A stretch of 64,000 nucleotides of DNA from Macrostomum hystrix (GCA_950097015.1 CATNEN010000001.1:10292001-10356000); one strand, 5' to 3'; shown: positions 1 to 64,000, numbered from the stretch's first letter. The notes: generated by a model from the letters alone, not told the origin. Translations and numbers: made by a program.

Positions 1-375
1 AGTTCCACTGTTGAGTACCTCTTGGATTTCTATAACTGTACCTGAGTAGCAAAGCATTGTCATGTTAAAGAATACTAGGCTAAGTTTAAGATATGAGGCT
101 TGAAGTTCAAACATCGTAGTTCTGAATCATTGTTTATCAGCTTTCTGTTGCATTTGCTTAATACTAAGCAATGAAAACAAATGCTTGAGCTCTGTTGTGA
201 ATTAATAACACCTTTTTAAAAATTATAATTTTTTACAATTTTTGTATTTTTGTAACACTAATATGTTTGTCTTTGCTATTGTAAATCAGAAAAAATATTT
301 TTTTGTTCGAAAACTTATTACTTATTATACCTAAATTCTTCTCTTTACTTTAAGAAACATTCATATCCATTTTAG

Positions 376-1778
376 CTATCTGGTCGCAATGTTGAAGTCT
401 TTAAGGAGCCTCGTGGCATGATCAGAATTATTCAATTTGTAAGTTTACAAACTATTTTTATTTTTTATTTTAAAAGCTCATTTTTAAATCATGTCATTAT
501 TATTATTAATACTTATAATTATATTCACAGCTATTCGCTATTTTGGCATTCTCTACAACGGCTGGCTACAATTCGACTCTAAACTTCACCTATAAGTGCA
601 AATTGGCAGCAACTCCAGCAAAAACTTATCCAAATGTTAGTGCGTCAATAACCATCGCTTATCCATTCCACATGGAAACTCAGTCTAGCATTGCGCCATT
701 CTGCAACATGGAAAGCACAATCTCTCCTGGTCTGTATTATCCCTATGGCAGTTTTTCACCTGCTGCTCAGTTTTATGTGTTTGTTGGAGTCATGGCTTTT
801 TTATATACCATTGGCATCAGTGTGCTTTATGTGTTCTTTGATAATGTCTACCGCGACAACGACAGGGTGCCACAGATTGTAAGTCCTACGTGTGTTTTGC
901 TATACGTTATAGTTTATTCATATAAACATCTAGATCTGGTCTTGTGCAACCAGACTAAAAGTCAAATTAACCCGGAATTCCCTCGCCGTCCCAGGATTTC
1001 ATCGTGACAACCCTGTGGGCCGTGTTCTGGTTCATCGCCTCGATAGCCTGGTCCGTCAGCGTCAGCTTTCTCAAATTAGAGACCCACAGTAGCCGGCTGT
1101 GGCATCAGGTCACCGCCTGTCTGCCTGATCAACGCGGCACCGCCTATTGCCACGTCATCGACGAGTTTGCCTACACAGGATTGAACATCTCGCTGGTGAG
1201 TGATGAAAGAGCGTGAAAAACAGGGTAATGACACACTCAGAACAGGGTAATGACACATTCAGAACAGGGTAATGACACATTCAGAACAGGGTAATGACAC
1301 ATTCAGAACCGGGTAATGGCACATTCAGAACAGGGTAATGACACATTCAGAACAGGGTAATGACACATTCAGAACAGGGTAATGACACATTCAGAACAGG
1401 GTATAGACACATTCAGAACAGGGTATAGACACATTCAGAACAGGGTAATGACACATTCAGAACAGGGTATAGACACATTCAGAACAGGGTAATAACATAT
1501 TCAGAAGATGGTTATAAGACATCCAGAAGAGGGTAATAGCACACTCAGAACAGGTTAATAGCACATTCAGAAAGCGTATCAGGCTACTCAAAGCCTACTC
1601 AAAAACTGATTGGCAGATCTGCGGCTACGCCAACGTGTTCCTGTGGGGCAGCAACCTGTGGTTCCTATTTAAAGAGACCAGCTGGTTCAAGGCCATGCAC
1701 CCAGAGCAGGCCTACGGTGGCGACTGGTACGCTGGCGATAATAAAAATGTTGTCGAAACTGGAGCCGGAATTCCTTAG
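376..1778 (+). CDS. Synaptophysin/synaptoporin-like MARVEL protein (start codon not found in window)
   Basis: Exons 376-438, 531-878, 995-1195, 1617-1778, all GT-AG and phase 0. Motifs VFKEPRGMIRIIQF, GSFSPAAQFYVFVGV, DFIVT..WAVFWFIASIAW and GYANVFLWGSNLWFLFKETSW are typical of the synaptophysin family. Short C-terminal tail. Confidence 0.9.
1217..1572. repeat. 22-bp minisatellite (GAACAGGGTAATGACACATTCA)n in synaptophysin intron
   Basis: Direct tandem copies with degenerate ends. Confidence 0.95.
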
Positions 1779-2402
1779 TAATTGTGCGCTTACAAATTCG
1801 CTAACTATACTACTGGGAATCTTCTGAATCTGTTATGACTAGTATGTTTAGAAAATTAACTAACTTTTCTGTTTCACTAACAGAATCAGTTATAAAAAGT
1901 TTTTTGTGCAATAAATCTGTTTTAAATTTCTCAAAAGTTTTTGTTATTGTTATCTAGTCAATGTGGAACTGTTTGATGTTCTTTTTTCTAGCTTTGTTTT
2001 TAGACTTTCTGTCTCATTTGTTATTGGATGTGTCGGCATTATCGTTAACAATGTTGTCGTTTTTACATTATTCGGTGTTTTTTTAATTAAAATTAGTGAA
2101 TACTTGTATGGCAATTATTTACAGCTTGCTTTGTGCCGTGTTTATCAATTGATTCTTATGTTACCCGTATATCTAATCTCTGATATGTACTTATATTCAG
2201 CTGTCACTTTGCTGTCATTTATTCTGGTATTCAGATTGGAGCATGTTTATTAAATTCTATATTGATGCTTGAGTCAAAGTTGCACTTATCCGCTTGAAAA
2301 CTATTTGCCGTGTGAGAATGAGTAAATATTCCCTTATTCTAGTCTTATTGCCTTTACCTTTAACTTATTAAATTAGAATAATTTGAAATATCAAAGTTTA
2401 TT

Positions 2403-3070
2403 GAATTCTTAGGTTTCCTAGAACTCTTAGATTTTCTAAAATTCTTAGATTTCCTAGAATGCCTAGATTTCCTTGAATTCTAACATTTCCTAGAATTCCT
2501 AGATTTCCTTGAATTCTAACATTTCCTAGAATTCCTAGATTTCCAAGAATTCTTAGATTTCCTAGAATTCTTAGATTTCCTAGAATTCCTAGATTTCCAA
2601 GAATTCTTAGATTTCCTAGAATTTCTAGATTTCCAAGAATTCTTAGATTTCCTAGAATTCCTAGATTTCCAAGAATTCTTAGATTTCCAAGAATTCTTAG
2701 ATTTCCTAGAATTCCTAGATTTCCAAAAATTCTTAGATTTCCTAAAATGCGAACATTTCCTAGAATTCTTAGATTTATAAAATTCTTAGATTTCCTTGAA
2801 ATGTAACATTTCCTAGAATTTCTAGATTTCCAAGAATTCTAAGATTTCCTAGAATTCTTAGATTTCCTAGAATTCTTAGATTTCCAAGAATTCTTAGATT
2901 TCCAAGAATTCTTGGATTTCCTAGAATTTCTAGATTTCCAAAAATTCTTAGATTTCCTAAAATGCGAACATTTTCTAGAATTCTTAGATTTATAAAATTC
3001 TTAGATTTCCTTGAAATGTAACATTTCCTAGAATTTTTTGATTTCCTAGAATTATTAGGTGTCCTAGATT
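2403..3070. repeat. ~18-bp minisatellite (TTCTTAGATTTCCTAGAA)n, intergenic
   Basis: Tandem quasi-palindromic units with variants. Confidence 0.9.
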
Positions 3071-3589
3071 TTGATAGTTCTTTAAAAATCCAGCCATTAG
3101 CTACAGAACAATAAGAAAAAAATATTCAGAAATTTAAAATTTCGCGTACGAAAGAACAGTTTTTCTTGGCCTGTAATATTCCAGAATTTAAGAAATCCGT
3201 TAACGCAAGCACACAACACACCCGTTTGTAACTGGAAATATTTCGTTTTTGTACTAGTCGATAACAACAAAACACATTTTACTAAGTCACTTTTTTCACC
3301 AACATTAATTTAAGTTTTCTCTACTAATATGCTACAATATTCTTGTCGGTTTTTCTGATTAATAATTTATAAGTGTTGCTTAAAAACTAGTTTGTCTTAC
3401 TATTTTTCATTTTTTTGTCTTCTAAATAGTTTTTTCTGAGTAGTAGGTATCTTGATTTTGTAATTTATTAAGCACAGTTAAGGTGGCTTGTAGCCTACAT
3501 TGCATATCTAACAGTTTTTTCCTATTTGATTTCAGCCAAACACCATAAGACAATAAATGAAATGTAAAAGCTAATAATCACATCAACTG

Positions 3590-6500
3590 ATGCATTCAAA
3601 TCTGTTCTACTCGGCATTTCGAAAAAGTTGCATTCCACTTTCATCAGTTGTCCTGCGTAGCTTAGTTAGTAAATCTAGATTTTTGCATTGTCCATCAACT
3701 GTAGCAATGCAGCAGCAGCAGCAGCAGCAGTTTAATTTCGGAACTAGTAAACGATTCGCACTACTAGTGATTGGCGATGAGATTCTCAAGGGCCAAGTGT
3801 CCGACACCAATACTTATTATCTGTGTCGCCAGTTGACTCTGATTGGTCATCGAGTCTGCGAGGTGTCAATCATTCCCGACTCCAAGCAGGTCATCGCTGA
3901 GCGGGTTCGCAGCCTCTCGGACTCCTATGATTACGTCATCACAACGGGTGGCATCGGACCAACTCACGACGATGTCACATTTGAAGCTGTCGCCGGTGCA
4001 TTCAACGAAGGCACTTATCATCATCCGGAACTGGCTGGCATTGTCAGACGATATTTTGACAAATCATCTGATCCTAATGAGCCAATTGAGAACTATGCTC
4101 ACAAGCCCTATATGAGATTGTGCCGCGTGCCTTTATCCGCTGTGCTCAACTTTGGCTACGATGCTAGCAAAGGACAAAAAGCCGATTATCCTGTTGTCAG
4201 CGTCAGAAACGTCTTTGTGTTTCCCGGGGTGCCCAGTCTGTGCAAGAAGGTCAGTTTATGCCATACTGTGCATTTTATGTTCATTTTTCTTTAATTGAAA
4301 TCGAGTTTTTACTTTTCTCCTCTTCTCTGCCCTCTTCTCTCCCTGTACTCACCTCTTCTCTACCCTCTTCTCCCCTGTTCTCTCCCCTCTTCTGCCCTCT
4401 TCTCTCCCCTCTTCTCTCCCTTATTCTCCCCCCTCTTCTCCCCCTCTTCTCTCCCCTCTTCTCCCCCATATTCTCTCCCCTCTCTCACTTTTTCTCTCCC
4501 TTTTTATCTCCCCTCTTCTGCCCTCTCTTCTCTCCCCTCTTCTGCCCTCTCTTCTCTTCCCTCTTCTCTCCCTTATTCTCCCACCTCTTCCCCCTCTTCT
4601 CTCCCCTCTTCTCTCCCTAATTCTCCCCGTCTTCTCCCCATCTTCTCTCCCCTCTTCTCTTCCTTATTCTCTCCCCTCTTCTCTCCCTTATTCTCTCCCC
4701 TCTTCTCTCCCTTATTCTCTCCCCTCTTCTCTCCCTTATTCTCCCCCCTCTTCTCCCCCTCTTCTCTCCCCTCTTCTCCCCCATATTCTCTCCCCTCTCT
4801 CACTTTTTCTCTCCCTTTTTATCTCCCCTCTTCTGCCCTCTCTTCTCTCCCCTCTTCTGCCCTCTCTTCTCTTCCCTCTTCTCTCCCTTATTCTCCCACC
4901 TCTTCCCCCTCTTCTCTCCCCTCTTCTCTCCCTAATTCTCCCCGTCTTCTCCCCATCTTCTCTCCCCTCTTCTCTTCCTTATTCTCTCCCCTCTTCTCTC
5001 CCTTATTCTCTCCCCTCTTCTCTCCCTAATTCTCCCCCCTCTTCTCCCCCTCTTCTCTCCCCTCTTCTCCCCCTCTTCTCTCCCCTCTTCTGCCCTCTCT
5101 TCTCTCCTCTCTTCTCTCCCCTCTACCCTAAGTAAAAGATTTTCACATGTAATTTTACAGAGAACAATTTTTATTTACTTTCTGCTAAGTCTTGTTTATC
5201 ATCAACAGGCTATTTTTTAGTCTATATTGATTTCATTATATTACAAATATTTATTGTTTTCTTATTAACTAGAATGCTCACTTGCGAATAGATAAAAGAT
5301 TAGAGGCCTTGTTTAAGTAGAGTGATAGCAAGATAGGGCACACGTTTCATGTCTATAAATATGCCTCAACGGTTAAGTGGACTTATAACTGAGAATAAAA
5401 TGACACACAAAAAACATTCTCAGGCCTATCAACTAATGGAGAGCAGGTTTCATGGTCGCTGTCAACTGACTGGCAGCAGCAGCAGCAACAGCAGTGGCAC
5501 CAATGACGCATTAAACTCGGTCAAAGACGGCCCGATGACCAACGCCAAAGCTCACGTCTATATTAATCGCGATGAAATTAGTTTAACGCCAATAATTGAC
5601 GAGTTAGTAGGCAAATTTCCCAATCTAACAGTTGGCAGCTATCCAGAATGGCACAATCGTTATTATAAGACTAGGATCTACATTGAAGCGGCTACAGAGG
5701 GTGAATTGTCCATTGGCAGACAGTTCCTTCTAGATCGAATCGATGGCAACGAAATTGTTCATTACGATCCCGAGCCGAATAAGAAGGCCAATATTAAAGT
5801 GGAACATTTCCTAACTGAACAGGATGCTAATGGCGCTACTCAATTCCGAGTAGCTTTCAATGTTGTCAAGCAAGCCATTGACAAGTTCGGCTTGGATAGT
5901 GTTGCTGTGGGATTTAATGGTGGCAAGGACTGCACGGCACTGTTGCATTTGGTCTATTCCGCTGCTTACGCTACGATTAATTGTGAGGATATTCGAAATT
6001 TATTTTTTATAACCAATTCTCATCGTCTGTACACACAATCTGGGCACACACTCACACAGGTGTGTACCTCTGCCACAGAATTTCTAATTGTTCAGGCAGT
6101 GTACACACAATCTGGGCACACACTCACACAGGTGTGTACATCTGCCACAGAATTTCTAATTGTTCAGGCAGTGTACACACAATCTGGGCACACACTCACA
6201 CAGGTGTGTACATCTGCCACAGAATTTCTCATCGTCTGTACACACAATCTGGGCACACACTCACACAGGTGTGTACATCTTCCACAGAATTTCTCATCGT
6301 CAGGCAGTGTACACACAAAATGGGCACACACTCACACAGGTGTGTATATCTGCCACAGAATTTCTAATTGTTCAGGCAGTGTACACACAATCTGGGCACA
6401 CACTCACACACGTGTGTACATCTTCCACAGAATTTCTCATTGTCTGTACACACAATCTGGGCACACACTCACACAGGTGTGTACATCTGCCACAGAATTT

Positions 6501-6908
6501 CTCATCGTCAGTCAGTGTACACACAATCTGAGCACACACTCACACAGGTGTGTACATCTGCCACAGAATTTCTCATCGTCTGTACACACAATCTGGGCAC
6601 ACACTCACACAGGTGTGTACATCTGCCACAGAATTTCTCATCGTCAGGCAGTGTACACACAATCTGGGCACACACTCACACAGGTGTGTACATCTGCCAC
6701 AGAATTTCTCATCGTCAGTCAGTGTACACACAATCTGAGTACACACTCACACAGGGAAAATTGGTTAGTTAAGAGACCTAAGGTCTCCCGAGTCCTTGGA
6801 CTGAACAGTTGTACACAGTTTTTTGTCACTGGCTTTAAAATTTTAAATTAAATTTGTCAATTAATTTGAGGACTTATTTTACAAACTCCCCATCCAGCCA
6901 ATCCTAAT

Positions 6909-6942
<34 letters not shown>

Positions 6943-8760
6943 TACGCCTGCTCTACTTGCGTTCTCGTCAACAATTTCCCGAGGCGGAATTATTCATTGA
7001 TGAAACAATTGACCGCTATTCACCTAATGTGCAATTATTGGCCTATGAAGGCGCTATGCAGGTGGGTTATATTTTATCATTTTCTCTCTGCTTATTCTTG
7101 GAAATTGAATTTTATTTTACTATTATTGCCTCAGGCCTGCCTACACGAGGTTAAACGCGATTGGCCAACAATTCGAGCAATTTTCATGGGTACAAGGAGT
7201 ACCGATCCGAGATCTGATCATTTGCAACACGAACAGGTCAGAATTCAGTAGGGATTTTGGTTGCTAATACGCGGCGCATCTGAAAGCTGCTTACGGCTGT
7301 TCAGTCTATGAAATAGGGGAGGTTCTGATTGGTTGACAGTCTGGTTAGGTTCTGATTGGTTGACAGTCTGGTTAGGTACTGATTGGTTGACAGTCTGGGT
7401 AGGTTCTGATTGGTTGACAGTCTGGTTAGGTTCTGATTGGTTGACAGTCTGGTTAGGTTCTGATTGGTTGACAGTCTGGTTAGGTACTGATTGGTTGACA
7501 GTCTGGGTAGGTTCTGATTGGTTGACAGTCTGGTTAGGTTCTGATTGGTTGACAGTCTGGTTAGGTTCTGATTGGTTGACAGTCTGGTTAGGTACTGATT
7601 GGTTGACAGTCTGGGTAGGTTCTGATTGGTTGACAGTCTGGTTAGGTTCTGATTGGTTGACAGTCTGGTTAGGTTCTGATTGGTTGACAGTCTGGGTAGG
7701 TTCTGATTGGTTGACAGTCTGGTTAGGTTCTGATTGGTTGACAGTCTGGGTAGGTTCTGATTGGTTGACAGTCTGGTTAGGTACTGATTGGTTGACAGTC
7801 TGGTTAGGTTCTGATTGGTTGACAGTCTGGTTAGGTTCTGATTGGTTGACAGTCTGGTTAGGTTCTGATTGGATGACAGTCTGGTTAGGTTCTGATTGGT
7901 TGACAGTCTGGTTAGGTTCTGATTGGTTGACAGTCTGGTTAGTTCTGATTGGTTGACAGTCTGGTTAGGTACTGATTGGTTGACAGTCTGGTTAGGTTCT
8001 GATTGGTTGACAGTCTGATTAGGTTCTGATTGGTTGACAGTCTGGTTAGGTTCTGATTGGTTGACAGTCTGGGTAGGTTCTGATTGGTTGACAGTCTGGT
8101 TAGGTTCTGATTGGTTGACAGTCTGGTTAGGTACTGATTGGTTGACAGTCTGGGTAGGTTCTGATTGGTTGACAGTCTGGTTAGGTTCTGATTGGTTGAC
8201 AGTCTGGTTAGGTTCTGATTGGTTGACAGTCTGGTTAGGTTCTGATTGGTTGACAGTCTGGGTAGGTTCTGATTGGTTGACAGTCTGGTTAGGTTCTGAT
8301 TGGTTGACAGTCTGGTTAGGTTCTGATTGGCTGACAGTCTAGTTAGGTTCTGATTAATTGTCAGGCTGGTCTGGACCTTTAATTCATAACCGATAGGCTA
8401 CAAACCCCCTTCAAAAAACTCCATAAACAGCTAACAGACGTTGACAAAGGTTGGCCTGAGTTTGTCCGAGTCTCGCCTCTGCTTCACTGGTCCTACGCTG
8501 ATGTTTGGCTATTTCTGCGCAGTCTTTCGCTTCCCTACTGCTCCCTGTACGATCGGGGCTATACGTCTCTGGGCGATATGTCTAATACGCATCCGAATCC
8601 CAGACTGCAGTACAAGGATGCCAAGGGCTTGTTGAAATATCGACCAGCCTATTGTCTGGAATCGGGCAGCGATGAAAGAAAAGGAAGAAATCAGCAGCAG
8701 CAGCAGACTGAAAGAGACTCAAGAAATGGTGGTGAAGGAGGCGCCAGGCCTGCATTGTGA
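3590..8760 (+). CDS. FLAD1: FAD synthase (molybdopterin-binding/CinA-like N-domain + PAPS-reductase-like FADS domain)
   Basis: Exons 3590-4249, 5424-5982, 6898-7061, 7135-7236, 8431-8760. Motifs LVIGDEILKGQVSDTN, TTGGIGPTHDDVT, GFNGGKDCTALL, FMGTRSTDP, GWPEFVRVSPLLHWSYADVW, YDRGYTSLG. The N-terminus resembles a mitochondrial transit peptide. Confidence 0.93.
4312..5130. repeat. Polypyrimidine minisatellite (~TTCTCTCCCCTC)n in FLAD1 intron 1
   Basis: Almost pure C/T strand over ~800 bp, with a ~310-bp higher-order duplication. Confidence 0.95.
6015..6755. repeat. 65/72-bp minisatellite derived from an internal SINE segment, FLAD1 intron 2
   Basis: The unit CTCACACAGGTGTGTACATCTGCC..GAATTTCTCATCGTCAGGCAGTGTACAC matches the SINE body at about 30113-30166. 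Confidence 0.85.
7320..8355. repeat. 24-bp minisatellite (GGTTCTGATTGGTTGACAGTCTGGTTA-like) in FLAD1 intron 4
   Basis: Tandem copies. The listed ORF periodicity is 8 aa (TVWLGSDWL-type). Confidence 0.9.
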
Positions 8761-8852
8761 TGCTGTAAATTCTTCAATCGATAACGTTTGCTTCTTAACA
8801 TGATTCTATAAGAGCAAGGAAAAGTACAGGGTACCGTATATAGTTAGATAAG

Positions 8853-9182
8853 AGAGTTAATGAGGCTGTGATAGGAGAGGACAGGTGAGTTAATGAGGGT
8901 GTGATAGGAGAGGACAGGTGAGTTAATGAGGCTGTGATAGGAGAGGACAGGTGAGTTAATGAGGGTGTGATAGGAGAGGACAGGTGAGTTAATGAGGGTG
9001 TGATAGGAGAGGACAGGTGAGTTAATGAGGGTGTGATAGGAGAGGACAGGTGAGTTATTGAGGGTGTGATAGGAGAGGACAGGTGAGTTAATGAGGGTGT
9101 GATAGGAGAGGACACGTGAGTTATTGATTGTGTGATAGGAGAGGACACGTGAGTTATTGATTGTGTGATTGGGGAGGAGACA
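8853..9182. repeat. 33-bp minisatellite downstream of FLAD1 stop; most units contain CAGGTGAGT
   Basis: GAGGGTGTGATAGGAGAGGACAGGTGAGTTAAT, about 9-10 units. Confidence 0.95.
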
Positions 9183-9567
9183 TTAGAAAGAGTTTTAAAT
9201 TAACGGTATTTGCTTCCAAGCGTCCTACCAGAAGGATATCAGTAGTGTGTAGTTTAGATTGCCGCTATAGGTTCTATGATGACTCGTATTTTTTGCTCAA
9301 ATATGAAAACAACACCCATATCATCATTGTTTTAAAGTGTGCGTATGAGTAAAATATTAGTCGATTATTATAAAAATTTAGTTCTGTTTTTTTCTATCAG
9401 GTGTGTGCGTAGATCCACTCGCCAATGATTCTAAGCTTGATGTTTTAGACGTTAATTAAAAAATATATATAAGGAAGTGCGTGTAATTTCATTGATTTAA
9501 ATTTCTTACATTACTTTTATTACATTTTTTACGTAGTTTACTATAGCCAGTGTTTCTAATAATATTT

Positions 9568-10812
9568 CCAAGTTATTTAGGTCAGTGTCTGATCCCATTC
9601 CCAGTTATTTAGGTTAGTGTCTAATCCCATTCCCAGTTATTTAGGTTAGTGTCTGATCCAATTCCCAGTTATTTAGGTCAGTGTCTGATCCAATTCCCAG
9701 TTATTTAGGTTAGTGTCTAATCCCATTCCCAGTTATTTAGGTTAGTGTCTTATCCCATTCCCAGTTATTTAGGTCAGTGTCTAATCCCATTCCCAGTTAT
9801 TTAGGTCAGTGTCTAATCCCATTCCCAGTTATTTAGGTCAGTGTCTAATCCCATTCCCAGTTATTTTGGTCAGTGTCTGATCCAATTCCCAGTTATTTAG
9901 GTCAGTGTCTAATCCCATTCCCAGTTATTTAGGTCAGTGTCTAATCCCATTCCTAGTTATTTAGGTTAGTGTCTAATCCCATTCCCAGTTATTTAGGTTA
10001 GTGTCTAATCCCATTCCCAGTTATTTAGGTTAGTGTCTAATCCAATTCCCAGTTATTTAGGTTAGTGTCTAATCCCATTCCCAGTTATTTAGATTAGTGT
10101 CTGATCCAATTCCCAGTTATTTAGGTCAGTGTCTAATCCCATTCCCAGTTATTTAGGTTAGTGTCTAATCCCATTCCCAGTTATTTAGGTCAGTGTCTAA
10201 TCCCATTCCCAGTTATTTAGGTTAGTGTCTAATCCTATTTCCAGTTATTTAGGTCAGTGTCTGATCCCATTCCCAGTTATTTAGGTTAGTGTCTAATCCC
10301 ATTCCCAGTTATTTAGGTTAGTGTCTAATCCCATTCCCAGTTATTTAGGTTAGTATCTAATCCCATTCCCAGTTATTTAGGTTAGTGTCTAATCCCATTC
10401 CCAGTTATTTAGGTTAGTGTTTAATCCCATTCCCAGTTATTTAGGTCAGTGTCTGATCCCATTCCCTGTTATTTAGGTTAGTGTCTAATCCCATTCCCAG
10501 TTATTTAGGTTAGTGTCTGATCCCATTCCCAGTTATTTAGGTTAGTGTCTGATCCCATTCCCAGTTATTTAGGTTAGTGTCTAATCCCATTCCCAGTTAT
10601 TTAGGTCAGTGTCTAATCCCATTCCCAGTTATTTAGGTTAGTGTCTAATCCCATTCCCAGTTATTTAGGCCAGTGTCTAATCCCATTCCCAGTTATTTAG
10701 GTCAGTGTCTAATCCCATTCCCAGTTATTTAGGTTAGTGTCTAATCCAATTCCCAGTTATTTAGGTCAGTGTCTGATCCCATTCCCAGTTATTTAGGCCA
10801 GTGTTTAAATCC
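9568..10812. repeat. 32-bp minisatellite (CCAGTTATTTAGGTTAGTGTCTAATCCCATTC)n
   Basis: About 39 tandem units upstream of TMEM9. Confidence 0.95.
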
Positions 10813-10850
10813 CTTCTTGAATCCTATTAACCTCTTAACATAATTTCCAG

Positions 10851-10885
10851 GGATTTCTGTTTCTGTGGGACCTGCATGAGCAGCC

Positions 10886-10916
<31 letters not shown>

Positions 10917-11929
10917 ACAATTCGATCGGCATCCGCCGACTCCACAGTTGAACCAGCTGGCGACTACGCTGACACTCGTTGCAAATGCGTTTGTCCTCGG
11001 AGTTTTCCATCGTCTCCTGCTGCTGCTGCTTCTTCTGCTCCTGCAGCAACCCCGGCCACTGGCGACAGCAGATCCCGACGCCATCGAGTCTGGGTGACTT
11101 CTCTGCGTCCCGGACAAAACTGCGCCTGCGAAACCACCGTAGCCGCCTCTGCCGCGTCAGCCGCTGCCGCCTCCGCCGCTGCCCAACTGGCCGACTATTG
11201 CAGGCGATGCGAGTGCCGCGCTGAGAGCCGCAACTCCACCGTGCAGAAGGTGAGACTGTCCATGGGCCTGACTGTCTATGGGCCTGACTGTCTGTGAGCC
11301 TGACTGTCTATGGGTCTGACTGTCTGTGAGCCTGACTGTCTATGGGCCTAACTGTCTGTGAGCGTGACTGTCTATGGGTCTGACTGTCTATGGGTCTGAC
11401 TGTCTATGGGCCTGACTGTCTGTGAGCGTGACTGTCTATGGGCCTGACTGTCTATGGGTCTGTCTGTCTGTCTATCTGTAATTAATACCAGCCTCATCCA
11501 CTCCCATCCCATCAGGTGGTGGTGATCAGCATTCTAGTCACCATAGGCTGCCTGTGTCTGTACATGCTATTGCTGTACGCATTTTGGAACGGTGGCCAGT
11601 CGCTCAGTATGGACAGTGGCGCAACATTCTGCACCTGGCTGTTTTGCCCGCGCCGTCTCAGACCAATCTACAGACTGATCTGCTGCTGTTGCCGATCGGT
11701 TTTAGACAATAGTTACTATGCTGAGCACACTGGGGGCGATGAAGATTCAGCTTCGTCAACTGGCGACAATGCGGCAGCTGCTAATCAATCTGCGGATTGG
11801 TCGGGAGTTCGAATCCGTAACGCCGGAGACACGGTAGTGACCAGGGCCAGGGCCAAGCAGGCGGAATGGTCGCGATCTGTGGCAGCTCAGAGAGATCGGG
11901 TTTATCGCCATAGATCGATGCTGCACTGA
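10851..11929 (+). CDS. TMEM9: TMEM9-family membrane protein (start codon unresolved)
   Basis: Exons 10851-11249 and 11516-11929. Signal-like poly-Leu, DTRCKCVCP, NCAC, YCRRCECRAESRNS, a TM segment, and C-terminal WSRSVAAQRDRVYRHRSMLH, all matching TMEM9 hallmarks. Confidence 0.85.
11254..11475. repeat. 16-bp minisatellite (GGGCCTGACTGTCTAT)n filling the TMEM9 intron
   Basis: Tandem copies. Confidence 0.9.
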
Positions 11930-12089
11930 GCTCAACGATTGCTTAAAGTAGTGTTTAGCGCGTTGCTTGAGTCGAGTGCTAATATTCAATTGAAAGCTGA
12001 GTTCGTATTTACTTTTTCGATACTTTTTTGTTATTGTGCAATTGCTAAAAAACGAAGTGCAATATTGTTTTTTGTTTGTTTGCAATGTT

Positions 12090-12675
12090 ATAGACTATGA
12101 TCCTATGGTCTATGATCCTATAGTCTATGATCCTATAGTCTATGATCCAATAGTCTATGATCCTATAGTCTATGATCCTATAGTCTATGATCCTATAGTC
12201 TATGATCCTATGGTCTATGATCCTATAGTCTATGATCCAATGGTCTATGATCCTATGATCCATGATCCTATAGTCTATGATCCTATAATCTATGATCCTA
12301 TAGTCTATGATCCTGTAGTCTAAGATCCTATAGTCTATGATCCTATGGTCTATGATCCTATGATCCATGATCCTATAGTCTATGATCCTATAATCTATGA
12401 TCCTATAGTCTATGATCCTGTAGTCTAAGATCCTATAGTCTATGATCCTATGGTCCGTGATCCTATGGTCTATGATCCTATGATCCATGATCCTATAGTC
12501 TATGATCCTATAATCTATGATCCTATAGTCTATGATCCTATAATCTATGATCCTATAATCTATGATCCTATAATCTATGATCCTATAGTCTATGATCCTA
12601 TAATCTATGATCCTATAGTCTATGATCCTGTAGTCTAAGATCCTATAGTCTATGATCCTATGGTCCGTGATCCTT
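12090..12675. repeat. 15-bp minisatellite (TATGATCCTATAGTC)n
   Basis: Tandem copies downstream of TMEM9. Confidence 0.95.
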
Positions 12676-13400
12676 GAGTCAATCCCTGAGTCAATGTCCC
12701 AAATGCCGATAACCATAACTTACGTAATCTATTTTTTAATTAATTTTTTACTATTCAGACTAGTCAATGCAAGAGTTAAATTTATTAAAAAAACATTGCA
12801 AGTAAGAAATTCAAAATTGAATAACTTTTGATAGTCCAAGTCTTTGTTTTACTCAATACTGTATTTGCTTATCCTACAGCTTACAGACTGCACAACGAAA
12901 GTTTTATTATTGCAATGCGATCAAAATAACACACTATTTCTTATTTTTGTAATAAAAAGTCTGTGATTCACTTGCTTTCTTTTTCATATTCTTGTCTTTG
13001 ATTGAGTGTATCATTTCTGTCAGTTTTTTTAGATACTTTTTCGAATCTTATCACTCTACTTGTTAGTAAGCTGTCGAGCATTTTTTGTTTTGTTTTGTTT
13101 AAAATCTCACTGTAACGTTATGTCTATAATTTTTGTTAGAAATTATACTATTTACTTTTGCGTTGCTTTAATTGAATTTTCTATTGTTCGTTTAACAACT
13201 TTTCCGACTTATAAATTTTTAATCCACTATTCTTATCTATATTTCCCATGTCTCCTTCCTAATATCCTATTTTCACACGTGATTATCAATATCCTCATTC
13301 TTATCTTTTAGTTGTAGATATCATAGCCTCACCTCTAAATGCTCAAGTCACGCTCATGCCACTTCTGATCCCATATGATCCCGTTTATTAACCAAAGCAA

Positions 13401-13872
13401 GAATTTCTCCCTCCCCTGAAAATTATTTGGCGGCGCCCGAATGCTGACAGCGTTGGGTGGTGACCGATTGGTTGACGGACTAGGCTATGTTGTCCTGTCG
13501 TTTGATCAGTTAAATTGAAGAAATTCGCGTCAGGGTGTCCATAGTGGCCTAGTTCCACCAGTTGCAGCCCTTGAAGGCCCAACAGTCCGTCTAGATAAAG
13601 ACAGGTGACCACCGAAGACGGAGATGATGCAGGCAAGGCCGCACTGAGGCGCAGTGCTAATTCGTGTATAGGGGTGCATGAAACACACTAGCTCTTATGG
13701 GAAAAATCCGACATTCGACCAGAACCATTGAATATCTCGACGATCTGAAGAGCTGGCGACTTGATTCTTGTTTCAGAAGATGCGCAACAAAAATTTGGCC
13801 CGTGTTCTTCAGTTTCGTGTGCTGGTGTTGCTCCGTTCGGGTGCAGCACAAATAACTTTTAGGGGGGAATTC
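13401..13872. mobile_element. Putative non-autonomous TIR element (MITE)
   Basis: GC-richer island bounded by imperfect ~30-bp inverted repeats: CCCCTGAAAATTATTTGGCGGCGCCCGAA ... TTCGGGTGCAGCACAAATAACTTTTAGGGG. No convincing ORF. Confidence 0.55.
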
Positions 13873-14221
13873 CCACCTTGGTAGTTCTTCCGTTAACTAT
13901 TTCTTTGCTAAACCACCTACAAATCCTTAAATATCCCAATCCAAACTCTTAATCCCCAGTGTCTCATTGCCATATCTTTATCTTCATTATCTGATTGTTC
14001 TGATACTTTTCCCACTTCTAAATCCTCAAATTCCATGTCCCAACTCCTAATCCACAATGCTCCATTCCGAATTTATGATCCCTTACATCGCATTCCCTCT
14101 TCTTATTACCTAATATCTTGATCGCACTGATTAGTCTTAAATATCCCATTCCCAGTTATTTATACTCTTAATTCTACACATTTATACATACTCAATTCTC
14201 AATCCTTAATATTATATTCCT

Positions 14222-15205
14222 ACTTCTAAATCCTCAAATACCCCTTCCCCACTTCCTAATCCTCAGATATCCCTTCCCCACTTCCTAATCCTCAAATATC
14301 CCATTCCCACTTCCTAATCCTCAGATATCCCTTCCCCACTTCCTAATCCTCAAATATCCCATTCCCACTTCCTAATCCTCAGATATCCCTTCCCCACTTC
14401 CTAATCCTCAGATATCCCTTCCCCACTTCCTAATCCTCAAATATCCCATTCCCACTTCCTAATCCTCAGATATCCCTTCCCCACTTCCTAATCCTCAAAT
14501 ATCCCATTCCCACTTCCTAATCCTCAGATATCCCTTCCCCACTTCCTAATCCTCAGATATCCCTTCCCCACTTCCTAATCTTCAAATATCCCATTCCCAC
14601 TTCCTAATCCTCAAATATCCCATCCACACTTCCTAATCCTCAGATATCCAATTCCCACTTCCTAATCCTCATATCCCATTCACACTTCCTAATCGTCAAA
14701 TACCCCATTCCCACTTCCTAATCCTCAGATATCCCATTCCCACTTCCTAATCCTCAAATATCCCATTCCCACTTCCTAATCCTCAGATATCCCTTCCCCA
14801 CTTCCTAATCCTCAAATATCCCATTCCCACTTCCTAATCCTCAGATATCCCTTCCCCACTTCCTAATCCTCAGATATCCCTTCCCCACTTCCTAATCTTC
14901 AGATATTCAATTCACACTTCCTAATCCTCAGATATCCCTTCCCCACTTCCTAATCCTCAGATATCCCTTCCCCACTTCCTAATCTTCAGATATTCAGTTC
15001 ACACTTCCTAATCCTCAAATATCCCATTCCCACTTCCTAATCCTCAAATATCCCATCCCACTTCCTAATCCTCAGATATTCAATTCACACTTCCTAATCC
15101 TCAGATATCCCATCCCCACTTCCTAATCCTCAGATATCCCATCCACACTTCCTAATCCTCAAATATCCCATTCCCACTTCCTAATCCTCAAATATCCCAT
15201 TCCCA
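14222..15205. repeat. 29-bp minisatellite (CTTCCTAATCCTCAGATATCCCTTCCCCA)n
   Basis: About 33 tandem units ending ~60 bp before the FBXO7 acceptor. Confidence 0.95.
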
Positions 15206-15269
15206 GTAGTAGTTTATACTTCTATATTTACTCTCTGCTAAAACCTCATACTGTTTAATCTCTCAGCGA

Positions 15270-18200
15270 ATGATGAAGCTTCGTTGCAAGCTGCGAGACG
15301 CCTCCAACACCAGCCAAATTGTTGGCTCGCAAACTGTGCAATTGTCCGACACGGCTAGCCTTAAGGATCTACTTTGCGCCGTTGCGGCACTGTACGGATT
15401 AACGCCAGCCGAAATTGAAATCAGCCAAAACGGACGCGACCCACTGACCGCGGCTCCCGACTCCACCGCCGAGATTGTCAGCGTTAGAAGCCTCGGCTTG
15501 GTGCCCGGCGATCTTATCTACATTCACTGCTTGACTACTTCTAGTGAGTAGTGTTGTTGTAGTGGCTAAATATGATTGCTTGCCTAAAATAGCCTGAGAT
15601 CAGACAAAAGCAAGATGTTATGGGAGTGATACGACTATGGAGAGATAAGAGACGGGAGATATAAGACATAAGTGAGATGCGACAGAGATAAGACACAGGA
15701 GAGAAAATACGGGAGAGATGAGACAGGTGAGATGAGACACGGTAGAGATGAGACACAGTAGAGATGAGACGCGGAAGAGATGAGACAGGGGAGAGATGAG
15801 ACGCGGAAGAGATGAGACAGGGGAGATGAGGCATGGGAAACTTGAGGTAAAAAAATGTGCCGGGCTGAAATAGAGCTGATCGGGCCTAGTGTCAGTATCT
15901 CCTCTCTGTGTCCAATACTTAAACAGAGCCACAAGTGTCACCGTCTTCAAAGGCATCGCCAGAAGCAGCAGCAGCAGCGCCCGCACCTGCAGCAGCAGTT
16001 GTGGTGCCAATTTTAGTCGGCGAAGTGCCCGACCGTGGCATTCGCCAGCTGTGTCCATCCCTGCAGCTGATGCAGCGACTGTACAACAGTTCCAACGATC
16101 AGCTGCTTCAATTCACCCTAGCCATTCATTGCCTGATGGTTGAAACTGGATTTCTATCCATTGAACCCGGCACTGGCCGAACACACCAGGAGATCCTGGC
16201 TTCCGATGTTGATCCCGCTGTGCTGGCCAATCGAGTTCTGACTCGCTATCTACTACCGAGAGATTTCAGTTCGGAATCTGCCACTGACAGAGTGTCTTAC
16301 ACTATCAACTATAGCTATTCCTTGACGCATGTTAATGGCAACGAATGGTTGCGCCAGTCTCCGCGCATCCGACTCAAAGTACTTCGGTCTGGCAAGCTGG
16401 CTATGTGTCATTGCGCCGTCTGGCGTCCTGGCAGCGAGGAAGCCGCTATGCTGTGCTGCCACTCTTGGCATTGCAATCTGAATAGATTTGTGCCTAACAG
16501 AGCTAGGAAATCTTCCAGCACGGCTGCTGCTGCTGCTGCTGGAGGCTACGAAAGTTTGCGACAACTGTCCGTTCTATTCAAAGATTCTGTGAGTTCTATA
16601 TTACTACTACTATGATCAAGCTTTTATAGTAGTATATGTGATATTTCACACGCGAGATAGCAATGAAATCCAAAAAAAAAATTATGCATTTATTTAGTGG
16701 AGGTCGGTGGCAGAGCGATTAACGCGTTTGCCTCTCGCACCAAAGTCCCTGAGCTCGATTCCGCGGCGAGGCCACATTTATTTCCCGCTAAAAAATAGGG
16801 ATGTTTCTTTGGGTGATTCCAGTTGGAATCTGCGGTGTTTCCACAAAAAGAAACAGCCGAACGCTGGAAACATACCAATCGGATGATTACATGCTTAGAA
16901 TCTACCCAACTGGGCGTTTTCTCGGTGCTTCTTGGTGGCGAAATGGAATCACCCAAAGAATCCTCCAGTTCGGAAGATTCGATGCTCAGAAACCGCCGAG
17001 GAATCGCCCGTAAATAATTCTCTGGTTGTCCCATGGGCCACTGGTTCGGGTGATTCTTCGGCGGTTTCCGCACAATTTACGGTTACATCGGCTGCTTCCT
17101 GGGTGGTTTCTTTAACTCTTGCTAGATAGGGAGGATTTAGGGAGGCTAGAATAGGGAGGCTAGATAGGGTAGATTCCACTCCTATTTTGCACAAAAAACC
17201 CGCCGAAGAAGCAGCCGAATTTTTTACAGGGTTAGGGCTCAAAGGGAAGGCTTGGGGGCTTGTCGTGCCATTCACGCCCTTAAGGGACGATGAGAAAGTC
17301 AGGCAGATGTACACACCTGTGTGAGTTTGTGCTCAGGAGTCAGCGAAATGGGCAGAATTGCCTTCTCGCTGGCTGGGGGTCTAGTGTCACCAAATGATGT
17401 GCCATTGCCCGCAGCCCTCCTGCAATTGTTATTATTACTATGCATTCATCATTGTGTATAGATACTGATGTCCATTGTTTAAACAAATAAGACTTGTACT
17501 TGTGACTTGTGACTTGTACTCAAATAATTAAAATGCATGCTGCTTTGACACAGTTTTTACCATAGACAGTGAGTAGAGGTAGAGGCTCTTTGGATTTTTT
17601 TATTCAAGTGGAGGAATAAAATATATCTGTCCCTATTTAATAGTACACTTGTAATATATAATAATAATATTCCATTGACTGGGGGAACGCCACACTAACC
17701 CTGAATTAGCCCACCCATTTAAAAACTAGTTGCACCGTAACAAGTTCCAGCGGACTCAAGAATCGAACCCCTGACCTTCAATTCTGAACCCTAAACTGTA
17801 CAGATAGCCGAGAGGGCCAAAGCTGCCATTCACGAAATCTGCGGCCTGCCATTGCTTGGCCTGACTGGCCTTCCCACCGAGCTGGTGCTGCGCATAATGC
17901 GATCCTGTCACAATGCCCGAACTGTCTGCTCACTGGGCGCCGCCTGTAGAAGATTGCAGATGCTGCACTCGGATAATTACATCTGGAGATCCATGCTGGT
18001 CAGGGACTATGGCACCGGCTCCGAGCGGGTGGCCCAGTATCTGGATGCCGAGCGACAGGTGCGAATTCAATATCTAGATCCCACCCGTCACACTATTTAT
18101 ATTATAGATCCCACTCAACTTTACCCCGTTCAACTAGATCCTATTCAACCAGATCCTATTCAGCAAGATCCTGTTCAACTAGATCCCACCCATCCCAATA

Positions 18201-19783
18201 TTTAGATCCCACTCAACTAGATCCCATTCAGCAAGATCCCACCCATCCCAATATTTAGATCCCACTCAACTAGATCCCACCCATCCCAATATTTAGATCC
18301 CACTCAACTAGATCCCATTCAACTAGATCCCACTCAACTAGATCCCATTCAACTAGATCCCACTCAACTAGATCCCATTCAACTAGATACTATTCAACTA
18401 GATCCCATTCAACTAGATCCCATTCAACTAGATACTATTCAACTAGATCCGACTCAACTAGATCCCATTCAACTAGATACTATTCAACTAGATCCCACTC
18501 AACTAGATCCCATTCAACTAGATACTATTCAACTAGATCCCACTCAACTAGATCCCATTCAACTAGATCCCATTCAACTAGATCCCACCCATCCCAATAT
18601 TTAGATCCCACTCAACTAGATCCCACTCAACTAGATCCCATTCAACTAGATCCCACTCAACTAGATCCCATTCAACTAGATCCCACCCATCCCAATATTT
18701 AGATCCCACTCAACTAGATCCCACTCAACTAGATCCCACTCAACTAGATCCCATTCAACTAGATCCCACTCAACTAGATCCCATTCAACTAGATCCCACT
18801 CAACTAGATCCCATTCAACTAGATCCCATTCAACTAGATCCCATTCAACTAGATCCCACTCAACTAGATCCCACTCAACTAGATCCCATTCAACTAGATC
18901 CCACTCAACTAGATCCCACTCAACTAGATCCCACTCAACTAGATCCCATTCAACTAGATCCCACTCAACTAGATCCCACTCAACTAGATCCCACTCAACT
19001 AGATCCCATTCAACTAGATCCCACTCAACTAGATCCCATTCAACTAGATCCCACCCATCCCAATATTTAGATCCCACTCAACTAGATCCCATTTAACTAG
19101 ATCCCACTCAACTAGATCCCATTCAACTAGATCCCACCCATCCCAATATTTAGATCCCACTCAACTACTCATAGATCCCATTCAGCTAGATCCCAATCAA
19201 CTAGATCCCATTCAGCTAGATCCCATTCAACTAGATCCCAGTTAACTAGATCACACTCAACTAGATCCCATTCAGATAGATCCCATTCAACTGGATCCCA
19301 TTCAACTGGATCCCACTCAACTAGATCCCATTCAACTAGATCTCATTCAAGTAGATCCCATTCAACTAGATCATATTCAGCTAGATCCCATTCAACTGGA
19401 TCCCATTCAACTGGATCCCATTCAACTAGATCCCATTCAACTAGATCCCACTCAACTAGATCCCATTCAAATTGATCCCACTCAGCTACATCCCATTGAT
19501 TTAAAACCCACCGTGTGTCGGCACCCTCTCGCAGGGTCTGGAGGTCAATTACTACGAAGCCTACCGGGTTTTTCACGAGGAGCGGGTGAAACGTCACCGC
19601 ATGCTGGCCCGACTGACTAGTCGCGAGTTGGCCCCGCTGACTCCCTGGCAAGATATGCCCGGTGTGCTGCCGCCATTCTTTTTGGGCGCTGCGCAGCCTC
19701 CACCGCTGCTGCTGCAACCAGAACAGCCGGAGGCACCTGTTTGGCCGCGGCCGTTGCAGTATTTCGCGCCGGACGATATTTGA
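15270..19783 (+). CDS. FBXO7: F-box only protein 7-like (UBL - FP/PI31 domain - F-box - Pro-rich tail)
   Basis: Exons 15270-15543, 15927-16588, 17804-18058, 19535-19783, phases consistent. N-terminal MKLRCK...LGLVPGDLIYI (UBL), AIHCLMVETGF...LSVLFKD (FP domain), LTGLPTELVLRIM...LGAACRRL..DNYIWR (F-box), Pro-rich C-terminus. Confidence 0.85.
15650..15835. repeat. Degenerate purine-rich repeat (GAGATGAGAC..)n in FBXO7 intron 1
   Basis: Recurrent GAGATGAGAC core. Confidence 0.75.
16699..17440 (+). mobile_element. tRNA-derived SINE family A, interrupted by a nested MITE
   Basis: tRNA-like head with A-box TGGCAGAGCG and B-box-like GAGCTCGATTCC. Body shared with 29967-30332. (TTA)n tail. Confidence 0.8.
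16784..17231. mobile_element. ~450-bp MITE-like element with CCC...GGG ends and nested internal hairpins
   Basis: Ends CCCGCTAAAAA / TTTTTACAGGG. Internal inverted repeats TTCTTTGGGTGATTCCA/TGGAATCACCCAAAGAA and AAACCGCCGA/TCGGCGGTTT. A second copy lies at 23390-23781. Confidence 0.75.
18104..19500. repeat. 15-bp minisatellite (CTAGATCCCATTCAA)n in FBXO7 intron 3
   Basis: Tandem copies with a recurrent longer variant. Confidence 0.95.
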
Positions 19784-19857
19784 CTATTTGAAATGGTCAA
19801 GCTGTGCCTTGGTTGCCGAGAAAGTTATAGATTTTATGTTTTAGGTTTGTAGGTTGT

Positions 19858-20650
19858 AGCTTTTAGGATTGGAAGGTAGGTTTTAGGATTGAAAGGTAGG
19901 TTTTAGGATTAAAATGTAGGTTTTAGGATTGAACGGTAGGTTTTAGGATTGGATGGTAGGTTTTAGGATTGGAAGGTCGGTTTTAGTATTTTAAGGTAGG
20001 TTTTAGGATTGGACGGTAGGTTTTAGGATTGGAAGGTAGGTTTTAGGATTGGAAGGTCGGTTTTAGGATTGGAAGGTCGGTTTTAGGATTGGAAGGTAGG
20101 TTTTAGGATTGAAAGGTAGGTTTTAGGATTGGAAGGTCGGTTTTAGTATTTTAAGGTAGGTTTTAGGATTGAACGGTAGGTTTTAGGATTGGAAGGTAGG
20201 TTTTAGGATTGGAAGGTCGGTTTTAGTATTTTAAGGTAGGTTTTAGGATTGGAAGGTAGGTTTTAGGATTGGAAGGTAGGTTTTAGGATTGGAAGGTAGG
20301 TTTTAGGATTGGAAGGTAGGTTTTAGGATTGAAAGGTAGGTTTTAGGATTGGAAGGTAGGTTTTAGGATTGGAAGGTAGGTTTTAGGATTGGAAGGTAGG
20401 TTTTAGGATTGGATGGTAGGTTTTAGGATTGGAAGGTAGGTTTTAGGATTGGAAGGTAGGTTTTAGGATTGAAAGGTAGGTTTTAGGATTGGAAGGTAGG
20501 TTTTAGGATTGGAAGGTAGGTTTTAGGATTGGAAGGTAGGTTTTAGGATTGGAAGGTAGGTTTTAGGATTGGAAGGTAGGTTTTAGGATTGGATGGTAGG
20601 TTTTAGGATTGGAAGGTAGGTTTTAGGATTGGATGGTAGGTTTTGCGATT
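19858..20650. repeat. 20-bp minisatellite (TTTTAGGATTGGAAGGTAGG)n
   Basis: About 39 tandem units. Confidence 0.95.
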
Positions 20651-20926
20651 AGGAGCTAGCTATCCTTTTCTTCATCTGTATTCATATTCGTATTTAAAGT
20701 GAGAAGTTCTCAAATCCGCCTTTGACACTAACTTTTCTAAGCTTTTTGTTGTGTTTATCTCGAAGTCATTCATTCAGCGAAGACAAATATACTCCTGCTG
20801 TACTACTTTTATCGTAGTTTCGACAGTAGCGATGCTGTATTTTTTTATTTTACCAATTTTGTCACTTGCATTCTGTACTTATTGTTATTTTGTGCTTATT
20901 GTCAGATTTTTAATTGGGAACTTTCC

Positions 20927-21455
20927 AGGATTGTAGGATTTTGTGGTAGGATTGTAGGATTTGGTGGCGGGATTGTAGGATATGGTGGCGGTATTGTAGG
21001 ATATGGTGGCGGGATTGAAGGATATGGTGGCGGGATTGAAGGATATGGTGGCGGGATTGTAGGATTTAGTGGCGGGATTGTAGGATATGGTGGAGGGATT
21101 GTAGGATATGGTGGTGGGATTGTAGGACTCGCTGGTAGGATTGTTGGATTTGCTAGCGGGATTGTAGGATTTGCTAGTGGATTGTAGGATTTGCTAGTGG
21201 GATTGTAGGATTTGCTAGTGGATTGTAGGATTTGCTAGCGGGATTGTAGGATTTGCCAGTTGATTGTAGGATTTGCTAGTGGATTGTAGGATTTGCTAGT
21301 GGGATTGTAGGATTTGCTAGTGGTATTGTAGGATTTGCTAGTGGAATTGTAGGATTTGCTAGTGGTATTGTAGGATTTGCTAGTGGGATTATTGGGTTTG
21401 CTGGCGGGATTGTAGGATTTGCTGGTGGGGTCGTAGGATTCGCTGGTAGGATTGA
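20927..21455. repeat. 20/21-bp minisatellite (GGGATTGTAGGATTTGCTAGT)n
   Basis: Tandem copies that drift in sequence along the array. Confidence 0.9.
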
Positions 21456-21568
21456 TTTTTAAATGTACTCTAGCATCAGTTATGTAGATATGTGGTGTTT
21501 CCGCCTCCCTATAGTCCATGGACTGAACTGTTGTACACAGCCTTAACATTTTTTCAGCCCAACTGACA

Positions 21569-21841
21569 ATGGCTTCGTCAGGCGCCAACCCGTCGCAGAT
21601 CATGCCGCTGGAACTGATGGACAAGTGCAACGGCTCCAGAATTCACATCAAGATGAAGAGCGACAAAGAGATAGTCGGCACCCTGCTGGGTTTTGATCCC
21701 TTTGTTAACATGGTGCTGGAGGATGTGGTTGTGTACGAGATGAGCTCACAGGGCAAGAAGGTCACCAGACTAGATGAAATACTGCTCAACGGTAACAACA
21801 TCGCCCTGATGATACCTGGCGGCGAAGGTCCCGACAATTGA
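21569..21841 (+). CDS. LSM5: U6 snRNA-associated Sm-like protein LSm5
   Basis: Single-exon 90 aa: [38 protein letters not shown]...[21 protein letters not shown]. Confidence 0.95.
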
Positions 21842-22169
21842 AGCCAATTTGAGTGTCAAGTTATTCTAGACTGGTTTCTATCTAGTTGCATTATGTAACA
21901 GTGCATTGTCATTTCCTGTGCTTTTTCATCTCAAATTTATATTTGTAGTTTTGGTATCTCGGTTAACAAAATTTGTAGCCGATTTAAGAATAATGTGCGT
22001 TTGTAATTGCAACAAATAAAATTTAAGCCTACTAGTGTCAGCTGGGTTTCCTATATAATACCATGCTATTTTCTCTCCGCTTTCTTCACCGTTTATAGAA
22101 TTGATTTTCTTTATTAAACACTGTTTTGTCTGTTGTGTGTCTCTGTGCTGAATGTCTGTCATTATTCTG

Positions 22170-22950
22170 TTTGTCTGTCTATCTGTCCTAGGTGTGTCTG
22201 TCTGTGCTAAGTGTGTCTGTCTGTGCTAAGTGTGTCTGTCTGTGCTAAGTGTGTCTCTGTCCTAAGTGTGTCTGTCTGTGCTAAGTGTGTCTCTGTCCTA
22301 AGTGTGTCTCTGTCCTAAGTGTGTCTGTCTGTGCTAAGTGTGTCTCTCTGTCCTATGTGTCTGTCTGTGTCCCTGGGTGTCTGTCTGTGTCCGTGGGTGT
22401 CTGTCTATGTCCTAGGGTGTCTGTGGGTGTCTGTCTGTGTCCTAGGGTGTCTGTCTGTGTCCGTGGGTGTCTGTCTGTGTCCTTGGGTGTCTGTCTGTGT
22501 CCTTGGGTGTCTGTGGGTGTCTGTGTCCGTGGGTGTCTGTGGCTGTCTGTCTGTGTCCGTGGGTGTCTGTCTGTGTCCTTGGGTGTCTGTGGGTGTCTGT
22601 CTGTGTCCGTGGGTGTCTGTCTGTGTCCTTGGGTGTCTGTCTGTGTCCTTGGGTGTCTGTGGGTGTCTGTCTGTGTCCTTGGGTGTCTGTGGGTGTCTGT
22701 CTGTGTCATTGAGTGTCTGTGGGTGTCTGTCTGTGTCCTTGGGTGTCTGTGGGTGTCTGTCTGTGTCCTTGGGTGTCTGTGGGTGTCTGTCTGTGTCATT
22801 GAGTGTCTGTGGGTGTCTGTCTGTGTCCGTCGGTGTCTGTGGCTGTCTGTCTGTGTCCTTGGGTGTCTGTCTGTGTCCGTCGGTGTCTGTGGCTGTCTGT
22901 CTGTGTCCGTCGGTGTCTGTGGCTGTCTGTCTGTGTCCGTCGGTGTCCAT
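22170..22950. repeat. GT-rich minisatellite (GGGTGTCTGTCTGTGTCC..)n
   Basis: Tandem variant units between LSM5 and TMEM65. Confidence 0.95.
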
Positions 22951-23129
22951 GTGTTTCTGTTATCTGTTATTCCCATGTGTTTCTGATAACTCCCTTTAAA
23001 AATAGAAATCGTTGCAGGAAAAGGGTTTGCTTGACACAGTCTATTTTCATAATGTATTTCTGTCACTTCAGTTTGTTCCAAACAATAACTAAGCAAGCGA
23101 AATCAATTACAGTTTATCACTGCATCGCA

Positions 23130-26100
23130 ATGCTAGCCAGTCGTCAGCGGTTGACCCGCCTATTCAGACTGATCGGGTCCTCTCCGACCTGTCAATCAAG
23201 CATTCCATCCATGATTGGTCAGTGCCGCGGCATCTCACAGACAGCGGCCTGTCAATCAGTTTTAAAACGGCCTCAGCAATGGGCCAGCAACTATGTGCGC
23301 CGGTTGAACGCTATGGAACGCCTGGAACTGTTTGCCGCTTTGCGATTCGAAGCTGAACGCAGTCATCAACCTGACGGTGAGTTTGACGACCCGCTAAAAA
23401 TAGGGATGTTTCTTTGGGTGATTCCAGTTGGAATCTGCGGTGTTTCCAGAAAAAGAAACTGCCGAACGCTGGAAACATACCAATCGGATGATTCCATGCT
23501 TAGAATCTACCCAACTGGGCGTTTTCTCGGTGCTTCTTGGTGGCGAAATGGAATCACCCAAAGAATCCTCCAATTCGGAAGATTCCTAGCTCAGAAACCG
23601 CCGAGGAATCGCCGGTAAATAATTGTCTGGTTGTCCCATGGGCCACTGGTTCGGGTGATTCTTCGGCGGTTTCCGCACAATTTACGGTTACATCGGCTGC
23701 TTCCTGGGTGGTTTCTTTAACTCTTGCGAGATAGGGGGGGATTTTGGTAGATTCCACTCCTATTTTGCACAAAAAAACCCGGCTCGAATCCTTATTTCAA
23801 TGCCTGTGCATTTCAGTGGATAATTCTATAGCTGAGGTAACAGCCGCTGCTGAGAATGCCACAAAAGGTTCTTCTATTGATACTGCGCCACCAACTAGGG
23901 ACCAACTGCGTCAAGGTTGGTTAATCTACTTAACGGACATTGATCCATGTTGACATGTGAGACTATTGCAAATTTACTTCCATTGTATCGTTAAAATTCT
24001 AGTCGTGACTTTGAGCGCGATTCCGTTTGTTGGCTTCGGTTTTTTCGATAATGCAATTATGATTATGGCGGTGAGTACATTCCTGTTAATTTAACTAGTT
24101 TCATATGAACTGTTTAGAATAAATAAATTAATAATTTAGTGCCATGATAAGGTGGCTGTATTAGAGTGACAGAACAATAATGACTGTATAGGAGTGACAG
24201 AACAATAATGACTGTATTAGAGTGACAGAACAATAATGACTGTATTAGAGTAACAGAACAATAATGACTGTATTAGAGTGACAGAACAATAATGACTGTA
24301 TTAGAGTGACAGAACAATAATGACTGTATTAGAGTGACAGAACAATAATGACTGTATTAGAGTAACAGAACAATAATGACTGTATTAGAGTGACAGAACA
24401 ATAATGACTGTATTAGAGTGACAGAACAATAATGACTGTATTAGAGTAACAGAACAATAATGACTGTATTAGAGTGACAGAACAATAATGACTGTATAGG
24501 AGTGACAGAACAATAATGACTGTATTAGAGTAACAGAACAATAATGACTGTATTAGAGTGACAGAACAATAATGACTGTATTAGAGTGACAGAACAATAA
24601 TGACTGTATTAGAGTGACAGAACAATAATGACTGTATTAGAGTGACAGAACAATAATTACTGTATAGGAGTGACAGAACAATAATGACTGTATAGGAGTG
24701 ACAGAACAATAATGACTGTATAGGAGTGACAGAACAATAATGACTGTATTAGAGTGACAGAACAATAATGACTGTATAGGAGTGACAGAACAATAATGAC
24801 TGTATTAGAGTGACAGAACAATAATGACTGTATTAGAGTGACAGAACAATAATGACTGTATTAGAGTGACAGAACAATAATGACTGTATAGGAGTGACAG
24901 AACAATAATGACTGTATTAGAGTGACAGAACAATAATGACTGTATTAGAGTGACAAAACAATAATGACTGTATAGGAGTGACAGAACAATAATGACTGTA
25001 TAGGAGTGACAGAACAATAATGACTGTATTAGAGTGACAGAACAATAATGACTGTATAGGAGTGACAGAACAATAATGACTGTATTAGAGTGACAGAACA
25101 ATAATGACTGTATTAGAGTGACAGAACAATAATGACTGTATAGGAGTGACAGAACAATAATGACTGTATTAGAGTGACAGAACAATAATGACTGTATAGG
25201 AGTGACAGAACAATAATGACTGTATTAGAGTGACAGAACAATAATGACTGTATTAGAGTGACAGAACAATAATGACTGTATTAGAGTGACAACAATAATG
25301 ACTGTATTAGAGTGACAGAACAATAATGACTGTATTAGAGTAACAGAACAATAATGACTGTATTAGAGTGACAGAACAATAATGACTGTATTAGAGTGAC
25401 AGAACAATAATGACTGTATTAGAGTAACAGAACAATAATGACTGTATTAGAGTGACAGAACAATAATGACTGTATAGGAGTGACAGAACAATAATGACTG
25501 TATTAGAGTAACAGAACAATAATGACTGTATTAGAGTGACAGAACAATAATGACTGTATTAGAGTGACAGAACAATAATGACTGTATTAGAGTGACAGAA
25601 CAATAATTACTGTATAGGAGTGACAGAACAATAATGACTGTATAGGAGTGACAGAACAATAATGACTGTATAGGAGTGACAGAACAATAATGACTGTATT
25701 AGAGTGACAGAACAATAATGACTGTATAGGAGTGACAGAACAATAATGACTGTATAGGAGTGACAGAACAATAATGATTGTATTAGAGTGACAGAACAAT
25801 AATGACTGTATTAGAGTGACAGAACAATAATGACTGTATAGGAGTGACAGAACAATAATGATTGTATTAGAGTGACAGAACAATAATGACTGTATTAGAG
25901 TGACAGAACAATAATGACTGTATAGGAGTGACAGAACAATAATTACTGAACAATTGTGACTGTATTAGAGTGACTGTGTTGGAGTGACAGAACAGTGAGT
26001 GACTATATTAGAGTCACAGAACAGTGAGTGACTAAATTAGAGTCACAGAGCAGTGAGTGACTAAATTAGAGTCACAGAACAGTGAGTGACTAAATTAGAG

Positions 26101-26558
26101 TCACAGAACAGTGAGTGACTAAATTAGAGTGACAGAACAGTGAGTGCCTGAATTAGAGTGACAGAACAGTGAGTGACTATATTAGAGTGACAGAACAGTG
26201 GTGACTGTACAAGCACGTGCTCAATCAGGGCGAGTACATCGACGTGACCCTTGGCGCCACGCTGTGCATCAGCACCCTGGCAGCGGCCGCCATCGGCAAC
26301 TGGATCTCGGACCTGGCCGGGCTGAGTCTGGCTGGCTGGGTGGAGTCCATGACCAGCAGGCTGGGATTCGAGACGCCAAGGCTGACGCCGGAGCAGTTGG
26401 ATCTGCGATCGACCCGGTGGGCCACCGTGATTGGCCGCAGCTTGGGCATCAGTCTCGGCTGCTTCCTGGGCATGCTGCCGCTGCTGTTCTTTGACGACGA
26501 CGAGGACGAGGAACAAAATGAAGAAGACCAGCTGACTGAGAAGGGAAGAAAGAAATAA
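23130..26558 (+). CDS. TMEM65: TMEM65 mitochondrial inner-membrane protein
   Basis: Exons 23130-23376, 23817-23915, 24003-24070, 26229-26558. Transit-like N-terminus, PPTRDQLR, AIPFVGFGFFDNAIMIMAGEYID, ISTLAAAAIGNWISD, GISLGCFLGMLPLLF. Confidence 0.93.
23390..23781. mobile_element. Second, 3'-truncated copy of the CCC-ended MITE in TMEM65 intron 1
   Basis: Near-identical to 16784-17202. Confidence 0.8.
24155..26210. repeat. 28-bp minisatellite (TGACTGTATTAGAGTGACAGAACAATAA)n in TMEM65 intron 3
   Basis: About 70 units, switching to a variant unit after ~25960. Confidence 0.97.
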
Positions 26559-26694
26559 AGTTATAATCTAATCTCTAATCTCTTGGATATGATCCTTCGA
26601 GTATCATGCCAGATCCCTAAAATTGAGTTCCAGCGGGCCTAGATCCCGATATAGATCCTAAGATTCCTTTGGTTTAATCCCAAATATCAAGAGC

Positions 26695-27732
26695 ATGATC
26701 CTAGACATGTCTAATCCCTTGGATATGATACCAATCATGTCTAATCCCTAGGATGTGATCCCAATCATGTCTAATCCCTAGGATGTGATCCCAATCATGT
26801 CTAATCCCTAGGATGTGATCCCAATCATGTCTAATCCCTAGGATGTGATCCCAATTCTGTCTAATCCCTAGGATGTGATCCCAATCATGTCTAATCCCTA
26901 GGATGTGATCCCAATCATGTCTAATCCCTAGGATGTGATCCCAATCATGTCTAATCCCTAGGATGTGATCCCAATCATGTCTAATCCCTAGGATGTGATC
27001 CCAATCATGTCTAATCCCTAGGATGTGATCCCAATCATGTCTAATCCCTAGGATGTGATCCCAATCATGTCTAATCCCTAGGATGTGATCCCAATCATGT
27101 CTAATCCCTAGGATGTGATCCCAATCATGTCTAATCCCTAGGATGTGATCCCAATTCTGTCTAATCCCTAGGATGTGATCCCAATCATGTCTAATCCCTA
27201 GGATGTGATCCCAATCATGTCTAATCCCTAGGATGTGATCCCAATCATGTCTAATCCCTAGGATGTGATCCCAATCATGTCTAATCCCTAGGATGTGATC
27301 CCAATCATGTCTAATCCCTAGGATGTGATCCCAATCATGTCTAATCCCTTGGATATGATACCAATCATGTCTAATCCCTAGGATGTGATCCCAATCATGT
27401 CTATTCCCTAGGATGTGATCCCAATCATGTCTAATCCCTAGGATGTGATCCCAATTATGTCTAATCCCTAGGATGTGATCCCAATCATGTCTAATCCCTA
27501 GGATGTGATCCCAATCATGTCTAATCCCTTGGATATGATACCAATCATGTCTAATCCCTAGGATGTGATCCCAATCATGTCTAATCCCTAGGATGTGATC
27601 CCAATCATGTCTAATCCCTAGGATGTGATCTCAATCATGTCTAATCCCTAGGATGTGATCCCAGTCATGTTTAATTCCTAGGATATGATTTGAGTCATGT
27701 CAGATCCCTAAGATGTTATCTGAGTCATGTCG
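26695..27732. repeat. 30-bp minisatellite (CTAATCCCTAGGATGTGATCCCAATCATGT)n
   Basis: Highly homogeneous tandem units. Confidence 0.97.
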
Positions 27733-27994
27733 TGATTCGAGAAACTGCAGCAAATCTTATATTAGTCTCTTCATTTATTGTTACTTTTTTGCCGTAGTGC
27801 GCACAAAGTTTTTGTTTGATTTGATTTGCTTTGCAGAGCATGACATCTTAATGATAGTATGCTAAAGATCTTTTAGTTCTATTACTTTTAGATACGCACT
27901 TAGCCAATCAAAAGGGCCAAGATTGATTTATTGAAATTCGTCATTTTTAGAAATTTGAGCCATGGACAAGTTACAAATCATGTTACATGTTGTA

Positions 27995-28570
27995 ACGTTA
28001 CAAGTAACGATAGCGATAACGTAACGATAGCAAGTTATTATAGTTACAAGATAACGATAGTTACAAGTAACGATAGTTACAAGTAATGATAGTTACAAGT
28101 AACGATAGTTACAAGTAACGATAGTTACAAGTAACGATAGTTACAAGATAACGATAGTTACAAGATAACGATAGTTACAAGTAACGATAGTTACAAGTAA
28201 CGATAGTTACAAGTAACGATAGTTACAAGTAACGATAGTTACAAGTAACGATAGTTACAAGTAACGATAGTTACAAGTAACGATAGTTACAAGTAACGAT
28301 AGTTACAAGATAACGATAGTTACAAGTAACGATAGTTACAAGTAACGATAGTTACAAGTAACGATAGTTACAAGTAACGATAGTTACAAGTAACGATAGT
28401 TACAAGTAACGATAGTTACAAGTAACGATAGTTGCAATTAATGATAGTTACAATTAACGATAGTTACAATTAACGAGTTACAAGTAACGATTGTTACAAG
28501 TAACGGTACAATCAAGTAACGATAAATACAAGTAACGGTACATACAAGTAACGATTCTTACAAGTAAACT
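27995..28570. repeat. 16-bp minisatellite (GTTACAAGTAACGATA)n
   Basis: Tandem units containing the mini-hairpin GTTAC-AA-GTAAC. Confidence 0.95.
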
Positions 28571-29966
28571 AACGATTCTCTAAATTTGGGCAATCATAAT
28601 CTTCAATACTTTTTAAAGCGTTAGTTTTTGCTATTTAATGAGCTTATAGAGAATAGATTTCAGGCAGTGTCTCAACTTGCAATCTAGTCCCTTCCATGAT
28701 AATACAGTATAATTTGCTAGTAGTTTCGAGTTTACAAATTACAAATTTCTTTTATCCTCGATTTTACTATAAGTATTTAGTATTTTAATTCTAATCTGCG
28801 TCATTAGAAACAGCGTCAATCGGTTACCATGTCGATTGATGGCATCTTTACATGCTACTGATTAGTCATATGAGTAGCATGTTTAGACTTGAACACTGTC
28901 TGTGCCTTAGCCATTGTTTTGAAAGTTTTTAATTGATTAACTTTTTTGTTAGTTCTAATTTAATTGTTGCCTCTGAAATTTCTGCAATTTTAATCACATT
29001 GGCGTATTGAGATTTAGAAGTCTTGTTTAGTTAGATTTCTAAATAAAAAAATTGTCAACTATTTCAAAGGTTTCGTTCAAGGCAATATGATTAATTTAGG
29101 CTTAGAAATTCATTTAGCTTTATTAACCTCAATTTTTAGTTCAAAAAGAACAAAAGAAAGTGCTGTGTCTACATCTCCACTATGCGTGGGTCACAATGGG
29201 CCCAAGTACTTCCTTTTGTTCTGATGACGTTATTCCGAAATTCCTTAGAGAGAATAAATGTTGTATTATTCTTGTTATTTTACCATGTTTTATTAGTCGA
29301 TTCTATTAAAACTAAGTAATGAATGTCTTTGTTTCACTCTTGCTTTTATTTGTTATATCACGGTCGTTAGCTCGAATCCGCGCGTCAAGGCCGCATTCGT
29401 TTGTGGCGAGTTTCACATTTCAAATGAGAGAAATTAAAGTGCATCGTGTTTTATAAGAAACTCCTAATGTATATTTTCCATCGAAATTCACTAGTTAAAA
29501 TATTCGGAAAGTCGCGTTGCTGATCTGGTAAGGCTTCAAAGGCTCTATGGATTTCAAAAAGTACAACAAAACTGGCGTAGAACCGATTTAATAGCTTAGG
29601 TCGGCTAATTAAAAGCTGACAAAAGTGCAAAGTCTATAAGTAGGCAGAAACAATGGGGCAAGTAATCCTGTGTGAAGATATAGGTAGTCATATTTCGCAC
29701 ATCTCTGTTGAACGGTGTTAGACACGAGCTGCGAACAGTCCCGGTGAAAACGGTGCCGATATTGAAGGGATCATTCAACTGCAGTAGGGAAGACTACGGG
29801 CGAATTTCAAACACCCACTGCCTACTTGACGATAGCTCCCAAACCGAATGACAGTCGAGTTATTCAGCGATTCTTGTCAAAGACCCTGGTGACGGGCAAC
29901 TGACATTGCTGTGCGAATCCATATTGGTTAAAAGAATTACAATATAATCAACAGTAATTGCCGACA

Positions 29967-30332
29967 TTATAATAATAATAATAATTACAGGAGGGCTGCG
30001 GGCAATGGCACATCATTTGGTGACACTAGACCCGCAGCAGCGAGGAGGCAATTCTGCCCAATTCGCTGACTCCTGAGCACACAGGCACGCAGATACCGTG
30101 CGCAGGCACACGCTCACACAGGTGTGAACATCTGCCCTGAATTTATCATTGTCAGGCAGTGTACACTCTCACTGTGCCTTGGAGGTTGGCCCTCAAGGGC
30201 GTGAATTGCACGACAAGCCCCCAAGCCTTCTCTCCGCGGCTGCGCCCCAAAAAATGTGGCCTCGCCGTGGAATCGAGCTCAGGGACCTCGGTGCGAGAGG
30301 CAAACGCGTTAACCGCTCTGCCACCGAACCCC
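29967..30332 (-). mobile_element. Full-length tRNA-derived SINE family A (~365 bp)
   Basis: Minus strand: GGGGTTCGGTGGCAGAGCGGTTAACGCG...GAGCTCGATTCC (Pol III A/B boxes), conserved body, (ATT)n tail. At least four copies in the window. Confidence 0.85.
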
Positions 30333-30695
30333 TTAATCGCTGACATGGTTCCATATTGATATTTTGTGAGCAAAAAAATTATGCTCATATTTGCGGTTTT
30401 TGCCAACAGACACCCCGACGAGAATTGCTGAACATCTCGAAGATGTCGATGTTTTGTGATTCTGGAAGTTGTCTCATCTGATAGAGTGGAGATTCTAGCC
30501 CGTGTTCTGGATGTTCATGGCGACTGCTACTGTCGTTTGCATTCGATTTTTTAAAGTCTTTTTTAAACCGGAACCGCTTCAAGAAGCATTCTAAAGCGAC
30601 TTCAGACCTCGGTATCGTTTCTTATCGGGAGCCAGCAGTTCAATGTGCGATACAAAGAAATACATAGAAACAGTGAAAAAGTGAAGTCAAATGTG

Positions 30696-33600
30696 TCAGG
30701 TAGCAATTGTGAACACATTGGGTGGCGCAGGTTTCGTAGGCTTGGCATGCCGCAGCGAGACGCTGGAGCCGTAGTCCAACTGACTCGGCGCGCCCGGCAT
30801 GTTGGCGATGTTTCTGCCGGCCATGGCCATGGCGTTCTCTGTCACCTGCTTGAAGGCCAGCTGGGCCTTGTGCCGGCGCCAAGCGCGCTGTAGAGTCTTG
30901 GCCGCAATGTCCTCCTTCTTGCGCCGCATTGTGGTCGAGATGGCCACGGTTCGCACTCTGGTGGGGAATGTGTCGCGGAATTTCTTTTCGATTTCGTTCA
31001 TGGTGTCGCGGAACTGGTCCGAGTCTTCAATGTCGCCGAGTACATTGCGCACCAGAGAGACCAGGATGTCCAGGCAGTGCAGCTTGTCGCCCTCGACGAT
31101 GGCGATGTCGAAGGAGGTCAGCGCGATGATGTTGGGTTTCGGTAGGCCCAACGGCTCTTCCAATTCAGCCACGAAGTCGGACAGCAGGTCGTATTTGATG
31201 TACTGCGAAGCGTGCGGATCATAGCGCTCCCAGACCTGGTAGAACATTTCAAAGTCATCCTCGGTGATGCCAACCTCCTCCTGCTCATGCGCCTGGCTGA
31301 AGTTCTCCAGAATGATGGCGATGTACAGGTTAATGACGATCATTCGCGTGAAGAACACGAAGGTGACCATGTAGATGATGGCCAACTCTGGTATAGAACA
31401 ATTGCCATTGCTGGACTCCTTAGCCACTCCGTTGCGAATGATGTGGGTGCTGTTGCAGTTTGGTGGCTTCACCATCAGGCCATCAAGGATGTCATTCCAG
31501 CCGGCGCTGGTTATCAAGCGGAACAGCAGCACCATGCTTCGGCCAAACGTCTCGAAGTTGACGAGATCGTTGATGGCATTGTTGTGAATGACGTTGCCCC
31601 AGAGGCTCATGCCGACGATGGCATAGATGAACACCACCAGTGCCAGGAGCGCGCCGATGTTGAACAGCGCCGGCAGGGAGATGATCAAAGCGAACAGCAG
31701 CTGACGGATGCCTTTGGCCGCTTTGATTAGGCGCAGGACTCGACCAATGCGAAAGATGCGAACCACTCGCAGCAGGGTTGGCTGGACGAAAGCGTTGCTC
31801 ACGGCGTCACTCAAGATGGCGCCTGGATATGAAAATTGTTGTCACAATGAATGAAGATTTTTGCAACCTAGAAATGCTCAAGAATTCCCATATATGGCAT
31901 TCCACTCACCAACAATGCTGAGAATGACAATAACAAAGTCGAACACATTCCAGGCGAAGCGGAAATAGTGCCAACGGAGACCGATAATCTTGATGATGGC
32001 TTCCACTGTGAACACGGCCGTGAATAGGATGTTGATCAGGTCCAAGCACTGTCCGATTGCCGGCTGCTGCTTGTAGTGATCCACCATCATGGCCACCATG
32101 TTTAAGAAGATCAGGATGACGATGACAAGCTCGAACTTGCTGCTCATGGCCACGTCAAAGAAAAAATCTTGGAAGCGATTCTGCGAGGCAACGAATAAAT
32201 AGTTCTTAATTACAAAGTAGCATAATTGGACTTTTGTTCTCTAATGGAAAAATGGCACATACCTTTGGTCGTTGCACAGTCTTCTGTGGCTTCTTTTTGC
32301 CCAACTTGCGCATTGTGTGATAGTAGCTTCTCTGGCTTGGTGTTAAGAAGATCTCCAACACGTTCTCCTTCTGAAATGGTTTAGTATTGAATGCGAGAAA
32401 GCCTGCATAGAAAGTGCACTTTGATCACAAAGCCGACGCAATTAATTTACCTTTCGTTTCAATGAGTAGAAATTGTCGATGATGACACCAATGAACAGAT
32501 TGAGTGTGAAGAAGGCTCCGACAATGATGAAGATGATGAAGTAGAAATAATAGCCCATTGATGCTTCCCTCTTCGGCTGCTGATCGACGCTCATGGAGTC
32601 GACGCCTGACTTCATCAGCTCCATCCAGCCTTCGAATGTGGCCTGCGTGAATAACGAATTTTGATTAATAATCATGTTGCTAGCTGCTTTGTTTGTTTGC
32701 TGTGAGTTGTCTAATCATCCACCCACATCTTTTGAGCAAGGCCTCCAACTCAAATGACCAAATAACCTAACCTAACTAAATCAGCAAGCGAATTATACGA
32801 CAATAATAACGCCAAAGTTAGGCGGCAGAAGTCATGCTTCAAGGTCTGGACGCGCACAATGGCAAGGCCTTCGGCAGTGTCCGGGGCGCCAGCGTCGGCT
32901 AAGAGGCAGTCGACGTTCCGCGACGACTTGACGCTCCAGCGCCTCCGTCAGGGTTCATTTTTCGGCGTTGTAAAGCAGGGCGATCTCGACCACCGCCTGG
33001 ACCAGCGCCGCTCTCTGGCGGTCAGGACTGCGGACTGCAGGATAATTCTCACAGAGCGGAAGGCTGCTCAGGCGAGCCCGCGGCACCAGACCGCTGACAG
33101 CGCGGTAGTCCTGTCAACTGCCTATCGGCGCCTTGGCAAAAGGTCGCGCTCTCGGTGTCGCTTGGCACGCAGAGCACGACGGTCTTCTGTGTGTCCACAG
33201 CTTGTCCAGCTGCCGCTGGGCGCCCTCGACAGTCTAGGAATAACTATCGCCCCTAACTATCAAAATCTAAAAACTCCGAGAGCTCAAACAATCAACGCTA
33301 AGCGACAGAAACACCAAATAGCAACCCACCCTGTACTAATATAAATCCGATGCCCAACAAAAAGCATCAGCTACCCGAACGTTTATCAAACCCATCCATT
33401 CATCTAACTGGTGACCCCGATACTCACGAGTTGAAACAAAGCCACGTAACCAATGAAGACGTTGTCAAAGTTGATGTTGGTATTCCTCCATGTATAGCCG
33501 GTTGTGTTCTCGCATTGGGACTTATTCTGCACTTCGGTGTAGCTCAACTGGTTGCCACCCGAGTCCTGGCAATAGTAGAACTTTCCCTTGAAGAATTGAA

Positions 33601-36600
33601 CTCCGGTGATGCTGAAGATTAGCCAGAATACCATGCAGACCAGCAGCACATTGCCGATTGAGGGCACGGCCTTCACCAGGCAGTTTACTACGATCTGTTC
33701 AGGGAAAACGAACGACTGGGGTCAGTTTGGCATTTCGGTTCAGTGTCCTAGCATGAGACTTCTGAATTTAACAGGACAAAGACTTTGGATTCACCAAAGA
33801 AGTTTAAACAAGTCGTCGACTTGTTTATGGTGGGTATGGTGGACTTTCACGAAAGTCGGTCAGTGGGTCAGGTGTGGTCTTTCTACTTTTAAGTAAGTTA
33901 ATCGTGACAGTTCTAAGTAGTTATTGTGGGCTATAAGGTCTAAGTTAAATAGAGACATCTTTCGAAGAGAGTACGATGCTCACCTTCATGCCCTCCCATC
34001 GGCTAACAGTTCTCAAAGGACGGAACGCTCTCAAAGCTCTCAGCACTCGCAGTGCACTAATCTGGCTGGAGTTGGTGGTCAATGCGCCAATCATCAGGTC
34101 AGCAATGGAGATCTGAAGAAATATTGATTATTAGTTTTTACATGAGTTAATTAATTATTTACTGTCAAAACTATCTCTGCTGCACATACCGTAACAATGA
34201 TGCAATCGAGTATGGTCCAGAATTCGCTGAAGTATCTCTTCATTCCCATTGAGATCCATTTCATCACCATTTCAATGCAGAAGGCAGTTGTGAACACAAT
34301 GTCCAAGTAGCCTAGAACCGACTTCAGTGTTGGCTGATCGTCTAAGTAGATGTCTTCGAAGCACTGAAAAGTTTTCAGAAAACGGTCCCTAAGTTCGATT
34401 CCACGGCGAGGCCACATTCATTTGGGGCGCAGCCGCGGAGAGAAGGCTTGGGGGCTTGTCGTGCAATTTACGCCCTTGAGGGCCAACCTCCAAGGCACAG
34501 TTAAGTGTACACTGCCTGACGATGAGAAAGTCAGGGCAGATGCACACACCTGTGTGAGCGTATGCCTGCGTACAGTATCTGTGAGCGTCTGTGCTCAGGA
34601 GTCCGCGAAATGGGCAGAATTGCCTCCTCGCTGGCTGCGGGTCTAGTGCTGTTAAATGATGTGCCATTGCCCACAGCCCTCCTGCAATTGTTTTTATTTT
34701 TATTAAGAATAATATTTGATTACACCTGCCCAAATTGGGCCAGATGCGCAGCCGACAGCACAGCCACAGCGATTAATCGGCGCATCTGAAGGCTGCGTAC
34801 AGCTCTTCAGTCCATGGACTGGGGGGACGCCACTCCCACCCGCAGTTACCCCAGCTAATGCTGGTTCCCGTTTCATTGATGGGTGAACTGAAGCAATTCA
34901 GGTTAATTACATTGCTAAATAACTAAATTTGTTTCAGCAGAGTCAGGAATCGAACCCCCGAACTTCCAGAACCCGCTGTGTAGCCTTGGATCAAGATGAA
35001 TGTATCAGAGGCCACTGTCTGAGCAGCTGGTGAAGAGAGAATAAACAAATTAGTGCTCACCAAACAGATCGAGCTGGCAAAGATGATGCAGAGAATCACG
35101 CCTTCGAAGGCTTTGTGCGAAGTGACCTTCAACACGCCCTCGCGCATCCTCGTCCAGCGGTAGCCGTGCGGTGTGTCCGGCAGGCAGAGGCAGCAGGCGC
35201 AGCATTCGCACTTGGCCCCCGGCTTGCATGGGTTCAGGCACTTCGGGCAGCAGCAGTCCTGCAGTTTGGCGTCTTCGTCAACGTCGTCACCCTCGCCGTC
35301 TGTCTCGCCCTCCTTGCCGTCGACCCCGGCAGCGGGCTGATCGACTATGACGCCGTCCGGGCCGTCCTTCTTGTGGGCACGTCTGTGACGATGCCGTCTG
35401 TGCTTCTTTTTGCCGCGTTGCTGATGCTCGGGACCTGCTTCTGAAGGCAGTGAGTTGGATCGATTGAAGTTGAAAACGCAACAGATTAACGGCCTAGCCA
35501 TCCGACTTAATGCATAAGGCAAGCTTTTGCTCGTAAACCAATCAACAACTCAACCTTTTTGGACCAATAAAGTTTGTTATACAATCAAACTTCTTGGCTA
35601 CTTCTACAGAATTTTGGATTTACGTTCTTTGACTAGTGAGTACTTACGAGTGACGAGTGACTTACTTACTCGTACTTCATTTTTTATCTAACGAGAAGAT
35701 CACGGGAGTATTTTAAATGTCTACATTCTTCTGTATTTCCCAAAATGCTCAACCAATCTCAATAAAATGCAGAACACGTCTAAAACTTTCTGCTTAATCT
35801 GATTTAACAACTTCCTAAATCTCAAAACATCGTCGAGATATTCAAGGATTCTCGTCTCGTCGGAGTGTCTGGTTGCAAGAAACACCAATATAGGCATATT
35901 TTTTCTGCTCACAAAGTTTCGTCATGTAACCATGGCTATCATTGTGGTCTATTTTGAATTGATCGAATTGTTATTTTTCATTTTTGAACCAATATGGATT
36001 CGCCATAGAGGCTAATGCAGAGCAATGTTACTTGTCCTTGTCAACAGGGTCTTCGACAAGATTCGCTGAATGTCTCGACAATGCTGAGGTCGGACGGCTT
36101 TGAAAATAACTTCATCATAAAGTGTTTTGATCCATGTCGTTGACTTTCACGAAAATCGATCATTGGGTTTGGGAGCCATCGAGAAGTAGGCATTTGAAAT
36201 GTCCCGTGGATTTCTATTGTTAAAGATTATTTCAAATTTAAGAAACTCAAGATTAGTTTTACTACCAAAACAAAGAATTGTTAGAGCTCGTTGACTCACT
36301 GGACACTCCTGGCGGTGTGTTCTCACTGCCAAGGGCGCTGTCCTGATCTGCGCTGGACTTGCCAGCTCCTGCGGCGGCGGCGGCGGCGGCCGGAGTCGTC
36401 GCACTCCCCGCACCTGCCGCGGTTGCTGCACCGTCTTGCCCAGTCGCCGCCTCGTCTCCCGCCTTTCCCTTGCCGCCCTTCTGCTTTTTCTTGTCCTTCT
36501 TGTCCTTCTTCTTTCTCTCCGGGCAGCAGCAGCAGCAGTACCGTCGGATGCGGCCCAGAGCGATTGACAGCTTCGACGCCTCTTGATCGCTATCGTCCTT

Positions 36601-39600
36601 GCCAAGCTTGTCGTTGCTGAACGAGTTGAGCAGCAAAGCGAGGAAGAGATTCAAGACCTGAAATGTTATCGGTTATGAAGAAATACTTTAAGTAGTGATT
36701 TTGGTAGCAATGATGCTGTAGGTTGTACCACACAAGGACCACTAGGAGTAGATGGACGGGTAAGAACGTTTCTTAGAAAAAGTCCTGCTGTAGCTTAAAA
36801 GTACATCACGGAGATAAAAAAAGTTTCACTTTTCTGCCTAAATTTAGTAACTGTGTTTGATTTAAGGCTCAAAATTTTTATATTTATACTCCTAGTTTCG
36901 TTTTTTTTGTTAAGCTTTGAAGCTCAATTTGTGAAAGCATCGATTTCATATGTTTCCTTTTTCTTTTTTAATGCCAAAAACTGCATTAAGCTCATAAAAC
37001 AACAGAACAACTCAGAAAATAACATTTTATATTCTCCATTCTATGATCAGTGATCGTGTTAATTAATTTATTAATAAACATGCTACGAGCTTACATTACT
37101 CTTTCTTGTGTTTTAGTTAATATCCTGGTAACTGGTAAAGTAAACATTTTAGGAATGAAGATTTGTAAAACTCGTTGGAGCAACATGTTTATCAAGAGGA
37201 AAGAACGATCGTCATTTAAATATTTGCAATATAAGAGTATTTCATATCGGGTAAAATGAAATACTAATTTTTTTAAAATAATTTAATAAATTGAATAACC
37301 GTACGATTAACTAATGAAATAGTACTCCTTAATTATTCTTCTCGGTATTGTATTTTCCGGAATTAAACTGTTTCCGATCCAATTTCTAAGAAACGTAGTT
37401 TACCGGCTCCTCGATCCTCATATTGTTTGTCATTGGTAGCATGGTGGCTAGTGCTTTGAAATAATGACCGAAAACTTCTGACGGTGACAAACTCAACAGT
37501 TATTCGTTGCATTTGACATAGTAATGATGAGATAGACTCACCATAAAGTTTCCCAGAATGAGTGTCGGAAAGAATACAACAGTGCACAGTTCGCCATTGG
37601 CTCGCATGCAATCCCACAGGGCCTCAATCCATTCGCCGCAAAGGATGCGAAATACCATCAGCATGCTGTGCGCGAAGTCTTCAAAGTTCCATCTGGGCAC
37701 GTTGCCGCTGCCGAACACGGCCTCTGTATAAGTGTTGTCAAACAATTGCATGCCAATCACCGCGAAGATGAAAATTATGATGAACAATATTAATGTCAGA
37801 TTTCCGACAGCTCCAATCGCTGAGAAGATGATCAGAAGTAGTTTGCGCATTGTTACCCACGACTGGGCCAAACGGAATACTCGGAACTAAAATGGGAATT
37901 CATTTTTGTCTAAATTGAGGACTTAAAAGTAACTGTAGCAGACCTCTCTTACCCAAAGCTTGACTCTCATTGGCTGAGAGACTGTTACAAACCTCTTTTA
38001 CCCAAGCTTGACTCTCATTGGCTGAGAGACTCTTACTGACCTCTCTTACCCATAGCTTTCTTCTCATTGGCAGAGAGACTATTACAAACCTCTCTTACCC
38101 AAGCTTGACTCTCATTGGCTGAGATACTGTTACAAACCTCTTTTACCCAAGCTTGACTCTCATTGGCTGAGAGACTCTTACTGACCTCTCTTACCCATAG
38201 CTTGCTTCTCATTGGCAGAGAGACTGTTACAAACCTCTCTTACCCAAGCTTGACTCTCATTGGCTGAGAGACAGCTACAAGCCTCTCTTACTTAAACTTT
38301 TACTCTCATTGGCTGGGACACATTCTCTAACACAAATCTGATTGGGCAAAATAGCTCGCAATATTACGAGCGTATTTTGCTCTTATAACCCAAGCTGTCA
38401 CGCAAATCCCTTTTCTTACCAATCGAAACGTTCTAAAAATGGACAGGCCGTCAATGTCCTGCACCATGAGGTCGACGAGGCTAGCAATGACCACAACCAG
38501 GTCAAAAATGTTCCAGCCGGACATGAAATATTCCTTAGTCATGCACAGGATTTTCAGAAAGGCCTCCAGCGTAAAGATGATAGTAAAAACCTGCGCAGTT
38601 GGAACGATTGAATTTGATTTAGAAAAATTTAAAGCGAAAAAACAGTTGATTAGTGCCCACCATATTAATCCAATCTAGCGCGCTAGAATAAGCGGCAGGC
38701 ATTGGATAATACTCGCTAGCCATGAAGGCCGTATTTGCCACAATGCAGAACGTGATAAATAGATCGAAAAATGGATCCTGGACGAAGGTGAATAGACCGT
38801 TCTGGAATTTAATCCAGCGCATGTAGTTCTTGCAGCAGCTACCGCAGCAGGGACAGTTCCTATCCACGTACTCCTTGCCATCATCTGCAAGCGGACATTT
38901 CACGCAGAAGGGTTTTTCATTTTAAACTATTTTAAATGAAAGCGTGTGTCAATAATAAACTCACCATCGACTATGATGACCGGCTTCTTATCATCGTCGT
39001 CGTCTTTGTCATCTAGCTGGAGCTCCGTGGTGATGTCGTGGCCGGCCTCCTGTCCAACAGCTGCCTCCTGCGGCTCAACGATTTCCTGTCGAGATGTAGT
39101 TAGACAAGAGAGAATCATTTTGATTAATTGACTTGTATGGACAGTTTGAAACAGTCAGTTAGACAGGTGAAACAGTCAGTTAGACAGGTGAAACAGTCAG
39201 TTAGACAGGTGAAACAGTCAGTTAGACAGGTGAAACTGTCAGTTAAACAGGTGAAACAGTCAGTTAGACAGGTGAAGCAGTCAGTTAGACAGGTGAAACA
39301 GTCAGTTAGACAGGTGAAACAGTCAGTTAGACAGGTGAAACAGTCACTTAGACAGGTGAAACAGTCAGTTAGACAGGTGAAGCAGTCAGTTAGACAGGTG
39401 AAACAGTCAGTTAGACAGGTGAAACAGTCAGTTAGACAGGTGAAGCAGTCAGTTAGACAGGTGAAACAGTCAGTTAGACAGGTGAAACAGTCAGTTAGAC
39501 AGGTGAAACAGTCAGTTAGACAGGTGAAACAGTCAGTTAGACAGGTGAAACAGTCAGTCAGACAGGTGAAACAGTCAGTTAGACAGGTGAAACAGTCAGT

Positions 39601-42600
39601 TAGACAGGTGAAACAGTCAGTTAGACAGGTGAAACAGTCTGTTAGACAGATGAAACAGTCAGTTAGACAGGTGAAACAGTCAGTTAGACAGGTGAAACAG
39701 TCAGTTAGACAGGTGAAACAGTCAGTTAGACAGGTGAAACAGTCAGTTAGACAGGTAAAACAGTAATTCAGACAGTATAAGCGTGACTCACCACCTTCGT
39801 AGGCACCTCGGCCTGACTCCCCATGCCACTGTCGGTGTCTCCTTTGCCTCCGCCCTTGCCGCCAACGGTGGAATCCACAGAATCCTTGGTCCTCACCAGC
39901 TGCTTGGTATCCACACTGCCAGTTTCCGTGGTTGTATCTCCGTCGTCGGCCTTGACAGCTCCGGACTTGGGTTTCTTATCGTCGTCTGTCTTGGACTTGT
40001 CCTTGTCTCTCTTCTTTTTCTTTTTCGCCTTGTTGGCTCCGTCTTTGTCAGTTTCCTTGGCTTTGGCCTTTGGCTTTGGCGTGATTTTTTTCTGTTGTCG
40101 CTTTTTCTGCTTTCGCTCGGACTTTTCACGCTCTTCGGCCTGTTTCGGGTGAAATTAGTATCGGACGAAGATGATATCGGACGTAAGTGGTATCGGACGT
40201 AAGTGGTATCGGACGAAAGTGGTATCGGACGAAAGTGGCATCGGACGAAAGTGGTATCGGACGTAGTTGGTATCGGATGAAAGGGAGTATCGGACGAAAG
40301 TGGTATCGGTCGTAGTTGGTATCGGATGAAAGGGAGTATCGGACGAAAGTGGTATCGGACGAAAGTGGTATCGGACGAAAGTGGTATCGGACGAAAGTGG
40401 TATCGGACGAAAGTGGTATCGGATGAAAGTGGTATCGGACGAAAGTGGTATCGGAAGAAAGTGGTATCGGACGTAGTTGGTATCGGACGAAAGGGAGCAT
40501 CGAAATAAGGGGAAATCTGGTGAAAGTGGAATCGGTTATAAGTGGTATCAAATGAAGCCGTATCGGGCTACAAGGGTGGTATCGTTTGAAATCGCTTATC
40601 GTATCGGTCAGACTAAATGACTCTCTTTGCTATTCCGGGTTGGGTGTCTGACGCAACAAAAAAGTGCATACGAAGACAGATTTTTTTAATGGATTAAAGC
40701 AGTGGTGCTAGATAGTTAAATTACGTCACACACTTTATATAAACTCAATTTAATACCCAAGTTTGTCAATTGGGGTAAAATTTAAAATGAATTCATCAAA
40801 GTGAAACAAAGCTCGAGTGATAATGCATCGATTTTTTCTGACCTAAAAACACTTTCTGAAGTGATCGTATACTTTCTTGTGAAAAAATTCTGAAAACAAT
40901 TAGACAACGTTAAAAGAAAATGTGATTATCAAAAATTTAATCGTGACTATCCGCCAGTCCATGGTTTCCTTACTTTTAATAGAAGTTCATTTTCCTGTAA
41001 TTAGCATATGGTATTAATTTACTATAACCATCTAGCAAGCCAATCGTTTTTTGTTTAAACATTATCTTCCATTAACACAATAAAAGCATCTTTAAAAGCA
41101 TTTTTAAAGTAAATGCCTGGAAAACTGAAAGTAATAAAAACGTGATTAATTAAGTGATAACAAAATATTTTTGAAAGTGTGAAATGGTTTTATGAAAACA
41201 TAGTGATCATGTTTTTCTCTTTGGAATTTTTATATAAAATTAAATTAATAGAACGAGCGTATAAAATAAGCTTAATTTACAACGCTACATAATTCTTTCT
41301 TGTTATACTAAATTTCTCAATTCTTATTTTATAACTTTATAAATAAATTTTGTGCACATTATATAAAAAATTAATGTAAGATTAAGATCATATTTCTTAC
41401 AGAGGATCTTATTGTGATTTCCTTTTAGGATTCGATTTCGATTAAATATTTTGTTATATCTTACCGCAAGTAGTTGTGTGCTGGCGGTTTGAGAAACATT
41501 CTCTGCTTTCTGAATTTTGTTTTTCTATTAACAGTCAGACAGGAGTAGGGTTGGGGAGAATAGGATTAACAATTTCAGCAACAATATGGTTTCTGATAAA
41601 CATTTTTTTAAAATAAATATTAGTTTCTACCTTGCCCGTAGCCGCCGCCTGCTCCTGGTAGCTCATTGTCACGACTGCCAGCATGAGATTGATGAGATAG
41701 AATGAGCCCATAAACACAATGACCACAAAGAAGATTACATTCCAGGGGCCGCTAGTGCGTACAACCTGTTCGAATTTGAAAATTTTTCGAACAGTTAGTG
41801 ACAGACTTGCAGTGTAACAGTTCATGACATAGTCTAACATTCGAATAAACATTGACACTGTTCTAACAGGCTAACAGTTGAACTCCCTGTCTAACAGTTG
41901 AACTCCCAGTCTAACAGTTGAACTCCCTGTCTAACAGTTGAACTCCCTGTCTAACAGTTGAACTCCCTGTCTAACAGTTGAACTCCCTGTCTAACAGTTG
42001 AACTCCCTGTCTAACAGTTAAACTCCCTGTCTAACAGTTAAACTCTCTGTCTAACAGTTGAACTCCCTTCTAACAGTTGAACTCCCAGTCTAACAGTTGA
42101 ACTCCCAGTCTAACAGTTGAACTCCCTTCTAACAGTTGAACTCCCAGTCTAACAGTTGAACTCCCTGTCTAACAGTTGAACTCCCAGTCTAACAGTTGAA
42201 CTCCCTGTCTAACAGTTAAAATCCCTGTCTAACAGTTGAACTCCCTGTCTAACAGTCTCGAGATTTCCACTCACAATGTTGTACTGATTCTCCCAGAAGT
42301 CCAGTGTAATCAACTGGAAGGTCTGCAGCAGTGCCCAGCCGAAGTGGTCATAGTTGGTGAAACCCCAGTTGGGATTCTCTCCCAGGTCACCCAGGCAGAC
42401 ATAGTTGGAGTTCAGCTGCGCACAATTGCCAGCCCCGGTATTGTTGCCGCAGGTGTAGAAATTGCCGTTTCCGTCAAGAAGCCAGTTGCTGCTGTTCTTG
42501 ATCCAGATGTTGTAGTAGGCTTCTAAGGCTTTCTGATTGGAGTCTGACGAGTTGAAGTTGTACCCGGACCAGTCTACATTTCGGACGCACTTGCTCCGGA

Positions 42601-45484
42601 AGGTGCCCATGTACACGTCCAGGCCGAATAGTGAGAACACGCTCATACAGAAGAAGGTGAGCACTATCACTTCCATGAGCATCTTGAAGGACTGCAGCAG
42701 GGCGCTGATGATGGTTCGCAGGCCTTGAGTAGGGAAAATTGAGTTTTAAGCTGTGTGTACTTTTAGGCATTGTAACTAACTACGCTCTAATAGCTCTAAT
42801 AAGCAACTATATTTGTTTGAAGTAGCATAATATTAACAGAAACCTACTCAGACTACCAGAAACTACTCAGACTACCAGAAACCTACTCAGACTACCAGAA
42901 ACTACTCAAACTACCGGAAGCCTACTCAGACTACCAGAAACCTACTCAGACTACCAGAAACTACTCAAACTACCGGAAGCCTACTCAGACTACCAGAAAC
43001 CTACTCACACTACCAGAAACCTACTCAGACTACCAGAAACTACTCAGACTACCGGAAGCCTACTCAGACTACCAGAAACCTACTCAAACTACCAGAAACT
43101 ACTCAAACTACCGGAAGCCTACTCAGACTACCAGAAACCTACTCACACTACCAGAAACCTACTCAGACTACCAGAAACCTACTCAGACTACCAGAAACCT
43201 ACTCAGACTACCAGAAGCCTACTCAGACCTAATAAGACTATCAGAAACCTGCTCAGACCTAATAAGACTACCGGAAACCTACTCAGACTACCAGAAACCT
43301 ACTCAGACTACCAGAAACTACTCAGACTACCGGAAACCTACTCAGACTACCAGAAACCTACTCAGACTACCAGAAACCTACTCAGACTACCAGAAACTAC
43401 TCAGACTACCAGAAACTACTCAAACTACCGGAAGCCTACTCAGACTACCAGAAACCTACTCAGACTACCAGAAACCTACTCACACTACCAGAAACCTACT
43501 CAGACTACCAGAAACCTACTCAGACTACCGGAGGCCTACTAAGACCACAAGAAACCTACTCAGACTGTCAAAAACCTACCCAATCTACCAGAAACCTTCT
43601 CAGACTATCAGAAACCTGCTCAGACCTAATAAGACTATCAGAAACCTACTCAGACTACTAGAAGCCTACTCTGACTTCCAGAAACCTACTCAGACTTCCA
43701 GTGGACCTACTCAGACTACGAGAAGCCTACTCAGACCACCGCAAAACAAACTCTAGCCATCATAGACTAACTTACAGTACGAAAAAACCTACAGACACTA
43801 AACCCACTTACCTGGAAATATAGAGATCGTTTTAAGCACTCGGAACACTCGAAAGGTTCTGAGAGACCCAACGTTGACATTGTTGCTACTGCTGGTGTTC
43901 TCAACAATGATCATGATGTAACTGGAATTAAAGACACGTCATAGCTATAAAAACTTTTTTAACTCATGAAGGAAGCTCGTGCTACGAGCATAATTTTAAC
44001 GAACTGAACAACTCACGATGTTAAAACTACGAATACGTCCAACCAATTCCAAGGATCTCGCATGTAGGTGTACTTGTCCATCACAAGGCCTCTGGCAAGC
44101 ATCTTCACAATGCACTCGAGTGTGTAGATAACCAAGAAGACGTACCTGGATTTATTCGAGTTTTTAATGGTCATAAATTGCATGGAAACCTTTGAAAAAA
44201 GGCATTTACGAGCGTAATTGATTTTTTTTCAAACTTACTCGGCAGGTTTGACTTCGTAGGGCAGGGCCAGGAATACGCAGTTAGTAATAATGGTCAGCAT
44301 GATGAAGTAGTCGAAGATCTGGTTAGTCGCTATGCGGATGAAGAATCTGCGAACAGGATTCCAGGGCGCCATGCAGAAGAACGCGGAATTGGCAGTGAAG
44401 CGGTAGATGTAGCGCTTGCCGAAGCGCATGTTGATCACAACGAACGACTGTCAGGACGGGGTGGTATGTCGAGTCATGATGGCTCCTCAAATCTCGAAGC
44501 GACACTGGCATGCCAACAGTTCATACTCTTATCTAAACAGCTTCGTAATATCTAACTTGTCCCAATGCTAGTATTATTAACAATTCATTACACCTGCCCC
44601 CAATTTGCTATATGGTCAGCTGACAGCACAGCCGCAGCTATTGCGCGTAAACTTTCACTATCTTGGGCGTTGGCCCTCAAGGGCGTAAAATGCGTGACAA
44701 GCCACCAAGCCTTCTCTCCGCGTCTGCACCCTAGTTTAATGTGGCCTCACCGCGGAATCGAGCTCAGGGACACTGGTGCGAGAGGCAGACGCGTTAACCG
44801 CTGTGCGACTCACCCCCAGAGCGGTCCCTATTGAGTCTCTTCAGGGTCCAAATTCTAGAATGCCTTGATTCTCTAATACGTCACTGTGTTCTAAAGATGT
44901 CACATGTCTCTATGATAGATGTGCAACCAATGGAGACCCACCCTGTTGTGGAGGTGCCGGTCGATCTCCTCGATAGGCTGAGCCAGCAGTTCGTCGGGAA
45001 AGTCGCCCAGTCTATTCGGCAGGATCTGGCCGTCGGCCAGCTCCGGGTCGCGCTTGATTTTGTCCTCTTCCGCCTCCGGATCATCCTCGAATTTGATTTC
45101 GCCCTCTACCAGTTTGCCTTCGCCTCCGTTTCGTTTGCGCTCCTCAACTCGACGCTTGTAGTCCTCCTCACGTCGCAGCAGCCGGTGGTAGCTAGCCTCG
45201 TCGAATGGGCGAAACTCCACAGGACGATCGCTGGTACCGAAGCTGGAGGCTCGAGAGCGATAGGTTCTCAAACTGATGGCTGAGCCGAGCGGCTGCCCCT
45301 GCTGCTGCTGCTGCGATCCATCCGCGGGTCCGCCGCCGCCGCTGCCCGTCAGGGTGATCCTCGGCGGATCCACCGAGGTCCTACGACTGCGACCTCCAGC
45401 TTCGACGTCGCTGCTCTCGTCTCGCGAAGCCTTTCGGCGATGCTTCTGATGCTGCTCAGACTGAACTTGCTGCGTGCTGCTCAT
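30696..45484 (-). CDS. Voltage-gated sodium channel alpha subunit, Nav2 class (DEEA filter)
   Basis: Exons 45484-44942, 44447-44239, 44145-44017, 43921-43812, 42723-42275, 41765-41631, 40139-39792, 39085-38965, 38884-38661, 38590-38420, 37886-37542, 36657-36300, 35440-35061, 34363-34190, 34112-33984, 33694-33428, 32642-32451, 32370-32263, 32180-31910, 31822-30696, plus optional micro-exons. Phases join correctly. Four S4 segments. Pore loops ITLDFWE / LCGEWIE / ATFEGWM / ITSAGWN. III-IV linker IFLT. C-terminal EF-hand-like region and IQ-like LQRAWRRHK. Confidence 0.95.
32860..33230 (-). mobile_element. Degenerate non-LTR retrotransposon RT C-terminal fragment in Nav intron
   Basis: Minus-strand translation [16 protein letters not shown]...[23 protein letters not shown] resembles the LLYxxETWTL region of RTE-like LINEs. 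Contains stops. Confidence 0.6.
34384..34702 (+). mobile_element. SINE family A copy, 5'-truncated
   Basis: Body matches the reverse complement of about 29985-30288. Confidence 0.85.
34720..34990 (-). mobile_element. SINE family B, tRNA head + CORE-like domain
   Basis: Minus strand has B-box GGGGTTCGATTCC followed by TTAGCAATGTAATTAACCTGAATTGCTTCAGTTCACCCATC, resembling the MIR/CORE consensus. Fragments also at ~6790, 7270-7320, 17670-17790, 21495-21545, 44588-44625. Confidence 0.6.
37930..38320. repeat. ~41-bp minisatellite in Nav intron
   Basis: Unit approx CCTCTCTTACCCAAGCTTGACTCTCATTGGCTGAGAGACTGTTACAAA. Confidence 0.9.
39140..39772. repeat. 21-bp minisatellite (GAAACAGTCAGTTAGACAGGT)n in Nav intron
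   Basis: About 30 units. Confidence 0.97.
40158..40500. repeat. 16-bp minisatellite (GTGGTATCGGACGAAA)n in Nav intron
   Basis: Tandem copies. Confidence 0.93.
41862..42258. repeat. 20-bp minisatellite (CTAACAGTTGAACTCCCTGT)n in Nav intron
   Basis: Tandem copies. Confidence 0.95.
42837..43740. repeat. 19/20-bp minisatellite (ACTCAGACTACCAGAAACCT)n in Nav intron
   Basis: Tandem copies with variants. Confidence 0.95.
44640..44820 (-). mobile_element. SINE family A 5' fragment, abutting a family B fragment at 44588-44625
   Basis: Matches 30184-30325. Confidence 0.75.
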
Positions 45485-47431
45485 GACGATGCTGAGACTC
45501 TCCTCAGAGTGGATTACATCGACATTGCTGCGACGTAGTGGCGAACTTTTTTTTAGCAACCTCGGCGGGCGAAGGTGCTTGATGAGCTGAACCCTGGAAT
45601 CGGCCTGTGCCTCAACTGATAAAGTGGAAAGATAACTTTAAACCAAAAATTCGAGGCTTTCTTAGGAATTTGAGTCCAATCTGCTCTCGAATCTCAGTGC
45701 TTCTTTGTCGACTCTCCTTTTTTAATCTTTTGAGTCGTCTATATCTCAGAGCAGTCTTTCTCGCGCCAATAGAGTAATGACCCGAACCTCAAAGACTGTG
45801 AAAAAGCACGAATACCTCGTTCCAGCTCTCTCCTCTTGAAGCAATTGACAAGACAAGAACCCTGACCTCTTTGCACCCGTCAGGCTTGGAACAATGGCCA
45901 GACAATGAGTCTAACCATCGTTTTTTCTCTCTACCCTCTAGCGAACAAAACGCAGGTGTACTTATGCACACACTGCTTGAGTACAGTGGAGAAAAGGGTC
46001 CATAAGCAGTCGATTGTGTGTAGACATCAACTTACTGAGTTTATCTGAATTTCTTCTCCTAGTTGAAGCTTGCCCATCTTGGCCTGCTTCACAGCATCAA
46101 AGTAATTATGCTTTACTCGGTTGCCAAGATGCGGTGAGACTTCAAGTGATGAAGCCTGAGGCTAAAACAAACGGAGCTATAGTCATTTCTTTCTTCAAGC
46201 AATCTGTGTGCCTAGTCTCTCTTTCTGTTTGTCAGTCAAATGATGGCATTTTTACACTCTAAAGCTGTCTAGCTTGATATGAAAAAAACAGTAACGGGTT
46301 TCGCTTGCATCTCGTGGGGTCCCATGGGTTCTATTAATACACAGTTACTGAACTCGTAAAGTTGCAAAAATTAATTAAAATATGGGGACTAATTTGTTAA
46401 AATAAATTAAACACAGATGAGAAGGGTTTGAGTTGCTCCTGTTTTGATTATTTACTTACCGCAATATGCTGCGTTCCTTCTATCAGATGGTTGTTGTGCT
46501 TTTCTATCGATTTCTGACATTGTACTTTTATGCAAGTACAGTTACAGCATTGAGCACAATGTCACTCGGAAGTCGTTATAGTCTAAGATTTATATATATT
46601 CTTCATTACGCTTAAAATTCACTCACAATACACTGTCTTGAAGCAATCGGGTACAGTAGCGTGTTGCAGTGTGCAGTTATAAGTGCTAAAGTAAAGCCAA
46701 TGTGAGTTGGAATTTTTGCTAAATGTCAATTTTCAACCTCTGTGGCCTCAGCGCATGCGGTTGCTATTGATTTGCGACCATTTCAACTGAAGGGTCGAAT
46801 AAATTTTCGTCACTTATCAATAAACTGTATCCAGGACAATAATACAACTATATAGTATGCTTAATATAACTGCTTAATTATATAGTATGCGAGCAAGCGC
46901 CAAAAATCCCAAAAAGGCATATTTAGCAATTCCCTTTTACTTTTTGTTGCTTTATTGAAAGTCCAAAATAACGCTTGCTAAGTCAAAGGTGTGTAGTATT
47001 CATTTCTGTACTCGGATAGAGTAATCGAAAAATAGTTATTGGTAAGTATAATTACTCGTACTTCAACTGATAAAACACTGTTTACGATTACATTGAACTT
47101 TCTTCTAATCGACGCAACATTTGGTCCTCTGTAATATATACTTAGAATTTAAAGTGTCACAAAAGTAATAATAAACTGTATTTTTGCGCTTGACAATCGT
47201 TTAAATTTGATTGTTTCAAAGTTTAATCATGAGTTTAATCATGTACGTGTTCTTGCAAACTCCCTTGAACTTCGGGCAAAACATGTGCATGATGCATATC
47301 GTCTACTCAAATATGTATTTGACGTCGAATCGTATGCATAGACTCGAAACATCTGTCATTACAGATCACAATGAATTTCTGTAAAGTTGCCTTTAAGCAT
47401 ACAAACACGACAATTGGGCTTTGATTTGCCA

Positions 47432-47770
47432 TGTTAGATGTCAATCTGTTCATCAGGGAAATAGTTAAAGTTGCGTATTTTTTGTTTTTATTATGTTTTC
47501 GCTTTACACGATAACACGTCTATTCTGTTTAAGTCTTTTACGCGAGATTGGTCGCAGCTAAGCTTTAAAATTTTCGCGTGTAGAATTAACTGCGCTTCAT
47601 TTAACTTGCCTGTACATATGCGTGTCTTTGTAGCTATGTGTTATAAACTATATCTATTCGCCTATACATTTTCAGAGTAGGAATAAGTTCGTGACAAAAA
47701 GAGCAATAAAACTTTAAAAGGGCATTAAACCCCAATTCCACAACGCATAGAGCTAGGACAGCTAATTATT
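47432..47770 (+). repeat. Dispersed ~340-bp direct repeat, copy 1
   Basis: Alignable with 59607-59998, e.g. CGCTTTA.ACGATAACAC, CGCGAGATTGGTC, GCTTTAAAATTTTCGCGTGTAGA, TTTAACTTGCCTGTACA, GTTCGTGACAAAAA. Confidence 0.8.
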
Positions 47771-48499
47771 TAGACTTACTTGAGACTTGCTTGAGACAAA
47801 AAACGGGGTGACCGGAGGGAGAGATTAAATAGGAGAGATAAGATGGGAGAGATAAGATTAATTATGTTTTTTAAAGATGTCAAGACGTCATGACGTCATT
47901 CCTATCAAACCTGATGGTACACATAGCGTAACATGGCTCACAGGTTTGCCCGCTTGCTATCATAGACATTTTGTTAAACCCGCAAGGATCAGAGATGCAA
48001 GACTTGCAAGTGACGGATGGTACGCCATGCATGCCACGATTTAAAGGCATGTGTAGAATACTCGTAAATGTGTAAAATTCGAAAGTTTTTACATTGAGCT
48101 TTTTAGGCTAAATAGTTATAAGGGAAACAAATTAATTGAACAATTTCTCAACAGTTCTTGCAAAAAAGTGGAACATTCCAGTCTAGAAAAGTAGACACGA
48201 GAAAAAGTGCGAGTCGTATCAGGACTTTACGATTCGTAGCTCGAAACATAATGAATCGGCTTGTTTTCAAGGAGGTATGCTATAGAAGAATATTTGAAGC
48301 ACTTTAACATTTTTGCTGCCACTGTGTACCTTAAACTCGTTTGCACTTGTAAATTTCATCAGATAGCTAACTTTTCTTATGTCATTCATTATAAGTGACA
48401 ATCTCATTTTTTATTTTTACAATATAAAATCCACATCCTAAATTTAAACGAAAAGTAGAAACAATGAGATATACTCAGGTGTTTTTGGTTGAAAAAGTT

Positions 48500-48900
48500 G
48501 GTCATGATTTGGTCATCAACACCTGATGACGAGTCACATGAACCAGAGATTGCACTTGAACGTGCCACTGCTCAAAGCTGTCTCCAATGCACAGTCCCGG
48601 CTGGTTTACACAGGACTTGCAGACGGTCACTGTGCGCTTTGCTGGTGTACTCAAGATGTAGGTCCTTCCCTATGCTGGAGTTTAAATGGCCACCAATCAC
48701 TAACAATGATTTCTTTCCTGCCGTGTTCAGCAGGCGTTCTACGACTATCTCGGTCCGGATGGTGCTCATCAAGTCTTCGTATCCCTCGTTGCCTCCTTTC
48801 ACGGGGTGGTACTACACGGCTATGTGGGTCATCCCATTTCTCGATGGCGGTCTTCACAATTGCGTGCTGATCTTATATTTGCTCTCTGCGCCTTCCACCT
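48500..48900 (-). mobile_element. Degenerate LINE apurinic-like endonuclease fragment
   Basis: Minus-strand HIAV*YHP...LLVIGGHLNSSIG...HSDRLQVLC resembles EEP motifs (xVYAP, GDLN). Disrupted by stops. Confidence 0.5.
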
Positions 48901-49117
48901 TGCTATCTCGTTGATTGACTCCTTGTTCCGCTTCTCGTGTGCTTGGGCTTTCTTCCGTTCGGTCGACAAAGGCGGGCTGCGATTCGCTAGTTTTTTCGGC
49001 GCCGAGCCCTCGCTTCGGCTTGAGCTTGGGTTCTCGGGCCAGGTTTTTTTCGATAGTTAGCAGTCTTAGTTGGATCTCCGATGATCGCCGCGACTCCGTG
49101 TCGAAACTGAAACGAAA

Positions 49118-49300
49118 CTGACGAGAGCGGCCTAACTGCACTGATGATGGCAGCGAAGCACGGACAGCACACATTCCTTCCAAACCTTGTAGAGTACGGG
49201 GCATCCGTCACCCGCATCGACAAGCATGGCTTCACCGCTCTTTCATGGGCGTGCATCAAGGGTCACACGTGTGCTGTTCAAGAACTCCTCAGGCTGGGCT
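49118..49300 (+). repeat. 183-bp inverted duplicate of the ankyrin-coding segment 52535-52717
   Basis: Identical to the reverse complement except one substitution (CACACG vs CACGCG). Confidence 0.95.
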
Positions 49301-50437
49301 TAAAGATTTGGTATTAAAGAATACCAAAATGAAACGTTTATAAACACCGTAAAGAAAAGAAGCTTGGCGGAGAATAAGAAGGTTGACAAAAATTTTCCGC
49401 TTAGCCGTCACTGAGGGTATGCTGCCTATGGTACGCTATGCGTTACCATCCGTCTCTTGCGTGAGTGATACTGAAAGCGTGGAAGTGGGAGAAGAAGGAA
49501 CAGAAAATGCATGAGTTAGATGAGACAGGGGACGCAAACGGAGGCTTTTTGTAAACTGAAAAATTCCGCACAAATTTTTGTATTTCATATTTCATGGAAC
49601 TTACGTTATCGCTTAAGTACTCGTAACTTCTTTCGTTATTTTCAAAGATCGTGGCAGGATATCCTTGCTAGAACTGATATGCTTATAGCTCTTCATCAAA
49701 GTTACAGATTGGCCAAGTCACTTCTGTTGACTTGGTCAACTAAATTGATTTAAAGACTTTCATTTGAATTTCGATGTTTATTTCACACAGACAGAATTAA
49801 GGCTGTAAGTAAAAATGGCTATCGAATTGCTCACATTTTCGAGTATCGAGACAAAAAGACGAATTGAGGGGTTCCCCTTTGCTAGGGCTAAAAATATATT
49901 TCATCATTTTGCATTGGAAAATATCCAAAAGAAAATGTTGTATGTAATCAGAAAACTGCCACAAACAAAATGGCTCGAGATTGACCGGCTGGGGCAACTC
50001 TCAAAACTAAACTATGGTCGAACACTACTGTAACACTCTTTGCAGAAAGAATCAGAGAAACATTGCAGAGGATAATTCAAACATTCCAATTCAGTTAGGC
50101 GACCGTGGCCAGAAATCAAGGCAAGGTTTAGTGTGCTCAGATCAAACTTGCTTCCCGACAAGATCATGGTGAGCTCAGGTTGAGCTCTCTTGTGAGACGG
50201 CTGTTGTTCTCTGCTAGGTCGCATTGAGGAGAGTTCTAGATAATAAATACAGACTCAAACTGCTCAGACTAAATGTTGCGACCCGCCCAGTCCCCCGCGG
50301 CACTCAAATCAGGCCAACTCTGCGAGGGAAGTGCCAGAATTTTTTTTAATATGTTTTAGACGAGCTCTGCCAAGTTTGATTAAAAAGCAAATTAGCACGG
50401 CAAACCAAACAGTGCGCGGTGTTGACCTGAGCGACTG

Positions 50438-53400
50438 TCAGAAGAGGAGATGAGCACCGAGTCGGGACTGATCGCTGCTCTCCAAGATGACTCGATGCTC
50501 CTTGACGAGCTTCTCAGCCTCAGCTCGGCAGAAGTTACGGTGTTCCTCCCGCGAACTGTACCAAGCCAAGGTCAGCAGCTCTTCCAGGTCGGGGTATGTC
50601 AGCAGCTCTTCGCGCCACTGGTTCGCAGCCTCCTCATTCAGGCCAAAAAATTCGGCTTGCAAGCTCCAGGACAAGCACCGGAAGTTGGTGTAGATGTGAG
50701 ACGACTGCAGCTGCTCGGACAGTCTAGCGGTGAGCAGACTCTGTGTAAACTCTGGCAAAAAGTTCAAATTAAGTGGAAAGTCCAAAGTCCAGCTCGGAAT
50801 GCAGAAGCGCCAAGCCCAGTCTGAGCTGTCATCCTGTTCGATGCCGAGTCGAATTGAGTCCGGATGCCAGCCTCGTTTCACATTGTGACCATTCAAGTCT
50901 AGCAGTAGAGCTCTAGCTTCATCAGCCCGATCAAACTTCAAGCAAGTCATCGCCTTCAGACACACGGCAGCGGACTTGCAAGTGTCTGGCAGCTCATTCA
51001 GTTTGCTCATGATTTGCTGGAAAGTGCTTCGGCCACTGAATAGTTCTAGCAGAGTGTGCTCAACAGTCTGATATAACTTGCCGAGTTGGCTCGCTCCAAA
51101 CTCTGCTGTCTCTGGTCTAAAAGTACTTCGCCGAGGACTCAATGGAAGCCAGGTGAACGGATGAAAGTGCAGCAAATTGGTTTGGAGTGGCTGCAAGAAA
51201 TTAAATAGGTCATGGAAGACGAGCCAGATGTTGTTGTGCAGATGGTCTAGCTCATTTCTGACGCGCTGTTTGCAGGCCTCCAAGCCCACAACCTCAGCAT
51301 CTTTGACGTAAAGCCAGCACTCTCGCAAAAACGGGTGAGGCATTGCTATTTTATTTGAGTCGCTCTTCGCGTCTAGGAAGGCTATCATCAGGCGCAGGGC
51401 CTCTCGGAACAGTCGTACTAAGTTCTCCGTCTGCCAGACAGTCTCACCGTCGCTACTGTGCCTTTTTAGCATGTGAAGCAACAGTGACTTGGCATGGTAG
51501 CTCTTCAGGCCGAATCCGATTCTCTTCCTGAAGGTGAACTTTATCAGCACATACAGGTGGCCCTGCGTGTCATTCAGCTCCCTGATTTGTCGTCTTTCCC
51601 AGCAGTTTGAGCTGATTCGCAGCTCCCTCGAGCGGCCAGGACGCACCGCCCTGACGAGACTCTCGGGCTGGTAGATCAGGAGTGCGGACTCAGGACCCTG
51701 GCAGCAGGGAAAGGCGAAGCACAGGTCTGTCTGTGGACGAACCCCGCATGCAGGCGACGTCAGCGCCGGCTGAGAGCCTGCAAATGATCAATCAGTTCAA
51801 TAAACTGAACCGAATAATCAGATAATCAGCAATGCAGCAGCTAATAGAGTTTCAAGCCTTGATTTCTACACCTGCTGCTGCAGATACAAAATAATATAGG
51901 CGTGACTGTTGCGCCTGTTAATAGAAGCACTTTGCTGTTCAGTCTTACCATCTGAAACTGGAACTTGAGCGTAGCCGTCCTCGACTCGCAGCAGCTGGAC
52001 AGTCGTGTCATCGCACTTGCAGTATCCTTCCAAGTGATAGGGGTGACGATCGATTACAAGCGTCCAATCGATGTCTGAGTCGACTGGAACTCTGCCATCA
52101 ACTCTGTGCGGAATAATTCCCCAGACCTCTGAGAAGCTGCCAGCAACGATGATGTTTTCCCCAGTCACCGTCTTTGCCAGCTTTGACATGAAGTCCGCCA
52201 TGCAGGCAAGACCTGTCATTCGCTGTGTCGTGAAGCCCGACTGCACTAACATTTTTGCCAACGCTTGGCTCTTCTCGACATCGTATCGCCAAAGGTCGAA
52301 GCTCGACCGAGCACTGAAAGTCGGTAAAAAACTAAGTGAGAAATGGGCTTATAAAAAGTGTGTAGGATAACAACTCATTGTCATTCAGAATTAGGCAGAA
52401 AAAGCAATACGCAATGTTCTGAAGCGGTACAAAGCAGTGTGCTCACCAAAGAGTGCTCAGAATGTTGCTATGGTTTCTTTGTTCCGCCAAATTGGCACAG
52501 CTTCTGTCCTTGTGGTCGCGATGATTGATGTCGGAGCCCAGCCTGAGGAGTTCTTGAACAGCACACGCGTGACCCTTGATGCACGCCCATGAAAGAGCGG
52601 TGAAGCCATGCTTGTCGATGCGGGTGACGGATGCCCCGTACTCTACAAGGTTTGGAAGGAATGTGTGCTGTCCGTGCTTCGCTGCCATCATCAGTGCAGT
52701 TAGGCCGCTCTCGTCAGGTTCGTCCACGTCGACGAGATGTGGCAGCAGCTCCAATGCCAGACCAATATTTCCATTCGGAATGCACTGAAAGATTAGCTTC
52801 AACAGCAGACTAGGTTGCATCTGACGCAACAGTTTTTCATAGTTCAGAGGTCGGGGGTTATTCATTGTGAAACGGTTCAGCATTAGCACCAGCTCCTTGT
52901 TCTCAACAATCATGGATGCACAAATTGGGAGCTTCTCGCATAGATGAAGTGCATTCGCGTCTTTCATAACATTTAACGTTTCATACAAATAGAGTGACTT
53001 CATCGAAGCACTGATCGTAGACTCCAGAACTTCGCCTATCACTGTGACCTCGCTGGCCCTTACGAGGAGCGGCAGGATGACCACGCAGCATTTGTAGCGC
53101 TCCTCCTCACTACTAATCTGATGAAAAAACGCACCGATGCATCGCCAATGATTCAGTTTGGCAGACTGTTCGTGAGCCTTGCGGAAGCTTTCATCTCGCA
53201 TTGAATAGTTGGAGAGCTGCTTCACAATGCTCGATAGGCTGAGGATGCTTCTGTGGTCGCTATCGCGAGTCCATGCAGCAATTTGACTGTCAACAGTTGA
53301 TAAGCAATACCTGTCCCTGGCAGTGCTATTAGCCATTGACGCAATTATGTTAACTGCGTGATCAAATTGTCCCAGTTGAATAGCCCAGTCAGCAACTCGA

Positions 53401-54791
53401 GCACGGTGGCCATCAACAAGTTCAAAACGGAAGTCGCCTATCGATTGGAAGAACTGTGCTGCTTCTAACAACCTCTCTTGTTCGAACACCAAGTCAAGTG
53501 CTGCATGAAGGCAATGGTCTGCCACTGTCACCTCAACCAAACCTTTGATGAGTTCAGCAGCCCTTCTAGTTGAACCCTGTCGGATCATTTGCTTCGTCTG
53601 ATCAGCGCAAAAGCATGCCTTCGAGTTCTGATCCCACAGTCCATTAATGAATCGATGTGCAGATGCCAGCAAGTCCATATTGAGACTCACCGCTGCTGCT
53701 AACTTGCAGTACTTGTTCCTCAGTTGTTTATCAGGGCCAAGCATCTCAAGCGCTTCGATCCAGACAGCTGGTTGGATACTTCGGACAAAGTATTCAAGGT
53801 GTTGGCCATTTTTATCAGTGCGAGACAAAAGAATGGCTTCGATGAGACAAACGGACTGCAAGTCGTCTGACAAGGTAGAAAGGAAGCGGCAAGCTTGATT
53901 TGAGCAGCCATGCTCAACTGCTGTCCTCACGGCATAGATACAACAGTTCCTGTGCATTTGAGAGTCGTCAGTAAAGGATAGTATGACTCCAACAGTAGCC
54001 ATGTCTCCGATAGAAGCTGCACCATGGACTCCGACGAGCGGCTTTGGAAATTCCAACTGAGTCGCAATCTTAACGCAGCACTGTCTTCTGATGTGCGCAT
54101 CTCGAATGTCACCAAGAACTGACTTTGCAAGGTCTAGGTAGCCGCCTCTTGCTGCCAGTATGGCACACTTTGAAGCTGTTGTGTCTCGCGCCAGCTCATT
54201 GTCTGCTAGGCACAGAAGAATTCGCTGAGCCTTCTCTAAGTGCCCACCAGAAGCAGCAATTTTTGCCTCTTTCACGCACCATTTATTTCTAATTCTGCTT
54301 TCACTAATCATTCGAACTGTTTCGCAAGCTTCATCCACATGACCTGTACTGGCCTCTTCGCTGGCTTTTGTGCAGAAGCAATCATCTAGGTTTAGAGTTG
54401 CAATCGAGCTCCAGTTAGGGTCGGGTGAGAGTTTGGTTCTTGAGCACCACCTGATCGCTTCGCTTGTGTTTTTTATGCTGCGCACAAAGAGAGTCACCAT
54501 CTCATCTTGCCTGCAATCCAGCGCGAACTGTGCAGCATCCAGCAGGCATCGTGTCTGCTCTTCTGCATTAGAAATGCTTTCGGCTACGACCTTAGCATTG
54601 TGCCAGAGCCGTCGACTAAAGAGCAGCTTTGCAGTATGAATTCGGAGGCCGTCCTTCAGCCTGGGCTCGTCGGTGTCATCCAACAAAGACTGAAAAATCG
54701 GCAGTAGAATTCCTGTTCGCTGAGCCTCCACTTCCAGTGGGCTTGCATTGCAGCACTTCATTCCTTCGTCTGGCTGCTCAGCGTGCTGCAT
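50438..54791 (-). CDS. Helical/ankyrin-repeat - Mab-21/cGAS-like nucleotidyltransferase fusion (cGLR-like), ~1349 aa from ATG 54791
   Basis: Exons 54791-52447, 52313-51949, 51777-50438 join in frame (phase 2, phase 1). Ankyrin motifs GLTALMMAAKHG and GFTALSWACIKGH. NTase motif AGSFSE...DSDID, third acid in TDLCFAFPC, LRIS..WE, Mab-21 lobe LKSYHAKSLLL..W..ENL..LFREAL..MPHPF. The true N-terminus is uncertain. Confidence 0.8.
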
Positions 54792-54796
54792 TTCAA

Positions 54797-55769
54797 CTAC
54801 CTGCGCTGTCTGCTGCTCGGCAGGGCAACACCGAGTGCACTGATCGCACTAATCGATACTCTCAGTTCGGTTGGCATCGCCATTAAAAGCTGGTTAGTGC
54901 AATTTCTGCAGCTTGATATGCTACTCAGAGCGCTGTCTAAAACGCTTTGCTTTCTAGCCAAACCAGAAGCCTTTGAAATCACTGCAGCCGTCTCTGGCCA
55001 GTTTCCATGCTCAGCCGCAATCTTTGCTAATTTTTCGCAAAAGGAATCAATCAAGTTACCTGAAACTCTTAATTCAACCCATCTTGCCATTATACTGCTT
55101 GCAGTTTGCCAGTTTTTCTTTCGGGCCGCAGCCAATACCGACATCTCGAAGCAGCTATCGCGAGCTCTTTGAGTGTTGAGGCGGCCAAAGAAGTCTAGAA
55201 AGATCTCAAAATGACTCATGGAGGCTGCTAACTTGGCAGTTTCACAGCATCTGCAAATCCTGACTTGTGCGTCAGTGCTTTGGTTGAAGCTCAGACTCCA
55301 ACAGTCATTGGCTAATTGTTGCCAGCCCTTGAGGGCTGAGAGAAGAACTAGATTCCAGCAGTGCTCTTTCCTGGTGTCATCGTTGCTGATTTCTTGAAGT
55401 AGACGCACTGCAGTAGTGATATTTTCGGAACTAATAGCTTCTTGAGCCACTCGAATCAGAGCCTGGTCTCTCAGTGAAGTCACTTGGATCCCGTTGAGTA
55501 GCCTGAGAGTCGAGAATGTTAACAGGAATTCGGTTAGTTAGCTTTTGCGGCAAAACAGTCCAGTACATTAGCATGCTTTCATGAATGAATTCGGCCGACG
55601 TCGTGTCCTGTGAAAGATCGCATTCTATTAAAAACCGATTAATGACTTCTGTCGATTTGTTTACAGCGGTAACCAAAAGTAAAGAGGTGGATACTTTTTG
55701 ACCTTCAGTCACCCTTACGTGCTTCCTTCTAGTAGTCTTTGTTCTCATCACTGCAGCCAAGCAAACCAA
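54797..55769 (-). pseudogene. Frameshifted upstream continuation of the same helical repeat (broken N-terminal region of the cGLR-like gene)
   Basis: ORF 55483-54797 has the same repeat pattern (RKEHCWNLVLLSALKG, RDSCFEMSVLAAARK, DSFCEKLAKIAAEHG) but is in a different frame from 54791. ORF 55769-55431 is also out of frame with 55483-54797. Confidence 0.5.
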
Positions 55770-55914
55770 TGCGTCGATTGTAATCCAATGAGTTACTGGG
55801 AAACTATTTCAGAACTATTCAGAACTCAAGAACTATTTGACAGAAGTCATTAATCGGGTTTTAATAGAATGCGATCTTTCACAGGACACGACGTCGGCCG
55901 AATTCATTCATGAA
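55578..55914. repeat. 76-bp inverted repeat (55578-55653 / 55839-55914), 185-bp spacer
   Basis: Arms are reverse complements with one mismatch. Confidence 0.95.
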
Positions 55915-56027
55915 TTTACTTGTAATTTACTCGAAAGACGAATTCTACGGTGTGACAAATTGTACGGCAATAAACTTGGGCTAAGCTAAAAGTCTCGCGC
56001 ATTTGAAAGCGTTTGCTCTCAACTCAC

Positions 56028-56392
56028 CTCAAAGCGTATTCTTCATACTCCGTCATTTTTACTGCCTTCAGTGCCAGATCCACAATGACTTCCAGCTGAC
56101 CTTCAGGCAGCAAGCACCAATCTAGGAGTTGTCGTTGACCCAGTTTGTAGCCGCCATCGTTCAGCACAGACCGGCTGATGTCGCCAATGCATCTCTCGTG
56201 GATCTGACGATCTCTAATCGCTGCAACTATGGTCGCCGGTTCAAGTCTCACAGATGACAGCGAATCGATTCGAGTTGTGCCTTCGCTGTTAAGCTCGACT
56301 TCCGGCAGGCACGCAGACAAGTTGCTGCGGCCTGTGCAGATGTCCTCCACGATGCTTGCGTTCATCGAGTGGCGTTGACAATACCCGGCCAC
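56028..56392 (-). CDS. Probable upstream coding exon of unknown function (possibly first exon of the cGLR-like gene)
   Basis: 122-aa ORF with coding-like composition, ending at a consensus donor GAG|GTGAG. Confidence 0.35.
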
Positions 56393-58461
56393 GGTGGAGC
56401 CCTTGTTGAAGATAATTTTATGTATCTATCTAAGTTTATACATCTGCGGTCAGTTAACTGTTTTGTAAGACCGTGCGTCAGCTCTAATTTTAGCTACCTA
56501 ACTACCTACCTACCTAACCTGTGCTTTAACCCATTGAGTTGTGCTCGTGTGCGCGAGCCGGCTTGTCCGTTGGGTGACACGGATTCTATTTTTTAGCATG
56601 ATGTGTTCTTTGCGTGTGTATTTCGGATGTGAGTCTGTGAGTCTAACGTCTTTTTGTCGTCTATTTCTAACTTGTAGAAGACTGCTGGTAAGCCGCACGT
56701 ACAATCGGCAGTTTTGCTGAGTTGCCGTGTTTGAAACAATAGTACGGCCCGATGATGTTTATGAAACCGAAATCCTTCACGCTTGTCACTTGTCACCTGT
56801 GATTTTTCGACTTGTCATTTGTCACTTGTAGTTTCTTTATGAAATCGGCCTCTGTTAGTCTATGAGTAAACGTTTCAGTCCTTTTTTCCTGCTGTGGAAA
56901 GCAGCGCCTACCGTAGAGCCTCAATTTAGTGGTGGACGAAAAGGCTTAAGCCACTAACTGCAAAGCCTACAATATTTATTTTTGAAGCGATCGATATTTG
57001 AGGTAGGTTACAAGATAAATCAGAGCAGTGTACTTGGTTGGGTAAGAAGGAAGGACGATCGGACAGCGCAGGCGATGCACATGGCGCCTATAGGAGAAAT
57101 CACACCTACCATTTTAGGTTTTGGTATTGTGCGATGAAAGGTATTCCTCATCTATCTAAAACATTGGATTGTATACAAGGTGTGAAACAAATTCAAATTT
57201 ATGTAACGACCAAGCGGCGGCTGAAACAGACTGGAGTTCAAAGCAGAACTTACAAATTCTTAGAAACTGATTGGAAGTGAAAAAACTGCTTGAATGAAAA
57301 CAAAAACTGTGGGAAAGCCAACTATCAAAGCAGCCAAACGCACGGGGGGAGGGGGACGCCCCACCTCTGCCAACCCCTCACCCCCAGCCAACCGGCTTCG
57401 CCCGCGCACGCAACTAACAAGCTTAAACAACCAGCCAATCTGCGGCTGTGGCCAGAGCTGACCAAAAAGGGGGAAAGCAAAACCAGCCAATCAGCGGCTG
57501 TGGGGGGCTTGAAAACCAGGCCGGGCAGGCTAAACCGGTCAGAGCTAAGTCCAAACCGGCCTAGCCCGCCAGCCACGAGCGCAGATAACCTCCACCCAAA
57601 AAGTACAAGCACCAACGCAACAAACATGACCTCCACCAAAAAGTACATGCATTAAACAGCACCAACACAACAGCAGTTTGGTTGACCAGTTCACGACTCC
57701 TGCTGTAGTTCACCGATACGAATGCTAGATGAAGGCAATGCAGTCACCACACTTTGAATGTAAAACATAAGTGTTGTAAACCATCTGAAGGCACAGGTGC
57801 TTAGCTAACTTATGTTACCGCTTGGTGGTCTTTCTGCCGGCACCGTTGGGCTGGGTGGTCCGGTTCAGAAGGTCCATTGCTCCCATGCAGTGGCTTTGCA
57901 TCAGCACACTGCGACTTTTTTGCACAGAAACATACTGCCCAGCTCGGTTGATGGTCATTTTCTTAGTATTTGATATAAGATCCTTCGTGTCAATCATGTA
58001 TGGTGCCTTACTCCACTCGACTTTCTCTATACTTCCAGAACGCGCTCCGTCCTCATGAACACTCCACACAATGGCCATGCCTCAAAGCACAAGGACAGGT
58101 GGATCAATACCGCCGATGGTCGGCAGTCTCGCGCTGCTGTTCCTTGTCCCTCCACTGCCCTCCGCAAAGCCCTGCTTGTACTTAACCGCAGGGACATCAG
58201 GGTAGTCACAATGGCCCTCTCTGGCGACGGCTGTTTCACTAGGCACCGCTTCCTGCAAAGCAAAATCCACCGCATCCAAGCCACCACCGCATCTGCCAGA
58301 AGCAATGCCCGAGACGGTGCTGCCGACTGACACTCAGCCACTGACCAGCAGTGACGTAGTGCAGTTTGCTCGCCAGGCGCCGCGGGAGGACGCGCCCCCG
58401 GATTGGACGAGGTGCCTATGGAGGCACTGCGAGTCACGAGGGTCGAGAAGCGCAGACATCA

Positions 58462-59415
58462 CACGGAGAAAGGAAAGTTTCACTTTTTCAGATTTAAATG
58501 GTGACAACTTTTCGAACCATTTGGAATAAGATACAAAGCAGTTTTTTATATAACTTGCCTAACTTGTTGCTCTACCGAATTTTATAACGTTTTGTACATG
58601 ACAATTAGATCTTCATACGATTTTCTTTACTTATAAAGATCCAAATCACTGACAATGTTTTTACTGTTATTTTTACTATGTGTAGATTGGCTGGCCAATC
58701 GCTGTTAGCGGCGGCCGGGGGTTGTTTGTGCTCTGGCTGTGGGGTGGGTGCGCTGCGGCTTTGGTCGGGGGGTGGGTGGCCGTGTGGCCCCCCTTTTAGC
58801 CCCGCGCGCTGTGCTGTCCTCGCCTGGCCTCTCGCCTCGCTTTTCTTGAGTTTTTTTCTGTTTTAGCCCCTGCAAGAATAAAAATCGCGTCAAATTAGTT
58901 AATACTTTTTATAAATGTACTCCTTTCGTTGCCCACTTCTAGGGCAGTAGGATAAGTTTTCGTTCGCTTCACCCGCTATGTTCCTCCTTTTTTTCCTCTC
59001 TCCGGCCGACCGGCTAATAATTCTTTAATGAGCCTAACTCTAGCCTTTCACGCTGTATAGTTCTTAGCAAGAGGACAAGTATAAGGTCAAGCTAATTTTA
59101 CAGGTCTGTTGTGTATTGATTTTCAGACTTATGATAGGTTATTTAGTAAAGAAAACCTCATATTTATTTAGTACATTTGAGGATCAAATTGTTATGTACA
59201 AAACTTTGTACAGAACTGTAGAGCAACATGCAGCTATGCAAGTGATATCAAAAGAACAGATTTGTATCTGCTTCCAATCAAAAGCTGTCACCATTTAAAT
59301 CTTAAAAGTGAAAATTTCCTGTCTCCGTAGTATTTTTGGCTAAAACCAGCCTTCAATTATTTTTTCTAAGAAACGTAGATTCCCGTCCTACTATACTTCT
59401 AGTGGTCCTTGTGTT
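58462..59415. mobile_element. Non-autonomous DNA element with long (~160 bp) diverged inverted repeats
   Basis: 58462-58615 is the reverse complement of ~59180-59329 (CGGAGA..GGAAA.TTTCACTTTT..GATTTAAATGGTGACA.CTTTT). The same end, starting CACAAGGACCACTAG, recurs at 36731-36835, with a remnant near 37383. Confidence 0.6.
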
Positions 59416-59606
59416 GAGACTCAATTTCTGCATAACTTGCCTGGGACCCTGACGTGAGCAGTCCTTTGTTGTTGTTGTTGTTGTTATTGTTGTTGTTATT
59501 TTTTTGTTGTAGGTAGAGAGATTGAAGTAGGTAGAGAGTTTTAAGAAGGTAGATATATATAAGTAGGGTGAGAGTTGGAAGTAGGTAGAGATGGAAGTAG
59601 GTAGAA

Positions 59607-59998
59607 GTTAGATGTCAATCTGTCAATCTAGACAGTAAGTTGCGCAACCAAAATATTGAACAAAAATAATGATATTAATGGATTAAATTCACACATTCTG
59701 TGTTTCGTATGTTCTCGCTTTATACGATAACACTTCTGTTTTGTTTAAGTCTTTTCGCGAGATTGGTCAGAGCAACGCTAGGCTTTAAAATTTTCGCGTG
59801 TAGATAGCGTTTAATTTAACTTGCCTGTACAGATTCGTGTCTTAGTAGCTATTTTTATAGCTACTTTTTTAATAAAAACTATACCGATTCACCTATATAT
59901 TATCGCAGTAGGAATACGTTCGTGACAAAAAACAATTAAAGTTAAGAAGGGTATTAAAACGTAATGCACTGGTACATAGAACTAGGAAAGCTCATTGT
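59607..59998 (+). repeat. Dispersed direct repeat, copy 2
   Basis: Diverged copy of 47432-47770. Confidence 0.8.
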
Positions 59999-61429
59999 TA
60001 ATCATTTATAATTTATTTATTAGCCAATTAAGCTGCAACTCAAGGACGACATGGAGCTTAAACTCCAACTTAAGGATAGTCACATACAAATAGAAATTGT
60101 ATTTATTTATTGTTATATCTGCTTTTATATTTCTGTTGACTCTCTAAATAAACTAATATCTATACAATTATAATTAGAATGACATAATAACTTGTGAATT
60201 GATGTACATAATCAACTTGACATGTGTTATTGTCCTTAAAATATGAATGAGATGTTTTCATTTTAGAAATGTCTTTTGTTTTGATATTGTCTCTAACTTT
60301 ATAGTGCAACATACTTACTTCTATACTTGATTCATATTGATAACTGTGTCTATTAGTATGTATATAAAGAATGTACTATAAGTCATATGAATGCCAAAAG
60401 GTATATATGAAAAAAAGATAGTTTTTTCAAGTTTAAGTGTGATTATATTTTATTAAATATAATTTGTGTGTTGCCAGTGGGTTTTCTTGGCACAACTGTT
60501 ATAATATTAAATTCAAGCCAATTACATGGTAAATAATATAATACATCAATAATAAATCATTTCATAGGCATAAATTGTTTTAAAGTAAAAATGTAATAGC
60601 TTTCTACAACTATAAATGTAGCATTACAAGCATTTTCATCTATAAATCAATTTATTTGCATATCTAGATAATATACATACACACATACATGTGCAGCCTC
60701 CCAAATCTTAGCTGGCCGTGCAACTTAGTTTTTGCTCTATTTATGACTTAATTTGCTCTCAGTTGCAACTCAGTTCGTTTCATTTGCTCTATTTTTCTCT
60801 CCCATTTTTCCTCTTCTTCACGCCTTCCTTTTTTGTCCCTTGGTCCCCCTTTGATTTTTTGCGCTTGTGATTGGTTTTTGCGACTTACCTTGCTTGGCCC
60901 TCATTTCACCCAGCTGGTTCGGCCGGGTCAGCCAGGTGTTGCGCATGTATGCATACAAATATATACTCTTATATATACTCAATATAGGTATATATTATTG
61001 TATGGTCTATCTTTTATTAGGAATAGTTGAATATATTATATAAATTTGAAATGTAAAGAGTTACTTTTTTAAAAATTTCTGAAAAGCATGCTCTCAATCC
61101 TAATACTGTTCTCATTCACATGTTGACTTATAAAATATTTTGTTTGGTTTTCCTAGCTATGGTTTGAACATAAAAAATGGAATGTTGGCTTTAATTTCTG
61201 TGTTACTTTTAACTTAGCTACTTTTAGAAGTGCAGCATTAACTATTTAGTATTAAAGTGTGACTTAAAAAATTATATATAGTCTCGGAGTGACAATTTCA
61301 TTAATATTTTGCTGTCCTTAGTTCATTTTCACAATTTAATTTTTGAACAAAAAGTCAGTCATATTAAAATCAAGTAAAGAGCATGGCATTTTTCATTAGA
61401 AAAAGATGTCTCTTTAATTCTTTAGATAC

Positions 61430-62732
61430 ATGGATGTGGGGGAGATTATTAACTCACTTAATACTCAACACACCTTGTAGGAGTGCTACATCCCCGAATG
61501 CGAGCCAAATGGCATCACTGCCCTGAACTTGTGGGAGGGCGACAAGCGTGTTAAGCTTCGCTGCAACATGCTCAACTGCGATAAGCTGCTGTTTGAAGAA
61601 GCTTTTCTGTGCCCATGCGACCATGTTTTCTGTTTCGCACATTCGCCATGGAACGCCGGCATCACCAATCTGTCTCCGACTGGCTTCCAGTGCGTCCTGT
61701 GTGCAACTCCCGCTGGGTCAGACAGCGAGCAGTTCGTGTTTAGCGTCAGCTTGAATATGCGCGGCAATAATCAGGCCCTGACTGGCGTGCTGCCCAAGCA
61801 GCTCGCTACCTGGATGAGGCACAGCACCAACACCTGGATGCTGCAGGTGAGCGCTCTAGAGTCTAGCAGACATGCTGCTGCAACTGCTCCCTGATCTATC
61901 CCCCTCTCTCTCTGGCTCACTTCCCCATCTCTCCCAGCCTCACTTCCCCATCTCTCCCATTCCACCTTCCAGCAAATCTTCCATCCCACCTTTCTGTTCT
62001 CTCATCGTTTCCCTTTTAAATCTCCTCTATGCCAAAATCTAATTCAATATACAGAAGCTGTATCTCCCATTAAACCTGATCCCAACGCAGTCTCGCTCGC
62101 GGCTCAAGCAGGAGATCGAGTTAGCGCAGAAGGCTCACGTAGAGAAACAGCGGCGCATTGCTGAGACGCGAGCTAAAACAGCCGAAATTAGGCGCACCAT
62201 TGAAGAGCTGAAGACCTTCAAGCAAGCCAAGCTTCTGCAGGAGAAGCAGCTCAAGCAGCATATTGAAGCAGTCGAGCAACGCTGCACTACAGTAAACGAG
62301 ATGACTAGCAGCTTCTGCCATCGAAGTTTAAGCCTCAAGACCGACATGAAGGAGGCCGCTCTGCGAAATCGCCAATTGACTGACAGGCTGGCCCAGGCTG
62401 ACAATGCGTTCCACCAGCTCATTATCAAGCTGAACCGCACGAATCGACTCATTGCCATTGCTCGTGATGATTTACGTCGGCGCCAGCGACGGCAGCAGCA
62501 GCAGCAGCAGCAGCAACCGGGCAATCAGCGGGACTGCAGAGAGCGTCACGAGGCGTACGGTTCTCGCCACGGCCGCAGCCGCAGCCGCGACCGGCGTCGT
62601 GATGGCGTCGGCGATCAGCGCCTAGCTGAAGCCATCGCCCCGCTGATTGTCCAGAACGCCCGCGACCTCTACGAGTTCCTGGATGAGCCGTCGCCAGAGC
62701 CTCCGCCGTGCTTTCGTGTGCACAGGCGGTGA
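61430..62732 (+). CDS. HEI10/CCNB1IP1-like RING + coiled-coil protein
   Basis: Exons 61430-61435 (tentative; a 45-nt intron removes an in-frame TAG), 61481-61846, 62091-62732. LRCNMLNC..L...AF.CPCDHVFC..H....C..C followed by ALTGVLP....W.LQ and a coiled coil, the layout of HEI10/Zip3-family E3 ligases. Confidence 0.7.
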
Positions 62733-63529
62733 AGTCCGCTTACTACATTGGTGGCCCTTGGTTTGAGCACGGACTCAATAGTACAAAGGATTCTTTCAGC
62801 AATAATAATCGCTCATAACACAATGGGAAAATGTTTCAGTTTTTAGCCAGGGTTTCAAAAATCGTTAGTTTTTTTGCTTTTTCCCCTAGCAACTAATTTT
62901 TCACTTTAGAAATGACTCATCTGATTACAGTTTCAGCTACCAGTTCTTGCATTGCTACGCATCTACAATGCTTTTTATAGAATGCTCTACAAATCTTGAA
63001 AGATTTCAATACAGAAAACTTAGCTCAAATAAGTCTTAGCTTTCTTGTCTGCTTGTTGCATTTTTGATCTACTAATTTTAATTGCTTTTATGTCTCACTT
63101 CATTTCTCACTTCAGACTTTTCAGACTTCTTGTTTGAGTGATTGATTGAAAAACATAAACATGTCATCTTTTCAGTCACCAGCTGTCTTACCCCCAGTCA
63201 CGTACAAAGGGCAGTAATAGTGCCTGTACATAATAGGCACTATAGTAGAAAATCCTGTACGTATGGTTGTGTAAAACTGATATGACAAGCCGAATCTCAG
63301 CTCTGTTTATGATAAGAACAGATCGAATAAGAAAGCAGACTCAGCACTCTGCCAGGCACGGCAGAAAAACTCGAAGCTGAGCTGAAGCTAATTACCAAGT
63401 GACAAGTCTCAGCGTGGCAACTGCAAACTTTCCATATCCCATACTCTTGTGGGAAAGTATATTGAGCTCATCGAACATTCCAAACTGCAAATTCAGTGAC
63501 TGAAGAAAATTTCCTAAGACTGTTAAGCG

Positions 63530-64000
63530 ATGGGACAACAATTCAGCCTCAAGAGAGCTGCAAGACGTGGAGACCTAAAAACTGTTTGCTTCTATCTGAC
63601 ACTGGCCTGGGACAGTCAAAGGAGGAATAAAATTTGCGCAGACTGTTGTAAAACCGCAGCTGGTGAGGGTCATCTGTCAGTGGTGAGATTTCTGGTTCAG
63701 AAAGTTACCGACCGAAGCGTAAAAGATCGCTGCTGCGTGAGAGCTGCACAGTATGCTGCATTTAGGGGCCATTTAGAAGTGCTTCAGTTTCTTGTTATGA
63801 CAGTCGCCGACCAAAGCGTGAAAGACGAGTGCTGGGTACTTGCTACGAGATGTGCTGCAAGATCAGGTCAGTTCGAAGTTATTAAATTCCTGGTGCACAA
63901 TGCGTCTGATCAACACGTGAGAGATCAGTGCTGCTTGAAGGCTGCAGAATCTACTACAATAGATGTTGTTCAATTTCTGGTAAAGACAGTTGCTGACAAA
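63530..64000 (+). CDS. Cys-rich ankyrin-like ~35-aa repeat protein, partial (open to window end)
   Basis: Manual translation: RAARRGDLKTVCFYL..CCKTAAGEGHLSVVRFLVQKVTDRSVKDRCCVRAAQYAAFRGHLEVLQFLVMTVADQSVKDECW..AARSGQFEVIKFLV. No stop before 64000. Confidence 0.75.
   Translation, partial: MGQQFSLKRAARRGDLKTVCFYLTLAWDSQRRNKICADCCKTAAGEGHLSVVRFLVQKVTDRSVKDRCCVRAAQYAAFRGHLEVLQFLVMTVADQSVKDECWVLATRCAARSGQFEVIKFLVHNASDQHVRDQCCLKAAESTTIDVVQFLVKTVADK

Follow-up and report, generated by a model that had tools for sequence, protein, structure and literature searches.

Gene structure and transcripts

The window, a 64,000-nucleotide stretch of Macrostomum hystrix DNA, carries on its minus strand a gene of four exons and three GT..AG introns that runs from about 56411 to 50438. 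Its parts are given below in order of transcription and in window positions, followed by the open reading frames (ORFs) of the unspliced locus.

56028..56411, minus strand: exon 1, with 5′ UTR and a 112-codon leader (first ATG at 56365, in-frame stop upstream)
55503..56027, minus strand: intron 1, 525 nt, GT..AG ('skips 525' in all four runs)
52447..55502, minus strand: giant exon, encoding a probable ankyrin-type array of ~31 units of ~33 aa
52449..52925, minus strand: canonical ankyrin repeats at the array end, ~4-5 units
52314..52446, minus strand: intron 2, 133 nt, GT..AG (52313>52447 skipped in all four runs)
51949..52313, minus strand: exon 3, predicted nucleotidyltransferase (NTase) N-lobe (G-S at 52141-52136; DSDID at 52081-52067)
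51778..51948, minus strand: intron 3, 171 nt, GT..AG (51776>51948 skipped in three runs)
50438..51777, minus strand: exon 4, with the putative third catalytic Asp, a Mab-21 helical lobe and a family-specific tail of ~230 aa
54797-55483, minus strand: ORF of 228 aa
52443-54791, minus strand: ORF of 782 aa
51866-52261, minus strand: ORF
50438-51646, minus strand: ORF

Splicing was assessed with Logan contigs from four public runs (X1-X4), in which the joint ends read CT..AC on the plus strand. Because these contigs skip exactly the proposed introns, the ankyrin, NTase and Mab-21 exons lie on one spliced RNA, and a single contig (record 5 of X1) carries all of the joints. The gene is real, spliced and expressed. 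A preliminary description of this DNA had joined three ORFs in frame through introns at 52446-52314 and 51948-51778, and both appear in the contigs as exact GT..AG skips; the ankyrin-NTase junction that it proposed is likewise present on transcripts. That description had correctly seen a fusion of ankyrins to a Mab-21 enzyme, but it missed the third intron (56027-55503) and a frameshift described below.

Transcript-derived contigs extend to 56410 and beyond and place the exon 1 joint at 56027>55501, and removal of intron 1 links a 122-aa ORF to the 228-aa ORF. The exon 1 leader has no relative among the fetched paralogues; in the Macrostomum lignano orthologue P0082 about 107 aa precede the array. 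Intron 3 lies just before the residues SQPA, a conserved position at which paralogue frames open as well, and the intron is kept in all eight paralogues inspected (L003-L010). The frame of exon 4 closes with a stop codon at 50440-50438. Intron 1 also carries an element of ~340 bp with 76-nt inverted ends (inverted matches at ~55578-55653 and 55839-55914).

Origin of the repeat array

Pfam recognises just the last three to four repeats of the array as ankyrins (Ank_2, E 1.4e-15; residues 669-759 in the 782-aa ORF), and matches no family to the first ~860 residues. The preliminary description had set apart more than 650 aa of helical repeats as a Cys-rich solenoid separate from the ankyrins. The repeat region is real, but it extends over about 900 aa and appears to be ankyrin-related instead of forming a distinct module. 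The giant exon aligns over its full length with the ankyrin arrays of paralogues (L025, E 3e-43; L019, E 9e-40). When residues 1-860 were compared with Ank-trimmed paralogue arrays by full-length BLAST, scores of 93-95 bits over ~800 residues were obtained, against a maximum of 30.4 bits in a shuffle control (n = 30). This controlled comparison took the place of an HMM of the 33-aa unit, derived from the CC repeats of paralogues, which gave only marginal single-unit scores on the array.

The paralogue arrays themselves are readily classified. Pfam assigns 34 stretches of the L019 array to Ank_2 (E 3.6e-161), and in its 33-aa units the CC motif occupies the ankyrin TPLH position. Alignment A3 yields the periodic consensus AAxxGxxxxVxxL....AD.

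The ~900-aa Cys-containing helical region might instead be a sensor solenoid of a new type, without kinship to ankyrin, which would make the gene a new architecture. Besides the ~860 residues lacking a Pfam family, such a proposal could draw on the lack of any match when residues 1-900 were compared with 5.8 billion proteins in a word-based search, a method blind to distant repeats. Language-model look-alikes from the ESM Atlas are weak and TPR-like (0.85-0.91, recognition under the useful range). The model of the giant exon consists entirely of helical hairpins (pLDDT 74.6), predicted as pairs of 17-aa and 9-13-aa helices with tight turns that differ from the loops of classic ankyrins. Structure searches with VIA-align on both large models probed only the last ~160-250 array residues; their best-ranked rows all fall on the canonical ankyrin block, and they are therefore silent on the upstream solenoid and the enzyme. 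An independent origin is nonetheless very improbable in our judgment, given the shuffle-controlled similarity to arrays that Pfam itself calls ankyrin, the placement of CC at the TPLH position, the ankyrin-type periodicity of the A3 consensus, and the unbroken passage of the array into canonical ankyrins. The comparisons support the view that the Cys-rich solenoid is an eroded ankyrin array by descent. Its length of ~31 units, its erosion and the confinement of Pfam matches to the final three to four repeats distinguish the window lineage from other ankyrin-fused cGAS-like receptors (cGLRs; the fusions are termed ANK-cGLRs).

The cGAS-like enzyme

All of the NTase and Mab-21 motifs quoted in the preliminary description (GSFSE, DSDID, TDLC, LRIS, LKSYHAKSLL and MPHPF) are present. 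Apart from DSDID, located above, their positions are as follows.

52141-52127, minus strand: GSFSE
51727-51725, minus strand: third Asp (within TDLC)
51625-51611, minus strand: ELRIS
51508-51479, minus strand: LKSYHAKSLL
51343-51329, minus strand: MPHPF

The G-S, the D-I-D and the third Asp fall in conserved family columns, as judged from sequence alignment and not from superposition on cGAS, and the family consensus reads GSxxEGWG...SDID. The same catalytic residues are retained in the M. lignano orthologue P0001 and in a second copy of the gene in this genome, termed the twin. The putative active site has a G-S and an acidic triad, in the catalytic G-S / D-x-D / D pattern of cGAS and cGLR1. 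The segment between the third Asp and ELRIS had been remarked on as unusually short, and in alignment A2 most paralogues do have ~20-30 more residues at this point.

Among the Pfam families named earlier, Ank_2 was recovered, whereas on single exons PF03281 (the Mab-21 NTase family) gave no match and Mab-21_C reached 21-23 bits, under its cut-off of 24.1. A profile search of the PDB with alignment A1 was swamped by ankyrin, and we therefore used the Ank-poor alignment A2, which includes both enzyme exons of the window gene. Every one of the 16 PDB sequences matched by the resulting Ank-free profile is a cGLR1, cGAS or MAB21L1, with the best E-value for cGLR1 (8gjy, 1.2e-5) and values of 2.5e-4 to 1.8e-3 for cGAS. 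This relationship places the enzyme exons, at the level of sequence, in the cGLR/Mab-21 family.

The exons were searched singly, and the evidence on fold comes from the 48%-identical orthologue P0001 and not from the window protein. In the AlphaFold model of P0001 the enzyme part has pLDDT above 90, and Foldseek matches this model to a cGAS ternary complex with DNA and nucleotide (E 4.4e-5, 352 columns). The match agrees with the cGAS-like fold suggested in the preliminary description and points to a bilobed cGAS/Mab-21 architecture. Motifs of the Mab-21 lobe align with those of cGAS and cGLR1 (8gjy), including LKSYH.KT.., ..W..ENL.. and.HYF/HFF, although the sequence match to cGAS is confined to the C-lobe. 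The protein departs from cGAS and cGLR1 in having a very large ankyrin array ahead of the enzyme, an extended loop from G-S to D-x-D and an additional C-terminal tail of ~230 aa, for which the ESM Atlas offers leads only (0.83 at best); no zinc thumb was noted.

Ankyrin-cGLR fusions have been tabulated by Li et al. 2023 (PMC9980059), who included M. lignano proteins and cloned five of them for a screen; the M. lignano entries include PAA93208.1, PAA68676.1, PAA86972.1, PAA45980.1 and PAA57558.1. The window gene resembles these proteins in its NTase signature (GS..E.WG....SDID), in the motifs RPA.D, LRVS, GLK.YHAK and M.HFF, in the position of ankyrins N-terminal to the enzyme, and in a shared C-terminal tail. 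Ankyrin-fused cGLRs and their expansion in Macrostomum are already on record, the window gene brings little of a new type, and the earlier suggestion of an undescribed system does not hold.

MAB21L1/2 have reportedly been proposed as a non-catalytic scaffold, and the enzyme domain described here could similarly act through protein contacts of the ankyrins and tail, giving no nucleotide signal. Its loop from G-S to D-x-D exceeds those of cGAS and mollusc cGLRs by about 8 residues (read by eye), the segment that follows the third Asp is reduced, and the only STING match in the genome is sub-threshold (see below). The main text of Li et al. 2023 names no M. lignano enzyme among the active cGLRs, nor any active Macrostomum enzyme (PMC9980059). 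However, the G-S and all three acidic residues have survived a deep split, being shared by the window gene, its twin and the M. lignano orthologue, and the same study entered the paralogues from M. lignano in its cGLR catalogue. We consider a pure scaffold unlikely and favour a member of the cGLR enzyme family.

A disrupted copy, its twin and the family

Two features near the middle of the array bear on the coding capacity of the window copy.

54844..54849 (~54845), minus strand: site at which 22 bases present in the twin copy and in the X3 and X4 contigs are deleted
54797..54799, minus strand: TAG stop met prematurely in the shifted frame

The deletion throws the 228-aa and 782-aa ORFs out of frame, so that the ORF from the first ATG stops after 347 codons, upstream of the canonical ankyrins and the enzyme. 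The twin (locus L012), a copy of 6.4 kb that lies 308 kb away and is 99% identical, is intact: its giant exon (L012:2606-5680:-) is a single frame of 1,025 codons without a stop, and its predicted product has 1,706 aa. The missing 22 nt are present in the X3 and X4 contigs and in the twin and absent from the X1 and X2 contigs; these Logan contigs blend variants of both copies, so that a given RNA may stem from either, and the deleted form could be a rare allele. A micro-intron of 22 bases was ruled out, as the bases are missing from the genome copy itself and have no GT..AG borders.

If the gap were an artefact of assembly or of the contigs, or if a 1,349-aa form were made from the ATG at 54791, the window copy could still be functional. 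That ATG, at the head of the 782-aa ORF, follows immediately on the premature stop, the joined frame from it is uninterrupted for 1,349 codons, and the copy otherwise carries no lesion relative to its 99%-identical twin. An assembly error is unlikely, however, because the genome and the RNA-derived contigs of X1 and X2, which are independent runs, all show the gap form. Reinitiation downstream of a 347-codon ORF is, to our knowledge, not expected in animals. The two copies also differ by 19 non-synonymous and 10 synonymous substitutions, small numbers that suggest relaxed constraint. A functional window copy is thus improbable. The likeliest reading is that the copy is a null allele or a duplicate disabled not long ago, with transcription continuing. 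The 1,349-aa form would be without the first third of the array.

The genome holds at least 95 matches to exon 4, from 177 candidates, many of them in tandem clusters on contig C1, which bears out the expanded family anticipated in the preliminary description. Only 75 representatives occur among 1.84 billion proteins, all named relatives are from M. lignano, and each of the seven representatives scanned combines Ank with a weak Mab-21_C match. The nearest paralogue in the genome other than the twin is 46% identical, and exon 4 shares 44-46% identity with ANK-cGLR paralogues of the #92/#93 type. On these comparisons of sequence, the window lineage is a deep branch of the family.

Its counterpart in M. 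lignano is the BOX15_Mlig024769 group (PAA72057.1, 1,676 aa, our P0082; PAA83319.1, partial, 1,068 aa), annotated as 'hypothetical protein' or 'Mab-21 domain-containing protein' and not found in the available tables of Li et al. 2023 (PMC9980059). This group is collinear with the window gene through leader, whole array, ankyrins, NTase and tail. The array of P0082 aligns throughout with 31% identity (E 2e-141) and the enzyme is 48% identical, with total lengths of 1,676 versus 1,706 aa; unlike these proteins, the window copy is frameshifted. Exon 3 is 48% identical to the corresponding part of P0001, and P0001 and the window gene are reciprocal best hits. The presence of an orthologous protein of ~1,700 aa in two macrostomid species indicates that some members of the expansion are old and stable and do not turn over rapidly. 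Elsewhere in the window, a housekeeping FAD-synthase exon is just 58% identical to that of M. lignano.

The preliminary description had likened the protein to NLR receptors. Like NLR/STAND proteins, the family shows a large lineage-specific expansion and couples a repeat array to a signalling domain. However, the repeats are of ankyrin type and not LRRs, and Pfam searches at E-values up to 10 found no NACHT, NB-ARC or other STAND module in any exon; the gene is not a member of that class.

Loss of cGLR signalling has been reported for most flatworms. The genome contains one STING-like locus (G000:C2:9104529-9104996), which scores 25-26 bits (E ~1e-5) against STING_LBD, below the cut-off of 27; all 30 of the weak PDB matches to its 337-aa frame are STING chains.

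The explanation that best accounts for the locus, to which we assign a probability of roughly three in four, is that it represents a macrostomid ANK-cGLR with an eroded ankyrin array, intact in the twin, and that the window copy is likely a disabled duplicate or null allele. In the mechanism that we propose, the ankyrin array would bind a ligand or hold the enzyme inactive, and ligand binding would free the cGLR domain to make a cyclic nucleotide signal. That signal may be read by a STING-like receptor, for which the divergent locus is the one candidate in the genome.

A more speculative reading, to which we give little weight, is that ankyrin arrays set specificity and that this lineage is an old, single-purpose receptor for a conserved ligand other than nucleic acid, signalling through one highly divergent STING. 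The arrays, and not nucleic-acid-binding surfaces, would then decide specificity across the ~100 or more macrostomid ANK-cGLR genes. The arrays of paralogues L019 and L021, which were examined unit by unit, are runs of near-identical units, whereas the array of the window lineage is collinear in two species at 31% identity and would for that reason recognise a conserved ligand.

The intact and broken copies, 99% identical and 308 kb apart, form a natural pair that illustrates birth-and-death dynamics in this family. In a phylum from which the pathway is described as largely absent, one sub-threshold STING-like locus could act as receiver for ~100 enzymes.

Gene structure, expression and a frameshifted copy

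Six minus-strand ORFs between 50438 and 56392 are parts of one gene. Three introns with GT..AG boundaries were read from the sequence, and exactly these intervals (ends CT..AC on the plus strand) are missing from contigs of four public sequencing runs, X1 to X4, all from one study. Every splice joint lies on a single contig in X1 record 5 and in X2 record 6. Intronless contigs cannot stem from genomic DNA, and a genome search with exon 4 recovered only intron-bearing copies of the gene family. The runs therefore sample RNA, and transcription and splicing of the gene are established, which confirms the joining of the ORFs into one gene in the preliminary description. The first ATG is preceded by an in-frame stop.

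Features of the gene and of the rest of the window
3590-6848 (+): pieces of a FAD synthase gene (MoCF_biosynth, FLAD1_M); the best public match of this housekeeping exon is M. lignano FAD synthase, only 58% identical, which marks the genome as that of another macrostomid species
4001-6000, 14001-16000, 18001-22000: 2-kb blocks of extreme GC skew (-0.44 to +0.51), probably caused by strand-biased simple repeats
7333-7953: ORF with an RTX-nonapeptide match in which no single stretch is significant, likely low-complexity sequence
30699-31814 (-): voltage-gated cation channel exon (Ion_trans, E 1e-35; GPHH; IQ motif)
50022-56419: duplicated block containing the gene
51948-51778 (-): intron 3
52446-52314 (-): intron 2
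52443-54791 (-): 782-aa ORF
54797-55483 (-): 228-aa ORF
56027-55503 (-): intron 1
55578-55653 and 55839-55914: inverted repeats of 76 nt each, in intron 1
56365 (-): first ATG
63659 (approximately)-64000 (+): second ankyrin-fused cGAS-like receptor (ANK-cGLR) paralogue, running past the window end

The 228-aa and 782-aa ORFs are one exon split over two frames. A twin of the gene, 99% identical, is located 308 kb away (L012, at G000:C1:10033978-10040397). The duplicated block is gene-sized only (~6.4 kb, 98.9% identity), and similarity stops at 56419, near the RNA 5′ end as placed by the contigs, which means that the upstream DNA differs between the two copies. Both copies also carry the inverted-repeat element of intron 1, whose repeats flank a ~340-bp segment and which resembles a miniature inverted-repeat transposable element.

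At window position ~54845 the twin has 22 additional bases, with which its exon forms a single frame of 1,025 codons. These bases are present in contigs from X3 and X4 and absent from those of X1 and X2; both forms thus occur in RNA, which makes an assembly error an unlikely source of the gap. Reading from the first ATG, the window copy ends after 347 codons, and most likely it makes no enzyme itself, while the coding sequence of the intact form totals 5,118 bases, or 1,706 aa. Across comparable exons, the copies differ by 19 non-synonymous versus 10 synonymous substitutions, small numbers that are compatible with relaxed constraint.

Probable ankyrin ancestry of the repeat array

The preliminary description treated a Cys-rich solenoid as a module apart from the ankyrins. 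No Pfam family matches this region, and word-based and language-model searches returned nothing firm. The giant exons of paralogues are ankyrin arrays, as in L019, where a 1,810-aa frame matches Ank_2 of Pfam in 34 stretches (E 3.6e-161). The 33-aa units of L019 (CCKEVAKSAAIKGHLEVVKFLVPTIADQTLRDQ) correspond to the ankyrin consensus with CC standing at the usual TPLH position, and the R.xCC..AA..G.L motif ascribed earlier to the solenoid is this CC-type ankyrin unit.

Alignment of the 1,025-aa exon with paralogue arrays extends over its full length at ~22% identity (E 3e-43 for L025 and 9e-40 for L019). When canonical ankyrins are trimmed from both sides, residues 1-860 score 93-95 bits against these arrays, compared to 30.4 bits or less for 30 shuffles and 21.6 bits for the reversed sequence, a result that argues against a separate module. 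A periodic AAxxGxxxxVxxL....AD pattern is visible in the multiple alignment of the arrays, and the AlphaFold model of the exon (pLDDT 74.6) is an uninterrupted series of paired helices, one of 17 aa and the other of 9-13 aa, ending in classic ankyrins. In our reading of these sequence comparisons, the solenoid is probably an eroded descendant of ankyrin repeats, a proposal that concerns descent and not present-day geometry.

The whole array is collinear with that of M. lignano PAA72057.1 (1,676 aa; 31% identity, E 2e-141), which has ~107 residues before the array, in line with the leader exon. Moreover, the partial M. lignano orthologue PAA83319.1 (P0001) and the pair formed by the window copy and its twin are reciprocal best matches (390 bits versus 324 for the next paralogue). 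Collinearity and reciprocity together indicate that the eroded array is an old, stably inherited structure rather than a tandem array of fast turnover.

A predicted Mab-21/cGAS-like enzyme in an expanded family

Searches of single exons against Pfam gave no match to PF03281 and placed Mab-21_C just under the cut-off. Profile A2, built from the family with the ankyrin part excluded, matched 16 distinct sequences when run against all solved structures, every one of them cGLR1 (8gjy, E 1.2e-5), cGAS or MAB21L1. The alignments span the helical-lobe motifs LKSYH.K, W..ENL and.H.F. Evidence for the fold comes from a model of the orthologue P0001 and not from the gene's own spliced protein; P0001 shares 48% identity with both enzyme exons, and 32% with the final 490 array residues. 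With this model (mean pLDDT 81, above 90 in the enzyme part), Foldseek retrieved a cGAS-DNA-nucleotide complex (8sj2_C, E 4.4e-5, 352 columns), ranked below many DARPin matches to the ankyrin block. The G-S, D-I-D and third Asp of the gene fall in conserved columns of the family alignment. The proposed Mab-21/cGAS-like nucleotidyltransferase is upheld by these findings, and the segment after the third Asp is indeed unusually short, ~20-30 residues below most paralogues.

In this genome at least 95 of 177 candidates match exon 4, and many of these matches sit in tandem clusters on contig C1, as expected for the expanded family that had been proposed. In the paralogues examined, a giant repeat exon is likewise followed by an NTase exon and then a last exon, with an intron directly ahead of "SQPA". 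The paralogue at the window end (L018; exon-4 match at G000:C1:10358159-10359505) lies in divergent orientation ~7 kb from the 5′ end of the gene, and its exon 4 is 43% identical.

Only 75 matches were found among 1.84 billion representative proteins, the majority of them long, and every named relative in the databases is a protein of Macrostomum lignano. All seven family proteins scanned against Pfam have ankyrin repeats and a weak Mab-21_C match. Some public family members (P0004, P0011 and P0007) combine the ANK-cGLR module with a caspase domain (Peptidase_C14, E 1e-25 to 1e-27) or with RING-finger and WSC domains; these neighbours are either candidate effector fusions or products of merged gene models.

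Published relatives and a candidate STING

Li et al. (PMC9980059) reported TPR or ankyrin modules on some cGLRs; their Table S2 gives Ank_2 domains on M. lignano entries, and Table S3 includes five M. lignano cGLRs cloned for their screen. Two of these cloned enzymes belong to a subfamily 44-46% identical to exon 4 of this gene. Our literature search turned up no study of what cGLRs do in Macrostomum.

A single STING-like locus was identified in the genome (L011:1000-2010, minus strand; region of G000:C2:9104529-9104996). Its 337-aa open frame matches STING_LBD at 25-26 bits (E ~1e-5), just below the cut-off of 27, and its 30 weak PDB matches consist entirely of STING chains, with the alignments falling where the ligand-binding domain starts ("FAWN..F.YL.L.LP.L").

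The gene described earlier therefore stands as observed, in its architecture, expression and retained catalytic residues, with the frameshift now added; its interpretation stands in part only, the separate solenoid having given way to a probable ankyrin ancestry. By extension from the family, the ankyrin array may serve as a ligand-binding or autoinhibitory part, and the enzyme domain would produce a cyclic nucleotide for which a STING-type protein would be the receiver.
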